Shown here: in pieces, positions 1 to 64,000 of the stretch
Layout of the letters: the number at the start of each line of letters is the position of its first letter
Numbering within the stretch: the stretch's first letter is position 1
Assembly (NCBI RefSeq): GCF_963676685.1
Contig: NC_092351.1
Span: 59,768,001 to 59,832,000, forward strand
DNA length: 64,000 nucleotides
Direction: 5' to 3'
From: Mytilus edulis
Taxonomy: Eukaryota
Program-made: the position numbers and the translations under genes
Notes under the pieces: generated by a model
Database searches by the model: none
Told to the model about the DNA's origin: nothing
Seen by the model: the letters and a program-made list of their open reading frames with translations, nothing else

Positions 1-295
1 GATTTTAAAAAACAGAGGAAATCAACACAAGTTCAAAATCTAGGATGTTAGAATTATCTTGAGAGAAAACGGTTTTGATTGGCTGATTAATTTGATCATG
101 AGAAACATAGAATTTGATTGGCTGAACACAAATGTCTTCCTTGGACACAGTTCAAAATCGGGAACCGTCATATTTTTCGTGTAGATTTTCACAAAATCGT
201 GTTTTAGAGGGTTTTTCACGATCACGATCGTGCAATCGTGACAAAGGGTCAAAATCGTGTAATACACGCCTAAATCGTGAAAGTTGGCAGGTATG
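1..295. mobile_element. Right end of a non-autonomous DNA transposon (terminus GTTGGCAGGTATG, subterminal AAATCGTG repeats)
   Basis: Repeated aaatcgtg motifs at 195-280 followed by a TIR-like terminus; the left end is outside the window. Confidence 0.4.
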
Positions 296-689
296 ATCAT
301 GTTAATAGAGTAAACCAATGTGTTTAAAATTGTTCCTGATATGGTTAGCATCTGATACAAAATTAAGTAGATTTATATATAAAAACTCACACCACATCTT
401 CCTATATCTAATATTAGCATGATTACCAACGATTAGAGACCAGTGACCAGTCAGACGACAAAGAACTAACCAACTATAGGTCACCGTACGACTTTCGACA
501 CTGACAGTCAACAACACAATCTGATTTAATTACACTCAGGTCATTAGACAAAAGTTGAACAACTTGGACAAACAGGATCTGTACTTTAATGAAAATGAAA
601 TAAAAACAATCGAGTAATCGCATTATATTTGTGTTATTATTATAAAACACAAATTTTCTTTGTTTCACCACCTAATCGGACGGATTGTG

Positions 690-1220
690 CCTGATATTCA
701 TATGATGAAATCATAATCTTTCAAGCAGTTTAATTGAAGTCTTGAGCTGTCATGTCAGTTAACTGCTAGTAGTCTGTTGTTATTGTCATTTTCTTTATTT
801 TCTATGGTTTCATCTTCTGACATCAGACTCAGACTTCTCTTGAACTGAATTTTAAATGAGCGTATTGTTATGCGTTTACTTTTCTACATTGGCTAGATGT
901 ATAGGGGGAGGGTTGAGATCTCATAAACATGTTTAACCCCGCCGCATTTTTGCCTGTCCCAGGTCAGGAGCCTCTGGCCTTTGTTAGTCTTGTACGATTT
1001 TAATTTTAGTTTCTTGTGTACAATTTGGAAATTAATTAGTATGGCGTTCGTTATCATTGAACTAGTATTATATTTGTTTAGGGGCCAGCTGAAGGACGCC
1101 TCCGGGTTCGGGAATTTCTCGCTACATTGAAGACCTGTTGGTGACCTTCTGCTGTTGTTTTTTCTATGGTCGGGTTGTTGTCTCTTTGACGCATTCCCCA
1201 TTTCCATTCTCAATTTTATT
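690..1220. repeat. Composite of abundant mussel-type interspersed (SINE-like) repeats
   Basis: Segments such as ggggagggttgag...catgtttaaccccgcc and gtcgggttgttgtctctttgac...ccccatttccattctcaatttt recur at ~3395, ~4190, ~49190 and ~60975. Confidence 0.6.
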
Positions 1221-2563
1221 GACAAGTTTGTAAAATGTTATTTGGGGCAGGTCACATTTTTTAACGTTAAAAAGACAAATTCGTTAAAAAAAGATCAAGT
1301 GATAAGCCCATTAAAAAAACACTATGAAATATGATATAAAAAAGAAAATGTGGTACGATAACCAATGAAAACTATCCACCAGAGACAAATGAAAAAACCC
1401 ACACCGCTTAGTAAGCTTAAAAAAACAAAGGCCACAAAATGGCAATTGTAAACCAATACGAACAAACAAAAAAAATAACGGCCTAATTCGTATTATGTAC
1501 AAAATAATAAAATAAAACAAAAAAAATATGATATACAGCCAAATCTGTCTTGTGATCATGTGGCGGGGTTAACGAGTCAAGTTCCTTGCGCAAAAATCCC
1601 CAAACGACATTGTACCAGACTTTATAATATCGGTTGCTGTACTTCCAGAGGATTCCAAACAACCTCAGAAACAGGACAGGACGATTTTATAACATTTTCT
1701 GTTTACTGTAATATGAAAAAAAGAATATGCCGTACATGTATGTTTGTCCGTAAGACAACTTGCTACCGAAGGCAATATTACGTTAAAGTTTGTAACTAAA
1801 GATGACCGTTCAGTATTCGACTGATTATGCACAGATTAAAAGTGCATACATATTGATTGATTATTGATTGATTAACGTCAATTGTCATATATTTCATGCA
1901 AGTAAAGGCAATAATAATTTCGAGTACGATTGTCGTACTAAAACTCAAACTCACTTTCGATTCAGCTTTTTGTACTCATACTCCAAAATCAACCAATCAA
2001 AATGTTGGATTTCATGTTTCGAGCATGAGTTTTGTGCTTCGAGCACAAAGCAAAGTTTTATGACTTCAACACCAGGATTTGATCTTTCGAGCACATATAT
2101 TACTGTTCTTCGATTACTGAGTAAAGATGTGTGGCCATAAGTCCAGGGCGGTACTATTTACAAATCATGTATAGATCTCATGACAATCCAAATGAAATTA
2201 TATTTTCATCTTTTCATTTCTTCCGTATTTCAATCTTTATGCTTACGTGCATTTACAACCCTCTACGATCTATTTCGAAAATCAAGATTATAATTCGTAA
2301 AGTATATTTAATTAAACATAATGATCCATCTTTTCTACTTATTCTATTTTTTGTGTTCTTAGCGAATTGATTAATTTAAATCGTCGTGATTTTTTGTATG
2401 TATTTTAAAAGCAAACGAAAAATTTGAAAACAAGTTTAAACTTTTAAAAAAGGAATTAAATCTATTTATAAATAGTTTACTTTTAATATTTCACTAATAC
2501 CCTTCTTGTCGACCGTTAAGTCATTAACAGATTAAGATGTTGACCACTGTCCACTTAAAAAAA

Positions 2564-2667
2564 CACGTGATAAGATACAACAGAACGACCATTAAATTTA
2601 CCTGATACATTGACATCTATCCTAAAAATCAATACTATTTTTATACGGATGTAAACACATATAAATA
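2564..2667 (+). promoter_or_regulatory. Candidate core promoter of the GH27 gene: E-box/CLEAR-like CACGTGA (2564-2570) and TATA-like ATATAAATA (2659-2667)
   Basis: The motifs lie 150 and 50 bp upstream of the ATG. CLEAR-type E-boxes are typical of lysosomal genes, but short motifs also arise by chance. Confidence 0.35.
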
Positions 2668-2714
2668 CCTTTATTGTGATCTTTTACGTGTATTCATTTG
2701 TGTATTGTACAACA

Positions 2715-5700
2715 ATGATGTGGTCAGTCTTCATATTGTGTGTTTTGCTACCGTTTAGTATTGGTTTAGATAATGGTTTGGCCAGAACTCCGCCCATGGG
2801 TTGGATGTCTTGGGAAAGGTTTAGATGCAACATCGACTGTAAAAATGACCCACATAACTGCATCAGGTAAGGTTTTATTATAGTCATTCAGTGCATCTAT
2901 CGATCTATTGACAAAATCATGTTTAGCCCATAATGCATGTTAGAGACGGGGTCTCACACGCCGTATGCAAAGAGCTGTCTTAAGACACACATTTGCACGT
3001 GACTGTATACTATATACTTTGTCGACATGTATACTCTATGCTCTGAGTCTATGCTTCTTATTAACGCTAAAAATAGAAAAATACAAACAGACAAGTAGTA
3101 GTATGAAAGACACAACATAGAAAACTATAGACTAAAAACACGAACCTCACCAAAAACTGGGTTGATCTCAGGTCCTTATGGGCATCATTATAAATACTCA
3201 TTATGTAAAAAGAGATAAATTTCTCCTATGCATCATGATTTTTTTCGGGCATCATGATAAACAGACATTCTCATATTTGTACTTACAAATGTAGCTGTAT
3301 TTTTGTTTGTATCGATTTAATGAGTTAATATTTTTCAATTGACGTTATACATGTAGTTTGTTCTTATGTTGTGCTGTTGCACCAATGTCACAGTTTAGGG
3401 GAGGGTTGAGCGCTCACGAACATGTATAGCCCCGCCACATTCTGTATGTATGAGAAAAATAAATGTGGTATGATTGCTATTGAGACAACTCTCCATAAGA
3501 AACCAAATGTCACAACTAAAGGTCTACGTATGATCTTCAACATGTGCCTGTCCAAAATTGGGAGACTGTAGCTCAGTGGTTGTCGTGGTATTTTTCTTAA
3601 TTGAATTGTTTCTTTCTTTCTTTTTTGTCGGGCCTGTTTTAGCTGACTTTGAGGTATTTGTTTTTCTCATTGTTGAAGGTTGTATGGTTGCGTATAATGG
3701 CTTACATCCATCTCATGTCAACTTTAGTGGATAGTTGTCTTATTGGCAATCATACCACATCTCCTTACAGACTGAAATAAAAAAAAACATAGGGAATTAT
3801 TGTTTTAAGGCATTATGTAATTGAAAATCTCCATTGGGCATCAGTAACTACTCCACACATAAGAGTTATTTCAATATTCATGAGCGGTCGACAAAGGTAC
3901 CCATGGTTAGTTTGTGCTTTCATGGAATAACTCATATTTACAAACAGTTTCGCGCTATGTTAGTGGATAACAAAAAATGTCTTAAACTCTCTGTCAAATT
4001 ATATTTTGAATATTTATATTTTTTCTGGATCTTTATTGCCTAATACATATGTGAGGTTAAAATTCCCGTATGTGCCAAACCAACGACTGTAAAGTGGTAC
4101 TTACTGATTCTGACCTAAAAATGCTACGAATGAGTAAAAATAAACACTACATGATTGGCTCTGAGTCACGCTATTGTTTCAGAGTAAGATGAAATTGGGA
4201 ATGGAAATGGGGTATGTGTCAAAGAGACAACAACCCGACAATAGAGCAGACAATAGCTATCAAAGAGACAACAACCCGACCATAGAGCAGACAACAGCTA
4301 TCAATAAGATGAGTTGTCCTTCGTGTGACACTTTGTGAGTTTGCACTATTAATCCGCGCGTCGTTCTTGTACGAATGTATAAAGAAGGGGAAATCAACAT
4401 CTCATAAATACGTTACTTTCCTTGCTTGGCAATGAGAAAACTACCATAAGAGTCCAAATGACATGGATTTAACATATATATGAGTCACCATATGGCCTTC
4501 ACCAAGAACAAATATTCCGTATAGTCAGCTATAAAAGCCCTCGACAAGATCAAATCAAAAACAAATCCAACAAAAAATATCATTTATGACCAAAACAAAT
4601 AATCAAAAAACAAATGTGACAAATTAAAAGAAACCTGGTAGACTCCTGACTTGAGATATTGACATATATTAACCTGTATTTTTAGCGCCAACCTGCTTAT
4701 GCAAATGGCAGATAGAATGGCAGAAGATGGTTACTTGGAAGCGGGATATGAATATTTATCGGTCGACGACTGCTGGATGGCAAAAGAAAGAAGCCAAATG
4801 GGAACTCTGGTAACTGATCCCGAAAGGTTTCCGAATGGTATGAAAGCAGTTATTGATTACGTAAGTCAACCATACCGTGTTAATTCTGTTTTGATGATAA
4901 GCATAACTGAAGAAAAATAATAACAAGTCTTTTTATTTTCACAAGAATGGTGTCGTTATGTCACTTTTACTGGATGTTTGATAAGGGAGGAAGGGGTGAT
5001 ACAAAGATGTAATGTTGTAGTGGTAAAAATTTATAATTTTGGAGAAAAAATGTCCCCATCTCATAATTTGTTTCTATCAATCCAAAACTAATGAATGCAG
5101 TATGTACTATGATAGTATAAAAAATTGTTTAATTTCAAAAGATCCCTACATTTATCTTAACAATTAGATAGCTTTTTAATTGACAAGCGTATGGAATTAA
5201 CACTTGTAATCTATACTGCAATGAGTAAACAAATTACACACATAGCAAAGTCTAGGTTTTGCTACCGTTCCAATTGTAAAGACACAGTATCTTGACTGAA
5301 AACACTGGACTATCTAACCGAAGAATATGTCTATCTTTAAATATATTATTTATTTATTATCTGTATCGTAGAAGGAGGTTAAATGTAATTGCAGATCATT
5401 TTTTATTCCGATTGTTGTTAATCGTTATTGCTTTGTTTAAACCAGGTACACTCAAGAGGTCTGAAGTTTGGTATTTACGGAAGTGTTGGCAATAAGACAT
5501 GCAAGGGTTACCCTGGAAACAAGTATCACATGGCTCGCGATGCTGCAACATATGCTGAATGGGGCGTTGATATGTTGAAATTTGATTGCTGTAACCCAGG
5601 GCCAAACTTTGTTACAGGTATAGCAATTTTTGATATCGAGTCTACAGGTACATATGTATAGCGACTTTTGATATTGAGACTATATGTATAGCGACTTTTT

Positions 5701-8700
5701 TATGTTATGGTTATACTCACATGCGTACATGTACGTCCCTAAAATTACTTCTGTTCTCCAATTTCAGTTTATTTGTCGCAACTAAATATTTTGAAACTCA
5801 TAAACATTGCTTATTACCACAACACATATCAAGTTCGAATTTTAACCGTTTCTCAAGTAATGCCCCTTTATAACATAATTTGCAAGTGGGGGCATCATAT
5901 GTGTTCCATAAACATTCTCCGTTTATTTACATCTACAAATATCTACAAAAAATAGACATTTATTTTGGGGAGTACACTATCGATTGAAAGGATACAAAAC
6001 AATAAACCTTTTTTTTTTGTATAATGAAGAACATAATTGTTTTTTAATGAATCGATTACAGGTTTTGAACAGATGGGGATGCATCTCAACAAGACGGGAC
6101 GACCAATATTGTATGATTGTGCTTTAGCTATCTGTATGGGACCAAAGGTGATTTTAATGTTAATTTTGATACGACCAAATAAGGAAATTCAACTTTCGTT
6201 AATTACGATGCGTATATATTTTGGCGTCTTCTTAGATTTTCTTCATCAATGGAGTTGTCCTCTATAATATATTGATTACACATATCTACCAGAAAATATC
6301 TAAGATATGCGATCATCATCAAAATCTCCCATAACGAAACATGTACACATTATAATAACAACTGCATGCTGCGCCAATTTCAACAAATACATTTGTTTAA
6401 TACGTTATTTGGGCAGCAATGCAATTAGATTACTGACCTTGGATACACACACAAAGATGTGACAGGATTGAGCTACTTCTTTTTATACGCCCGTCAAAAT
6501 TTTGACGGGACGTATTATGGTATACAAATGTCCGGTGTCCGTCCGTCCGTCCGTCTGTCTGTCTGTCCGTCCGTCTGTCCGGCGTAAACATGTCGCACCG
6601 TAACTTGAGAACGACTTATCTAAATTTCATGAAACTTAATATAGTTGTTTTTTATGATGGTCAAACGATCTGTATACTTTTTGGTGAAAATAAGATTTAA
6701 ACTTTTTGAGTTACGGCACTTTGTAACTAAAACAGGGGTGTGTTTTTTTTTTTCACATGTCGCACCGTATCTCAAAAACGATTCTTGATTATTGCTTAAA
6801 ACTTTACACACTTCTTAGTTATATTAATCTTAATATCTGTATACTTTTTGGTGATGATTCAAAATTTCATTTTTGAGTTATTGAGTATTTTGTAAAAAAG
6901 GGGAGGGGTTTTTTACATGTCGTGCCGTATCTCAAAAACGATTTATGATTATTGCTTAAAACTTTAAACACTTCTTTGTTATATAAATCTAAAGATCTGT
7001 ATACTTTTTGGTGATGACTCAAAATTTTATTTTTGAGTTATTGAGTATTTTGTAAAAAAGCGGAGGTTTTTTTTTACATGTCGCGCCGTATCTCAAAAAC
7101 AATTTATGATTATTGCTTGAAACTGTACACACTTCTTTGTTATATTAATCTAAAGATCTGTATACTTTTTGGTTTGATTCAAAATTTTATTTTAGTGATA
7201 TTTGTAAAAAGAAAACAGGGTGGGGGGGGGGGGGGGGGGTTTCACATGTCTCGCCGTGTCTCAAAAGCAATAAATGGTAATTGCTTAAAACTTTCTCAGA
7301 AACTATTTATGATCATTGCATAAAACTTCCACACAAGACGTCGGGCATATCATGCGCTCATGGCGCAGCTGTTTATTTTATACTCAGTCCTCCTCCTTTA
7401 CACATACATGCAACTGTCAAGTCATTTAAATAACGGTATTAAAGACGGTTTGGGTAGAGGATTACCGAATAAAGAATAATGACCAAAACATATAATGAAT
7501 AGAGAAAAATGGACCAAAAAAAAGAAAGAGAAGAAAAAATTAGATACTTCGATTTACAGCATATTCCATTGAGTTTGTAGACAAAGGTAGTATCTTTAGT
7601 TAGCTTGCTTGCTAGCTGAACTGCGAAGTTATTATTAGGTTAGGTTAACTACCCTCTTTTAAGAGTAGACTAGTTCGACAGATAACCAATCTATCTGTAT
7701 GTATGACCAGGCTACCTTGAAAGGAGGGTACTAGTATTTCTTACCCAATAATGACTTCACGGTTCAGCAAGCTAGCAAGCTAACCACAGATATTACTTTT
7801 TCCTACAAACTTAATGGAATCTGCTGTGAATAATAAAGATTAATGGTCAAACAGTATAAAGGATACAGAAAAATGATCCACCCAATCCAGATCCTTGTAA
7901 AGGGTAACAAAATACACAAAATTCAAGAGTCCGCTCCTTTCAGGTTGACTACAATTTAGTAAAAAAATATTGTAATATGTGGCGCAATTATGAAGACGTA
8001 GAAGACAACTGGAAATATGTCTTTAACATCATTGAGTTTTATGGCAAAAACGACAAGAATTTCCTGGAAATTGCTGGGCCTGGTGGATGGAACGATGCAG
8101 ATCAGGTTAGATTTGTTTACTAACATCAAGTATTTATATAGTATGATCAAGGCAAAAATATAACTATACAAATCATTGCACTCGCTGCGTAAGAAAAAAC
8201 GAATAAACCACGAGATTTCAATACGCAAATCCTTACTAGCATGGTGGTTTTTTTTTTTTTTAATAAATCAACACAAATAGACTGTCTCTCTTCTTATGTC
8301 CTCGTAGCGGAGGGGGCATTAAGTTTTACCCTTGTCCGTCTATATGTACGTCCGTCCGTACGTCCTAAAGTTTGTTTCCGTTCTATAACTTAAGTTTGCC
8401 TCAACGAAATGTTATGACACTTATACACAATACGTATTACAACTAAATACATACCAAGTGTGAATTTTAGTGGCGTCACCTGTTCCTTTTTAGAGTTATG
8501 CCCCTTTATAAACGGATAAATTGCTATATTTTTTTTCGTTTCCGGTCTCTGGACTTGAGTTTGCCGGACTCCTTTTTTTTCGTACCAAACATGGGAAAAT
8601 ATTTTCCCCGTATCACCTACTAATCTTGTCATCGAAGACTTCAATAGGTCATAAAAAGCCATTACCGAAAAATAAGCAGCACTGGTAATGTGCTCATTAG

Positions 8701-10039
8701 CTCTTTATTAACATTTCTTTAAATTTTAAATGTATAATGTTTAAAGATTAGTTCATCTTGTCATTGGTTCGTTACACATCATTGTTTGTTGTTTCTAGCT
8801 TCCAATCAAACATTGCTGATTCTCAACAGGCGGTTACCTCCACCAATTAAAACTGACCTTCACGAACTAGTGCAATTGTGCTGACAGTGGCGTTAAACAT
8901 CAATCAATAAATCTGTCAACTCTTAACAAGCATACATATTTTTGGGGGGGATTTCGTGATGAAATTTATATTTTTTCTTTAAATTGTAGCTAATAGTTGG
9001 TGATTTCTCATTAAGTGCGGGACAGCAGCAGACACAGATTGGATTGTGGGCTATAATGGCGTCACCGTTGTTTATGTCGGTAGATCTCAGGAACATTGAT
9101 CCGATAGCGAAACAGTTGTTGTTAAATAAAGAGGTATTGGCAATACATCAGGACTCACTCGGTATTGCTGGTAGAAGAATCTGGAATATAGATGATTATG
9201 TAAGTAATGCCATGCCAACTACAATTTGTTTAAATAAGCTTCTAAGCATGTTGTCACCGTGCAATACTTTTTTATAACTCGTAACAATATTTCTGCATAT
9301 CTGTATACAAACTTCATTTAAGTTCTCAATGCATTAATCTGGAGGACATGCTCTTTGTACATTAATTAAAGAGCTCTGTAAGTGTTAGGCTATTTTAAAA
9401 TCACCTTTTACGTCCGTCCGTCCGTCCGTCCGTTCATCAAAACTTGAAATATTTTCATCGTACTTTTCTCAAAAACTGCTGCAATGAATTGATTTTTATT
9501 TAGTAGGCAGCATGGTAATGGTTATATATACCACCTCTTTTTTCGAAAACTTGTTTATGATTTATTTTAAATTATAAGTCAAAATCTCATTTGTGCACTT
9601 ATGCTTGTTTTTCATAAAACAATGTATATGCAATTTTCTTTTATAAAATTATCAATAATTATACTGAGTACAAAAGTTATGCAACAAATATTTTGGAAAA
9701 AAGAATTGTAATAAAAACATATGTTGCTAAATGTTTTACTTCGTAATTTTTTTTCAGGCTGTTAAACTGGAAAGTTGGCTCCGCCCATTAAGTCCTAAAG
9801 GAAGATATGCAGTTGGAATATTTAATAAGAATGTTGGTGGTTTGCTGCAGACGGTCAATCGGACCATGTCTCAACTAGGACTAACGGATGAAAATGGGTA
9901 CACCATGAAGGAGATATTCACTGGAATATCATACGGACCATACAAATTATCAGACTCTCTTGTTATCAGAATACCTCCTACAAATCTATTTCTTGCTGTA
10001 GCTACCCCTGTAACAGAAAAGGAACTCATTGTGTTCTGA
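2715..10039 (+). CDS. NAGA: Alpha-N-acetylgalactosaminidase / alpha-galactosidase A-like (GH27), 7 exons: 2715-2866, 4686-4860, 5446-5617, 6062-6147, 7944-8105, 8990-9199, 9758-10039; 412 aa
   Basis: Signal peptide followed by [35 protein letters not shown] (nucleophile), WRNYEDVED (acid/base), GPGGWND and [11 protein letters not shown]. All introns are GT-AG, phases are compatible, and the 1239 nt total is in frame. Confidence 0.93.
6481..7373 (+). mobile_element. Helentron-associated (HINE/DINE-1-like) non-autonomous element in GH27 intron 4
   Basis: Starts in a T-run with subterminal IR ATACGCCCGTC/GACGGG, then a (GTCC/GTCT)n microsatellite, ~160-bp tandem core repeats, a 3' partner IR and a terminal hairpin (tgcgc..gcgca) before TT. 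Shorter fragments occur at ~5735-5915 and ~8290-8570. Confidence 0.75.
7555..7828. mobile_element. Foldback MITE, copy 1
   Basis: ~100-bp imperfect TIRs TACAGC..TTCCATT; same family as 13510-13780. Confidence 0.8.
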
Positions 10040-10944
10040 TGTTGACACTATAAAACCACTAAAGAATAAGTTGTATAAAAGTAAATGTATGAAGAAGCAA
10101 GGTGGTACTTTTTACAAATTATGACTTGAATGGAGAGTTGTCTCATTGGCACTCATACCACAACTTTTATATATCTATATACAATATAGCAATTAACTTA
10201 TATAAAAGTTTATGTACAGTATGATAAATGTTTTATAAGGCATGGTGGTGCAATGAATTTTTAAATACTCTCTTAAAATGTTGAGACCTCAATATTACTA
10301 CCCACTTCAAATCTATTTCTATCTATTGCTACCCACTCTTGGTCGTCGAAATATCGGCCGGAACCCGCTAAAACCTTCTCTGCGGCTCCTTGGTAGAACA
10401 TTCTCCCTCGTAAAAAAATGTCCCGATGGTATACTTTTTTTCGCTGCTCGTCATAAGACCCGCGGACGCCCGCTAATACATTCTCCGTGGCTCCACGATG
10501 GAAAATGTACCCCTGGTTAATTGTTAAACATGTTTAATGAAAAATTTAAAAAAAGCAACGCATGCGCACCACCCAAGCAGCTGTGGTAGGATGGGTGGTC
10601 CAAAAAAGTATTTGGAGTATGACCGTATTGAGATTATTTGTAGGCGATATTCCTATGTATTGTTATAATATACTATGAACTGCTGTAGGAAAAATGTTAA
10701 AATATTAAATGTATATACTTGTGTAACATACATGTACATGTTTAAAAAATTGTAAAATAAAATATATAAAACTGAATATATTGAAATTCGTATTGAAATT
10801 ATGTGTTGGAATATCATGCTTTATGACAACTTGAAATATATATTAAACAAAATATCTGTAGAACAATAATAATACTATATTATGATCGGGAAAACAACAA
10901 GTACATACCAAGAATCAAATGTATTGGATATTTTCTGCACGCAC

Positions 10945-11253
10945 TATGGAACGCCGTAACTGCCTTATTGTACTTCATTCTTTGTCATGATGACGTTTTT
11001 CTTTATTGTGATGCGCTTAAATACCCAAAAGGTTCCCATGTCGTTGCGCTCCTTGATACTATATATATATATATATACTTCACTAGCTTCTACCGAAATG
11101 GCACATAACTGTCAAAAGATGTCTAGTGTCAGGGAGCGGAACGACATCATAATAGGGAAAAATCTCATTATAATAGAGAGAAGACATCATAATAAAGAAA
11201 AACCTCATCATGATAAAGAAGGATGTACCATAAGACAGCTTCGACGTTCCATA
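10945..11253. mobile_element. MITE with ~70-bp TIRs beginning TATGGAACG and a central (TA)n tract
   Basis: 10945-11013 is the imperfect reverse complement of ~11185-11253. Confidence 0.7.
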
Positions 11254-13509
11254 CCTCACCCTTCTCATCTATTTAGGTTGGTATACGGGTCATTATAAAA
11301 TAAAACAACATGCAAAACCATGTTATTAGGTATGTTTAAGTCAAAAGACATGAAAATATATCCAAATATATCAAAATAACACTTGCATATGTTAGATATG
11401 AATGTTTTGTGATACACTATATACAGTTTACAGTATGAAATGTTATAAATACATCTTAATGTTTTCTTAAACCCTTGGGTACAGCCAAAATCAACTGTTA
11501 TTTTTTTACTGTAAATCCTTTCAGACCTGACATAGGACTATTATTCATATCATTTGTTTTTAGGATTTATTATTTGTTATTGCATTTTGATACATACAAA
11601 CACTCCTTAATGATTTGGGAGGTGAATGTTGGTTTTATAATAAAAAATTTCACCAAAAGGAAAAGTCTCATTTTGAGGGTCAATGGTGTAACCAAAAGAC
11701 AAATTGGTAGGATAAGAGTTATTTTTCTCAAGATTTCAGCATTTGCAATAGTTTCTCCCTTAGCAATTATACCTGTAAGCATGTTATGCAAAAGAAAACA
11801 AACATTTATGTTGAAAATTTAGTGAAAAAATCTTAAAAGTAAGTAAAAGCTATGTAATCAATGAAAATAGTGTCCATGGTGTACCCTTATAAAAATCATT
11901 TTGTGAAAAAATGTCCTGAACTTTGAATGATGAAATATATTGATTATAGAAACATGCACCAGTAACACCATATAAATTAGGGGAATTGAGCACTTATTTC
12001 GTAACTAAATCTTAAAATACACCTTAAATCATTGGTGTTACTGTCAATAGTGAGACCATTGATAAAATAACACCATTGACCAGTTTAGTAACGCCACTGA
12101 ATATATCATGACAATCAGCATTGTTTGTGTTTCTTTCATGTTTAACAAACGAAACATCATATTAATTATGAAAAACAATACTTATTTAACAATGTTTTAA
12201 CAATATCATGTATTACATATACAAAGTTTTCACAAACTGATGTATGCTGGTAACACCAATGACACTATATATAGTAACACTATTGACATATTTAGTTATT
12301 GATGTTATGTTATATAATTTGAGAATTTTTAGCCTAAGAATTATTTTTTTCATCATTTTCTTTTGCTCGGTGTTGTTGGCTTTGTGTTCAGTACTTAATA
12401 AAAGTAAAATTTGATATGTGATGTCAATGGTGAAACTTTTGTGTCATTGGAGTAACTGAAGGGTCAGTGGTGTAACTATATAAAAATGCGACATTTTTTA
12501 AATTTTTTATTCATAAATAAAAGTGTTTTTATGTCGTATACGAAGGATTAGGTATATCAGTATCATTTAATCATATACATTTTACATAAATTCAGTTTGA
12601 GTGTATTTTTTAGTATTTGCAAGTGCCAAAATTAGGACAGCCAACTTATTTACGACAATGTATTCTGAAATTAATGTTTGAATAGAATGCACAAGTTTTA
12701 GCTATATGAAAAATGTCAATAAGTCGTAATTTCAACCTAAACAACAAATTGGAACAGTTGTTTGATGTTAAACAATAATATTTAGTACCTAAATGTATGT
12801 TTTAAATTGGTAACACCATTGACACGATTCTACAAAGGATGACCTAAAATTGTTAAAATTGAAGGAACTCTTAATTTTTCCCATTGCATATTTCTGAATA
12901 TCGTTGCTACCATGCTATAGAATAGAGGGATTTTAAATGTTTTAAACAATGACATCATTTTTGAAAATATTACCTTGTCGAAATTTGCACTTTTTTTTAT
13001 AATGACCCATTCACATTTTACTGTGCTAAATACAGTTACATGTACATGCACGACATATGTTTTCTTCCTCTAACTAAATCGTCAGAGCATTTCTTTTTAC
13101 TAGTGCATTCTTGCTTTTTCAAAATAACTGTGAAATTGAGCGCCATTTTAGAATACAAAGAATACTTTTATTTATTAAATGTTTTAAGTATATACGAACA
13201 TTAATAGTTGACATTCAGCACGGATTAGAAGGATTGCATTGAATTCAGGAATTTACTAGGAAAAAATCTGCTAGAAAAAAAACCTTCCGCTTGTTCAAAC
13301 ATTAACAAAGCCTGTTCCACGTAGTCGGCTATAAAAAGCCCCGAAAAGACAAATGTAAAATAATTCAAACGAAAAAACCAACGGTCTAATTTATGTATTA
13401 AATAATGAACGGAAAACAAATACGTGACACACCAACAAACGACAACCACTGAATTCCAGGCTTTTGAATTAGGACAGACAAATACAGAAAGAAGCGGGGT
13501 TTAACATGT

Positions 13510-13780
13510 TACAGCGGATTCCATTGAGTGAGTAGCCAAAGGTAATATCTTTGGTTAGCTTGCTTGTTTGATGAACCGTGAAGTCATTGTTAGGTTATGT
13601 AAACTACCCTACTTTATAAATAGACTAGTCTTACAGAAAACCAATCTATCTGTCTGTTGGACTATGCTACTTTGAAAGGCGGGTAGTATACCTCACCTAA
13701 TAATGACCTCACGGTTCAGCTAACAAGCAAGCTAACCAAAGATATTACCTTTGGCTACACACTCAATGGAATCCGCTGTA
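13510..13780. mobile_element. Foldback MITE, copy 2 (TA-flanked)
   Basis: Near-perfect TIRs TACAGCGGATTCCATTGAGTG...CACTCAATGGAATCCGCTGTA; inserted into a SINE-like repeat. Confidence 0.85.
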
Positions 13781-15635
13781 AAGGGTGCCTAACCCCCGGC
13801 CTCCCCCTTAAACGGTGACAGTGGTGCAACAGTACAACATAATAACAAACAAAACCAAAAAAATTGGTGAAAAGAGGCTTAAGTTGTCAGATGGATACAA
13901 ATATAAATGCATCTAACAAAAACACAGAGTGGACGTGGCCGGGCACTTGTACATTCCACCATCATAAAACAATCTTCGATCATGATACAAGAACTCATGC
14001 ATAATGGATCATTCTAGTATAACACATTCACAACGATTAATACACACATGATTTTTCTAAGAGAAATAGGTTGGCTAACAGCTACTGTCCTTATATTATA
14101 TATAATATCATATGATTGATTGATTGGTGTTAAACATCCGGGCACTTTTGTGTTGAACCATTGACCTTACATGAAATAGAACAGGAAAATACATAGACAC
14201 ACTAACAAACTGCAAACACAGTTATGAAATGAATAAAAACACACCTGATAAAAAAGATCTAACATGATTCAATAAGAAAAATGTTTCGTGTATATACGTG
14301 TAACAGATACGTATATATCGTTCCATGACTAACATGGCTTCTACAGGAAAAGGGTTGAAGCATGGTTTTCATACAACCGTGATACCAACCGAAGGTCAAT
14401 GTCTATTTCCTGAATTTATTGGTATGCTAGTTGACTTACAGTCGGGAGGCATAGAGAACATTAAATCCGATGGCTCAGATAGATAAGTAGCGCTTTGTCT
14501 GCCCAAAGACCTAGACACATCGAAACAATTTGTAATAGAGGCAATAGGTGGCAATTTTAAGGACATATTCTGGCCATATTCGAAATCCCTCTTGATTCCA
14601 GTGGCAGTCAAAATGTTTCGCTCTATCCCGGTATAGTCCAATAGTTTGTAGAACACACCAATATAAGCCACGTGCACCCTGTAAATTTTATGAATTTGGG
14701 TTCACTATAGATGCATAAACTTGTAGAAAATTGATGGGTGAAAACTAGAAAAAGATTGCTAAATTTAGGACAAAAATATATATCTAAAGCGGGACAAAAT
14801 AGCAAAACTAAGCGAGTTACTTAAAACATTCGGTTTGATCTGCCATTGATCGAACCCTAGACATGCAATTGAGGATAGCAAGCTAATATGAAAAGTTTGG
14901 CCAATCATGATAGTTTTGGTGTTGTTGGGTTTGTTGTTGTCCCTTTTTCAGTCGTTTTTTTTGGGGGGGGGAGGGGGGGGCGACGCTTTTCCGAATATGG
15001 CAATATATATACGCAGGGGTAAAGAAGAGAACAACTGCGTAAATATGTTGATATACTTACTACGTAAAAACAGATATCAATGAAACATACATGTACAGTT
15101 CATACATTTATAAATACAATAATTAATTAACGCCACATCCTGTAGATATGTACATATGAGATTTTTCATTCATGAACATAAATGAATTCCTGCAAAAGTT
15201 TAGCCTTCTTGTTTTATGCAGATAGACAAAAAAAAGTTGACACCTGGGTAACAGGTCGGGACCACTACCTTATATGGAAATGCACTAATTAGCATACTTA
15301 TGCTCTCGCACATGTAATTGTTTATTTACATGTGACGCAATTTATTTTTACCTACTAGGTTTTTGACCAATCCACTAAATGAATACCAATGCATGATAGA
15401 TGATTAAAGGCAAATGTGTGACCCTTCAATTTTGTGTTCGTAAAAAAGGCGAAAAAATATTTACATACATGGCAGTGTTAACAAAATCTATAAGTATTTA
15501 TTTTTGTCACATTTCAGTATATGAGACTTCCAAACTGTTCCCTTTGTTTTGAAGGTAGTGAAGTCAGCAACTGTAGTTTCATTTTGCTTTCGTTTTTTAA
15601 CGGGCTCGGAAATTTGCCAAACTGAATAAAATCAT

Positions 15636-15883
15636 TACAGCTGATTTCCTAATACTTGCAAAGTAAAACTTTGGTTGGCTTGCTTGCTTTGTGTGTATAG
15701 TTGTTTATACAAGCTTTGAAAATAATATTGACATCGTTAAACAATATAAATAGGCATAGTTTAACTTGTATATTTTATATTTGAATTTAATTTGTCGTTA
15801 TCCTAATATGAGTGTACAATATACAAACAAAGCAAGCAAGCTAACCAAAGTGTTGCTCTACATGCATTAGGAAATCAGCTGTA
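15636..15883. mobile_element. Foldback MITE, related subfamily
   Basis: TIRs TACAGCTGATTTCCTAAT...ATTAGGAAATCAGCTGTA; shares the TTGGTTRGCTTGCTTG motif with copies 1 and 2. Confidence 0.75.
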
Positions 15884-15964
15884 ATGATGTTATCCACATG
15901 TAAGTGCGACGAGGTGGAAAATTTGATATGTTTTGTGAAAATTGCAGCGTTGGATCTAATATAA

Positions 15965-16225
15965 AAAAGAAGATGTGATATGATTGCCAATGGAACAACT
16001 GTCCACAAGAGACCAAAATGACACAGAAATTAACATTTATGGGTCACCGTACGGCCTTCAACAATGAGCAACGCCCATACCGCATAGTCAGCTATAAAAG
16101 GCCCCGATAACACAATGTAAAACAATTCAAACGAGAAAACTAACGGCCTTAATTATATAAAAAAATGAACGAAAAACAAATATGTAACACATAAACAAAC
16201 GACAACCACTGAAATACAGGCTCCT
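15965..16225. repeat. Abundant SINE-like repeat (agaagatgtggtatgattgccaatgag... family)
   Basis: Further copies or fragments at ~390-500, 1345-1500, 3460-3770, 13320-13500, 44940-45220, 53975-54235 and 55545-55790, in both orientations. Confidence 0.75.
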
Positions 16226-16688
16226 ATAACGCATGCAAACCTTTATACGTTTTTATTTATAAGATAGATTTATTCTCCTTTTATATATATTATATTGGGC
16301 CGTTTTTTTTTTTGTTTTTTTTGTTTGGATTGTTTTACACAAGTAATTTTTGGGTCATTTATAGCGTACTTTTCGGCATTGAACCTATGACTGCTTACTT
16401 TACTAGATTATGTCTTTTTTGGAAAGATGTCTCATTTGGCACTCATACCTCATCTTTTTATTTCTATATACAAAGCACGTTTTGGAATAAAAATAATAGG
16501 TAATATGGCACCCACTGTGATCCAGGGCTTTAAATATTGGAGATATTTCACATACGTCAACATGACAGCAGCCCAACGATAAAAAACCTCTGAGGTATAT
16601 TTTGTGATAAAATTAGCAACAAACGGACTTTATCGATGGATGAATTCGAAGCTATACAAAATGTATTAAGCTATATACCGTACCCGCT

Positions 16689-16845
16689 CAGTGGCGGATC
16701 CAAGGTGGGGGGGGGGGTCCGGAGGTTGGACCCCCCTTTTTTTGAACGATCAATGTATTTGAATGGGGACATGTAGTTGAAACCCCCATCCCCCCTTTTG
16801 TCCTGGGTTAGGACCCCCCTTTTTAAAATGGCTGGATCAGCCCTG
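16689..16845. mobile_element. Short MITE with CAGTGGCGGATCCA-type TIRs and G/C runs
   Basis: CAGTGGCGGATCCA ... TGGATCAGCCCTG; a related copy lies at ~59586-59741. Confidence 0.65.
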
Positions 16846-17769
16846 GCGCTTTCAAAACACTTATTTTTAGCATACTGAATATTATGATGTTCTTTACTTT
16901 CAGTTCAGGTCCTGATAAAAATTTTACACATCCAGTACAGAAAGAAATTAATGTTTCAATGAAAGTTTTCGTGTTTTTCTAGGCAGAATGACATTATACA
17001 GGTTTAAAAGAACTCAAAAAAAAATTCATAGTGGACAGTGGTCATTTCATCTGAAATTTCACTGTTTCAGGTCGTAAAATTATTGCACAGGTACAATGCA
17101 TAACAATGGGAAAAAAAACCCTGTTCAATAACTTTAACAAGGCGAAAAAGAAAGTCGAATAGTGAAGCCCGTAAACAATACTTTTTTAATCTGAGCATGC
17201 AAATTGAAGATTATGTTATATATTTTACAATAATCACATTCGCAGAACAAAAACATATATTTTGAGAATCCTGGCCGACACTATATTATTTGACAGTTCT
17301 TCAACTAATTCCACGTGTTTTCCGGTTGTAGTAAACTCGTAGTAGCCCACAATGCATTGTAGCTCATTGAGTCGATTGGTCAGTTTTTCAAGGCCGTATT
17401 GGCCTTGTGTTTGGGAAATTTCTATGCAAATATATTCTGACGTAAAGAAATCTAGAGTTCTCGACCTGTGTAATATAGAATGTGTTTACTCTATTTATAA
17501 CACGGGAAATCCCAGATTTCGATTTAGAAACTAAATATAACTTACAGTGCATATTTGTCCACTGGTCTCTGTTCAAATTATATAGTTACATTTGTACTGT
17601 ATCTTTCTTCTTTGGAAATATTCAATTACCCCCATAACGTTAAGTTTAATATTTCTCAAGTGTATATATTTACCATTGTTAACTTAAATAGCTTCTTTAT
17701 GTGTAAGTCTCTAGGTCAATATAGTCTACTGTACTGGTATGGTCGATATAAAAATAAACTATTTATGCA

Positions 17770-18124
17770 TGACGTCATAACACATAAATATGATGAAACT
17801 CAGCTTGTTTACATTATTTCGGCGCAGAATTTAAAGACCACGCGTTCTTATTAATAACACGTTACCCTTAATGAATCAACTGCGAAATAAAATAACAAAC
17901 TCAGCAAATAAATGAATGCCACGACAACTTGTACAATGAATAAACAAAGATAACAATTACATTCTTTAATATAAATTACTCATTTTAATTTTATTCAATA
18001 TCAGTCTTAAATCAAAAGTCGAACTTTAAAGTTGAAACCGAACTAAAACTACGATATTCGACAGCTTGTTCTTCAAGAAGAAGGTTATTGAAACGGAATT
18101 ATAAGAAGAAAACAAATTAATAAA
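17770..18124 (+). promoter_or_regulatory. BiP promoter and non-coding first exon: CRE TGACGTCA (17770-17777), ATF4-C/EBP CARE TGATGAAAC (17791-17799), TATAAA (17970-17975), initiator TCAGT (18001-18005), splice donor at 18125
   Basis: TATA-to-Inr spacing is ~31 bp, there is a GTAAGT donor, and an acceptor AG lies just before the ATG at 18676. Confidence 0.6.
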
Positions 18125-18675
18125 GTAAGTTAAAACTATTTTAAAGTGATTAAATTACGTCTATACATTTACTTGAGGTCTATTTGTACAATGAATTTGA
18201 TCTGAGGTGGATATTTGTTTTAAATTTCGTTAATAACAATTACATCCACCCCTTTTTCTGTCCTTTTTGTGCCTCCTTTCACGTTTTAAAAGAAGGGATC
18301 GACATGGAGAGCGACACATTATATTTGAATTTTCGAAAATTTGGCCATACCTAGACTATTTACATGTATGTTATCATATAATTTCTTGACGACTTGCTAT
18401 AGCTAACCATTTTCCCGCTGAACAGAAGCAGTCTGATTTATCAGTTTTTTCTCACTGTTGACGGCATTACGGTGGCATATACAGCGTAGTTGTCAACGCG
18501 TTTATGTCATTTGGTCTTTAGCAGATAGTTGTCTTATGGGCAAGTATGTAGGACTATGTACGTAACATATTTCCCTTTTTTTATATGCTTTTAAACTATT
18601 TCCTTTCAAACTATGCATTATGATCATATATTTACATGTAGTATATATATTTTTGTTTTTCAATCATTTACAGAA

Positions 18676-19462
18676 ATGAAGTATTATTTGATTGGAGTTA
18701 CAACCCTTTTGGGCCTCGTGTGCGGGGACGCCGAAGATATAGGAACGGTGATCGGTGTCGACCTCGGAACTACTTATTCTTGGTGAGTAAAAATCATTTT
18801 AATAGTATAAAGGGATGACATTATATGTTTTCGTCATTCACTGAAACATTTGTGAAAGTATGTTCTTTGGTTCATAAAAAGTAATATATAATGTCTTATA
18901 TTTTTTTTAATTGTCCTGTACCAAGTCAGAAAAATGGCCATTGTTACTTCTATTATTATAGTTCGTTTCTGTGTGTGTTACATTTTAGTGTTGTGTTTCT
19001 GTTGTGTCATAGTTCTCCTCTTATATTTGATGTGTTTCCCTCAGTGTTTGTAACCCGAATTTGTTTTTGTTTTACTCAATCGATTTATGAATTTCGAACT
19101 CGAACAGCTGTATACTACTGTTGCCTTTATCTATATAAATAAAAACATACTAGTATTAACTAAAACCAACAACTTTAATTTTCATTTCATCTTTTGAATG
19201 TTATTTTCTTCACTTTTTTTTATTTACATTTTCACAAAGACTTACTAATGTCTTTATCACTTTTTAGTGTCGGAGTGTATAAAAACGGAAGAGTTGAAAT
19301 CATTGCAAATGAGCAAGGGAACAGAATTACCCCTTCTTATGTAGCGTTTACAGAAGACGGAGAACGTCTAATAGGTGACGCCGCCAAAAACCAACTGACG
19401 TCTAATCCGGAAAATACGATATTTGACGTAAAACGTCTGATTGTCGGGAATGGGATGCACAA
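18676..19462 (+). pseudogene. HSPA5: BiP/GRP78 (ER HSP70) 5' part, coding exons 18676-18782 and 19268-~19462; frameshifted and interrupted by an insertion
   Basis: Signal peptide followed by [64 protein letters not shown] 1-bp deletion at ~19443 hides IGREWDAQ, and homology stops abruptly at 19462. Confidence 0.9.
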
Positions 19463-19884
19463 GGATAATAGTTACGCTGAACGGTGCCCACTGGTCACCC
19501 TATAAATAGTACTCTTCTGTGTAGTAATATTGTAGTTCTAAAAATAGAAAACTAAAAATAGACAATTCTTCTTTCTATTTAGCAATACACCATAGATCTA
19601 GAACCTGTCACCGTCTGTATTATCTGTAAGTAAAATTAACATACCGAGCAATTGAATACAACGAGTAACACAAACTTAAGTTTAATTAAGTCATTCAAAG
19701 CAAAATATTCGTTTCATCTATTTTGTATGATTTGTCATTTGTGGTGACACGTTCTTTTAAATGTTCGAATCACAGACTAGAAGGAAATCTTCTTTTTTGA
19801 ATTTTGAATATTGAATTTGATTACATGTGGCCATCTTAAACAGAAATGGGATTTGTTAACCTCTGTTGGACTTTATATGCTAGA

Positions 19885-22800
19885 ATGGGGTAACTTCTGG
19901 TCACCTTATTCATATACTGGATTTGGTGACCTCTGGTCACCTTATGTAAATATTGGATTTGGTGACCTCTGGTCACCTTATGTTAATAATAGATTTGGTG
20001 ACCTCTGGTCACCTTATGTTATTATTGGATTTGGTTACCTCTGGTCACCTGATGGAGATTTCAGATTTGGTCATCTCTGGTAATTAACATCAACCTCTGT
20101 TGGACTTTATATGCTAGAATGGGGTAACTTCTGGTCACCTTATTCATATACTGGATTTGGTGACCTCTGGTCACCTTATGTAAATATTGGATTTGGTGAC
20201 CTCTGGTCACCTTATGTTAATATTAGATTTGGTGACCTCTGGTCACCTTATGTTATTATTGGATTTGGTTACCTCTGGTCACCTGATGCAGATTTCAGAT
20301 TTGGTCATCTCTGGTAATTAACATTTACATACAACTAGTTGATGTTTTTCATATCATTTGTAGAAAGTTTGAGACAATCAAAGGAAGAGAAAAAAGAAGA
20401 AGAACAGGTTTGATATACATTATGGGTTCAACAAGAATATAGAACATTATTACATTAAGTTTAATATATCGATAAAACTTTACACAATGAACATTATCTT
20501 TCACGATCATCTACAAACAAATCTAAGAAAAATCCTTGATCTTTCAAATATTGCCAAGAGCATGGACAGTTGATAATTTAGTCAATATTTCTACTTATCC
20601 TCATCAGATACTTTTGGATAAATAAAATTGAATTTATTAATACAATTATCAAATGTTTATCTTCTTTTTTCAGAAGTCCTCAGAAAATGTAGATGAGAGT
20701 GGTATGTATCCATTTTATTTATTGTATGAAACCTTTGATATGATGGAAACATACACTATGTTTATATAATGCTGCAACTATTTTCTTTTTGAACTGAATA
20801 CTTGCAATCGTTTCTAGTAAAATGGCCACTTAGGCTTGATTGAACAAATCATTTTTTGTTTCTTGATTACCTTACACAAATATTTAATTTGATTACATGT
20901 GGTCACCTTAACCAGAAATGGGATTTGATAACCTCTGGTGGCCTTAACATGCTAGAATGGGGTAACTTCTGGTCACCTTATTCATATATTGGATTTGGTG
21001 ACCTCTGGTCACCTTTTGTGAATATTGGATTTGGTGACCTCTGGTAATATTAGATTAAGTTACCTCTGGTCACCTTATTCATATATTAGATTTGGTGACC
21101 TCTGGTCCCCTTATGTTAATATTGGATTTGGTTATCTCTGGTCACCTTATGTTTATATCGGATTTGGTTATCTCTGGTCACCTTACGTTTAAATTGGATT
21201 TGGTTACCTCTGGTCACTTTATGTTAATATAAAATTTGGTGACCTCTGGTCACCTTATGTTAATATTGGATTTGGTTACCTCTGGTCACCTGATGCAGAT
21301 TTCAGATTTGGTTATCTCTGGTTATTAACATTTACATACAACTAGTTGATGTTTTTCATATCATTTGTAGAAAGTTGAGACAATGAAAGAAAAAGAAAAA
21401 AGAAGAAGAACAGGTTTGATATACATTATGGGTTCAACAAGAATATAGAATATTATTACATTAAGTTTGATATACCGATAAAACTTTAAACAATGAACAT
21501 TATCTTTCATGATCATCTACAAACAAATCTAAGAAAAATACTTGATCTTTCAAACATTGCCAAGAGCATTGACAGTTGATGATTAAGTAAAATAATACTG
21601 ATCCTCATAAGATACTTTTGGATAAATAAAATTGAATTTACTAATACAATTATCATATATTTATCTTATTTTTTTAGAAGTTTTCAGAAAATGTAGATGA
21701 GAGTGGTATGTATGCATTTAATTTATTGTGTCAAACCTTTAATATTATTGAAACATACATTATGTTTATATAATGCTGCAACTATTATTCTTTTTGAACT
21801 TAAAATGGCCACTTAGGCTTGATTGAACATATCATTTTTTGTTTCTTGATTACCTTACATAAATATTTAATTTGATTACATGTGGTCATCTTAATCAGAA
21901 ATGGGATTTGTTAACCTCTGGTGGCCTTAACATGCTAGAATGGGGTAACTTCTTGTCACCTTATTCATATATTGGATTTGATGACCTCTGGTCACCTTAT
22001 GTAAATATTGGATTTGTTGACCTCTGGTCACTTTATGTTAATATTAGATTTGGTGACCTCTGGCCACCTTATGTTAATATTGGATTTGGTTACCTCTGGT
22101 TACCTTATGCTGATTTCAGATTTGGTTACCTCTGGTCATCAAAACATAAGTCATGTTATGTTTTTTATCATTTGTAGGAAATGTAAGACAATCGAAGAGA
22201 GGAAAAAAAGAACAAGAACAGGTTTGATATGCATAACTGGTTCAGCAAGACTATAGAATTTTATTACATATTACATTTAAAATATTAATAGCACTCAACA
22301 GAATGAACATTGTCTATCCTGATCTTTTAAAAAACGAATCTTAGAAAATCATTGACCTTGCAAACATTGCCAAGAGCATTGACAGTTGATAATTTAGATA
22401 ATTTTTATTTATTAGTACTCAGAAAATGTAGATGAAAGTAGTATGTATGCATTTAATTTGTTATATATTATTCTTATATATGATGGATAAGTACATCAAG
22501 TGTGTATGATACTGAAACTATTATTCTATTTGAACTTAAAACTTGTTATCGATAGCTGTAAAATGGCTACATCGGTTTGATTGAAAAGTTCATTTTTTTT
22601 TTTGGTATATTTAATTGGCTACATGTGGTCAACTTTACCAGATATGGTATTTGAGTACCCTTGGTTACCTAAAGCAGATATTGTATTTAGTTATCTTTGG
22701 TCATTTTCTGTTGTTATTTGAATTCTCGTGGCACCTTTTGCAGATTTCGGATTTTGTTATTCACTGGTCAATAAAATTTACAAAAATTGGTCATATGTAA

Positions 22801-24835
22801 TCTTAGATGTATGATTGTTTTATTGGTTGTTGTTGGCTTTGAACTAGTGAGTACTCTCAGATCTGTACAAATGGTCTTTTTGTTGTTGGGATGTATAAGT
22901 GCCGAGCCACTTTCACTCTTTTTTGTTAGATGTTTTTCTATTTGCATCCAGGGACCTATATTAACTGTTAATATAGGCCCCTGTTGTATCCATCTTTTGA
23001 GTTAAACCTTTTCCAACTGATTTTTATAGTTCGTTCTTATGTTGTACTATTACACCACTGTCCCAGGTTAGGGAAGGGTTGGGATCCCACTAACATGTTT
23101 AACCTGACACATTATGTATGTATGTGCCTGTCCCAAGTCAGGATCCTGCAATTCAATGGTTGTCGCTTGCTGCTGTATTACATATTTGTTTTTCGTTCAT
23201 TTATATGGACATCAATTAGTCCGTTAGTTTTCTCATTGGCAATTACACCACAATTTCTTTTTTAAATGTTGAGTTTTTTTTATCATTTGTAGAAGATGTA
23301 AGAAATTTGAAGAGGGTGAAAAAAGAAGAACAGGTTTGTATATATCATTGGTTCAGCAAAAACAGAATACTATAACATTACATTTACTATATTAGTAACA
23401 CTGAACAGAAAGAATGAACATTATCTTCCATGATCATTTAAAAATAAATCTTAGTAAATAATTGAAATTGCTTACGTTGTCAAGAGCATTTACAATCGAA
23501 ATTAAGTCAATTTATACGTATCTTCATTAGGATAAATCAGTTGATTTCCTATACGATTATTTAATATTTAACTTCTTTTTTCAAAAAGAAGTCAAAAGAA
23601 AATGTAGATGAAAGTGGTAGGTATTCATTTTATCATTTTTTTTTTAAATATGATGGAAAGGTTCATTAAGTCTATAAGATACTGAAACTAAATTTCCATT
23701 TAAACTTAAAACTTGTTATCGATAGCTTTAAAATCGCTACTTAGGTTTGATTGAAAAAAAATCTTTTTCTTCATATATCTGGTCACCTTATGCAGATATT
23801 GGATTTGAGGACCTCTGGTCACCTTATGAAGATATTAAATTTGGTTATCTCTGGTCACCTTATGCAGATATTGGATTTTGGGGACCTCTGGTCACCTTAT
23901 GAAGATACTGGATTTTGTTAAATCTGGTCACCTTATGCAGATATTGGAATTGGGGACCTCTGGTCACCTTATGAAGATATTGGATTTGGTTAAATCTGGT
24001 CATCTTATGCAGATATTGGATTTTGGAACCTCTGGTCACCTTATGCAGATATTGGATTTGGGGACCTCTGGTCACCTTATGCAGATATTCGATTTGGGGA
24101 CCTTTGGTGACCCTATGAAGAAATTGGATTTGTTATATATCTTGTCACCTTATGCAGATACTGGATTTGAGGACCTCTGGTCACCTTATGAAGATATTAA
24201 ATTTGGTTACCTCTGGTCACCTTATGCTGATATTGGATTTGGTTATATTTGGTCACCTTATGCAGATATTAAATTTGGGGACCTCTGGTCACCTTATGCA
24301 GATATTGAATTTGGGGACCTCTGGTCACCTTATGAAGATATTTGATTTGGGGACCTCTGGTCACCTTATGCAGATATTGAATTTGGGAACCTCTTGTCAC
24401 CTTATGCAGATATTTGATTTGTGGACCTCTGGTCACCCTATGAGGAAATTGGATTTGTTAAATATCTGGTCATCTTATGTAGATATTTGATATGAGGACC
24501 TCTGGTCACCAAATGCAGCTATTGGATTTGGGGACCTGTGGTCACGATATGCAGATATTGGATTTGGGGACCTCTGATCACCTTATGCAGATATTGAATT
24601 TGGGGACCGCTGGTCAGCCTATGAAGAAATTGGATTTGTTAAATATCTGGTCACCTTATGCATATATTGGATTTGAGGACCTCTGGTCACCTTATGAAGA
24701 TATTAAATTTGGTTACCTCTGGTCACCTTATGCAGATATTGGATTTGGTTATATCTGGTCACCTTATGCAGATATTGGATTTGGTTACCTCTGGTCACCT
24801 TATGCAGATTTCGAATTTGGTTACCTCTGGTCATC
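19885..24835 (+). repeat. 30-bp minisatellite arrays (consensus GGATTTGGTGACCTCTGGTCACCTTATGYWRATATT) within ~0.8-1.6 kb higher-order units
   Basis: Arrays at ~19885-20320, 20950-21320, 21935-22140, 22620-22780 (degenerate) and 23778-24835; palindromic core GGTGACC-TCT-GGTCACC. Confidence 0.95.
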
Positions 24836-26884
24836 AAAACATAAGTCATGTTATGTTTTTTATCATTTGTAGGAAATGTAAGACAATCGAAGAGAAGGAA
24901 AAAAGGACAAGAACAGGTTTGATATGCATTACTGGTTCAGCAAGACTATAGAATTTTATTGTATATTAGTGAATACACTTGATTCTCAAAGAAAACAGTT
25001 TATGCTGGTTTAAACACATAAATTGATGATCGGGTTTTTTTTTAAAAGCATTCATAGAGTAGTAGGTAAGGAATGGTAAATGGGTCGAAAGGAACAATCA
25101 AACTGAAATTTGGAGAACAATCTGACAAAGCTGGGCAAAAAAAAAAAAAAAAAACCCCACCAAAAACCAGGGTGGTCTCAGGTTATCTAGAATGGTTAGC
25201 AGATCCAGCTCATTATGTGGTGCCCATAATATTGTTCATGCTTGAGTTTAGGATCCCTTGGTATATTACTGTATCATTAGAAATCATATGTCTACTGTGA
25301 ATCATATACATGTGGCTTTGCCAATCTGTAAGACATTTTTTTAAGTTGTAAGAACTTTCATAACGGTGCTTAATATGTCTTATTACATATATTTATTAGC
25401 TTAACTGCAGGAAAAATCACAACTGTATCTCACTTCATTTTCAGGTGATGTTGACTATCAAGTACAATCCTTAAATACTTTAACCGAGGATCTTGTCGAT
25501 AACGAAGCAACCAAAAAGGCAGTATGCCGAAAAATGAAAGGGACAGCTGCCCAAAAAAAGGGTGACACTGAAAAAGCTAAGTAAGTGTTTGAGGGGAATT
25601 CAATTATTCAGATTTTATGAACATTGGATCTATAATGGCTACAAAAGCAATCGCCTTCTTGACATCTTTATTACATACTAAGAGTATGGAATAAAATACA
25701 CAATAGAAAATACAAACATTTAGATTAACATGAAATATATAAAACATACATTTTCCAAATACCATGATCATTATGTATTCATCTTCTAAACAATGAATTA
25801 TGAACTGAGTATTCTCATCTATTCAATTAATTGCTTATCTGTTTCAATAATTATTCTAGACTAAATTTGTAACAAAATTCAGATCATAAATTCATAATCA
25901 AGTCTATAATGCAATCTATCTTTTTGCACTCGAGGTCTACAAATGTATAATTATATAGAATATGAATAAATGGGTTAACTGCGAATGGAAATGTGTAGTT
26001 ATCATTTTAATATACAGAGAAATGATACATCATAAGTAATTGAAAAAAAAACATGATTCAAACACAAACATACTTCCAGCTGTTCAAAAATAGATTTTGT
26101 TTGAATATAACTATATGGACACGGAGAATATGTCAAAGAGACAACAACCTGACCGAAACGTAAAAAACCAACTCAAGGTTGTGCAAGTTTCATATTTCTC
26201 TGTGTACTAAATAATAAACTTATCAAAGCAAACTGACATGCAATCAATCATTTTAAAATTATTAGCATCGTTGGAATACTGACTATAAAATCATATACAA
26301 TCTACTTCTTACTGGTCATAAACTTGAAACAATCCACACTACATTTTTATCGGAAAGCTAGGTAGAACAATTGACTTATAATTATTGATGTACAAATTAC
26401 TTTTTAATTTGGCCTTACAATTCGACTTTGTCCTATGTTTTATTGTTGATATGCATAACATTGCTTTTCTCATTTATTTTTCAACGGTTTAACATGCTCT
26501 ATTTTATTGTAGCTAGGAAACATTTAAAATTATTGAATACAATTTTTGTTATTAATGACATAAATTAAGCATTATAGTACCAACATATTAAAACATTTTA
26601 AAAAGAATATTTAAGTCAATAAAATAAAATGCATTCTTGTAAAGTCTTTTCTTTGTTTAGATTAAATGATTCTTATTAAAACTAGAAGAATTAAAACGGT
26701 GTCATTATATAAAATTATGTAGGTAAAGAAATGTCCTGTAATAATAAAATTGCTGTCTTAAATTATTTTTGCAGAGAAATTATTGGCCATGTTCTAGGCG
26801 AACTAAATAAAACAAATGTTAACAAGGCAATGCATGGGAAAGATTTTGAGGCCTTTTGGAAGACAACAGAGACAATGCTGCCAG
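20364..26884 (+). pseudogene. Putative MULE accessory gene made of repeated micro-exons: A 20364-20407, 21371-21413, 22178-22221, 23293-23333, 24873-24916; B 20674-20701, 21678-21705, 22416-22440, 23589-23616; then 25411-25580 and 26775-26884
   Basis: Each segment is bounded by a pyrimidine tract + AG and a GT, and the phases chain 1-0, 0-1, 0-2, 2-1. It encodes charged repeats such as ESLRQSKEEKKEEEQKSSENVDES. Copy A2 is disrupted, and neither start nor end was found. Confidence 0.65.
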
Positions 26885-29800
26885 GTAATGATTTATTAGA
26901 CACATCACACGTATTATCTTAACTTAAAACATATTTGATCATTTGCTTAAAAAATATAACCTACTTGAGACAGCAAACAGACCTAGACCAATGTAATAAT
27001 TAGCCAATGTATCTGCTTGACAAAATCTTCAGTAGGAATAAGTATTTGTTGTATCAAATTATATACATTTGGAAACATCAGTATCTTTGCAAAACATTTC
27101 AAGAGCAAACTGTATATGTCCTACTTTTAAAGCCTTTAGGCACCAATGTAACATATAAAATTTTTGAATGAATATCAAGAAAAAGCAGTTTTTCAAAATC
27201 AGTATAATATTTCATTATTTTTTTCATTGAAATGGTTTACGAATGGATCCTTTCTTTCTGTGGGTAGATTTGAAACTGCCATCCACATTAACTGTACTCC
27301 CCCGTTTTTTTTTCAGAACACACTTTCGGCTAACTGAATAGTCATGATCAGTTTTTGAACTTTTGGATTTTCTGATTGGAAACAGCGGTTGTTGCTTTCG
27401 CTTTCTTGTTGTTTTGGAAAAGTTGATTGTCTTACAAATATATAATGCCGTTGTGAGTGCTTGTAAAATAGTTTTCTTTTTTTTCACGTCAATTGTCTGA
27501 AAATTTTTATTGTTTACATATATATTGATTTCCTCAATTTTTCTTTTAATAGCCTGGTCGGTTGTTTCTTTGTCTTCCTTTAATTGTTGTCTTGTTTCAT
27601 CAATTGAAGTAGACTCTATGTCAGGTGATGGAACTACCATTTTTGCCACCATCACACAAACACAATGTATACCATGGCTATTGGCAAAACATGTACATTT
27701 GAATGAGGTCAAATTAACAACTGGACAAAACCTCTACCTGGTTGTTATCTCTGTCATAAAAATATTGTTCTGCATTAAATACATTCATTGCTTCTGATCT
27801 GCGCTCTACAGTGGGGTCGATGTTCCTTTTAGAAGCAATCAAATCAGCTAAATGAACATGCTTACACATTCCTAAAAAATAGTAGAGAATGGAACATAAA
27901 TAAATGCATTGTACCCTTATGGTTTACTTTCAATTGTACAAACTTTAAACAAAACCACCAATCAACATGCAGTAAAGATTTACTTAAATTGGATCGCATC
28001 GTTTTAGACAAGTTGATGAGGCAAATGATTATTTGCACTTGTATAACCTGATGACGGTTGATAACGTCTTGTTGGAAGACAACAAAACCGAGGAGACTCA
28101 TAAAACCAAAAGACATTTACAACAACAGTAAAAAAACAATAATAAACAACACGAACTCCACTATAAACCTGAAGTAAAATTAGGTGCCCAAGAAGGGTAA
28201 GCATTTCCGCGACGATTTACGGCACCCGAAATTAATTATCTTGATTTCAACAATTCATACTTGATGGTGTACTTTTAAACATTGTTGAACTGACTTAAGA
28301 TAATAAAAAAAAACTTACCTCTTGTTGTTGCAGCTGGACAGTTGCACACTACATTGACAATGTCCACATTATAAATCGTCCCAAATGCTGTCTGTGATGG
28401 AACAGTGCATACTGTGGAAGAAGTCCATTGCACAGTTTGGTCGAGTCCTGCCTTGAGCATATTCTCTGCTGTCAATTTACTTTTGTCTTCCCTTTGTCCT
28501 CCCATATTTTTCAGGCGACCAATATTTTCGAGTTCATCTAGATAGCTAAAATTACGATGTTTTTTATTTATTTTTGATTATGAAAACATAATTCAAAGAT
28601 CTATTAATAAATTATTTCTTCAAAAATTGAATTTACAGTATTTAATACTCAATGTATTTGCATCTTAAATTGAAATGATCCTTCTAATTTCAGACGATTC
28701 AAGTGAACGATAAGAAGAACAGGATTGTGACAAATTTAAACTTACTTACTCATAAAACATAGTTACATTTCCATGGAGCAGAATAAGTAAGTCCTCTACT
28801 CTGCTATTGGCATACCCACCAAGGAAATGGTATTTCATGCCCAGGAAAAACCTGAAAACGACAAAATGTTAATGACTTTGAATTTATGATTTATGTTTGA
28901 ATGTACAAATAGAAAGTACATAAAATTATAATGTGTATACATTTGAATGTTATAAGTAGCATTATATTTTTTCTTTTAAAGTTCTCATACACATCAGGTT
29001 TTGCTAGACTACATTTTTCATTTTGTCTGCTTTTATGTAATTATCGACTTGCATTGACGATTATGATATTTGTATTAAATTTGCATAACCCTATCATGAA
29101 AGAACGGCAATAATCTCTCCGTATAGTTAAAAAATGTATAGTTTATATCATTTTAAGTCTTTGGTTACCCACGAAGAAGTAGGATTTAGCCAAAGTGTTT
29201 ATCCACAAAATAAAATATAGTTAGTTACTATTATCAAACAGATAATAATTAGATGATGCTTAAAATTTCGATCTAGTAATATATAAGGTGTATAGTAATA
29301 CAATGCATTAATAACCTTTCAACTAAGTTATTTGTATCTTAATCTTCATAAAAAAATGTCTTCCATAGTTGGCCCATCGACATCCCCACTTGTCAGTACA
29401 CCAGTTGTCTAACAAGTAGTCTGTTATTTGTTTGGAATGCATCTTCTCTTGCAACATTTGAACTTGTTGAGACAAGTCTTCTTTCTGATGAAAAATTATA
29501 TTGACACATTTTTTTTGAGTATAGAAACAGAATTTATAGATTAAACACGCATGCATGTACTCATAAGCATTGTACATTTATAGGTAAGATCTTTAAATCG
29601 CATTAAGCAACTCTTTGTACTTTCTAAATTATTTTACTGATATAATTCAATAGAGATTCATTGCTATATGTTTTACTGTTTTTTTTTGTTTTTTTTTTTT
29701 TTTATCTTTTATCAACCAAAATTCATTGATTGTAATTTTTTATTATTATTATTGCGTTTTAATTCACTCATTATGAAAAATCTTGTTGATATGATTTATC

Positions 29801-31629
29801 ATCTTTTGATATTTAAACAATTACAATATTGGAAAAAGAGAAAAAGATCCCACTAATGTCTCATTTCTACAGGGATTTTTCTTATAATATTAACATATCA
29901 ATAACCAATCGTGTTTCATTGTGAGGCAACAAATTCGTGATTTATTTTTAAAAACAATGTTTCACATCCTCTGCATATAAGACTGTTGTAAAAAAAATAT
30001 CAGATTCAGGTCCAGTTATACTATGTAAATTAACATTCACCTAGTACATATTTAATATTCGAATACATTATTTGAATTTGTCAGGACCAACTCAAAATTA
30101 TTGACCAATTTAAAAATTATTCTATTTCACTGTGGTATCATAGGTTCATTATATTTTATTTGTCTTAACTAGCACGTTTGATTACCCTGGTATATATTTT
30201 CATAGTTCTGATATAGTCAATAACTTTTTTTTTGGTTTGTGCGTGCATGGGTCCTGATACACCAGATTCTTTTTTATTCAAAAATATGTACACAGCCTGT
30301 AAACCAAATCATTTATATTTAGTTCATGTCTTAAAGATTTCTTGCTAATAATAATTTAATATTGTCTTGAATATATCATGACTAATTATTTTTCAACAAG
30401 ATAATATTTGATCTATGAGTATTAATGCGAAAGAGTTGATTTATTAAATCAAAACTGACCCCAGGCTTATAAACAAAAACAAGATATAAAATGTTAAATC
30501 CAATGCAATTAATACCTATTGATTCAATAGAGTGAAATTTCACAGAATAACTCTCATTTAATAACTGATTTTTTTCCCATAAAGGTAAAATGTATGATAC
30601 ATATATTGAATGATATAATACCTGTAAAACATGAAACCAGCAAAGTAAAACGGAGCTGTTTGGGAATACTTCATTAATTGCGCTGATTTCTTTGGTACCA
30701 TAAAAGATCTAGTAAACAAAATGTAACACTGCAGTATCAACAATTTGTATCTTTATCTCATATTGGTTTTATTCTATAATACTATTTGTTAATTTGTAAA
30801 TAATTATGTAAATTCTTATTTTTTTATATCAATTAGATTCTCAATTTTTGATTGAAAAGTTTGGAAACAAGCCCAACAAAGCTTTAATTATTATGTTATA
30901 TGTAAACCTGACTATGAATTAATCTTACATGCTTTGGTTTTATGGCCTTCCATAGATCACTCTCAAAAGTTTTTAAGGAAATTGATGTTTTTGTAAGTTT
31001 CATTAGTCCATGAGATAAATATTATTATGCAAAATTATTTATCTAATATTCTTTGCCAAAATTCAACTTAAATTGTTGTTGACCTTAATTGTATTAATTT
31101 TGATATGCAGGAAAAAATGTTTCTTTAGATGAATCTTTCATTGCATTGTCTATTGGTCAATTGTCAAATAACTATCACTGCAAGAATATGTGAATAATGT
31201 CATAGTTTAACCTGTAATTTTTACAGACAAATTAATTAAAAGATATAATTGAATGGCTTTTATTTATCTTTTATATCCATATCAGATTTGATGTTGACTC
31301 CGAATATTGTAACTAATTGTAAACAAATAATAAGACGAAAATGAAAAGTGTTAATAAGCAATGTTATTATACTTCAAGAGTTTTTTTCCTATATAAAATA
31401 CATGAAATAGTTGTGCTATTTCCTTCTAAAGACAATTTGCCAGTTAATAGTTTCAAAGACTATTTACCCGGTGAATAGTTTTGTAAGTAGATTTCCCGAA
31501 CTTTTCTAACTTTCTTTTCATTGGTCAAAAATGACGTCATTTATCATTCGCGATTCTCTGAGTTTTTCCCATAGTCATGTAAAACACTGAAATATCGAAA
31601 ACAGGAAGACGACATCAGACGATCAAAAC

Positions 31630-33551
31630 ATGGCAGAAACAAGCAGATTTGCATCTTTAGAACCTGATGATCTTAGTAAAATATTGAATGACAGAGATTC
31701 GAAAAATACTAAAAACGTAATAGGAGTATCAAAAAGGATAATAGGAGATTATTTGCTAGAAAAAGACGGTTTATATAAAACTATACAAGACTTAGACCAG
31801 GCCAACACAGAAGACGTCGTCAAAACACTCCGACAATTTTATGTTGAGGTCAGAAAAACAGATGGTACATTATATGCTAAAAAATCTTTGATTACATTAA
31901 GATTTGGCTTACAAAAACATTTCGCTGAAACAAGAAAACAAGACATAATCAACAATGAAGAGTATAAAGCTGCAAATGATATGTTCAAAGCTATGATGGT
32001 GGCGATGAAAAAAGAAGGGAAGGCCAATGTCAATCACAAAGAGCCTATTTGTCCTGAAGACTTACAGAAATTATATAAACATGAACAATTTTCCCTTAAG
32101 ACTCCCGAGGCATTACAGAAGAGAGTGTTTTTTGAGTATTTGTATTACTTCTGTAATAGAGGCAGAGAGAATATAAGAGATGTACAAAGGGACGATTTCG
32201 AGTTAAAAAGAGATGCAAAAGGGCTGCGGTATGTCAGAGTTAAAGTTGTACGGCAAACCAAAAATCATAGAGGGGATGACTTTACAGATGTTGATGATAA
32301 AGACGGCAGGATGTATGAAATTCCAGGTAAATTATTTGTTGTTATAAATGTAATAGATAAATAGATTAAATACATGATGCTGAAACCATGTTTAAGAAGT
32401 TTACGTTGAATACATTCTATAATGAGTTTTGCACATATGAAGTTCACATACGCGTCGCCAGTAAAACTGCATTTGCGACCGTTAAATTGGCAATTGACAG
32501 TGACACAACTACAGTACTGTTATTCCTTAATTTTACCATTGTTCACTTGACTCACTGATGAGACACATTATTTACAAGCACATGTACATGTATCTTTTTC
32601 AATGAGTTACACCAGTTGACCAGAGGTCAATCAACTTAACTAACATCCTCAAACATTGGTTTTTACTATGATTAATAATGTAACGTACATCAGCATTGTG
32701 AGATAGGAAATTATGGGAAATTGTAAGTTGTTTATTTCTTAAAACTGTAATTAAAAAAAATCAAAACTCTCTCAAAAATTGCAGGAACAATGTATAAAAA
32801 ATCTTATAAACACACCAAAAAAAGAATTTTTCTGGTAAACTTCAATTATGTATTAAAAGTGTCTATCCTTTTTTTTTCAGGAAGTGCTAATTGCCCTGTT
32901 ATATCTTTCACCAAATATTTTAGTAAGCTGCATCCAGACAGGACAGAGTTTTGGCAGCGTCCAAAGCGTGCATCCAAAACTACAGAATCCGCCGATATAT
33001 GGTATGACAATAGTCCAGTAGGAAAAAATACTCTTGGAAATCTAATGGCTAAAATAAGCGAAGAGTGTGATTTGTCTCGTAGGTACACAAATCATTGCAT
33101 ACGCAGTACATGCATAACTGTCTTGGACGAAGGGGGTATTGAAACTCGACACATTATGGGACTTAGCGGCCACAAGTCGGAATCAGCAGTAAAGTCCTAC
33201 TGCAAGCGTCTGAGCAGTACTAAAAAACATGAAATGTCAAACATTCTAAGTGAAACTATTCAAAGTGCAACAAGTTTAAATGGTGAATTATCAGAAAAGA
33301 GAGTTAAAACTCAGGATACAACAACATCAATATGTGATAATAGCGTTGACTTACTTTCTAATGATATTGAATTTGATCAAATACTACAGGACATTTCAAG
33401 CTATGAGTCAAATCAGACAAACATTCAAAATATTATTCCTCCTTCATGTAGTTCAACAGTAGGTGTCAATAATAACTTCCGTTTCCCATTGTCTGGGTTT
33501 TCAATTCAAAACATTAACAATTCCAATATACATTTTCATTTTGAGAAGTGA
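31630..33551 (+). CDS. Crypton tyrosine recombinase (DUF3504/KCTD1-like), 2 exons 31630-32326 and 32881-33551, 455 aa
   Basis: NRGRE (R), QTKNH (K), CPV, TNHCIRST (HxxR), SGHKS (H) and VKSY (Y); phase-1 GT-AG intron; no stops. Confidence 0.9.
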
Positions 33552-33851
33552 GTAAATTCAGTTAGTCAGTAACTTTAGTGAGTCAATTAATGTTATTATT
33601 CGATATGTTTCTTGTTATATTTTGTTGAAAATACAGTCATTATTAAATCATACAATGCTGTTTACTATTTTATTTAAGATACCATATGAATCAGGAAACT
33701 AAATTGGTAAATATTGTCATGAATGGTCCTGGAATACTACTGTGGTTGTACTTGTACAATGTGCAAATAGTATGGTATAGATCTTCTAATTTACATTTGA
33801 CAGAAGGTGTTTGAAGATTTCTTTGAAAGTTGTGTTGTTCAGTATAATAAA

Positions 33852-33995
33852 ACACCTAATGACTGGGTGTGCGGGTAATAGCAAGTTTGTTGTCCCTTCG
33901 CATACCAACTATTGCCCTCGGCTTCGCCTCGAGCAATAGTTGGTATCTCAGGGACAACAAACTTGCTATTACCCTCACACCCAGTCAATAGGTGT
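33852..33995. repeat. ~68-bp-arm subterminal inverted repeat (hairpin with GGCTTCGCC loop) at the Crypton 3' end
   Basis: ACACCTAATGACTGGGTGTG...CACACCCAGTCAATAGGTGT; the arms are nearly complementary. Confidence 0.9.
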
Positions 33996-36086
33996 ATACT
34001 ATTGAATTCGAAATATTGTCAACTTTGATACCCACAAACCTTGGACAGAAATCAAATCCCTGATTTTCAGCCGTAGTCTTCAGATATCTCAGAAATATTT
34101 TGACAACTTCACCAGTATCATCTGACAAGATACAGTACGAAAGAGGAGTGCCCCGGCCTTGCTGTTCATCTCTTGCAACAAGAGCATAGAATGAATAACC
34201 ATAGGCAGTTAATCCTTAAACAAACAAAAAAATATGCTGTAAGTTTATTGTCACACAGTTCATTTTTTTTTACACGTGTTAATATTGTAAATTGAAATTT
34301 CCATGATTATATATAAGTATAATTATACCTTTATATGTAGCATCTAAAAACACCACATTTTCTGCTAGTTTCATCATTCTCTTTCTTTGTGCTTCATTCT
34401 GGTAAATGATTTCTAATGGATGTACTCCCCTACAATGTAAATGTTACATATTTAATGTCCAGAAGTATGAGTATATATTTTATGTTGAAATCATGTGCAT
34501 TTAATGAAAGAGAAGACGACAAACTAGCTACATTGTACTCATATTAAATAACCTCAATGAAAACTGAAAAGACAAAAATGTAAAATCTATTGACAAAATA
34601 TATGACTTGTGAACAAGTGTAGCACTAAAAACACTCAAAAGGATAAAAACCAAAAATACAAAGCATCTATTATAAGAAGTCAGATATACTACAGAAAACT
34701 CCTCTGTACAGCTCTCATTGAAACATTTTACGGACAAAATCATATACGAAATTGGACAGACGAGTACTATAAAAAAAATTCATTTGAACATAAGGCAATC
34801 CAGTCATGTCTGAAGAACAAAACTGGGTATCAATCAGTAATTTCAGAATTACTCTTTATCAGCATTATGCTTATATCAGTCATTAAAATTTACAAAAGTA
34901 CATTATTATATAAGAATAATTACTCTTTCAATTCTTGGTAGAAAATTATCTTTTCCTTCAGTATGTGTGTGCATAACTCGTGTACAGCTACAGCATCATT
35001 CTGGTGAATTCTAAAACAAATGAGGAAATATAAAATTTAACCAACTTTTGTAGAAATATCATAGATCAATACAAGTACTGACATGTACAGAACCAATGTC
35101 AACAGTACATCTGTATAATTTGACCAGAAAACACCAAAGTTCATTTACTGTGTAAAGTGCATAATTACAATCAGATTGGTAAAAAGATTAAATGGTGAAT
35201 AAAGGTCTAAATATCTATATAAAGTAATGATTTAAACAGACGACCATTGGGTTTGCATACAGTGCATCAGTTTAAATGACCGCAAACCAAAGTCTGTATC
35301 TATGAATGTCATAGAGGTAACCAACGTCAATTCCAGTGTAAGGTACTAAATACCAAATGCTCTTTACATTTAACTTTACCAAAGTATGTAGATGTAACAA
35401 GATGGAACCAAGGATATACTTTGTGTGAAGCTATCAATATTTTTAAATTGTCCAGATGTGACCAAAGTTGCGGTGAACAGTGGTAACCAAAGTCAATATA
35501 TGTGTACGGTTTCAAAAGGAGTATAGATTATACACATATCTAAAATAGACATAGGAAACACAAGTATGTTTAAGGTAGCCCTAGTCAATATCTGTGTATC
35601 ATTATATATATGTTTAAGGTGACCAGAGTAAACAAATTGGTGAAAAGTGATTATCAAATTCTGCAAACATTTAAGGGTACAAGTGGCGACCCAGGTCCAT
35701 ATCTGTGTTAATTAACCAGAGGTTACCAAAATCTTTATATTTTAAGTGTTATCAGAGGTAGCAAAGTCTTTGTCTGTGTACTTCAATATAAAGATTTGGT
35801 TCAAGTAATCAGAGGTAACTTAAGTCCGGGCAATGGTTATTTTTTGATGACTGGATACGTAGAGACAAAGCCTGTTTCTTTGGATTTTTGACAAGAACAA
35901 AGTAGTAAGTACATATTTTAAGTAAATCTTTTGATTATGTTTTGATACCTTTTATCCATTTTGTAACGTTGACATATATTCTTAATGTCAACTGGTGTCA
36001 GATAGTATCTGCTATCGTGCACATCAAAATGCCTTTGAACTCTAGCCCATTTCCATGCTTTGCACAATATTTCCATTGGTTTTTTC

Positions 36087-36186
36087 NNNNNNNNNNNNNN
36101 NNNNNNNNNNNNNNNNNNNNNNNNNNNNNNNNNNNNNNNNNNNNNNNNNNNNNNNNNNNNNNNNNNNNNNNNNNNNNNNNNNNNNN
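36087..36186. other. Assembly gap (100 N, true size unknown)
   Basis: Run of exactly 100 N. Confidence 1.
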
Positions 36187-36295
36187 CCATGATTTGAAAG
36201 AACAGAAGAAAGCTTTAGAAGACATTGTTAATCCAATTATAAGTAATATATATCAAGATTCTCCTTCTTCGGAGGGAGAAAAAGAAGAATTGTAA
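36187..36295 (+). CDS. HSPA5: BiP/GRP78 C-terminal fragment ending in KEEL
   Basis: HDLKEQKKALEDIVNPIISNIYQ...GEKEEL* matches the BiP lid end and an ER-retention signal. Confidence 0.85.
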
Positions 36296-36754
36296 TAAGT
36301 TTGTTAGTCCCATAATACCTCTGTCTTTCACTGCCAGTATATTTCCGTTTTACATTTAAAAGTAAGAGTCATATTTATTCATGTGCAAGTAACTCTGTTA
36401 TTTATTTTGTTTTTGTGGTAATGAATTTGTGGTAAAAAGTGTTTGAGTTGGGCGAATGTGTGATATATGTACAATGCAGCTGTTTTATTTACATGCTATT
36501 TGCGGAACAGACATGATAATATTATTATAACCAAAAGGCGACAAAGTTTACATGATGTGATTTAATTAAGACAATCAGTGACCCCTCGTCAGTTCCCTGT
36601 ACTAAACTAATTATTTTTGTAAGGATATCAGAAATCCATAAACTATCGTTTGATAACAAATGTGATCATAGAGGGAAACACGGTTTCTAATAATTCCTGT
36701 AGAACATTTAGTTCTTATATGTCCAGCTTCGGCCATGAAAAGTTAAAAGGATTA

Positions 36755-37302
36755 TGTCCAGTAAGACCCCCTTTTGGCCCCAAAATATAGCAGTTTTACA
36801 AAATTGTTAAAATGTAAACTTTTACTTATTTATTGGAAATTAGAATGCTACATAAATATAGGGCTGTTTTTGACAATACTATGAACATATATCGGATACT
36901 ATCATCATTAAGTCATACTAAATTAATGAAATCATCACAATTTTAGCATTTTAGTTAAATTTCAGACGGTTTCCGTCTTAAATGAAAGTGGCCTCATTTG
37001 TGTTCATTCTTGAAATGTAAGTTGTATTTATCGATAATACATAACATGTATAAAGGTTGCGGCCACTTTCATTTTTTGATAATAATTATTTGAAAACTGA
37101 CGTTTTGTTGTCATATTAAATTTTGATAGATTTGTCATATTAAAGGTTGAATCAGAGCGTTTTTAATGACTAAAACAGTTAAAATCTTTCACTTAAACTA
37201 ATTGAATCAACTGAAGTAGACACTTAAGTGTTTAAAAAGTTACCAAAATCTTTTGTCAGATGAACCTGAAATTGGTAGCCAAATTCGGCTCTTACCGGAC
37301 CT
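36755..37302. mobile_element. Non-autonomous TIR element (GTCCAGTAAGA...TCTTACCGGAC)
   Basis: Short terminal inverted repeats about 545 bp apart. Confidence 0.55.
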
Positions 37303-37835
37303 ATTTCTTTACACATTGGAATATTTTGGGACCTCAGTATTCGTTTGTTTAAGGATTCTTTGATAGTTTTTGTTAAAATTGTTATAACATAAAATTCATC
37401 AATAAAACACCATAACTTATCTTTGCTCTTCATTTTGTCTAGACATTTAAGCCCCTGTGGGGAACAGTAGACATCCCTAAAATTATGATTGCTAGACAGT
37501 CTTAAGCATTACACTCTTTGTCTCAATATCATTGTTGTAAGATGGTATATTACATGTAATACAATTGTGTGTATTTTGAAAAGTGTGCAATGTTTATATA
37601 TTTTAATGTATGTCATTAGGTGCATGATTGAACTCGTCGTGTATTTGTTATTTAAGAGAGAAAATCTGTTGAATTACTTTGTTATTTATATTTTTAATAA
37701 AAATTAACATTTATACTTATTGATTTTATTTCATTACTTTGATTGAATATTCCAATGAATCATGTACGTTTCCTGGATTTGTTTCCTGCTACTTTTACTA
37801 TAGTTACGTCACAAATTTTAATCTCAGATCTAAAT

Positions 37836-38102
37836 GAGGGGGAGGACAGGGGTAAGGGAGACAGGGAGAAAGAGGGTAGGAGAAAGGAAAAAGGGGGTGG
37901 GAGAAAGGAGAAAGGAGAGGAAGGCTGGGAGAAAGGAGAAAAAGTTGGAGAAAGAAGAAAAAGTTGGAGAAAGGAGAATTTTTTTTAATTTATCTCCGGC
38001 AAAAGTAGATGTTTTATTCTAATGGGAGAAAGGAGAACGGGGGTAGGAGAAAGGAGAAGAGGGGTGGGAGAAGGGAGAAGGGTACCCCCTGTCATCCCCC
38101 TC
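37836..38102. mobile_element. Purine-rich MITE with TIR GAGGGGGA(G/T)GACAGGGG and 6-bp TSD CTAAAT
   Basis: TIRs at both ends; CTAAAT at 37830-37835 and 38103-38108; internal GGAGAA repeats. Confidence 0.8.
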
Positions 38103-39059
38103 CTAAATGACTGCTTCAATTCATTTGTAAATAAATATGTTTTTTTTTCAACCGAACTTATTAAGCGAGGTTGTTCTTTAGGATGAGGTTGAATTTATTA
38201 AAAATTATTCTCACATTTCATATCTGACACGAACCTCAGATCCTGTTCACCATTCATAATTGATTCTTGTCCAGTGTACTCATGTAATGTTTGGCACTGG
38301 ACAATAAGGGGACCTAAACCGCTTCATTCAGTATATTGTTTTATGTCCGATGGGGAAATTTTCTAATTTTGTTACCAAATAATATTACCTCTTATATTTC
38401 AGATATTTCATTTTTAGGCAAAAGTGTTAATACTTGAACTTAATTTATGTCAAAGAAGTAAAGAAAACTTCTCTATTGAGGTATTATCCCTTGAAAACTT
38501 AATTTGAAATATCTAAATTAGTTAATAAACATCTAGATGATCAATTCATTTTTTAAATTATCTGAATTAAACGTTTTTATTACATGGTAACTGTACTTTG
38601 AAATGATGATGTGTATCAATTTTAAAGAGAAAACAACAGCAATAAACAAACAAAACAAAAATGTTAGACAACAAACCAATGTCAGCCATTTAATTAGAGG
38701 TTCCTATGATAGGACATGCATATACAGAATGGGATGGAGTGAACCACGGTTGTGAGATTTCTACCATCCCCATGTTCGAAATATCTTTTGTACAATTTTG
38801 TATATAATTTATTCGTTTATGAGTGATGTACAATAAGAACTGCAATATACGATGTCAATCTTTAACGCTCAGAGATGAATTAGTTTATTTTAGGTCCTTC
38901 TTTGTGATATAGTATGGGATTGGGCATCTCTGATGAAAATTTAACACAGAAAAGCGCTTCGGACGTACAAAATAAAGAAAATATGTAGTTACAATTTTCT
39001 ACTTGAATGATATTCTCACCTATGAAACCCATGGCAATTTGGTATAGTACCTGTCGAAA

Positions 39060-39990
39060 ATAAGTTGAAATACGTTTTGCAATTTTGCAATTACTCCTTA
39101 AAGTTACTGGACGAAAAAAAAAAATTCCGAAAGATGTCCGTTAGGTGACCTAATGTGAAAATGAATGAAAGTCGTGTATTTTGACATCACTAAAATTGAC
39201 CAAGATTTATAAATGTGATAGTGTTCAGTTGGAATTTTGACGTAATTGCAGTATACTTAAATTACATAAATGGTGAAGATAAATTAAAGCAAAACTGAAA
39301 AAAAAAATGTGGCGGGGGGATGTGATTTGGATGGTTACGGCTGAGTTATAGCTGTTAAAATGTCTATCTGCCACTTATGACGTTTCAGTGTTTCAGTCTC
39401 GTTGAAATCTCGTTCTTGAAATTATTTCCAAGATATGTGATATAAGTGGCAAATATCAATGAATTTAAAAACTGATATAATTAAACTTAACTCTTAAAAG
39501 GAGTTTACCAGAAGCAATTACATCCCATATCCCTTTTTCTTTTAGATATGTGTCATTTATAACAAAAAAGTTGAAAACATATGCATTTTGTTCTTTAAAC
39601 GGAGAAAAAACACAAGTTTACAAAATTGACAGCATGGTAAATTTGACACAAAAAGCATCAAAATATGATAAATCTTTTTTTATATTAACACCTACCTATA
39701 GCTTTTTTAATTGAAATTTATTCAGATTGGTCCACTTCATCTTTATTGAAAATATTAGAAAAAGTTAAGTTGTTGAATGTCATTTTTTCACAATAATAGT
39801 CCCAAAATGGGCAAAAGGTGATGAAAAATGGGGAAATCATCAATATTGGGTACTTTCAAAGGGTTCCAGCAAAAAAATAAGTGCACCACCATATGGTTTT
39901 TTTTCACCATTTATTTACAGCCAAAAATTAGGTTAAGAAAAAAAGTTTAACTCTAGAAACGTTTGGCTCCTCAGAGGTGTACATCCTTAA
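39060..39990. mobile_element. Remnant of a TTAA-targeting DNA transposon (Kolobok-like), right end GAGGTGTACATCC|TTAA
   Basis: The terminus abuts TTAA; no matching left end was found and the left boundary is approximate. Confidence 0.35.
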
Positions 39991-41194
39991 GTCATTTACG
40001 ACTCTTTCAAACAGAATATTTTACTGTCACAGACATTTGAAAATTCCGAATCAATCACTGATTTATCCTTTTTATCACTGAACTCTTGTTTCCCCTTTAC
40101 ACAAAACAACTGTAGGCTATTTTTCTTTAACATTGCTAAATGGTACTAATGCAGAAAAGTTATCAGAAATTTTACGCGTGATAATTTTATATCTTCTTTT
40201 CGTGTCCAATTTATTTTACATTGAATAATATCAGTCAAATATTGTGTAGTTTACCCCTTTACGACTATTTCAAGTTGTTTCAGTTCCAGAAAAAGATTTA
40301 AATGTTTGCCACTGGCCATTATTCAACTTACAAGAAATTAATCAATGATGTAGTAATGAAATGAACAGTATGATGTTCAGGTTGGACGAGGAACACATTT
40401 TAACTCATCATGCTACTGTAAAAAAATATTATGATCAAAGAACTCCCTATCGTAGGCGGAGATGAAAATGAACGTTACACAATAATTATCTCTTCATTAT
40501 ATCAGATAGCAAATAAAACTTTTTGTTTCTTCTTTGTTCAAAGTTTGAAGTAATACATATGCACTCATGATCAATATCTGACTTGTATCTGGGAACAGTA
40601 TATTTATAAAGTCAATATATATGCAACAGTAGTATACCGCTGTTCAAAAATCATTAATCCATGGACAAAGAACACAATCGGGGTAACAAACTAAAACTGA
40701 GGGAAATGCATTAAATATAAGAGGAGAACAACGACACAACATTAAAATGTAACACACACAGAAACGGACTAAGCATTAGACAAAATCCTATGAGAATAAC
40801 AAATATAACATCAAAACCAAATACATGAATTTGGGATAGATAAGTACCGTGACGCGTCTTAGTAATATGAATTCACACTCAAAAATAAGAGAAAACAAAC
40901 AAAAAAAACAAAACAGAGAGGAAACAGAACGTTAAAATGTAACACACACAGAAACGAGATTTAATATAACAATGGCCATATTCCTGACTTGGTACAGGAC
41001 ATTTTTAAAGGAAAAAATGGTGGGTTAATTGAACCTGGTTTTGTGGCATGTCAAACCTTCCTCTTTTATGACCATGTGAAAAATAACATTAAAATGACAA
41101 CACAACATTAAAGGACCACAATATAAATAAATAGGAGACCACAATTGACAAAGAAACACACGAATAATAGCTAACAAAAAGTTTAAAATTGTAA

Positions 41195-41370
41195 TACGCC
41201 AGAAATGCATTTTGTCCACACAAGACTTACTAGTGACGCCCAGATACAAAAGTTTGAAAGCCTAAACAAGTACAAAGTTGAACAGCATCGAGGACCAAAA
41301 GTTCAAAAAAGTTGTGCCAAAAACGGCCAGGGTTTTCTGTTAGGTATCAGAACATCCCAATTATTTGGAA
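41195..41370 (-). repeat. Degenerate copy of the hammerhead retrozyme repeat
   Basis: Its reverse complement aligns to 58600-58730, but the core is mutated (CTAGTAA...CAAAA in place of CTGATGA...CGAAA). Confidence 0.75.
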
Positions 41371-42228
41371 CGGAAGTGACGATGCCCCAAAACATACGAA
41401 CGATGTTCCCTAAAACCAGAGTTTTGACGGAAATGCATCGAACTCAAAAGTTGTCTTTTCTATTTTTGTCATTTATTTAATATTTCCGTCTATAAGTACT
41501 TTCTCGTGATTTTTTTGTTGTGTGATTTATCTTTGTTTCAATCAAACACATGTCAAAGTATAAGTATTTCCTACAATTGTTGTGAAATAGTGAAAGAACA
41601 TTTCACGAAAAAGAAAAAAATGTAAACAATAATTTCCGCACCAGTTGGAATTTCTTGTTATCAGTTTCATATTGTTTGACTCGGTGCGGTGTATAGCTTA
41701 AACCATTGCATAGACTTTTAGTATGAAATGTACTCATTATCAATGTTAGCAAAATTTAAGAACATTTTATAATAAGAGATGCATAAGGAAGTGTATTTAT
41801 GCAAACGAACCAGTTTCAGTACACCGTACCAAACACTACGACAAAGCTGTTTGTAATAGATATATTATAAAAATTGTGTTTGCCAAGCATATAATCAACA
41901 TCGTTATAGTGTATAGCGTTATATTTCTATTCCTTGATGTGGATATCGTGTAACCTTTCTTTCTTCGGTAATTTTCTAATGTTATTTTACTGACGTGTCT
42001 TTATATTTTGATTTTCTTTCGCATTAACAAGTTTGTCAAATATTTCTATGGTGCTTGATATCCACGATTATTCCCAAATCAGCTAAATTGAGATTGTAGG
42101 CTGAAAAGTCGGTATCGCTATTTTCTTTAAGATAAATTGGCTCCAACAAAATGAAGTTTTAACGATCTTGACTGGCTATACAGCCCTTGTACGGTCGATA
42201 AATTGGTTCCTCTACGCAGTTGTAGATG

Positions 42229-45200
42229 TTACAGGGAATCCTCATATTGCCTGGCGTTATTTAGATGATAATGACAACGAAAGTTAAGGAATAAAGCATA
42301 CTGTATAGTATGAATACTACACATGTCATTCATTACTTCCTTAAGAAGTTCGTTAGGTATTAATACAGAGTTCTGTTCGAATAACATAACATCTACTAAC
42401 ATTATTCTCCACTGTTGGACAATGCTTTTCTTCTGGATTGTTTTCAGTTTAAGTAATCGGTGATCTATATCCATCACATCCATGGAACGGAACAGTTTTC
42501 CGGGAGGATATTTAGTTATAGAATACTCGATGATGCGTAACGCTTTATTGTATTGCTTTGTCTTGTAGAAAAACGAAGCTAACATCAGCCATCCAGATAC
42601 AGCATCGTGATAGATATTCTGTTGTAAAATACTAATACATGATCTATACTGTGTGTATTGGTATTTATTACTGCACGTAATGGTCAGTGGTAACGTCTGG
42701 GCACGTATTGAACACACCACTGACATAAAATATGTGTATAAGTATTTTATTGAAGATTTCTGACATGAAACAATCAGTTGTATTCCTCTTTGGAATTCGT
42801 TCTTAATAATATGAGTGACCAAAATATTTAAAGACTGCAATTGGAGCGAATTAATTATTGTTACAACTTCAGGCACATACAACGAATGTGGTTCGATGTG
42901 GAAATTCTGCATTGATTTATGAAACTTAGATATTTGATCGGAAAATAAAATGCATCGCCAACCATAACTATGCAGGGTAAATAATTTCTCTAATAGTATT
43001 TCACGAGCACGACCCTCTATCTTGTTCTCAAACATGTTGTTTTCTGGAATGAAATAATGCAGGCAAACTGCATAGTCAACACAATAAATCAGTCGCCTCA
43101 AACATTGCATAAAACAAGGTATAAGACTGAAAGGTTTCCATGCATGTTGCGGTAGTTCTTCAGATATCCAGAAAATAATTATTTTCAGAAAATATGAACA
43201 GAGTAAATCTTTACATTCAGAGTTAGCAGCAATAACATCTTTCAAGAGAATTTTTAAGAGGGCATAGCATAATAATTGAGTGTGTGTAAACGTATTTATG
43301 AGAAGTTTTCCACCAACTGAAAAGGATATTCGCCATTCAAGATGTTCTTTTGGTGACCCTTTTACTCCGATCGGTACAAAGAGTACCCCATGTTCTATAA
43401 TACGTTGTTTTACATTATAACTTGGCCACTGATTGCTTGGTCTGGTTATCCATTCTGTTGCAGGTGCTACCCAGGTTTTACAACGAAGGCATAAGGCTAT
43501 ATCCATCTTTTCATAGTTGTCAGATATACACGGTCCATGAATAGTAAGTTTTTTCTTATCAACCAAAAGGCCTTGTCTAAATATAGCGCTCGAAAAATAA
43601 TATTTACCATTTACTTCTTCAAGAGTTCTATGGGACATACCACATGTATTTTCGCAATACAATTTAGTAAATCCAGGCTTTACATCATCTGTATCCATTG
43701 TCCAATATCTAATTCTTGGATGTGAACTGGATTTCACATCTTGAATCTTCATATCTTTGAGCACACACATAATATCTAAATCGCTGCCTCGCATCTCAAG
43801 TCCTTCCCCGAAACTACCACTTGTAATAAATGTCATCTTTTCATCACTAGACAAGTTATCGCGGACGGTGTTAATCAATCTGAGTTGTTTAACATGATCT
43901 TCTGTTCCAACTATATTCTGACACATAAAACGATACAGCGCTATTGATATGTTTTGTGCTACGTTGTCTGTAATAAGAACAAAAATCTTGATTGTTAGAA
44001 AAATAAATAATCTTAAAATTAAGTTGAAGGTAGCATTTCTGTAAATATTGACAATGGAATTTTAAAAATAACTCCTTATACAACAAAACCTGTACCACTT
44101 TTACTATGAAGTTTCGAAAAAATCTTAAAATGAAAAGCTCATATGCACTACTATGTGCTTCAAACGTTAAAATATAGGGCTGTGCAGCATATTTTCAACT
44201 ATTAGATGCCTTCGAACTTATAAAAGAGTTTAAACTTTCTGTACTACCCCTACCTTCATTTAGGGGCTTCCTCAGAATTCAAGGCTGACTCTATAATGTT
44301 TTACTTATACTGGTAGCATTCCCAAGTTATGTCTCTATGAGATGAAACGTAGAGATCATATCTGGGAACCAGTACCTAAACGGAACAATTAATCTATGAA
44401 TATTATACATTCCCCAAAAGACGCGTTCTTGATGAAAAAGCTGTATATACAAAGCGAAATTGAAATAAAACAAATGATGATTTGAAAGATAGATTGAACG
44501 TAAACATATAAAATGTACAGGCTTCTCTTAAAAGGTAAATCGAGTACATTTGATATATGACATGTAAAAACATGTATTTGAATAAAAGTAATCTGGAATA
44601 AAACTGTTATCCGCGTCATGATGCACAAATTCTTATCTAATTAGTTAAGTGTATGCTCCCTTTTGCTTTTTCATAGGGTTGTAAAACAGTTCACCGAAGC
44701 ACTTCATATTAGAAATCAGCGCAATTGGATTTAAGAATTTCAAAAAGCAGCATTGAATTCATATACTAAATTTATTCATTCATTGTGTATTAATTTACGT
44801 TTTTTGATTGAGTTAAGTCTGCCAATTGATATTTTATCGTGTGTTTTTCTATGTTGTGATGTTATGCTTTTGTTTCAGAAAAAGGGAGAAGGTTTGGATC
44901 CATTAAAATGTTTAATCCCGCTGCAAATGTTTGCACCTGTCCTAAGTCAGGAATCTGATGTACAGTAGTTGTCGTTTGTTTATGTAATTTATATACGTGT
45001 TTCTCGTTTCTCGTTTTTTATATAGATTAGACCGTTGGTTTTCCCGTTTGAATGGTTTTACACTAGTAATTTTGGGGCCCTTTATAGCTTGTTGTTCGGT
45101 GTGAGCCAAGGCTCCGTGTTGAAGGCCGTACATTGACTTACAATGGTTTCCCTTTTTATTAAATTGTTATTTGGATGAAGAGTTGTCTCATTGGCACTCA

Positions 45201-46734
45201 CACCGCATCTTCCTATATCTACTAAATATTGTCATTTTTTCAACTTTGATATAACCAGTATTTTTACATTTCCCTTTAATTTCAATTATCATAGGAATAA
45301 ATAACAATACCATAATATAAATTTTAAAAAAATAATTGATGACATTACACTTAATTGTTTGATAGAAAAACATCCGGGAAAACATCCTCAAGATATTGCA
45401 TACTTGCCACCTTGTATAGTATATTGTGGGAAGGTGCAAAGTGGTGTTTTCCGTGAAATCTGCCTTTATTTCTTTTTCCGTCCTGACCTACGCAGTATTT
45501 ACACGGTACTTAAGCATTAATTATGAAAAGTTTTTTCATGCATATATATAAAATTATATATAAAATTTGAAGGCCACAAATTCAGCTACGTTAAAAAGTT
45601 CTTGAATATAAACCAGAACATGCATTAATTAATAATTCAATTGTGATTAAAACAAAAATATATTATTTAAAGAAAGATTCGAATTAAGGTGTGAAAAAGA
45701 CTGGTGTCTATTACTTTTACTGTCTTCCTATTAATGAAATGTTTATAATACGTTATAAATGACAGTACACTTTTAACCTGTAAAATACCATGCATGATAT
45801 TCAGTGTTTCTGCATACATGAAATATATCGGGCATGAATTCATGCATACCTTTAAAATGATCATGCCGAAGTGTTGCATACGCATACGGACAATCATATA
45901 GTTGAAACAATAAAAACCGAACACAGTCATTCCCCGTGTTTAAATTAGTGCTTAATTTTTTTTTACTGTAAACTTTTATAGTCTAATCCAATATTGTAAT
46001 GCTATTTTATTTAAGTCAATGTATTAACCTAAACGGTGTTATAATTCCGTAACATGCACGTATGATATTTACTTGTTTTTTTCCGTTGTTTTTACTTTTA
46101 TCTGTTGAAAAAAAACATATTTTGACAAAACTTGGGATCACGAAACGACCTATTCTTCAGAGGGAGACAACAACTCTCAATGACATTTTTTTCATCCTGA
46201 AATAATCAAATCAATGGTGTATTGGGTGAGGTTTTTTTTTAAAGAAAATCATTGGGTCCAAAGAATAACATTGTCGCACGAGAACGTACAAAAAGAACAC
46301 TTCAACAATCATGATAGTACCTAAGCAGTAAAGTAAGGTTTTAAAGTTTCTTCTCCTCGTTATTCATTCAAAAAATGTGAAACTTATATCGTGGTTATGC
46401 AACTTTCAGGGGTTTTTATATTCATTCTGGTATATATTTGACTTTGGGTATAAAACACACTTTTTTCTTTTGTTCCTAAAATATTCAAAATTCAAAATTC
46501 GACTTTGAACTCCTATTGAAACTATTACTCCATTTTTTAAACTCGATCTGTAACTTTATTTCTTACTGCAACTTGAACACAATCTCGATAATCAATTGCT
46601 GGTTAGCATACATTTAATATATCCAGTAGTTCTTTTCAAAGTTATCTTAAATTTCAAATTATCATGTATAAACATACTAAAACAAATAACTGATTTTGTA
46701 TAAACATATCCTAAATATTTAACATACCTGCCAT
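42229..46734 (-). CDS. cGAS-like receptor (cGLR; Mab-21 nucleotidyltransferase + C-terminal helical/TPR-like region); coding exons 46734-46728 and 43967-42229, 581 aa, probably C-terminally truncated
   Basis: TSGSFGEGLEMRGSDLDIM (GS-x-DxD), third Asp in MDIALCL, WRISFS, SYFLK and HYFIPENNMF. CAAG ATG GCA G|GTATGT joins in phase to TTACAG|AC AAC, giving MADNVAQN. Confidence 0.88.
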
Positions 46735-46792
46735 CTTGTTTAGTTTGTTGAGGAAGAAATACGAAGATGAGTTTCCAATGAAATCGGCCTTC

Positions 46793-46817
46793 GTTTCCTT
46801 TTCCTTTTAAAACGTCA
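46793..46817 (-). promoter_or_regulatory. ISRE/IRF-E-like site (GGAAAAGGAAAC on the minus strand) plus adjacent CRE half-site TGACGT
   Basis: Plus-strand GTTTCCTTTTCC fits GTTTCNNTTTCY and lies ~60 bp upstream of the cGLR ATG. Confidence 0.5.
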
Positions 46818-49800
46818 CAATAATACTTACACATTACTAAAGCAATATTTTGTATAAATGATAAGTAGGTTACACAAATATAGATTTTTGTTTAAAATGT
46901 AGACTTCTTTTATATTATGATTTACATACTATTTTCATATCAAGTCCTTTTGTATTTAATCGTCCATGTGAAAACAGAACGTATCATGAATAACAGTTTA
47001 ATCTAAAATACAAATTGAAGAATTTAAAGGAACACATTTCACATTTTTCAAAATCTTATTGAATGAATCGATGACGGTTTTTCGTCCGTAAATTTCACAT
47101 CACAGCGTCTATAACATCTTTACTTCGATAATATAAAAAAGAAGATGTGGTTCGATTGCCAATGAGACAACTGTCCACAAGAGACCAAAACAAAACAAAA
47201 CAAGACTTTATGTGATATTATGATTATTTATAAATTAATAATAGAAAATAGAAAAGTATGAAAATAACCATGTATAAAATAAAGAAGTTTTATTGTATAT
47301 TCTCCCTGGATATTCAGTAATGATTGTGTGTAACAGGGGTACTTGATGGAATGCTGTACATTAAGTATTTTGTTAAAACAGCAAAGCGTGCAATATAGAA
47401 TTTATGAATGTTAAAAAATATGTATTCATTTGTATAAGCATTGGTATTCCTCATTTCCAAATTGATCATTTTGCCCCGCCTCATCATTTTCTTTTTAATT
47501 TTGCATGTGAAAATATTGCCAATAATATGTTTACATTAATTTTGCACTACATTATGAAAATTATATACAAGCAAAACAAATACAGCAGCGTATTTTGAAA
47601 AGAGGTACTTAAACTGCTGATTTTGCAGAATGTACTTTTCTCGACAACATTTGACACGGTCACAGCTGGCTTTTGTGTTTGCATAACAATAGCCATGACT
47701 TTTACATGCATTATCATTAAATTGTTAAGGGTTTTTTTTTTTGGGGGGGGAGGGGTTGGAACTCACAACCTCCGTGTTGACAGCTTTCAGTTAGGAAAAT
47801 AAGAAGAGATGTGTAGTTTTACAACTACGAAACAGCAATCCTAATACCTATATATCCAAACTACATCTTTGATTCGTATTACACTACTAAATCTTTATTT
47901 ACAGTACAATCTCGTTCAATCACAATCCAAAATGGCATTCAAAACGTTTGGTCTTTAGTGTTTATAATGAAGATTGTGTGCATTAAGATAAAAGTTTCTT
48001 TATACTAGAGAAAGCGGAACTACATTTAAGTTTGGGCAATATATGATATGAAAAAAGGACAAAGTTTAAGGTTTATTCCCTCTAAATGAATTAGACAAAT
48101 TCAACAAGGTATAATTCCTAAATCGTTAATCCATTTCTTTCTCTCTTAAAGAAATATGAACAAATTGTTTTTGTAAAAATCTTAAATGTACATGGTCCCC
48201 CCTTTTTTTACATATTTATGGCAGCTATCATTTATATATAATACCTATGCATACACTGTAGTATTTAAATAGTAAAAACAGTGTAAACTTGGAAATGTTT
48301 TCATTGATTTAAATCACAGAATCTTTTATGATGTCACTAACATTTAAACCCAAATATAAAACACACTGTTATGACGATTGTAAGCATATTCTTATCTATT
48401 TTAAATATCTTAATTGTGTGATATAGATCTCAAATTTGAGATATTGTTGATGTTTAAAAGCATACTTCTATTGTGAGTATATCAAATTGGGTGAATGGGT
48501 AAAACAGATGGCTTTGTGTATCGTCTGATGATATTATATTCAAGTGACGTTAATTAAATTTATTTATTTCAAAAAACAGGTAAAGGATTAAAAAAAAATG
48601 GAACAGCGATTTCGTCTCAATCTGCAGATTTTCTTTAGAATCAATCCATATGGGTGGAAAGTAGAAAAATATATTTTGTATAAAGTCTTTAATCAAACTA
48701 TACTTTTAAATAGCATATGTCACAGTTTAACTTTTTAAAACTAATAGCTAAATGATGTCTTCATGACGTGACACACATTGTAATGATATAAAACTGAGGA
48801 ATTGTCTTAAAGGTTTCTACATTCACCATCACTAGCTAGGTGACTGGTCAGGAATACATATGTGTAACATATGACATTAAATGTACAAATGTATGATTCA
48901 TTTTAAAAAGTCTCTTCTCATCCATGCATTATTACCGGATTTTTGTCAAAAGTTATAGGAGGTGTATGCTATTTTATACTCTATAGTATTTTCGTTTTTT
49001 TTACTTTCTTTCGGTCGATCGATACTTAGTATGTCTTTGTTGTCTTATATGGCATATGATTGGTATCTTTTCTTTTTTCTTGTTTCCTACAATATATTCA
49101 TCTCTTATAGGTTTGAATGATTACATTTTCACACATATGAACATAGTGATTTACAGTGACCTTATTTTCTCTTGTATTTTTATCAATAAAATTGAGAATG
49201 GAAATGGGGAATGTATCAAAGAAACAACAGTATAGGTGTCGTCCCAATCGCACGATCATTTCATCGAGTGAAACGATCGGACTTATTTACTTACGTAATT
49301 TTTATTATTTAACTAGTGTTTCCCTTTCATCCTTTTTATTGTTGACTAATAAGGCTGCATGGCGGTCTTTTTTTTATTATTGTAAAGCTGTACACAGTTT
49401 AGACTGTAGATGCACATATTGATTGTCCAAATAATCTCAGCAGCTGCCTTGTCGTGTAGCTTTGCACTTTAATCATGAGTTTGTATTCTTCATACTTTAA
49501 CAGTATGTTTTCCCATTTATGTTTTTCGGTGCATTCGTCCTTTTCGATGAATTACATGAGATCACAAAGTTGTAACTGGACTCTTTAAAATACAGAATGA
49601 AATAATAAATTGTTTTAAATCGTATCTATTGAAACGTAGAATATGACATTTGTTTTAAAGACGTTATCTAATAAAAAATCACGGTAACCGATCTGATTTC
49701 AGCTTATTCAAAACATACTTAATAACGTTCATAATTTTGTTGTGGTTGATTGTCTTACTGACTTTGAATAAAGCATTGTATTTGTTAATGCTATCCTCAT

Positions 49801-50109
49801 TCATATCTTCTAAAACACATATCGGTGGAATGACAGTAAAGTTTTAATCGCGTTATTTAAGAACAATTATACGATAGTTTCTATGTTTTAAACTTAAAAC
49901 CCATTTAACCCATTTATATTTGAATAGATATATTTGTGAATTGTAACTTTGAATTCTGTTTTAATTAAAAATATGCTGTTAACAACAACTTTTGATACAA
50001 GAGTGCAAATTTTATTATTATGTCATAAAATACATCGAAGACATTTTAATCAAAATAAATAAAAAAATACATAAAACATGTAGAATTACATTTCAAACTC
50101 TGGTCATGA

Positions 50110-50780
50110 TTTAGAGAGGCGAAGTATCCCGGAAGACCAAGCAGATCTTCCTTCACATGTGGCAACCGTCGTGTTGCTCATGTAAGTACAAACCTAGTCT
50201 GTTTTCCGGCCGTTATTGAAATTCTTGTTAATATTTGTATATTCCGAAGGCATACTGAATGTTTTACGGAGGAGACCAACCTAGTACAAACCAGGTGATA
50301 GATCTAAGTCAATAAGTCACATTCGGGGAAAAGGAGGACAAGACTGTGGCAACGACGATTGATACATATCCTTCGTTATCTTTGAAACCGATATTCCATA
50401 AAAGTCCGATGGCGTCTGAAATGTTTTTGAAAGGATGATTTCAAATGCACCACTTGAAAATCTTGGTTTAATAGCTCTATTGTGAGCAGCAACACTTACT
50501 CAAGGAAAGCATCACAAGAAACGTACTCCCTTCAGTATTGTGTCAACTGCAAGATATATTATATTATACTCCAAATGCAGACGCAGCTGGAAATTTTACA
50601 AAGAACAAGCTAATTCACAATTTGGAAGCTAAACTCATTTCTTTTGTCGGAAAGATTTGTTTTTAGCCGACGCTTATTGTCAATTGCTTGATGAAATTCA
50701 AGAGTTTGAGGCAAACTTATTGCAGTATTTGTATTTCGTTAAGTTAGTTGTGTTAGATGCTGTAAACATATTCGTCATAC
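50110..50780 (-). mobile_element. Old degenerate Penelope-like retroelement 3' fragment
   Basis: Reverse complement aligns with ~52650-53150. Confidence 0.6.
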
Positions 50781-51515
50781 TTAGAACATTTAGTGAGAGG
50801 AAATTTGCTTCAAATAAAAAATAAACTCAACATTTGCCTCAATCAGTAAAACCAGCAGTTCTAAACGTACATTGGGGATATATTTAGTTCTATTATTAGA
50901 AATACGCTGTGATATTTCAAGAAACTGACAGTATCCAAATGCTCCTGTGAAACCTTGAAAACCCTTTACACACATACATATGTATATTCTCCGTAAGTGC
51001 AGTTAATCCAGGGCTGATACTAACATTCCGTATTCTAACATTCATCCATTTACCTGAAGGTGGCATGGTAGTTTTTCTGGCCCATAAGGGATAATGATAG
51101 ACTTTTTTTTTTAGAATTTTCACCACTTTCTAACACTGCCAAAAATTCTTCATTCACATTTAACTGAAGTTCTTTCATTTTACTACTAGTATTCGGAAAT
51201 GAATTTAAATATGTATCATAACCGTTTACTTTTTTGCTATCTTTAAAAACCTAGTGCTTTAAGGTCTTTTATCGTGCAGTGAATACAAAATTTCAATCAA
51301 TGTGAGTCTTACATTTTTTATTGTTAAAATTATTTCACAGGTATGTACATTTTTGATTTTGTAATCAGAGTATGGGAGTGTTTGACAACCGGTTTGTTTA
51401 CAACATGTATATATATTTAAAGATATCAGTCCAGTTAAGACTGACGTCATGTTTTCAACAGGGAAGTTAAATCCGTCGCTAGGCTAGGAAAACAGTGAAC
51501 ATTTCTAGACGTGAA

Positions 51516-52298
51516 ATGTCGTTATCAAAAAGTTTACAAAATACGGTACAAGTTGAAAAATCTTGTGAGGTATGCGAAGTTAGTATATAAATACAGTGGA
51601 AGTGTTTTGATTGTAAGCGATATATGTGCAGTGCCTGCAAAGAAACGATCCACCCAAAATTTAAACATGCTGACAAGCACAAAATCGTAAAAACAAAAGA
51701 TATAACCGAGGATGATTTGGAGGAAAAGCCTGATTTAACGTCCATTAGCTGCACAATTCATGACGATAAGTTATGCTGTCTTTATTGTAAGGAATGTTGC
51801 GAAGCAATTTGTTCCTTGTGTGTTACACAAACACATAGCAAGCATGAAATGATTGAATTGAGTGAGGGCTATGATATTTGCATTAAAAGACTTCAAATGT
51901 TCACCATGCAGATTGACGAGAGAATAAGATTCATTAAGTTATCAGAGACTGGTAGATATTTAGACGGAAAAAAGAAAATGGAGATGCAAGAAAGAGTACT
52001 TATCAAGGCCATCAAAAGTCATTCAGAGATACTAAACAGGGAATATGACAGGCAATGGGATAATTTCAATGACACCATCAGTAAAGAGGAAGCTGTAGAA
52101 ACAGAAACTAAACGTATTATATTCAATTCAGCTGTCAGAGCAGCTGACGGAAACGAAACATTCAGCGTTGCCAGAAAAGGAAACATATTATTGGCTGAGG
52201 AAATGACAAGAATCAACCTTGACATTGAACGTCCACAAAGTTTCGTTCCCAGATCGATTTCGACAACGTCCATCGAATTAGTTCATGGGTGGCTAAAG
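51516..52298 (+). CDS. Tandem B-box + coiled-coil (RING-less TRIM-like) exon with an in-frame TAA at 51588-51590
   Basis: MSLSKSLQ..CEVCE..*IQWKCFDCKRYMCSAC..H..H (B-box 1) and CTIH..CCLYCKECCEAICSLCVTQTHSKH (B-box 2), then a helical region; ends at an AAG|GTAAGT donor in phase 0. Confidence 0.85.
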
Positions 52299-52419
52299 GT
52301 AAGTTATATCAAACGTTATAACTGCAGAAAATCAATATGAAATAGAAAAAAATAATTGGTCATGGATACGTTTGTAAGTACAGCTTGACATGATACAGTT
52401 TAACAAATTGTGCACCTCT

Positions 52420-53250
52420 TCTTGCCGACTTGTTTCTTATTATTATGAGACTGACTTCATACAGAAACTTCTTAGGAAGAAAGATCAGACTTTAGCAATA
52501 TCCTTTAACTCTACTTTCCGCTATATAGATGATGTACTTTCACTAAATAATTCAAAATTTGGTGACTATATTGAACGCATCTATCCCATCGAACTAGAGA
52601 TAAAGGATACTACAGATAAAGTTAAGTCAGCCTCATATCTTGACTTACATTTAAAAATTGACAATGAGGGTCGGTTGACAACAAAACTTTACGACAAAAG
52701 AGATAATTTCAGCTTTCCAATTGTGAACTTTCCATTTCTAAGTAGCAACATTCCAGTAGTACCTGCGTACGGGGTCTATATCTCCCAATTGATATTCCCG
52801 TGCTTGCATTTTCTATCATGATTTTTTTATAGAGGGTTGCTGCTCACAAGGAAGCTATTAAACCAAGAGTTCCAAATGGTGAAGTTGAAATCATCCCGTC
52901 GTAAATTTTACGGACGTCATCACGAGTTGGTTAACCGTTATGGAATAACCGTTTCTCAAATGATATCGGATATGCTCCTTACGTCGTAACTACAATCCCC
53001 TTCCCTTTCATGAATGTCACATACCGAATTAGACTATTAACCGGATTTCTTATCACATAAGCAACACGACGGGTGCCACATGTGGAGCAGGATCTGCTTA
53101 CCCTTCCAGAGCACCTGCGATCACCCCTAGTTTTTGGTTGGAGGTACGTGTTGCTTATTCCTTAGTTTTATATGTTATTTAATGTGTACTATTGTTTGTC
53201 TGTTTGTCTGTTTCATTTTTAGCCATGGCGTTGTCAGTTTATTTTCTTTA
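52420..53250 (+). mobile_element. 5'-truncated Penelope-like retroelement (RT C-terminal part + 3' tail)
   Basis: FRYIDDVL, SYLDL, LYDKRD and AYGVYISQLI, with a frameshift afterwards. Tail remnants also occur at ~3135, ~25155 and ~28145. Confidence 0.8.
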
Positions 53251-54940
53251 TCTCTATATTACATCCCTCTTTTTAAACACTTCATCTTCTAAATCTGCGC
53301 ACAATTTTATTATGAGAAAAATGGTTTTATATGTGAAGTTTTATCAGTACTATGTATGATTGTAAGTATTTAACATCCTTAGACAGACTGTTTCACAGTA
53401 GGTATATATAGTTTTTCGAGTATATATGACTTCGTTTTTCCGAGTAAAGATGATTAAACATGTAAACAAACAGAGATCATTTTTGTAAGACTTGAAATAG
53501 ATGCATAAACCTTATATGCAAGACCATATAAGGTCAGTTACTATTGATGATAAAAATACATCACCTTTAAAATCTATATATCCTTAGATATACAGTCACT
53601 TTATAAAGATTCTTGTTATTGCATTGAGGAGGACATTTGTTGGAATAAATTCATTTTTATTTTTTATATGTCCGTGTTTTTTCGAGAGCAGTCAGTGTGT
53701 TTTTGTGCCGACAAGGTTTTGATCGAGAGATCAAATAAAAATTTCAATGGCTTAAGATGTAATATGTCAGTGAACTTTGTCTAGGGATCGGTAAATATAA
53801 GAATATAAACGTAGTTTAAGACTTGAACTTTCTATAAAAGTTTTGTGGTATATTACGATGTTGTAATTTGTATTTTGATTTGTCACTATATTATATATTT
53901 GCAACAACTGATATAGACATACATATCATATGTATGAGTGTATAATAATTTTTTGGTTTCAGTTTATCATAATAGATATAGGAAGATGTGGTGTGAGTGC
54001 CAATGAGAAAACTCTCCATCCAAATAACAATTTAAAAATTAAACCATTATAGGTTAAAGTACGGCCTTCAACACGGAGCCTTGGCTCACACCGAACAACA
54101 AGCTATAAAGGGCCCCAAAATTACTAGTGTAAAACCATTCAAACGGGAAAACCAACGGTCTAATCTATATAAACAAAACGAGAAACGAGAAACACGTATA
54201 TATTACATAAACAAACGACAACTACTGTACATCAGGCATCATAAACATGTTTAGTTTGTTTAAATGACAATACAGATTATTATTATATAAAATCTATTGT
54301 GAACTTTTTACTAGGACTAAAGTGTACTTGGAGAAAGGAGTAGGGGCGTTTAGACCCGGCTATGGTCCAATAAATTTAAGTTATTGGGATTTATTATATA
54401 TGGCACATAATGTTTGGAAAATATAAATGATTGACATGAAAATTGTTCGTGTAATTGCGTCATAATAACATCATAAAATGCACTGTTGTTATGAAAACAA
54501 AAAAAACTAGTTAAATGCAGTTTTCCATTAATATTTCCTTGAGGAAAAATTGTGCGCAGACAGGAAACAACAAAAAAATTGAAGTGAAGCTTTATTTCAA
54601 CCATTGACATATTCTTACTAAATTTAAAATTGTTTCTTGTATGTGCACATACTTTTCCAATCTTATATATACTTCAAAGTTGACGTAAAACAAGAAAAAT
54701 CGAGATATCTTACAAAAATATACACATTTTGTCATAGTTTTTTGCAATGGTAATTTGTTTAAAAATAAATTCGTTTTTATTTTCTGAACAACCTGACTTT
54801 AGTGTAATTTTGACAAGGTAAAGATAATGTATTGTATGTTTTAAATTTGTACTATACTTGGGCCAAGTGAGGGTCGTATTGCCCCTAATCCTTTAAACCT
54901 CGAATATAAAACACTCAGTAAAACGTAAACCGTATTAAAC

Positions 54941-55032
54941 AGGAGTTGATTTCACAAAAATACTTAAGACTAAGATTGATCGTAAGTCATGAACAATTCA
55001 GAATACTTACGACCAATCTTAGTGGTAAGTTT
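54941..55032. mobile_element. ~90-bp palindromic MITE
   Basis: GGAGTTGATTTCACAAAAA...TTTTTGTGAAATCGACTCC. Confidence 0.7.
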
Positions 55033-56439
55033 TTTTTTGTGAAATCGACTCCAGATGTCTGTCCCCAGGACAATAGATTAAAAACAAATTTGCCGTGAAG
55101 CGACAAGCTCGAGAGTAAAACTTAAAAAAACCAAAACTATATAACGATTTATAGAACTTAAATAAAACAGCCGATACGCCTGAAATTGACAAAATGTACT
55201 ACTTTAGCATGTTTTGTAACTTTATAGTTTCAAACTTGAACCATGCATTAATTGTCTTTGTAATTCCTTTTTTACTAAAAAAAAGCTTGATCAATCTGAA
55301 GGATTCTTCAGGATTCATACGAAAGAGGGTTTTTTAAACACTGAGATTAAAAATGATAAACTATCATAGATATTGGATTTCGGTAACAAAAGAATATTGA
55401 TTTGTTGCAGTTGTTGGTTCAGTGTGCGTTATTGATTTCCCATAGACTGTAATGGTAACATTTTCCTCTTTAGCATAGTTTATATCGTAAACTTGGATAT
55501 GAATAATGGCTCGTGTAGAAGCCGATATATGTAAACATATGTAGGTGTCGTCTGTTTATGTAATTCGTACGTGTTTTTGTTTCTCGTTTCTATATAGATT
55601 AGACCGTTGGTTTTCCAGTTTGAATGGTTTTACACTAGTAATTTTTGGGTCCCTTTATAGTTTGCTGTTCGTTGTGAGCCAAGGCTCCGTGTTGAAGGCC
55701 GTACCTTGACCTATAATGGTTTACTTTTATAAATTGTTATTTGGATGGAGAGTTTTCTCATTGGCACTCATACCACATCTTTCTATATCTATATGCGGTT
55801 GAATTTGCGGGTTACGAATTGTGATTTTTCCCGTAAAGAAGCTTACCCCAAAAATCCTTTCGTGATACGGCTCCTCGTGGTGAACAGTCCCATTTTTAAC
55901 ACAATCAGTTAATTGCAAATTTAATAAATTGAATATATTTTTTCTATGGTCCTCTCTTTTTTTTTCTAATCAACACAATATGTTAAACTCAATCACTTAA
56001 AAATAGAAACATATCTTATATTACTACAGAGAGATCTTTTGTTTACGCACCACTTTGGTTCCTCAATTTGAAACGCATTAGGGATATTGACCCAGTTACG
56101 GCTTCTGAGCTGTTTGGGACAATCTGAACGAGTTTAATTGTTGTTTTTTTAAGTGATATAATTTGGATTTAAATCTAATTTGGATATCATGATTGGTTTG
56201 ATATCTGTTGACAACAACTCAAGCTTAATTAAATGCAACAAATTTTGCAAAACTGATACAATTGCAAATTGCCAGTACAGCCCCCTGTATATTGTATTAT
56301 GGATTGCATCTATAAATAACTATGTTCACAATTACCTAAATAATACTCATGATTCACTAATCAATTACAAAATGTTATGCTTATATGAATCGACTGTTAT
56401 CATTTGATATAAATGGTCTGTTATTTCGTAATTTTTCAG

Positions 56440-59400
56440 ATGATTCACAAAAAACCTGTAGTTGTGGCTATCGAAATCGGAACAAATAAAATCGGGGCTG
56501 CTTATTGTGACAGAAGCGATTATGACCGATATATGAGTAACGGTGCAAGTAGTCTTAACTTAATGGTAGTGGCATTGGAAGGTCTACAGCCTGTTAGACT
56601 GGACTCGTGTGTCTTATTGGAACCAAATGGATCAGTCCATTCTATTGGATACCAAGCGTTATGCTACTATAACGAAAATGCCGAAAATTTAACTAACTGG
56701 TACCTTTTTGAAAACTTGGGAAAATCGCTTCACGGAGAAAAAGTTAGTACTTTTTAGTATATATATATTAAGTACTTTGTGTCTTTTTGTCTTTTTTATA
56801 AGATTTGATATTTTGATGCTAGTCGGTCTGATTAGTCAAACCCTTCCGAGCAGGTTTTACAATATGTTTTTTTTTTATTTTGTTACAACACTGTTTCAGG
56901 TCCATTGAGCTAATGTTATCTTTAAACGAACCATTTTTATCCTCTGAATCCCCTTGGTGAATTTGATATCTCACAATAATATATTAGGACACAAAAACGG
57001 GATATAAAAAGTCTCTGTTAACACATCACACTTTAAGGTGACTCGGGTGTCTTCCTCCATCTTTGATTTTGAAGAAGCAGATAACTTTGGTCTAGATATT
57101 TGATGAAATGTCCAAATGTTGAGAGTTGTATGTAATTTATGTAAAAGACTTTTGATAAGAATATAGAAAATTGTGTGTTTTATCATAATTACAGCTGTAA
57201 TTTCTCAAAAATACTTTGTGTTTGATCAGATTTTTTTTCAACTTTGCCAAATAAGGGGAGATAAATCAGATAAAGTAATTTTTATAATAGAAAGTGTTAT
57301 GAGTTTACCTATTTTGATATGTAGCAAGAAAACAAGTTCAGTGACCCCATTTTTTCTTTTTTTATCTGAAAGCATGTTATAAAAGCAATCTTCTCACATT
57401 TTATGTGAAAGTTCTGATAGTACGTTTTCTTTTTATCACACAAAATTTGATTTTCTATGCATGTTCCTAACATGAAGATCTCTACAAATCCAAGAAAGTA
57501 TTTGCAGTGTTTGCACTACAGCCGCCAATAGGACTTACTCTCTTGGTATATTTTTAAGTGACGTGTCTTTTGTCTAATTTTATGACATTGTCCAATTCAT
57601 GAATCATCAATACAAGTTATTATGTAACCCAAAAACGAATAATAATATAATTTGATTTACATTTTGAAACTAGACAAGGGATCAACAATATCTTTTTATA
57701 ATAGGATATCACAAAACTCAACACATAAAATTTTAACAAATATGGGATACTGATCAGTACGTTTGAGTCAGCATTCTTTTAACAAATCGTTATTGATGTA
57801 AAAATGACCATTTGTAGTAGGTTAATGACATGGGTATGTTTAATTATATTGTATAATATTTCAGCACAATGCTAAGAATGCTAAAGGAACTGAAATTTGG
57901 TACATTCTATGGGTTTTCTTCCATTGTACATGTTGTATTCCCTTAAAAATAAGCTAAAACAGACATTTTAGAGGTTTCAAACCAAGGTTTTAAAATTCCA
58001 TCACTTCTTATAGAATGAGTTATGGCAAACATTTGCAAAAGTTGTGAGGTGAAATTACTAATAATAATATATTTATCAATTAAGTTTTTGTGGTTATGTA
58101 AGTCAAAGTAAAAAATAGAACAGTCGTGTCGGCGCACTTTTCAACTTAGCATCTACTAATGAAGTTGATACACACTCATGCAATGGCAGAATTGTTGTTG
58201 TGGCATCATTTATTACCAAATGTTAACAATAGAGACCTAGTTTTTATTCCATTGGAACATATAGAGTGACAAAGCAACGAAACAATCAGACACCATCCCA
58301 ATTTCAAACATAGACATCATTGAAGGAGTTCAAACGAGTCGAACTAATAGGTATACAGTGGAGATCAGTTCTAACCTCTCATTAAATATGTCAGAATCTG
58401 TCAGGAGAACTGTTCTAGGACAGTACGTAGAACTGTCAGCCTGACACCTTTTAGTCAGTTCTAGGTTAGAACTGTTCAAGCTAGAACTGATTTGGTCAGT
58501 TCTAGCTAGAACTGATTTGGACAGTTCTACCTAGAACTGATCCTGACAGTTCTACCCTAGAACAGTTTTAGACAGTTCTACCTAGAACTGACCAAATCTT
58601 TTTTGGCACAACGTTTTGTAATTGTGGGTCCTCAATGCTCTTCAACTTTGTATTTATTTGGCTTTTTAACTATTTTGATCTGAGCGTCACTGATGAGTCT
58701 TATGTAGACGAAACGCGCGTCTGGCGTATAAAATTAAAATCCTGGTACTTTTGATAACTATTTACACCACTGGGTCGATGCCACTGCTGGTGGACGTTTC
58801 GTCCCCGAGGGTATCACCAGCCCAGTAGTCAGCACTTTGGTGTTGACATGAATATCAATTATATGGTCATTTTTATAAATTTTCTGTTCACAAAACCTTG
58901 AATTTTTCGAAAAACTAAGGATTTTCTTACCCCAGGAGTAGATAACCTTAGCCGTATTTGGCACAACTTTTTGTAATTTTGGGTCCTCAATGCTCTTCAA
59001 CTTTGTATTTATTTGGCTTTTTAACTATTTTGATCTGAGCGTCACTGATGAGTCTTATGTAGACGAAACGCGCGTCTGGCGTATAAAATTAAAATCCTGG
59101 TACTTTTGATAACTACTTCTACTAGAACAGTTCTACGGCTAGAATTGATTTATAATTTCTACGGCTAGAATTGATTTATAAATTCTACGGCTAGAATTGA
59201 TTTATAAATCCTACGGCTAAAATTGATTTATAAATTCTACAGCTAGAATTGATTTATAAGTTTTAAGAACTCTTTTACTAAATATAAAGGCTTCGACAAA
59301 ATAGCGATTAATATTATAAGGAGTTTTGCTATTTTGCCGGTTTTGATATGTGACTGTTCCAAGTCAGGAGTCTGTTATTCAGTGATTTTCTTTTGTTGAT

Positions 59401-62400
59401 GTGTTACATAAATTATTTGTTTTTCTTTCATTTTTTGAACATAAATTAGGCCGTTAATATGGGGGGGGGGGGGGGGGGTGGGGGGTGGCATTATTATTTC
59501 AATTGTTTTACATTTGTCATTCCGGGAGTCAGGATGGCTCGTTTTACATAACAAAATTATCTGACCTTAATGTAATACGTTGTTCCGGCGGATCCAGCAG
59601 TTTTAAAAGGGGGGTCCCAACCCAGTCCCAACCCAGGAAAAGGCGGTGGGGGGGTCCAACTATATGTCCTCATTCAAATGCATTGATCGTCCAAAAAAGG
59701 GGTTCCAACCCTCCCCCCTCCCTCCCCTCTGGATTTGCACTAAAATTATAGTACTAGCATGTCCTCTTTAAATTTAAAATATTGAATCTTAAACAAATGT
59801 GATATCTGTTTACGAGTAGTTTTCATACCTCGGATGGACCTGTTATACAAAAATCTTTTGACCGCATCAATCTAAACTGACCTTATTTGTTCTTTCTTCC
59901 TGCAAATCTATATAGCTGCAAAGTAATTCAGTTATAATTTTAGGTCAAGAGGGACTGTAATATACAAGTTACAGCAATATTGGAAAATAATGACCTCAAA
60001 ATTTTGTTCGCATGAATTTAAAGTGCCAGCATGTCCTCTTTTTATTCAAAGTATTGAATCGTAAACAAATATCAGTAGTTTTCATACTTCAGACTGAGTC
60101 GTGTTATAAAATCTTTTGAAGGCATCAATCTAAACTGACCTTATTTGCTCTTTCTTTCTGCAAATCTATATAGCTGCACAGTAATTCAGTTATAATTTTA
60201 GGTCAAAAGGGACTGTAATATACAAGTTACAGCAATATTGGAAAACAATGACCTCAAAATTTTGTTCGCATGAATTTAAAGTGTCAGCATGTCCTCTTTT
60301 TATTCAAAGTATTTAAACATAAACAAATATCAGTAGTTTCATACTTCAGACTGAGTCGTGTAATAAAATCTTTTGACCGTCATCAATCTAAACTGACCTT
60401 ATTTGCTCTTTTTTTCTGCAAATCTATATAGCTGCACAGTAATTCAGTTATAATTTTAGGTCAAAAGGGACTGTAATATACAAGTTACAGCAATATTGGA
60501 AAACAATGACCTCAAAATTTTGTTCGCATGAATTTATAATGCCAGCATATCCTCTTTTTATTCAAAGTATTGAATCGTAAACAAATATCAGTAGTTTTCA
60601 TACTTCAGACTGAGTCGTGTAATAAAATATTTTGACCGCATCAACCAAAACTGACCATATTTGCTCTTTTTTATGTTACTCTTATAGTTGCATAGTAAAT
60701 CTGTAATATTGTTATGTAAGGATGGATTGTATAATACAAATGATAGAAATATTGAAATACCTAATTTCTTTTGCATCAATTTAGAGTGTCAGCGTGTCCT
60801 CTTTTTAATCAAAATATTGCATCATAAACAAATATCAGTAGTTTTCATACCGAAGACAGACTGGTAAAACAAAATTATGTGTCTGCAGCAACCAAAACTG
60901 ACCATATTTACACTTTATTATGTAAATCTTAATATATAGATAATTTTATAGCTGCATAGTAAATCACTTATAAAATTGAGAAAGGAAATGGCGAAAGGTG
61001 TCAAAGCGACAACAAACCGACCATAGAGCAGACAACAACCAATCACGATGGATTGTATAATTCAAATGACAGCATGTCCTCTTTATATTCAAAATATTGA
61101 ATTGCTAACAAATTTCAGTAGTTTCGATATATCAGGCTGAGTTGTTTTAATAACAACATTATTTGACCGCATCAACCAAAACTGAACATATATACTTTAT
61201 CATGTAAATATATACATGTATGGCCTCATTGTAAACCAATAATATTTCTATGTCAGGACAGATATTGCATGATAAAGACGATACCAAATTTCGACATCGA
61301 TTTAGCGCGCCATTATTTCCTCTCTGTATCGATAATATTATTATTTAAGGAATGACTGTAATATTTTTCTGTCTATGAAGAAATAACATAAACAATTTGG
61401 TGCACACTGAATAACGTGAGTAGCGGGTTTTTTAACAGTGTGCATGCACCACATTTTTTTATGTTATTTCGAATAGACAGAAAAAAATCTTACAGTCATT
61501 TCTTATAATTTAATTCTAACTTCCATTTTAAACCTTGGCAAACCATGAAAAAACTTTGATGACGATACGGTCACATGACTAACTTTTTTCTATGGGCTGA
61601 TAACAAAATAACGTCAGCCAATCAGAAGACCCGTTACATCCAAAATTAAATTATTAAATAATGATCGTCACAAAAGTGACTTTTTAAGTCAGTATAGTCC
61701 ATGACGTTTGTTTTTTTTAAACAAAACTATTTAACGGCATCATCCAACACTCACATGACTGATTCATATACTTTATTTTAAAATGAAAAGTACATGGATG
61801 AGAACTTCTCTTCTTGGAATAATTTGAAGGAGGAAAATGATTGGTTTCGTTTGTAGCCTAACGGCCAGTGGCAAATGTTTCATTCATGTTCAGATCGAGT
61901 TTATTTTTCTGACGTTCCAGACTCCCAGATTATCTACGAGATAATGCAAATGTAGCTTACATAGTTTTTTTTACGTTTAACAACACTTTTTTCATTAATA
62001 TTCCATAATTCATCCACTGTATAGTTTTCGTTTGAACATTTGTCAAAACAGAATCTTAAATCATGAATGTAAATCCAAGGCAAACAAGGTAAATTAAGAT
62101 TAAAATTCCATGAATTAAATGCAGAGTTATTTAGGAAGAGACTGTTAAAAACGGGGAACGAAGAAACGTAAACAATGATGTTCATATGCAATCTTATAAA
62201 AATATTTCTCCGATGAGTTGGATAACCTTCTATCCACTTTGATATTTATACATGTAACTGTTGAACAGTAAATAATATAGAAAAATAATATTATATATAG
62301 GAAAGTAATTGGGACGGATTTTTTCTTCTAAATTCTAAAGTGCCCTTTCTGCAGTGACGTCATTTAGAACTGTTCTACAGTCCTGACTGATTTAGTCAGT

Positions 62401-63030
62401 TCTGCTTACAGTTCTACGGTTAGAACTGATTTGGACAGCTCTACCTAGAACAGTTTTAGACAGTTCTACCCTAGAACTGATCCTGACAGTTCTACCCAGA
62501 ACTGATGTAGTCAGTTCTACCTAGAACTGATCCTGACAGTTCTACCTAGAACAGTTCTAGGGTAGAAATGTTCTAGCTAGAACTGTTCTAGGACAGGTTA
62601 GAACAGTTCTATGACAGATTATTCTGACAGTTCTAATGAGAGGTTAGAAGTGATCTCCACTGTACTTCATTGTACTTTGAGGAAATATACACTTTTTACT
62701 CAATTCGATTAAATCTGATTTAATTTAGCAAAGCTTATTTGAACAACTTATATTGAAAATGTCTCTGATAAAAAAAAAAATATATAAATATTGCAGATAG
62801 AATTTACAAATGACACTTTGCTAGCAGAATCAAGGAGTTATACGGGATGTAAATTAAAGACAATGAAAGCTTTGGATGTTTTTGCAGCTCTTATTAGTTA
62901 CATCAAAGGAAAGGTTCCAATACAGTTACGGAGAACCGAAGAAATAAACATCAATATTGAGGACATTTATTGGGTGATTACCATACCAAAAATGACAGCA
63001 GAACAGTTCATTCGTGATGCTGTAACGAAG
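56440..63030 (+). CDS. HSPA12-type HSP70 nucleotide-binding-domain exons (56440-56742, 62797-63030); the gene continues beyond the window
   Basis: PVVVAIEIGT (divergent phosphate-1), SCVLL..HSIGYQA, WYLFE, MKALDVF and IYWVITIP..AEQFIRDA; AG/GT boundaries in phase 0. Confidence 0.8.
58600..59115 (+). ncRNA. Non-LTR retrozyme: ~1.45 tandem units with two type I hammerhead ribozymes (58685-58726 and 59040-59081)
   Basis: CGTCA-CTGATGA-GTCT(tatgt)AGAC-GAAA-C(gcgc)G-TC^TGGCG; predicted cleavage after 58721 and 59076, giving a 355-nt monomer. Confidence 0.9.
59131..59260 (+). repeat. 26-bp tandem repeat (TTCTACGGCTAGAATTGATTTATAAA) x5
   Basis: Seen directly in the sequence. Confidence 0.9.
59757..61260 (+). 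repeat. ~260-bp tandem satellite, ~6 copies of varying divergence
   Basis: GCATGTCCTCTTT-like anchor at ~59757, 60029, 60287, 60546, 60792 and 61072. Confidence 0.85.
61341..61655. mobile_element. Non-autonomous hairpin element (possibly Crypton-derived)
   Basis: Long internal inverted repeat at 61341-61510 (AATGACTGTAA..TTACAGTCATT) followed by a unique tail. Confidence 0.5.
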
Positions 63031-63700
63031 GTAAGGATCTTCAACTAACTCATAAAGTATAATATCTAGCAACTTTTGCGTTCGATTCCAATTTTAACTG
63101 ACTCGGAGTGTCAGTTTTCCTACCAAGGGGGTGCTTATTTCCAGACACGTCCTTGTTCTCATCCAATAAAAACTAACTGCAACAAAATAACCAATAGCGA
63201 TGAAGTTGGCGATATACACCAAGCAATCAATAAATCAATATCAATAAATATATCATGTGTTGTGTGCGTTGTTGTTATTTAATTTGAAAAGTCACGATTT
63301 ACACGAATGGAATTAAACCTTTTACTTGATGTTGTTCACTCAGGTACACCGTTTAGAACACCAAGCATTGTCAGGTTTCTATTGTCCCTCTGTTGTCCCT
63401 CTATTGTCACTCTAATGTCCATATGTATCAATATATTTCACTTCAATTATTACCTGTGGGGAAGTTTTCAATTCTCTTTCACAACTATGTTTATTTTGGC
63501 CTCTTCTCGATAAATAAAAAACAGTGCTCTGCAAAATCCAGTTAAGTTTGTTTTTTTAAAGAGTCAATGTATTTGAATTTTCTTTATATAGAGCATGCTA
63601 TGACTTCAACATTTGCCAGATACTCCGGTTTGTCTGTACTCATAGTAAATTTAAGGTGAAAATGCAGTCATTTCAGTCAGAGGATCCACACGAACCTTAA

Positions 63701-64000
63701 AGGAGCACTAGCTATGAGATATATAAAAAATCTAAAATAAGATTTTTTTGTTCAATCATTAATGAAAGCGAAATAGTGAAATACTAATTCGCTTTAAGCA
63801 ACAATTATGGCTCAATTTTGACAAAATAAACTAAGAAACATTAAAGATTAATTATTCACTTGCAAGTAAAAAATTAGACCTCATAAAATCCGTATTCATG
63901 TGAACTTCAATTTGACCGCTTAGCTAGAGATGGATAACGTATAAATCGTGCGTGATTAGTCTATTGAAGGTACAGAATGTCAACATTTAAAGTGAAAAAA
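63701..64000 (+). mobile_element. Left end of a TTAA-targeting DNA transposon (Kolobok-like)
   Basis: TTAA|AGGAGCACTAGCT terminus; runs off the window. Confidence 0.35.

Follow-up and report, generated by a model that had tools for sequence, protein, structure and literature searches.

Giant two-gene Mutator-like elements of Mytilus edulis with a predicted Ulp1 protease and AP-2-like domain

In maize MuDR, the genes mudrA and mudrB have a convergent layout. MuDR carries its two genes, the second on the opposite strand, between terminal inverted repeats (TIRs) with a 9-bp target-site duplication (TSD), as outlined in a portion of PMC6446971, and the Mutator-like elements (MULEs) of Mytilus edulis described here share this organization, whereas they differ in TIR length (43-61 bp), in their many introns, interleaved genes and predicted Ulp1-PHD-AP-2-like second gene, and in size (48-65 kb). 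Rehavkus likewise combines a 9-bp TSD, a minisatellite by the TIR and a PHD finger, but in the part of PMC6446971 devoted to it has one ORF with the PHD finger in the transposase, while the mussel elements have a second gene and SWIM-type fingers, with arrays in both of their arms. Further animal DNA transposons containing Ulp1, PHD or OTU are Ginger1 and certain MuDR elements, with Ulp1 in Hydra and the lancelet and OTU in Hydra MuDR-6_HM (PMC2836005, PMC6446971, both in part). Ginger1 is portrayed there with Ulp1 or OTU (not both per protein) fused to the transposase, in contrast to the mussel elements, where OTU lies in the transposase gene and Ulp1 in the opposite-strand gene, and the portions of these two sources that describe such elements mention no AP-2-like domain.

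The VANC/KIU (Kaonashi) genes of Arabidopsis VANDAL elements resemble the mussel second gene in being MULE accessory genes with Ulp1, a motif in intronic tandem repeats and a repeat-rich linker. VANC binds to motifs that lie in tandem repeats within introns (PMC5735166, in part), and some VANC genes carry Ulp1 (PMC13317346, in part). VANDALs are plant non-TIR elements whose VANC resembles MAIN (PMC13547354, in part), whereas the mussel element belongs to an animal, has TIRs and carries an AP-2-like domain together with a PHD-type finger. The function of Ulp1 in transposons is called unknown in the relevant part of PMC13317346 and is a matter of speculation in that of PMC2836005.

A damaged element in a BiP paralog and its relatives

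The window, a stretch of 64,000 nucleotides of contig NC_092351.1, contains one copy of a real MULE family of the Mytilus genome. It is inserted in exon 2 (19268..19456, plus strand) of a host BiP/GRP78 paralog, an exon that lacks one base near 19444 relative to two paralogs; exon 1 (18676..18782, plus strand) is identified by its sequence and an HSP70 match of the next exon, and the end of the last exon (..EKEEL-stop; 36187..36295, plus strand) by the C-termini of paralogs. The left TIR (19457..19499, plus strand; 43 bp) begins GCACAAGGATAATAG. The initial annotation had placed the terminus at 19463 and expected the TSD GATGCACAA; as GCACAA is part of the TIR, the true start is 19457, and the TSD should be GAATGGGAT (19448..19456), a left copy assumed by analogy with three TSD-bearing copies. 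An assembly gap (36087..36186) holds the right arm, the right TIR and most of BiP; when the expected TSD was used to look for this copy's right end, 0 matches came back, and the right TSD copy was not seen. A nested Crypton-type element of 2.6 kb with TATT repeats at its flanks (31369..33999, plus strand), overlooked in the initial annotation, encodes a two-exon, 455-aa tyrosine-recombinase ORF with no stops and is missing from all three family copies that cover the site.

At other loci, the predicted inverted partner and TSD of about 9 bp were recovered: three of the four two-ended window-family copies have 9-bp TSDs with 43-bp TIRs, and the fourth has no TSD. Two sister families have full-length elements of 47,984 and 64,527 bp, each bounded by TIRs (43 and 61 bp) and a 9-bp TSD, within the 8-11 bp expected of MULEs. 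Gap-free window-family copies on C11 and C12 have both genes enclosed by TIRs and TSDs, as do the two sister families, and the two-gene layout recurs with the same intron positions in all three families, whose proteins are 35-60% identical. The earlier suggestion that a MULE family of a mollusc has an accessory gene of its own is thus supported, including the co-occurrence of both genes at other loci. Both sister copies are damaged, with frameshifts in the one on C14 (33.92-33.97M) and a stop in the one on C11 (3.31-3.37M). Degenerate remnants, assigned to no family, lie at C1:62.87M, C11:51.54M and C8:42.64M. Among 13 regions at weaker terminus matches, 12 have no exon matches and one (C7) is a family copy. 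Four other loci with OTU exons were not counted as elements, since they lack both element exons and a TIR-TSD pair and contain 0-2 sites in each 4 kb.

The transposase gene (27224..36086, minus strand) has 10 visible exons encoding a DDE core, a CWFH motif and two SWIM-type fingers; four of its introns appear as CT..AC joints in raw reads, in agreement with the intron-rich DDE/SWIM transposase first annotated. The window gene is broken at about 30695, 29337 and 27730 and has lost the second Asp of the DDE triad, while the motifs FLDAT, MVDRD, CWFH and NNLVER are present in the C12 copy and the sisters. A C/DxxH motif is the rule for MULE DDE transposases, and it occurs here in a DDE transposase with Pfam MULE matches that stay under the cut-off (E 1.8e-4 on P0005, 0.0046 on a window exon). 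In the sisters, the 5' exons of this gene are situated toward the right terminus, and it also contains OTU-protease exons.

The second gene is on the plus strand and begins 70-130 bp inside the left end, in line with the opposite-strand genes starting near the termini in MuDR-type elements. Its TATA-like box (TATAAA at 19501) and donor (GT at 19626), already noted in the initial annotation, flank a non-coding exon 1 with an inferred start at about 19530, box and exon together spanning 19501..19625 (plus strand); the joint 19625>20674 was found in one of four runs, and the motif TG[CT]GTAGTAAT recurs in both sister elements at their left end. Repeated pairs of mini-exons (28 and 41-44 nt; 20364..24916, plus strand; GT..AG joints) encode a charged linker, KSSENVDES / NVRQSKRGKKEQEQ, and the same linker repeats occur in P0011. 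Exon C (25445..25580, plus strand) encodes the first and exon D (..AMHGK..MLP; 26775..26884, plus strand) the last helices of an AP-2-like dimer (helix-span-helix) region; relatives have a DNA-binding exon ahead of exon C, which is missing here. The terminal exon (28694..31250, plus strand, end approximate) adds DDSSER-stop and a long 3' UTR antisense to transposase exons, and its acceptor and early stop are kept in 7/7 listed copies. The annotated splicing of this gene is confirmed by joints in raw reads from some of four runs, with few spliced reads and X3, X7 and X10 only presumed to be RNA; along two RNA-guided paths the longest ATG frame of the spliced window gene is 58 aa.

The two genes had been described as converging at about 27 kb, and they are indeed on opposite strands. 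They do not, however, simply meet: exon D skips the two final exons of the transposase gene (28319-28545 and 27224-27871) and joins the terminal exon at 28694 (joint 26884>28694, three of four runs), and in spliced contigs the genes are interleaved with antisense overlap. Terminal-exon interleaving is a candidate feature of the sister families, where the annotated end of P0008 lies elsewhere. With lesions in its transposase and a second gene that has lost the start as well as the exons for protease and DNA binding, the window copy is dead, an internally deleted, non-autonomous derivative of a giant two-gene MULE. The window-family copies that amplified have neither Ulp1 nor transposase 5' exons, the latter of which implies that they moved in trans.

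Predicted protease and AP-2-like parts of the second gene

In sister elements, the plus-strand gene is predicted to encode a Ulp1/C48 protease and a PHD-type finger, followed by repeats and an AP-2 (TFAP2)-like DNA-binding/dimer domain at the C-terminus. Ulp1 sits at its 5' end in both sister families, where 10 exons with GT-AG ends yield stop-free ORFs containing His-Trp, Asp-Pro and Gln-x-Asp-x3-Cys-Gly motifs, followed by a C4HC3 pattern. In Ulp1/C48 proteases, these His, Asp and Cys residues form the catalytic triad and the Gln is the oxyanion residue, and all four occur in order in both spliced models. The Atlas comparison reached its naming bar (features 0.93; 25/30 matches in the Peptidase_C48 set; TM 0.73 to the SENP2 cluster), whereas Ulp1 pieces scored 15.2 and 11.8 bits against Pfam, under the cut-off, and the loci are not listed by a genome-wide PF02902 search. 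The sister second gene is accordingly predicted to specify a SUMO-removing enzyme with a PHD-type finger. Neither the window element nor any examined copy of its family showed a Ulp1 exon, and a genome-wide search gave three matches, none in the window family. The initial guess of a Ulp1 protease, with Peptidase_C48 to be sought in full-length copies, therefore holds for the two sister families but not for the window-family copies examined; its proposed location, the MHGK..MLP exon, is an AP-2-like dimer helix exon, and Ulp1 3' of exon D is ruled out, as the frame ends at DDSSER-stop. No RNA or database protein was found that links Ulp1 to the AP-2-like part.

The C-terminal domain, represented by residues 78-270 of P0008 and by P0011 for the window family, is very probably a remote homologue of AP-2. 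Atlas assigned it on 201 shared features (0.93; 30/30 matches TF_AP-2; TM 0.54), and a search of its profile against PDB gave TFAP2A/B as the best two matches. Pfam TF_AP-2 was matched by two relatives (E 1.3e-4 and 1.7e-4), the best score of 22.3 bits falling short of the gathering cut-off of 23.4, with matches in 3/23 aligned sequences. The hhalign probability for AP-2 was 11.6%, Foldseek gave TFAP2A in each of the top five rows at a weak E of 0.2-0.7, and VIA gave Z 3.9 (rmsd 2.7, 69 aligned), with which unrelated folds tie. The DNA-binding exon folded alone (pLDDT 62) had no Foldseek match and Z 2.9, and phmmer with single pieces against PDB returned chance matches only. A metagenome scan with P0010 gave 188 pattern matches, none confirmed. 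The domain aligns colinearly with the mussel's own AP-2, host AP-2 genes being situated elsewhere. Alignment A1 used 20/22 sequences, the representative-search matches P0018 and P0020 being omitted because they looked like repeat noise. The homodimer model of the domain scored 0.84, against 0.11 for the best control (pLDDT at least 86; contact agreement 89%; interface mostly residues 176-266), a mark reached by 7/16 solved animal homodimers and 0/30 eukaryotic single chains; the score may mirror likeness to solved TFAP2.

As in TFAP2 (PMC10450164, in part; PDB 8J0K, 8J0Q), DNA-binding and helix-span-helix regions are colinear, the predicted dimer forms via C-terminal helices, and the likely target contains CC-N3-GG; the mussel domain differs in its identity of about 20%, its shorter span, the outer base of its site (A/T, not G/C) and its location in a transposon behind a protease. 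Within the DNA-contact set R217, S222, S247, R254 and K257, the R217 and K257-S258 positions are kept in two families, the third having Lys/Asn there, so that in one family Asn replaces Lys257, a residue that reads bases; R254/R255 of TFAP2 are not retained. No transposon-borne AP-2 domain was found in literature and database searches, and Repbase entries or supplements may describe related elements. The C-terminal domain has no Pfam or Atlas match to a VANC-type (MAIN-like) domain, so the protein may work like VANC without being one. Synonymous sites are at or near saturation, while dN is 0.38-0.59 in the exons for Ulp1, DNA binding and the dimer region, similar to the exon of the transposase; the second-gene exons are thus conserved by purifying selection.

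Tandem arrays and possible roles of the second protein

Intronic tandem arrays with a unit of about 36 bp and the core GGTNACC-N3-GGT occupy 19886..24830 and hold most of the 43 ACC-N3-GGT sites of the window copy. ACC-N3-GGT ranks top of 35,608 spaced patterns common to the three families, at 23-26 times background, and array units differ between families (about 36, 46-47 and 39/45 bp). The pattern has the geometry of the AP-2 site GCC-N3-GGC, and TFAP2 requires a CC-N3-GG palindrome (PMC10450164, in part). As for VANC/KIU, a candidate target motif is located in non-coding tandem repeats. The arrays stand on both arms in opposite orientation: C12 has 15 forward sites, all left, and 32 reverse sites, all right, and C14 has 47 sites on the left and 65 of 66 reverse sites on the right.

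Ulp1 and the AP-2-like part likely form one continuous protein, and the AP-2-like domain probably binds the arrays. Such a protein would bring together the predicted SUMO protease (Ulp1), the PHD-type finger and an AP-2-like dimer that would dock on the element's own ACC-N3-GGT arrays; the tethered deSUMOylase would likely strip SUMO at the arrays and counter host silencing, and deleted copies keeping TIRs and arrays could be mobilized, and possibly de-silenced, in trans. SUMO is required for piRNA silencing in Drosophila (10.1101/533091, in part). We lean towards this explanation as a whole, with a dead window copy and a DNA-tethered deSUMOylase in the sisters, and put anti-silencing as the outcome at slightly under an even chance.

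The second protein might instead bind the arrays as a transposition cofactor that pairs ends or aids insertion and repair; the targets of Ulp1 and OTU would then be repair factors or the transposition complex, and not silencing. Maize MURB and Spm TnpA are precedents for such cofactors. This reading is unlikely, although it would account for the opposite orientation of the arrays on the two arms and for the CC-N3-GG site in the TIRs of two families, and a passage of PMC2836005 suggests that Ulp1/OTU take part in repairing DNA when an element transposes; most ACC-N3-GGT sites are nevertheless intronic and many kb from the element ends, as for VANC. The PHD-type finger also argues against it, since such fingers indicate chromatin.

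Less probable again is a reading of the arrays as Foldback-like subterminal repeats to which the transposase binds, with the AP-2-like protein targeting its own promoter or host genes and the geometry matching by chance. The palindrome GGT-N-ACC is equally enriched (22-47 times), overlaps ACC-N3-GGT and occurs in the window-family TIR, so that the transposase may be what the arrays serve; descent of the three families from one ancestor would allow the motif to be a single event, and background CC-N3-GG is about 1 per kb. However, the sister families lost the right-hand GGTNACC yet retained ACC-N3-GGT, which is unexpected for a pure GGTNACC repeat. It is very improbable that Ulp1-PHD belongs to a different unit from the AP-2-like part, or that the two are captured fragments carried passively and of no use to the element: public gene models do divide them (P0007, P0008, P0009) and amplified window-family copies spread without Ulp1, but strand, order and exon sizes are the same in two families despite saturated synonymous sites, where passive cargo would have decayed, and the Ulp1-less copies, also without transposase 5' exons, moved in trans. 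Independent insertions or misassembly, which the right end hidden in the gap and the one TSD-less copy might suggest, are hardly credible and are refuted for the family by the gap-free C11 and C12 copies and the two sister families.

Under the favored array-tethering explanation, the elements could, more tentatively, represent an independent animal counterpart of VANC/KIU, in which a giant MULE captured an AP-2 domain, moved its specificity to ACC-N3-GGT, joined it with a SUMO protease and multiplied the site within the element's introns, giving a targeted eraser of SUMO-dependent silencing, with an OTU deubiquitinase in the transposase gene. Arthropod MULEs measure 1.4-10 kb (PMC13359780, in part), against 48-65 kb for these mussel cut-and-paste elements. 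As Ulp1 is paired here with a candidate targeting domain and a matching candidate site, the role of transposon Ulp1 becomes directly testable by binding or tethering. If the explanation is true, the second gene would encode an anti-silencing protein of an animal transposon, with a transposon-borne AP-2 domain.

Termini, insertion site and state of the window copy

The Mutator-like element in the window has the left terminus described in the initial annotation, although it starts six bases further left than position 19463. A 206-nt query from this end has 40 genomic matches, 10 of which cover nearly the whole query with 90–100% identity. All family ends start with GCACA and have 43 bp in common. 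The predicted pairing of terminal inverted repeats (TIRs) is borne out, as an inverted partner end is present for four left-end matches. Three of these pairs carry 9-bp target site duplications (TSDs); the fourth, in which a gap lies close to the right end, shows none. Both genes lie between the TIRs in copies free of gaps on C11 (13.4 kb) and on C12 (19.7 kb). The right end of the window copy lies inside the assembly gap (36087–36186), and a search for it elsewhere did not recover it. Terminus-like sequence also occurs three times at ~1.45-kb spacing in L072 (C13:34.47M). At 12 loci (L014–L024 and L027), such sequence sits within a distinct repeat whose flanks are nearly identical. Two diverged short family copies, L009 and L010 (C11:33.47M and 32.33M), have their left flank in common, which suggests segmental duplication.

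The element is inserted in exon 2 of a BiP paralog, which is also one base short just before the insertion (near 19444). There are three BiP-like genes (window 18676–19456 plus 36187–36295, disrupted; C8:59.868M; C2:79.013M), and one paralog lies ~80 kb downstream of the window copy on the opposite strand. The minus-strand transposase gene (27224–36086), annotated with at least nine exons, has 10 visible exons, and its closest proteins are from Mytilus by source labels. A short deletion has removed the second catalytic aspartate, a stop precedes the catalytic glutamate, and the last exon is frameshifted. Nested in this copy is a plus-strand Crypton-type element (31369–33999), flanked by TATT, with a stop-free tyrosine-recombinase ORF of 455 aa; towards its 3' end (33852–33995) the element contains an internal inverted repeat of 46 bp. 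It is missing in the three copies spanning its site and looks young; its short terminal direct repeats agree with Cryptons, as described in part of PMC3212892.

Elsewhere in the window, an intronless minus-strand Mab-21/cGAS-like ORF (42232–44061) has Pfam Mab-21 and Mab-21_C matches above cut-off. Plus-strand exons at 2.6–10.0 kb are presumably alpha-galactosidase/N-acetylgalactosaminidase-like, judging from their translation. A plus-strand B-box ORF (51591–52337, by Pfam) is followed on the same strand by what we take to be a reverse-transcriptase-like fragment (52378–52818) and HSP70-12-like exons (56413–56754 and 62788–63045), none of the latter matching Pfam.

Sister families and domains of the second gene

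Queries with exon D of the second gene and a transposase exon recover the same pairing on C14, C7 and C11 at 41–59% identity, and this recurrence in sister families supports a mollusc MULE family with its own accessory gene, as first proposed. Two sister elements are complete, C14:33921904-33969887 (47,984 bp, 43-bp TIR, TSD AAATTTTCT) and C11:3309610-3374136 (64,527 bp, 61-bp TIR, TSD ATAATTTTC), with sizes that count arrays and nested DNA and at least one lesion in each. In both, the plus-strand gene comprises, in this order, a non-coding exon, an ATG exon, Ulp1 exons with every catalytic motif present, a C4HC3 finger, a linker region, a 90-aa exon and exons C and D. Minus-strand OTU exons (L111:2910-3987 and L119:5064-5913) lie upstream in the sister transposase genes, one exceeding the Pfam cut-off (24.3 bits), and probably belong to the transposase ORF. 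At four other loci (L189, L190, L191 and L193), a comparable OTU domain spread over two exons is found apart from any element features, and these are a possible host source.

The suspected Ulp1 protease is encoded in the sisters, 5' of the 90-aa exon, but not in the copies of the window's family examined, none of which holds Ulp1 or OTU exons. Intron 1 leads directly into repeat modules in all nine other left ends examined, so the family is represented here by deletion derivatives. The 90-aa exon is kept in a C11 fragment, and a M. californianus gene model connects window-family repeats to it.

Exon D (26775–26884) had been loosely and speculatively likened to the segment before a Ulp1 domain; it belongs instead to a predicted AP-2-like region. 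Several weak lines agree in likening the 90-aa exon, exon C (25445–25580) and exon D to the DNA-binding and helix-span-helix region of TFAP2: 30 of 30 Atlas feature matches, a structural TM of 0.54, a Pfam TF_AP-2 match slightly below cut-off, AP-2 entries topping both the PDB profile search and Foldseek, colinearity with the AP-2 of the mussel itself in an alignment of 5.5 bits (versus 5.4 for the best of 2000 shuffles), and a confident homodimer model with contact via C-terminal helices. Against this stand hhalign (11.6%) and VIA (Z <4), and the 90-aa exon folded alone gave no Foldseek match. Relatives at 33–72% identity occur in further contigs. Host AP-2 is found at two loci, L182 (C5:89.23M) and L183–L186 (C1:6.91M); one has the whole domain in a single 417-aa frame and the other is intron-split.

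Ulp1, PHD and OTU domains are already known from animal and plant DNA transposons (excerpts of PMC2836005 and PMC6446971). Literature listings yielded neither a transposon-borne AP-2 domain nor mollusc MULEs this large. AP-2 terms have no occurrence in PMC10027918, and the excerpts of PMC13359780 and PMC6431247 mention no AP-2-bearing transposon or mollusc MULE of such size.

Interleaved transcripts

Splice evidence comes from contigs of three presumed-RNA runs (RNA nature guessed) from three studies, which are 88–99% identical to the window and hence derive from the family, not the window copy. The contigs are strandless, with direction taken from splice signals. GT..AG joints chain exon 1 through mini-exons to exons C and D, and CT..AC joints were found for four transposase introns. 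The joint 26884>28694 occurs in three of four runs (sides of 88, 27 and 27 nt), and a single contig with it continues unspliced to 30201 through transposase exons. Therefore, the transposase 3' end sits in the last intron of the second gene, whose 3' UTR is antisense to catalytic exons; the opposite strands of the initial annotation stand, but plain convergence does not. This overlap could couple both genes or feed small RNAs. The longest ATG frame in the spliced window model of the second gene is 58 aa.

Arrays and a putative anti-silencing role

Intronic tandem arrays are present on both arms in all three families, inverted between arms in two, with units varying among families in length and sequence. 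Of 35,608 patterns tested, ACC-N3-GGT is the highest-ranking one common to the families, followed by the overlapping GGT-N-ACC. Its sites number 43 in the window element, 55 in C12, 131 in C14 and 157 in C11, or 23–26 times a 470-kb background, counts that are non-independent. The families also have common ancestry; the point is that this pattern was retained while the remaining array sequence changed. TFAP2 targets GCC-N3-GGC and needs the 3-bp spacer, and an aCC half-site is bound ~19-fold more weakly (PMC10450164, in part), so the arrays fit a dimer of the AP-2 type whose outer base has shifted. CpG observed/expected is 0.33–0.46 within elements versus 0.72 in the background, which may be a trace of past methylation.

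Most likely, the full-length protein would dock as a dimer on the arrays of its own element, carrying the SUMO protease and PHD-type finger to element chromatin. The main rival explanation is that this protein serves transposition itself. Anti-silencing is proposed here by analogy: some plant VANC proteins, which de-silence elements via motifs within intronic tandem repeats, are Ulp1-fused (excerpts of PMC5735166 and PMC13317346), and piRNA-guided silencing in Drosophila requires SUMO (10.1101/533091, in part). By this analogy, the outcome of such docking would be anti-silencing of the element.

What the first reader, a model, noticed from the sequence alone, without database searches (positions are those of the whole stretch)
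20364..26884. Hidden micro-exon gene inside a MULE: a 24-codon exon pair amplified together with a minisatellite
Seen: five higher-order units (807-1580 bp), each with a 30-bp satellite block and a purine-rich exon A (44, 43, 44, 41, 44 nt); four also carry an exon B (28, 28, 25, 28 nt). All have AG/GT borders. A+B = 72 nt = 24 codons, and the length variants A4 (41) and B3 (25) differ by exactly 3 nt, preserving frame. The chain continues in phase into unique exons 25411-25580 and 26775-26884. The product is a Lys/Glu-rich repeat (ESLRQSKEEKKEEEQKSSENVDES, GNVRQSKRGKKEQEQ, QSKRRKK) followed by a unique domain. The ORF track misses this gene entirely. Inference: a transposon-encoded accessory protein whose disordered charged/NLS-like tract expands by exon-pair duplication. 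Copy A2 has a 1-bp deletion and a TGA, so this copy is dead or skips that unit.
Basis: partly seen in the sequence, partly recalled or inferred. Interest (0 to 1): 0.8.

Follow-up and report, generated by a model that had tools for sequence, protein, structure and literature searches.

The report
Spliced micro-exon repeats in mussel Mutator transposon
The repeated 44- and 28-base segments are real, splice-competent micro-exons. They lie among the satellite repeats of a dead Mutator-type transposon of a mussel and feed into that transposon's conserved second gene, but it is not shown that they encode a selected Lys/Glu-rich protein tract.

Summary
Five higher-order units carry A segments of 44/43/44/41/44 nt, four carry B segments of 28/28/25/28 nt, and all have AG/GT borders. 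The satellite period is 36 bp, not 30.

The region is the left arm of a MULE with a 43-bp TIR starting at 19457, 9-bp TSDs in sister copies, and a MULE-domain transposase on the minus strand. This copy sits inside an HSP70/BiP-like exon and is dead.

Splicing is supported. One contig of a presumed RNA run joins a B exon to 25445-25580 and then to 26775 onward.

The downstream exons U1 and U2 belong to a small helical protein. It recurs, 40-60% identical and with the same intron phases, beside diverged MULE transposases at three other loci, so it is a true accessory gene.

Coding of the A/B tract is not supported family-wide:
- Only 12 of 26 A copies are intact.
- Length variants keep frame at the neutral rate (4 of 12).
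- A TGA is shared by four copies.
- Exon bodies are no better conserved than introns, while splice signals are.
- The default spliced path has no in-frame AUG.

My best reading is an amplified leader or optional N-terminal cassette. This is a new variant of a known kind, of moderate interest.

The parts
19448..19456 (.). Candidate left target-site duplication (GAATGGGAT) inside exon 2 of an HSP70/BiP-like gene
   Evidence: These are the 9 bases directly before the TIR. Sister copies have 9-bp TSDs. The right end of this copy is lost in the N gap, so the duplicate could not be checked.
19457..19499 (+). Left terminal inverted repeat (43 bp), ending in the motif CTGGTCACC
   Evidence: The same 43 bp begin 11 copies and occur inverted at the far end of four copies: C6, C8_78, C11_43 and C12.
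19501..19508 (+). TATAAATA box directly inside the TIR; inferred promoter of the second gene
   Evidence: Read from the sequence and conserved in the copies. Promoter function was not tested.
19530..19625 (+). Inferred non-coding first exon E1 (donor ATCT|GTAAGT at 19626); the start is approximate
   Evidence: The donor is conserved in four aligned copies. The exon has no ATG, and an in-frame TAG lies at 19599-19601. No RNA evidence.
19795..19803 (+). Deletion scar: about 204 bp, including a first B-type exon (B0), are missing here relative to sister copies
   Evidence: Alignment with C2, C12 and C8_78.
19858..20324 (+). 36-bp minisatellite block S0
   Evidence: TRF.
20364..20407 (+). Micro-exon A1 (44 nt, type 1)
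20674..20701 (+). Micro-exon B1 (28 nt)
20961..21322 (+). 36-bp minisatellite block S1
   Evidence: TRF.
21371..21413 (+). Micro-exon A2 (43 nt; 1-nt deletion and in-frame TGA)
   Evidence: The CAATGAAAG TGA is shared with units in C2, C11_10 and C1.
21678..21705 (+). Micro-exon B2 (28 nt); the B-type exon that the spliced X1 contig lays on
21944..22138 (+). 36-bp minisatellite block S2
   Evidence: TRF.
22178..22221 (+). Micro-exon A3 (44 nt, type 3)
22416..22440 (+). Micro-exon B3 (25 nt; acceptor shifted by 3 nt)
22750..23260 (.). Unrelated high-copy repeat inserted in unit 3
   Evidence: Depth of 10^4 to 4x10^5 in the contig runs, with many loose ends.
23293..23333 (+). Micro-exon A4 (41 nt, type 4)
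23589..23616 (+). Micro-exon B4 (28 nt)
23777..24833 (+). 36-bp minisatellite block S4 (29 copies)
   Evidence: TRF.
24873..24916 (+). Micro-exon A5 (44 nt, type 3)
25400..25580 (+). Accessory-gene exon U1. The long form starts at 25400 and is out of frame here because one G is lost at about 25416. The short form starts at 25445. The donor is AA|GTAAGT at 25581.
   Evidence: Spliced contig, copy alignment, public models P0010, P0005 and P0012, and paralogues with the same phases.
26775..26922 (+). Accessory-gene exon U2. It is internal up to the donor at 26885, or terminal with a stop at 26920-26922.
   Evidence: Spliced contig and an unspliced continuing contig. Hits P0001-P0006. P0012 ends ...MLPGNDLLDT.
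27224..30743 (-). 3' and central exons of the convergent MULE transposase (SWIM-like CxC...CxH and MULE-domain exon). Broken in this copy.
   Evidence: ORFs. The sister-copy exon hits PF10551. There is a 10-bp deletion in the MULE-domain exon near 30700.

Best explanation
Window 19457-36086 is a dead copy of a large Mutator-like element (MULE) of a Mytilus genome, inserted into an HSP70/BiP-like exon. Like maize MuDR, it has two convergent genes: the transposase on the minus strand and a small accessory gene on the plus strand, apparently driven from just inside the left TIR.

In older relatives the accessory gene has three coding exons: a 79-codon exon 1, then U1, then U2. In this family exon 1 is gone. 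In its place stands a higher-order tandem repeat. Each unit combines a block of 36-bp minisatellite with two micro-exons, A (44 nt) and B (28 nt), which have strong, conserved splice signals and purine-rich bodies. The minisatellite repeats the inner TIR motif CTGGTCACC and probably forms arrays of transposase-binding sites.

Unequal recombination in the satellite amplifies and deletes whole units, so exon pairs are co-amplified passively. The exons are spliced into transcripts that run on into U1 and U2.

Shown:
- the element type;
- the unit anatomy;
- the conservation of the splice signals;
- one spliced B->U1->U2 molecule;
- the co-divergence of the accessory gene with the transposase.

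Inferred:
- the TIR-proximal promoter and exon E1;
- the binding-site role of the satellite;
- that the A/B chain serves mainly as a repeated 5' leader or dispensable N-terminal extension, not as a selected Lys/Glu-rich domain.
For: MULE identity:
- 43-bp TIR and 9-bp TSDs in C8_78, C11_43 and C12.
- PF10551 at E=7.9e-6 on a sister-copy exon.

Satellite as TIR motif arrays:
- CTGGTCACC occurs 39 times on the plus strand between 19491 and 24791.
- In full copies it lies on the plus strand in the left arm and the minus strand in the right arm.
- The A and B exons occur only in the left arm, on the plus strand.

Exon status:
- Between the three diverged unit types the acceptor (-12 to -1) is 100% invariant and the donors 75-83%. 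The 3' ends of both exons are nearly invariant. The intron interior is 49% invariant.
- Family-wide, AG is kept in 23 of 26 A copies and 29 of 31 B copies. GT is kept in 24 of 26 and 31 of 31.

Splicing:
- An X1 contig of 199 nt (depth 46.7) joins the B end to 25445, and 25580 to 26775.
- In raw RNA reads (X24), U1 and U2 have depth 7-10 against 0-2 in the introns.
- Public models P0005/P0009 (M. coruscus; two isoforms that differ by one A+B pair), P0013, P0014 and P0016 (M. trossulus RefSeq) contain the A/B peptides.

Accessory gene:
- Paralogues at C7:53.357M, C14:33.946M and C11:3.344M have the same exon phases and 41-60% identity.
- Each lies 8-24 kb upstream of a diverged MULE transposase exon on the opposite strand.

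Leader rather than selected domain:
- 12 of 26 A copies are intact.
- 4 of 12 length variants keep frame, which is the neutral third.
- A TGA is shared by four copies.
- The A exon body is 65-73% identical between types, against 74-83% for the flanking intron.
- E1 has no ATG, and a TAG closes the frame 24 nt before its donor.
- The expressed X1 contig reads GAC TAA, a stop, right after the B->U1 joint.
Against: Several coincidences favour coding:
- A+B is 72 nt.
- The only open frame through A+B is the one that stays in phase with U1, both by A->25400 (phase 0) and by B->25445 (phase 1, keeping the ancestral Gly codon).
- In-frame ATGs lie 22 and 25 nt upstream of the type-1 and type-3 acceptors. 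A RefSeq model of M. trossulus uses the first.
- Annotation pipelines call the tract CDS.

Other cautions:
- All genomic copies may be decaying relics, so broken frames are weak evidence about the active master.
- No A->B or B->A joint was seen directly in reads. Only 15 of 42 joints were listed, exons of 28-44 nt are hard to lay, and only 6-18% of the raw runs were read.
- X1 is only guessed to be RNA.
- The promoter and exon E1 are untested.
Confidence: 0.55

Rival explanations
1. The A/B chain is translated, so the accessory protein of this MULE family carries an N-terminal Lys/Glu-rich, NLS-like disordered tract. Its length is set by the number of exon pairs and it is fused in frame to the U1-U2 domain.
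For: The period is 72 nt, and the single open frame is in phase with U1 by two routes (and phase arithmetic on the sequence). M. coruscus models P0005/P0009 and the M. trossulus RefSeq model P0016 encode exactly this. B ends in phase 1 with G, like the lost ancestral exon 1. An ATG at the 3' end of B (ATGAGAGTG) gives the MRV start of P0005/P0009 when B joins B.
Against: The frame is not conserved across copies: 14 of 26 A copies are defective. A TGA is shared by four copies, so it probably stood in their common source. Changes between unit types show no third-position bias (read from the sequence). The exon bodies evolve faster than the introns. The default E1->B0->A1 path has no AUG. The one expressed spliced contig has a stop straight after B->U1. 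The M. galloprovincialis RefSeq model P0010 starts its CDS only at U1.
Confidence: 0.28
2. The A and B segments are not functional exons. They are cryptic splice sites in a repeated non-coding subterminal region that are used occasionally. The gene models are artefacts of predictors stringing together purine-rich open stretches.
For: Purine-rich sequence is poor in stop codons by composition. All units are duplicates, so AG/GT recurrence is inherited. Coverage of the A exons in the two raw RNA runs is near zero. Only one spliced contig was seen.
Against: Between old unit types, the acceptor and donor neighbourhoods are far better conserved than either the intron or the exon body. The A/B units occur only in the arm that is transcribed toward U1-U2, never in the inverted right arm. 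B joins U1 at the exact ancestral acceptor. Annotations of three other species agree on the same borders.
Confidence: 0.12
3. This is a Pack-MULE-type capture. U1-U2 would be a fragment of a host gene picked up by the transposon, and the A/B exons merely splice onto it to give a chimeric, functionless transcript.
For: MULEs are known to capture host gene fragments (PMC6446971). This family holds only the last two of three ancestral coding exons.
Against: All three diverged paralogues found lie next to a comparably diverged MULE transposase in the same convergent layout. The gene therefore travels and diverges with the element, not with a host locus. No copy outside a transposon context was identified.
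Confidence: 0.05

Closest known systems
MuDR of maize (mudrA / mudrB) and other two-gene MULEs (Hiun/VANDAL21 vanB-vanC, yeast Mutyl mutB)
   Same: It is a Mutator-superfamily element with a transposase plus a second, lineage-specific accessory gene. Here, as in MuDR, the two genes converge and the second starts next to a TIR (background from PMC6446971).
   Different: It is in an animal (mussel). No similarity to MURB, VANB or MutB was tested or seen. The accessory protein is a small helical protein of about 168 aa with a weak TF_AP-2-like signal. Its 5' part has been replaced by tandemly amplified micro-exons.
Rehavkus and other foldback-type DNA transposons with subterminal tandem repeats (Tribolium Rehavkus, Drosophila Tetris)
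   Same: It has short TIRs followed by variable arrays of tandem repeats in inverted orientation in both arms, and 9-bp TSDs (PMC6446971; bioRxiv 10.1101/2024.12.02.626372).
   Different: No PHD finger was found, and the zinc finger looks SWIM-like. The left array is broken into higher-order units that each carry two spliced micro-exons, which has not been described for those elements.
Tandem exon duplication and exonised repeats in low-complexity protein tracts
   Same: A pair of exons whose summed length is a multiple of 3 is repeated in tandem. This could lengthen a charged low-complexity tract without breaking the frame.
   Different: The duplication unit here is set by a transposon's minisatellite, not by the gene. 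Across copies the frame is not maintained better than chance.

Membership tests
Mutator-like elements (MULE superfamily) | Terminal inverted repeats | tested here: met
   A 43-bp TIR, GCACAAGG...CTGGTCACC, stands at the left end of 11 copies and inverted at the right end of four.
Mutator-like elements (MULE superfamily) | Target-site duplication of 8-11 bp | tested here: met
   9-bp TSDs were found in C8_78 (AGTTCATGC), C11_43 (ATACCATCG) and C12 (AAACCGACA). The window copy could not be tested because its right end lies in the N gap.
Mutator-like elements (MULE superfamily) | DDE transposase with the MULE domain (PF10551) | tested here: inconclusive
   A single exon of sister copy C12 scores E=7.9e-6 and 26.7 bits, against a cut-off of 27.6, on profile positions 66-98 of 99. 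Motifs such as FLDATYK and DRD...CWFH were seen by eye. The exons were not joined. The window's own exon has a 10-bp deletion.
Rehavkus group | Minisatellite next to the TIR | tested here: met
   36-bp arrays stand in both arms of the full copies.
Rehavkus group | PHD finger in the transposase | tested here: inconclusive
   There was no PHD hit in the exon-wise Pfam scans. A SWIM-like CxC...CxH motif split by an intron was seen by eye. The 5' exons were not scanned.
MuDR-type two-gene MULE | Second gene convergent with the transposase and carried by the element through its divergence | tested here: met
   At three diverged loci the accessory-gene paralogue lies on the plus strand and the MULE transposase exon on the minus strand, 8-24 kb apart.
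MuDR-type two-gene MULE | Homology of the second protein to MURB | not tested
   No MURB sequence was available from a tool. The Pfam scans of U1, U2 and P0012 gave no such family.
TF_AP-2 (PF03299) domain proteins | Score over the Pfam gathering cut-off | tested here: not met
   P0004 scores 22.0 bits against 23.4 (E=1.7e-4). A paralogue's exon 1 gives E=0.06. P0012 and two other exon-1 copies give no hit. The genome-wide PF03299 scan found only the canonical AP-2 genes.
TF_AP-2 (PF03299) domain proteins | Independent support from profile or fold comparison | tested here: inconclusive
   hhalign against a mussel AP-2 domain was negative, but the profile was shallow (Neff 1.4). The PDB profile search was negative. 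The AF2 model has pLDDT 50.5, so no fold search was run. BLASTP gives a colinear match at 18% identity and E=0.14. The language-model Atlas gives 0.94 for the whole protein and 0.88 for U1-U2 alone, and all top hits are AP-2 clusters.
Pack-MULE (host-fragment carrier) | Non-autonomous element carrying a fragment of a host gene that exists independently | tested here: not met
   The family has its own transposase. Every paralogue of the carried gene that was found sits beside a MULE transposase.

The most novel reading that the evidence does not exclude
The second gene of this mussel MULE lineage may encode a very divergent TF_AP-2-type helical DNA-binding or dimerisation domain. In this family its N-terminal, basic half would have been swapped for a self-expanding array of Lys/Arg/Glu-rich micro-exon pairs embedded in the transposase-binding minisatellite. 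Cis sites and a trans-acting basic tract would then grow and shrink together. This would link an animal transcription-factor fold to a transposon accessory gene, and it would be a new way of building a modular protein.
Probability: 0.15. Interest if true: 0.75.

Novelty: new variant of a known kind. Interest (0 to 1): 0.5.

Why it matters
Second genes of Mutator elements are well studied in plants but almost unknown in animals. This is a clear animal case. A small protein gene has stayed with its MULE transposase through about 50% sequence divergence, and in one family its front end has been rebuilt from the element's own subterminal satellite.

It shows how recombination in a transposon's binding-site arrays can mass-produce splice-competent micro-exons. 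These are raw material for new leaders or low-complexity protein tracts, and they are a trap for gene predictors, which already annotate the tracts as mussel proteins. The weak AP-2-like signal, if real, would bear on where that animal transcription-factor domain came from.

Tried and rejected
- **Pfam on single exons.** Scans of U1, U2 and the window's transposase ORFs gave nothing usable.
- **Word search with U2.** It found only an unspliced 63-aa ORF from a Logan contig.
- **The AP-2 lead.**
  - The PDB sequence search and the PDB profile search were both negative.
  - hhalign was negative.
  - P0012 has no Pfam hit.
  - The AF2 model was too poor (pLDDT 50.5) to justify a fold search.
  - I keep it as a lead only.
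- **Rehavkus membership.** Not adopted, because no PHD finger was seen.
- **The BiP exons at 18.7-19.4 kb as the start of the micro-exon gene.** Rejected, because the TIR at 19457 separates them, and the same TIR starts 10 other copies that have unrelated flanks.
- **The right arm as a source of A/B units.** Rejected, because none were found on the minus strand.
- **The 25-nt gap in the spliced contig.** None of the six G000 copies I aligned has it, so its source copy is unknown.
- **Literature.** I found no paper on mussel MULE accessory genes or on AP-2-like domains in transposons.
- **Joined spliced model.** The exons were searched one by one, and public proteins stood in for the joined product.
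Full report
**1. The observation**

- Five A segments stand at 20364, 21371, 22178, 23293 and 24873, with lengths 44, 43, 44, 41 and 44 nt. All lie between tcatttgtag and gtttg.
- Four B segments stand at 20674, 21678, 22416 and 23589, with lengths 28, 28, 25 and 28 nt. All are followed by gta(t/g)gt.
- Between the units lie blocks of a minisatellite. Tandem Repeats Finder gives it a period of 36 bp, not 30. Its unit contains the palindrome GGTGACC-TCT-GGTCACC.
- A2 has the 1-nt deletion and an in-frame TGA.

**2. What the region is**

The same sequence occurs at a dozen or more loci of this 1.37-Gb genome.
- All copies begin with the same 43 bases, GCACAAGG...CTGGTCACC, at window position 19457.
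- Four copies carry these bases inverted at their far end.
- Three copies are flanked by perfect 9-bp duplications.
- On the minus strand lie the exons of a transposase. In sister copy C12 one exon matches the Pfam MULE domain (E=7.9e-6) and shows the usual FLDATYK and DRD...CWFH motifs.

The element is therefore a Mutator-like element. The inner TIR motif CTGGTCACC is what the minisatellite repeats. It occurs 39 times on the plus strand between 19491 and 24791. In full-length copies it lies on the plus strand in the left arm and on the minus strand in the right arm. Subterminal tandem repeats of this kind are known from Rehavkus and other foldback-type transposons, where they are thought to strengthen transposase binding (PMC6446971; bioRxiv 10.1101/2024.12.02.626372).

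The window copy is dead.
- It sits inside exon 2 of an HSP70/BiP-like gene (PF00012, E=1e-22).
- It has lost about 204 bp, including a first B exon.
- It has lost one G in the long form of U1.
- It has a 10-bp deletion in the MULE-domain exon.
- It carries nested insertions and runs into the N gap at 36087.

**3. Are A and B exons?**

Three lines of evidence say yes.

(a) Conservation of the splice signals. The three old unit types in the window differ a great deal, yet the 12 nt before the A acceptor are 100% invariant. The donor neighbourhoods are 75-83% invariant and the 3' ends of both exons nearly invariant, against 49% for the intron interior. Across 26 A and 31 B copies of the family, AG is kept in 23 and 29, and GT in 24 and 31.

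(b) The units are directional. They occur only in the left arm on the plus strand, pointing toward the downstream exons, and never in the inverted right arm.

(c) RNA-level evidence. When four runs were laid on 20950-26949, one contig of run X1 (199 nt, depth 46.7) joined the end of a B exon to 25445. It then ran 25481-25580 and joined 25580 to the exon that starts at 26775. X1 is only guessed to be RNA. Even if it were DNA, such a joined form would have to descend from a spliced RNA. In raw RNA reads of another mussel species (X24), U1 and U2 reach depth 7-10 against 0-2 in the introns. The A exons are almost uncovered there, and no A-B joint was among the 15 of 42 joints listed.

Public annotations agree on the borders.
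- M. coruscus CAC5381448 and CAC5381449 read MRV-KSSENVDES-GNVRQSK...-LNCKKRSQLYPISFS-GDVDYQ...-EIIGHV..., and the two differ by exactly one A+B pair.
- M. trossulus XP (P0016) reads MFFISFE-ESLRQSKKERKEEEQ-KSSENVDES-GNVRQSK....

**4. What the downstream exons are**

The full-library search with U2 alone and follow-up searches found a complete 168-aa protein in M. californianus, P0012. Its sequence is MKTNK...ITARVQGPDRMSVHQIGDYL...SMLTN / GDVDYQVQSLNTL... / EIVGHVIAELNKTNVNKAMHGKVFEAFWKTIQTMLPGNDLLDT.

In the window's own genome, three much more diverged copies of this three-exon gene exist. They are 41-60% identical at the protein level and have identical intron phases. Each lies 8-24 kb upstream of an equally diverged MULE transposase exon on the opposite strand. 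That transposase exon has only ten matches in the whole genome, so the pairing is not chance. The gene is a real accessory gene of this MULE lineage, in a MuDR-like convergent layout. This agrees with note s1-839006. The window's family lacks the 79-codon exon 1, and the satellite/A/B array stands in its place.

**5. Is the A/B tract a selected coding sequence?**

For coding:
- A+B is 72 nt.
- Only one frame is open, and it is in phase with U1 by both routes: A->25400 and B->25445. The second route keeps the ancestral phase-1 Gly codon.
- In-frame ATGs lie just upstream of the type-1 and type-3 acceptors.

Against coding:
- Only 12 of 26 A copies are intact.
- Of 12 A length variants, only 4 keep the frame, exactly the neutral third.
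- Six A copies carry stops. One TGA (CAATGAAAG) is shared by the second unit of four copies, so it probably stood in their common source.
- The A exon bodies are less conserved between types (65-73%) than the flanking intron (74-83%).
- Differences between types show no third-position bias.
- The inferred first exon has no ATG and closes the frame with TAG.
- U1 and U2 in sister copies carry indels of -8, -4, +1, +4 and +/-1 nt.
- The expressed X1 contig reads GAC TAA immediately after the B->U1 joint.
- The M. galloprovincialis RefSeq model starts its CDS only at U1.

I therefore rate a repeated leader or dispensable N-terminal cassette, amplified passively with the satellite, above a selected Lys/Glu-rich NLS-like domain. 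The second is not excluded.

**6. Identity of the accessory protein**

- Pfam gives a sub-threshold TF_AP-2 hit for one member (E=1.7e-4, 22.0 against 23.4 bits) and a weaker one for a paralogue's exon 1.
- BLASTP against a mussel AP-2 domain is colinear but weak (E=0.14).
- The language-model Atlas returns only AP-2 clusters, at 0.94 for the whole protein and 0.88 for U1-U2 alone.
- P0012 has no Pfam hit. The profile searches against the PDB and hhalign are negative. The AF2 model is all-helical but unreliable (pLDDT 50.5).

This is a lead, not a finding.

**7. Limits**

The exons were searched one at a time, and public proteins served as the joined product.

**8. Verdict**

The anatomy is real and more than chance. 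The protein-coding and NLS part is unproven and, on the family data, doubtful. It is a new variant of known kinds, namely two-gene MULEs and transposons with subterminal satellites. Its products are already present as uncharacterised models in public mussel annotations.

Noticed in passing
window 18676-19456 and 36188-36295: An HSP70/BiP-like gene is split by the transposon. There is a signal-peptide exon (MKYYLIGV...) and then exon 2 (PF00012, E=1e-22), which runs to the insertion site with one base missing in ...KRLI(G)REWD. A C-terminus ending ...GEKEEL* follows directly after the 100-N gap. About 540 codons are unaccounted for, so this is a pseudogene, an assembly gap or a misjoin.
   Followed up: partly
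P0004/P0012; window 25445-25580 and 26775-26884; L048: The MULE accessory protein gives repeated weak signals for the animal transcription-factor AP-2 domain, PF03299. These come from sub-threshold Pfam hits, a colinear BLASTP match and language-model neighbours. The profile and PDB searches are negative.
   Followed up: partly
window 22178-22221, 23293-23333, 24873-24916 and all B exons: Every ATG inside the type-3 and type-4 A exons is followed at once by a stop (ATG-TAA). So is the first ATG of each B exon (ATG-TAG). The second ATG of B (ATGAGAGTG) ends exactly at the exon border. In-frame ATGs also lie 22 and 25 nt upstream of the type-1 and type-3 acceptors. A spliced leader would therefore carry many minimal upstream ORFs.
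   Followed up: no
window 22750-23260 and 25950-26349: Two stretches are covered at depths of 10^3 to 4x10^5 in the contig runs, with many loose ends. They are very abundant short repeats (SINE-like) nested in the element.
   Followed up: no
window 21642 / 23773: Run X21 (raw RNA reads, another mussel species) shows 55 reads joining 21642 to 23773 on opposite strands. This is an inverted junction, presumably from a rearranged family copy in that species.
   Followed up: no
G000:C8:78527670-78531679 (locus L034/L044, copy C8_78): A 2.75-kb non-autonomous derivative with both TIRs and a perfect 9-bp TSD. It keeps the first exon, B0, one A/B unit and satellite, but has neither transposase nor U1-U2.
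   Followed up: partly
G000:C11:44086000-44100000 (copy C11_44): A sister locus that still has the ancestral exon 1, with a stop in it, upstream of U1 and U2. It has no satellite or A/B units within 2.6 kb. It corresponds to the M. edulis model CAG2190970, whose exons match at 92-98%, which suggests that the window's genome is M. edulis or very close to it.
   Followed up: partly
window 30690-30710 (minus strand): The window's transposase has a 10-bp deletion that removes the ...VDRD... codons of the MULE-domain exon, relative to copy C12.
   Followed up: yes

Follow-up and report, generated by a model that had tools for sequence, protein, structure and literature searches.

A spliced Mytilus edulis gene joins a RING-less B-box/coiled-coil scaffold to a tail-less HSPA12-type Hsp70 domain

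In the 64,000-nucleotide stretch of Mytilus edulis DNA analysed here (the window), an exon encoding B-boxes and a coiled coil lies upstream of exons for an HSPA12-type Hsp70 domain, which raises the question of whether both belong to one gene and, if so, how such a protein arose and what it may do. The first-pass annotation had proposed a fusion in which a TRIM-like exon ends at a phase-0 donor without an NHL or SPRY C-terminus and an HSPA12-type domain starts at 56440 and continues at 62797. This layout holds (Table 1). Exon 1 ends in a GT(AAGT) donor in phase 0 and contains two zf-B_box stretches (Pfam, E 3.4e-9) and no RING, NHL or SPRY match, exons 2 and 3 have canonical phase-0 AG/GT ends, and the whole gene comprises five exons whose joined frame of 689 codons plus stop is broken only at codon 25. 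Intron 1 shows a high repeat depth, with a reverse-transcriptase-like fragment near 52378-53250 (ORF 52378-52821, recognised by eye, no Pfam match) and other dispersed repeats.

Table 1. Features of the fused gene; positions are those of the window unless given on C8.
Feature	Position	Strand	Description
Coding exon 1	51516..52298	+	B-box 1, B-box 2, coiled coil, linker; 261 codons
Premature stop TAA	51588..51590	+	Codon 25; nonsense allele where transcripts from other mussels read CAA
Next ATG	51624..51626	+	Codon 37; restart would lose four B-box 1 cysteines
Intron 1 (fusion intron)	52299..56439	+	4141 bases, GT..AG, phase 0
Exon 2	56440..56742	+	Opens HSPA12-type nucleotide-binding domain; degenerate phosphate-1 motif; K71-equivalent lysine lost
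Exon 3	62797..63030	+	Continues HSPA12-type domain, VPAIW-type loop shortened; included in RefSeq model XP_071126739.1
Intron 3, 5' part	63031..64000	+	Continues past window edge
Exon 4 (outside window)	C8:59839005-59839146	+	Connect-1 and first half of phosphate-2 motif
Exon 5 (outside window)	C8:59852438-59853045	+	Remaining domain, then immediate stop; without HSPA12 tail

The B-box/coiled-coil and HSPA12 fusion is real and is one spliced gene. The junction between exon 1 and exon 2 is present in all five RNA-type contig runs compared (four studies, three organism labels); none of the listed runs is on record as RNA, and the RNA type of X1-X14 is a guess. In contigs of X2, X3 and X8 the joint skips the intron between GT and AG, and in those of X1 and X4 position 52298 is continued directly by exon-2 letters; the possibility that the B-box exon splices elsewhere, which would have spoken against a fusion, did not hold. 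The raw RNA-seq run X24, of which 19% was read, has no cover at the junction and is evidence neither way. Expression looks low, with almost no cover in X24 and a contig depth of 5-31, which is a poor measure. The earlier suspicion that the ATG at 56440 starts a separate gene was not borne out: the codon is a normal internal one that follows a phase-0 acceptor, and this acceptor is common to unfused HSPA12 paralogues and lies at the same offset in one of them, L037. Together with the spliced contigs this rules out a separate HSPA12 gene from 56440. RefSeq model XP_071126739.1 (397 aa) nevertheless implies two genes, with an HSPA12-like gene standing alone next to a B-box pseudogene, a reading in keeping with an annotation that begins inside exon 2 and with the stop within exon 1. 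However, the junction is spliced in every one of the five runs, fused models exist in three further species, and XP_071126739.1, starting only at residue 293, misses the first strands of the fold. The two-gene reading is extremely improbable overall and already refuted for intact alleles.

The three further species are M. trossulus, M. californianus and M. coruscus, in which full-length models of the same fusion (XP_063416297.1, XP_052078460.1, CAC5424712.1) were predicted automatically and named 'uncharacterized', 'HSPA12A-like' or 'B box-type'. Pfam is blind to the Hsp70 half of these models and an architecture search would therefore miss them. Automatic annotation thus hides the fusion, which is split in the M. 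edulis model and half seen in the other three species. The TRIM-type architecture of the gene has transcript support and is already predicted by database models; no paper on a B-box and HSPA12 combination was found in a literature search whose coverage largely excluded subscription journals.

The stop at codon 25 had been noted as either a polymorphism or a consensus error, and it is real and polymorphic. A T stands at this site in the DNA contigs of X15 and X16, which show 0 differences from the window, possibly derive from the source sample, and rule out an assembly error; a C stands there in contigs of X1, X2, X3 and X4 and in the one X24 read (1/1). The TAA is read as a nonsense allele because near-identical transcripts carry CAA. 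A CAA version of the M. edulis copy was found in neither X15 nor X16; given a nonsense allele and no CAA in either DNA run, the gene may therefore be dispensable. The assembly's allele would yield no full-length protein and, as a natural null, opens the possibility of a genotype-phenotype test in a farmed species.

As for the scaffold, the B-boxes retain their zinc ligands (11 invariant C/H columns among 41 family rows), M1 is common to at least 90% of these rows, and Pfam finds no RING in the three full-length relatives either. The predicted structure contains a coiled-coil helix at residues 112-212. A dimer model scores 0.63 against 0.01 for the best control, is antiparallel with residue 140 near residue 195 of the other copy, and has contacts that agree in at least 94% and a pLDDT of at least 83. 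Of microbial pairs, 21 of 30 reached the mark used, as against none of 23 single chains; for eukaryotes the figures are 17 of 29 pairs (7 of 16 in animals) and none of 30 single chains. The pass may possibly be due to likeness to solved TRIM coiled coils. Of the features that define TRIM/RBCC proteins, the product thus has B-boxes with intact zinc ligands and, by prediction only, an antiparallel TRIM-type coiled-coil dimer, and it lacks the RING; any E3 ubiquitin ligase role would consequently require a partner.

The second half belongs to the HSPA12 subfamily by its nucleotide-binding fold and its descent. The AlphaFold2 model of P0003 (pLDDT 75.7) has DnaK, BiP and Hsp70 nucleotide-binding domains as its top Foldseek matches (E ~3e-14), phmmer matches proteins named HSPA12A/B-like at E ~1e-37, and the intron positions are those of unfused HSPA12 genes; Pfam and PDB sequence searches did not detect this half at E<0.1. 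The subfamily's intact motifs and C-terminal tail are missing. That the Hsp70 part is divergent with a degenerate ATPase site, as first proposed, agrees with the phosphate-1 motif, with an exon-3 loop shorter than in canonical HSPA12 and with 12 retained residues in a set of 19 that was picked from Hsp70 motifs and mapped on P0015; the other Mytilus proteins keep 10, 9 and 10, and the median is 18 in 56 unfused domains. All four Mytilus proteins have changed the phosphate-1 D to E or K, the second phosphate-1 T to N, the K71-equivalent lysine, the connect-1 E to D, the phosphate-2 G to D and the adenosine-loop G to D or N. These substitutions are read through the roles of the phosphate-2 and adenosine-loop glycines and the catalytic lysine in Hsc70. 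Such a domain might still bind nucleotide and switch conformation, making the protein a nucleotide-gated TRIM scaffold, a reading favoured by the largely kept leading glycine of each loop, connect-1 E and A and phosphate-2 aspartates, and by the response of human HSPA12A to ATP and ADP (PMC6345817). The loss of the catalytic lysine and the Asp or Asn in place of glycine in the phosphate-2 and adenosine loops of all four proteins argue against nucleotide gating, which is considered very unlikely. Atypical motifs alone are no proof of inactivity, because ATP and ADP modulate client binding by human HSPA12A (PMC6345817).

The tail, a substrate-binding region of ~148 residues (~145-150), is missing in all four Mytilus proteins, which stop right after the domain, and no remnant of it was found in ~58 kb downstream. 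Tail loss, which together with recurrence in other bivalves adds to what was first noted, is seen in five of five fused lineages versus 8 of 59 unfused proteins. It is not specific to B-box fusion, because 14 of 94 other last-exon HSPA12 matches of the M. edulis genome also have short frames, without a B-box in the 13 examined. Within 38.5 kb upstream of the last exon, these 13 of 14 short-frame loci (C11:22.68 Mb was left out, and two of the 13 windows stop short of the first HSPA12 exon) and two controls showed no further B-box fusion.

The exon-shuffling origin first proposed is supported by the position of the junction and by the acceptor shared with unfused paralogues. The junction coincides with the coiled-coil/propeller boundary of relatives of ~560 aa (five of ten scanned give weak NHL matches), which include intronless, RING-less Mytilus proteins annotated as 'TRIM71-like' (XP_071136653.1, VDH95271.1). 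These share with the fusion the same start, the same zinc ligands and ~25-35% identity over the N-terminal 261 residues, and they carry a propeller where the fusion has an Hsp70-fold domain; the sequence shows that the HSPA12 module stands in for the beta-propeller of an intronless B-box gene, with the exchange at the domain boundary. Such a gene gained a splice donor exactly at the start of its propeller, and this donor was spliced onto the phase-0 acceptor present at the same place in unfused HSPA12 paralogues, so that the Hsp70 domain replaced the usual ligand-binding propeller. Intron 1 holds no propeller remnant. The nearest tree relatives of the fused domain are of the M. trossulus XP_063419328.1 and P. 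maximus XP_033742695.1 types, and no close paralogue of the fusion was found in the M. edulis assembly.

Another reading is that the fusion arose incidentally from two very large and unstable gene families and now drifts, having little function, in which case the nonsense allele and the long branches would mark early decay. The genome offers many chances for fusion, its B-box matches numbering at least 150 and its HSPA12 matches at least 95, the stop allele is real, and the branch leading to the Mytilus clade amounts to 1.16 changes per column. Against drift, the other three species keep a full-length frame at 43-57% pairwise Hsp70-domain identity, the zinc ligands are intact, the same motif substitutions are held in all four proteins, and the 25 differences between the two copies that were used, from a partial list, include 12 synonymous and 9 non-synonymous codons. 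Drift is regarded as distinctly unlikely. The B-boxes of the four proteins are 71-86% identical and the Hsp70 domain 43-74%, and the fast change of the latter may reflect relaxed constraint.

The reading tentatively preferred, held with slightly less than even confidence, is that one gene encodes a TRIM-type dimer carrying two catalytically dead, tail-less HSPA12 domains that likely serve as innate-immune bait or sensor. The fused domain would have given up ATP cycling and client folding and would expose a surface resembling that of Hsp70, trapping proteins that bind or assault domains of this family; pathogen factors are the most plausible candidates. The B-boxes would then gather the dimers into clusters and bring in a RING ligase or an autophagy partner distinct from the fusion, as in TRIMCyp. 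The immune part of this proposal is drawn by analogy. Alternatively, the dead Hsp70 dimer may be directed at the host, binding co-chaperones or HSPA12 partners for turnover or serving as a dominant-negative brake, and no pathogen ligand would be involved. A fold kept while catalytic motifs and tail were lost fits such a regulator, as does the description of human HSPA12A as an adaptor (PMC6345817), and the locus is flanked by BiP-like genes, which may be chance. A surface for conserved host partners should however be conserved, and the domain varies as widely within the genus as noted above, whereas identity is 94.5% for a canonical HSPA12 pair from M. trossulus and M. galloprovincialis; a host regulator is accordingly considered unlikely.

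The closest analogues of the preferred bait reading are the TRIMCyp fusions of owl monkey, macaque, tree shrew and Peromyscus (PMC6677749), in which, as here, a host chaperone-type domain stands in place of a TRIM C-terminal binding domain (SPRY in TRIMCyp), and which likewise show repeated independent origins with some inactive copies. Unlike TRIMCyp, the mussel fusion lacks a RING, and its module is a degenerate ATPase domain from a four-exon HSPA12 gene with introns rather than a retrocopy. It is not a TRIM5 RBCC joined to a cyclophilin A retrocopy; since scaffold and module differ, the likeness, including any antiviral role, is by analogy only. In Crassostrea virginica (oyster) and Amphimedon (sponge), TRADD-N proteins also end in HSP70 as a variable module on a scaffold with a proposed immune role, DED/TRADD-N in their case (PMC8195603); none of the 13 'HSP70' places in the part of supplement 4 covered is paired with a B-box. 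Among the 113 HSP70 genes of Magallana gigas, 89 are HSPA12 according to PMC11268181, the text and three supplements of which do not mention B-box or TRIM. Members of this bivalve expansion share exon-intron layout and fold with the fused domain, whereas the fusion has degraded motifs, no tail and a TRIM-type N-terminus. A testable alternative to the thermal-stress reading of HSPA12 expansions follows, because some copies have the look of enzyme-dead modules attached to scaffolds of immune type.

Predicted proteins with B-boxes and a tail-less HSPA12 domain also occur in one oyster, one freshwater mussel and one clam, and these bivalves appear, from tree comparisons, to have built the fusion separately. 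A single origin of all eight fused domains was rejected (p-AU 0.002), as were groupings of Mytilus with two Potamilus (0.016) and of the four non-Mytilus domains (0.006); Mytilus with Ruditapes (0.28) or with Saccostrea (0.39) was not rejected. These tests used quick trees of 28 of 71 rows, with subsets picked after the first tree was seen. Deadness is not general, because 15-17 of the 19 motif residues survive in the oyster fusion and in the two from freshwater mussel. It is conceivable, if somewhat doubtful, that bivalves have repeatedly and independently put tail-less HSPA12 in place of the sensor domain on TRIM-type, perhaps also ROCO or CARD, scaffolds. If true, this would provide an invertebrate counterpart of TRIMCyp, and part of the HSPA12 expansion, commonly explained by adaptation to heat stress, would be a stock of integrated decoys against Hsp70-targeting pathogens. 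Within Mytilus, the fusion may survive in a pair of versions with only ~74% identity in the bait domain, alongside the null allele.

The B-box/coiled-coil exon and the HSPA12 exons proposed by the first-pass annotation to form a fusion are almost certainly one spliced gene. Its four introns are all GT..AG, and the joined frame has 689 codons with a single break, the stop at codon 25. The joint between positions 52298 and 56440, which skips 4141 bases, is present in contigs of three sequencing runs guessed to be RNA (X2, X3 and X8, from three studies; shorter side 236-255 letters), one X2 contig of 4985 bases spanning exon 1 (from 51502) and exon 2, and in contigs of two others (X1 and X4) the exon 2 start directly follows 52298. 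The junction is used in all five contig runs guessed to be RNA (four studies, three organism labels), a count that concerns this first junction only; those after exon 2 are included in the RefSeq model XP_071126739.1. The raw RNA-seq run X24, of which 19% was read, has zero cover at the first junction. Gene models of three other species, M. trossulus (698 aa), M. californianus (704) and M. coruscus (724), independently carry the full-length fusion.

Features of the fusion gene, its neighbourhood and other loci of the same genome (L numbers; C6 and C8 are contigs)
Feature	Location	Strand	Remarks
Window	G000:C8:59768001-59832000		within 1.37-Gb genome
Exon 1	51516-52298		two B-boxes (Pfam E 3.4e-9), long helical region; TAA at codon 25; phase-0 donor
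Exons 2, 3	56440-56742, 62797-63030		in phase with exon 1
Two further exons	7 and 20 kb past window
Tandem arrays, intron 2	58400-59250, 59760-61200, 62360-62650		with two related short-unit arrays in opposite orientations (by eye)
Mab-21/cGAS-like receptor ORF	42229-44061	-	intronless; Pfam Mab-21_C E 3e-14, TPR-like end; 7.5 kb upstream of fusion gene, divergent
BiP/GRP78-like HSP70 first exon	19179-19505	+	frame broken
Crypton-like tyrosine recombinase	31591-33551	+	two ORFs (Pfam QRICH1, DUF3504, phage integrase), between BiP-like pieces
BiP/GRP78-like last exon	35909-36295	+	KEEL end, behind assembly gap
BiP-like gene	L005:5084-8466	-	apparently intact, KSEL end, downstream
B-box/coiled-coil/NHL gene	L005:788-2515	-	intronless, 576 codons; about 8 kb beyond last fusion exon, opposite strand
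LINE-like element	L007:6832-9999, L008:717-2792	-	long; open ORF1 692 codons, ORF2 frame >1056 codons
Exon	9731-10039	-	resembles an alpha-N-acetylgalactosaminidase C-terminus
Candidate ROCO-HSPA12 fusion	L049:8372-8689, L050:1821-2489, L051:44-1327, L051:2117 onward (C6 ~43.27 Mb)		ROC and COR exons (Pfam COR-A E 1e-12); HSPA12 0.8 kb on, same strand, tail-less, motifs intact
Candidate CARD-HSPA12 fusion	L075:50-430, 1705-2121, 3321-3632, 6360 onward (C6 ~54.39 Mb)		CARD exon (Pfam E 4e-8), TRADD-N-like stretch and further CARD-like exon (both by eye); tail-less HSPA12 a few kb downstream

The HSPA12 domain replaces a propeller at the propeller boundary. Exon 1 has at least 149 further scored matches in this genome (26-44% identity), mostly single open frames of ~570 codons, and weak NHL matches occur in five of ten scanned database relatives of that size; it corresponds to the first ~270 residues of its B-box relatives, ending just past the conserved linker before the propeller. 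On the other side of the joint, unfused HSPA12 paralogues have an acceptor immediately ahead of the phosphate-1 strand, which in the paralogue L037 shows exactly the offset and phase of the window, with Ile in place of Met. The ATG at 56440, which had raised the caveat of a separate gene, is therefore no start codon; the B-box exon came to use an acceptor that already existed. Because the captured gene keeps the four-exon layout of its paralogues, a retrocopy origin of the HSPA12 half is ruled out. The exon shuffling suggested earlier is supported.

The TAA at codon 25 had been considered either polymorphic or a consensus error. The latter is argued against by contigs of the DNA runs X15 and X16, possibly the assembly's source sample, which are identical to 51452-52420 including the T of the stop. 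Near-identical contigs of X1, X2, X3 and X4 and the one X24 read at this position carry C instead, giving CAA (it lies outside the X8 contig cover); the TAA is a nonsense (null) allele. Restart at codon 37 would cost B-box 1 four cysteines, and most likely because of this stop the annotation of this genome is limited to residues 293-689. A further version of the gene, with ~90% identity across exon 1, turns up in X15, X16, X1, X4 and probably X8 (located at 51452-52069 in the first four), and its nine listed amino-acid changes all agree with the M. trossulus protein. It is absent from the assembled genome and represents a deeply diverged allele or else a paralogue that the assembly lacks, the depths of 97:66 and 8.7:2 favouring neither.

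Fusion protein P0003, modelled from 49 sequences (pLDDT 75.7, mostly 80-98 across the domain), is predicted to have an Hsp70 fold, with the nucleotide-binding domains of DnaK, BiP and Hsp70 as matches (E ~3e-14; TM by target about 0.67-0.70). Of 19 Hsp70 motif residues, placed on the sequence of P0015, 12 are retained in the window protein and 10, 9 and 10 in the three Mytilus relatives, against a median of 18 in 56 unfused domains (7 of 63 rows, with motifs not fully covered, dropped). All four Mytilus proteins have lost the aspartate and second threonine of phosphate-1 and the K71-equivalent lysine, have Asp or Asn for the phosphate-2 and adenosine loop glycines, and end directly after the Hsp70 domain, the ~148-residue tail missing. 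Altered or lost ATPase activity, proposed earlier from divergent motifs, is supported by these sequence comparisons, and loss is very probable. The four proteins share 71-86% identity in the B-boxes and just 43-74% in the Hsp70 domain; two canonical HSPA12 proteins, each from a different species, are 94.5% identical. For residues 70-267 of P0003 the prediction is an antiparallel dimer (score 0.63, best control 0.01; contacts agreeing at least 94%, pLDDT at least 83). On this dimer score, 21 of 30 microbial pairs and 17 of 29 eukaryotic ones (animals 7/16) attained the mark, and none of the single chains did (0/23 and 0/30, respectively); P0003 may owe its score to similarity with TRIM coiled coils of solved structure.

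Further gene models with B-box plus HSPA12, from the top 150 of 1444 hits, belong to Saccostrea (one, 737 aa) and Potamilus (two, 796 and 1596 aa, each with a RING); a Ruditapes model (708 aa) has a single B-box-like Cys/His cluster by eye, without an HMM match. All five fused lineages, Ruditapes counted, end at most 10 residues past the domain, vs 8 of 59 unfused proteins at most 20 (Fisher p 2e-4, in a sample biased to query-like proteins). The motifs have decayed strongly in Mytilus and Ruditapes; the other fused lineages show mild decay (15-17/19). The tree needs five label changes, of which at least three to four are forced by strong branches. In quick trees (28 of 71 rows, subsets picked after the first tree), a single clade of all eight fused domains was rejected (p-AU 0.002), as were a Mytilus plus two Potamilus clade and a clade of the four non-Mytilus domains. 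Clades of Mytilus with Ruditapes (p-AU 0.28) or with Saccostrea (0.39) were not rejected, which is why the number of origins is put at at least two, plausibly four or five. Compared with unfused B-box proteins, the Mytilus N-terminus reaches 132-157 bits, and with the other fused N-termini at most 49, which favours a separate origin. Overall, the fusion probably arose repeatedly. As leads only, the ESM Atlas holds three clusters of 67-107 members with both HSP70 and zf-B_box (scores 0.88).

Lacking a RING, the Mytilus fusion is no full TRIM, and, judged by motif or tail, its domain would not be a working HSPA12. The closest working analogy, in which the C-terminal domain is likewise swapped, is TRIMCyp, where cyclophilin replaces SPRY and several origins are described (PMC6677749). 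In oysters, TRADD-N immune proteins are reported to carry HSP70 as a variable C-terminal domain (PMC8195603). By analogy, the fusion protein may act as an immune bait or sensor. No description of a B-box plus HSPA12 fusion was found in the literature searched, and no mention of B-boxes in the passages searched of two bivalve HSP70 surveys.

Elsewhere in this genome, short frames occur in 14 of 94 other HSPA12 last-exon matches, and none of the 13 such loci examined has a B-box upstream. Candidate fusions of tail-less HSPA12 to other domains were observed at two loci on C6, one of ROCO type and one of CARD type, the latter resembling the published oyster TRADD-N plus HSP70 proteins.
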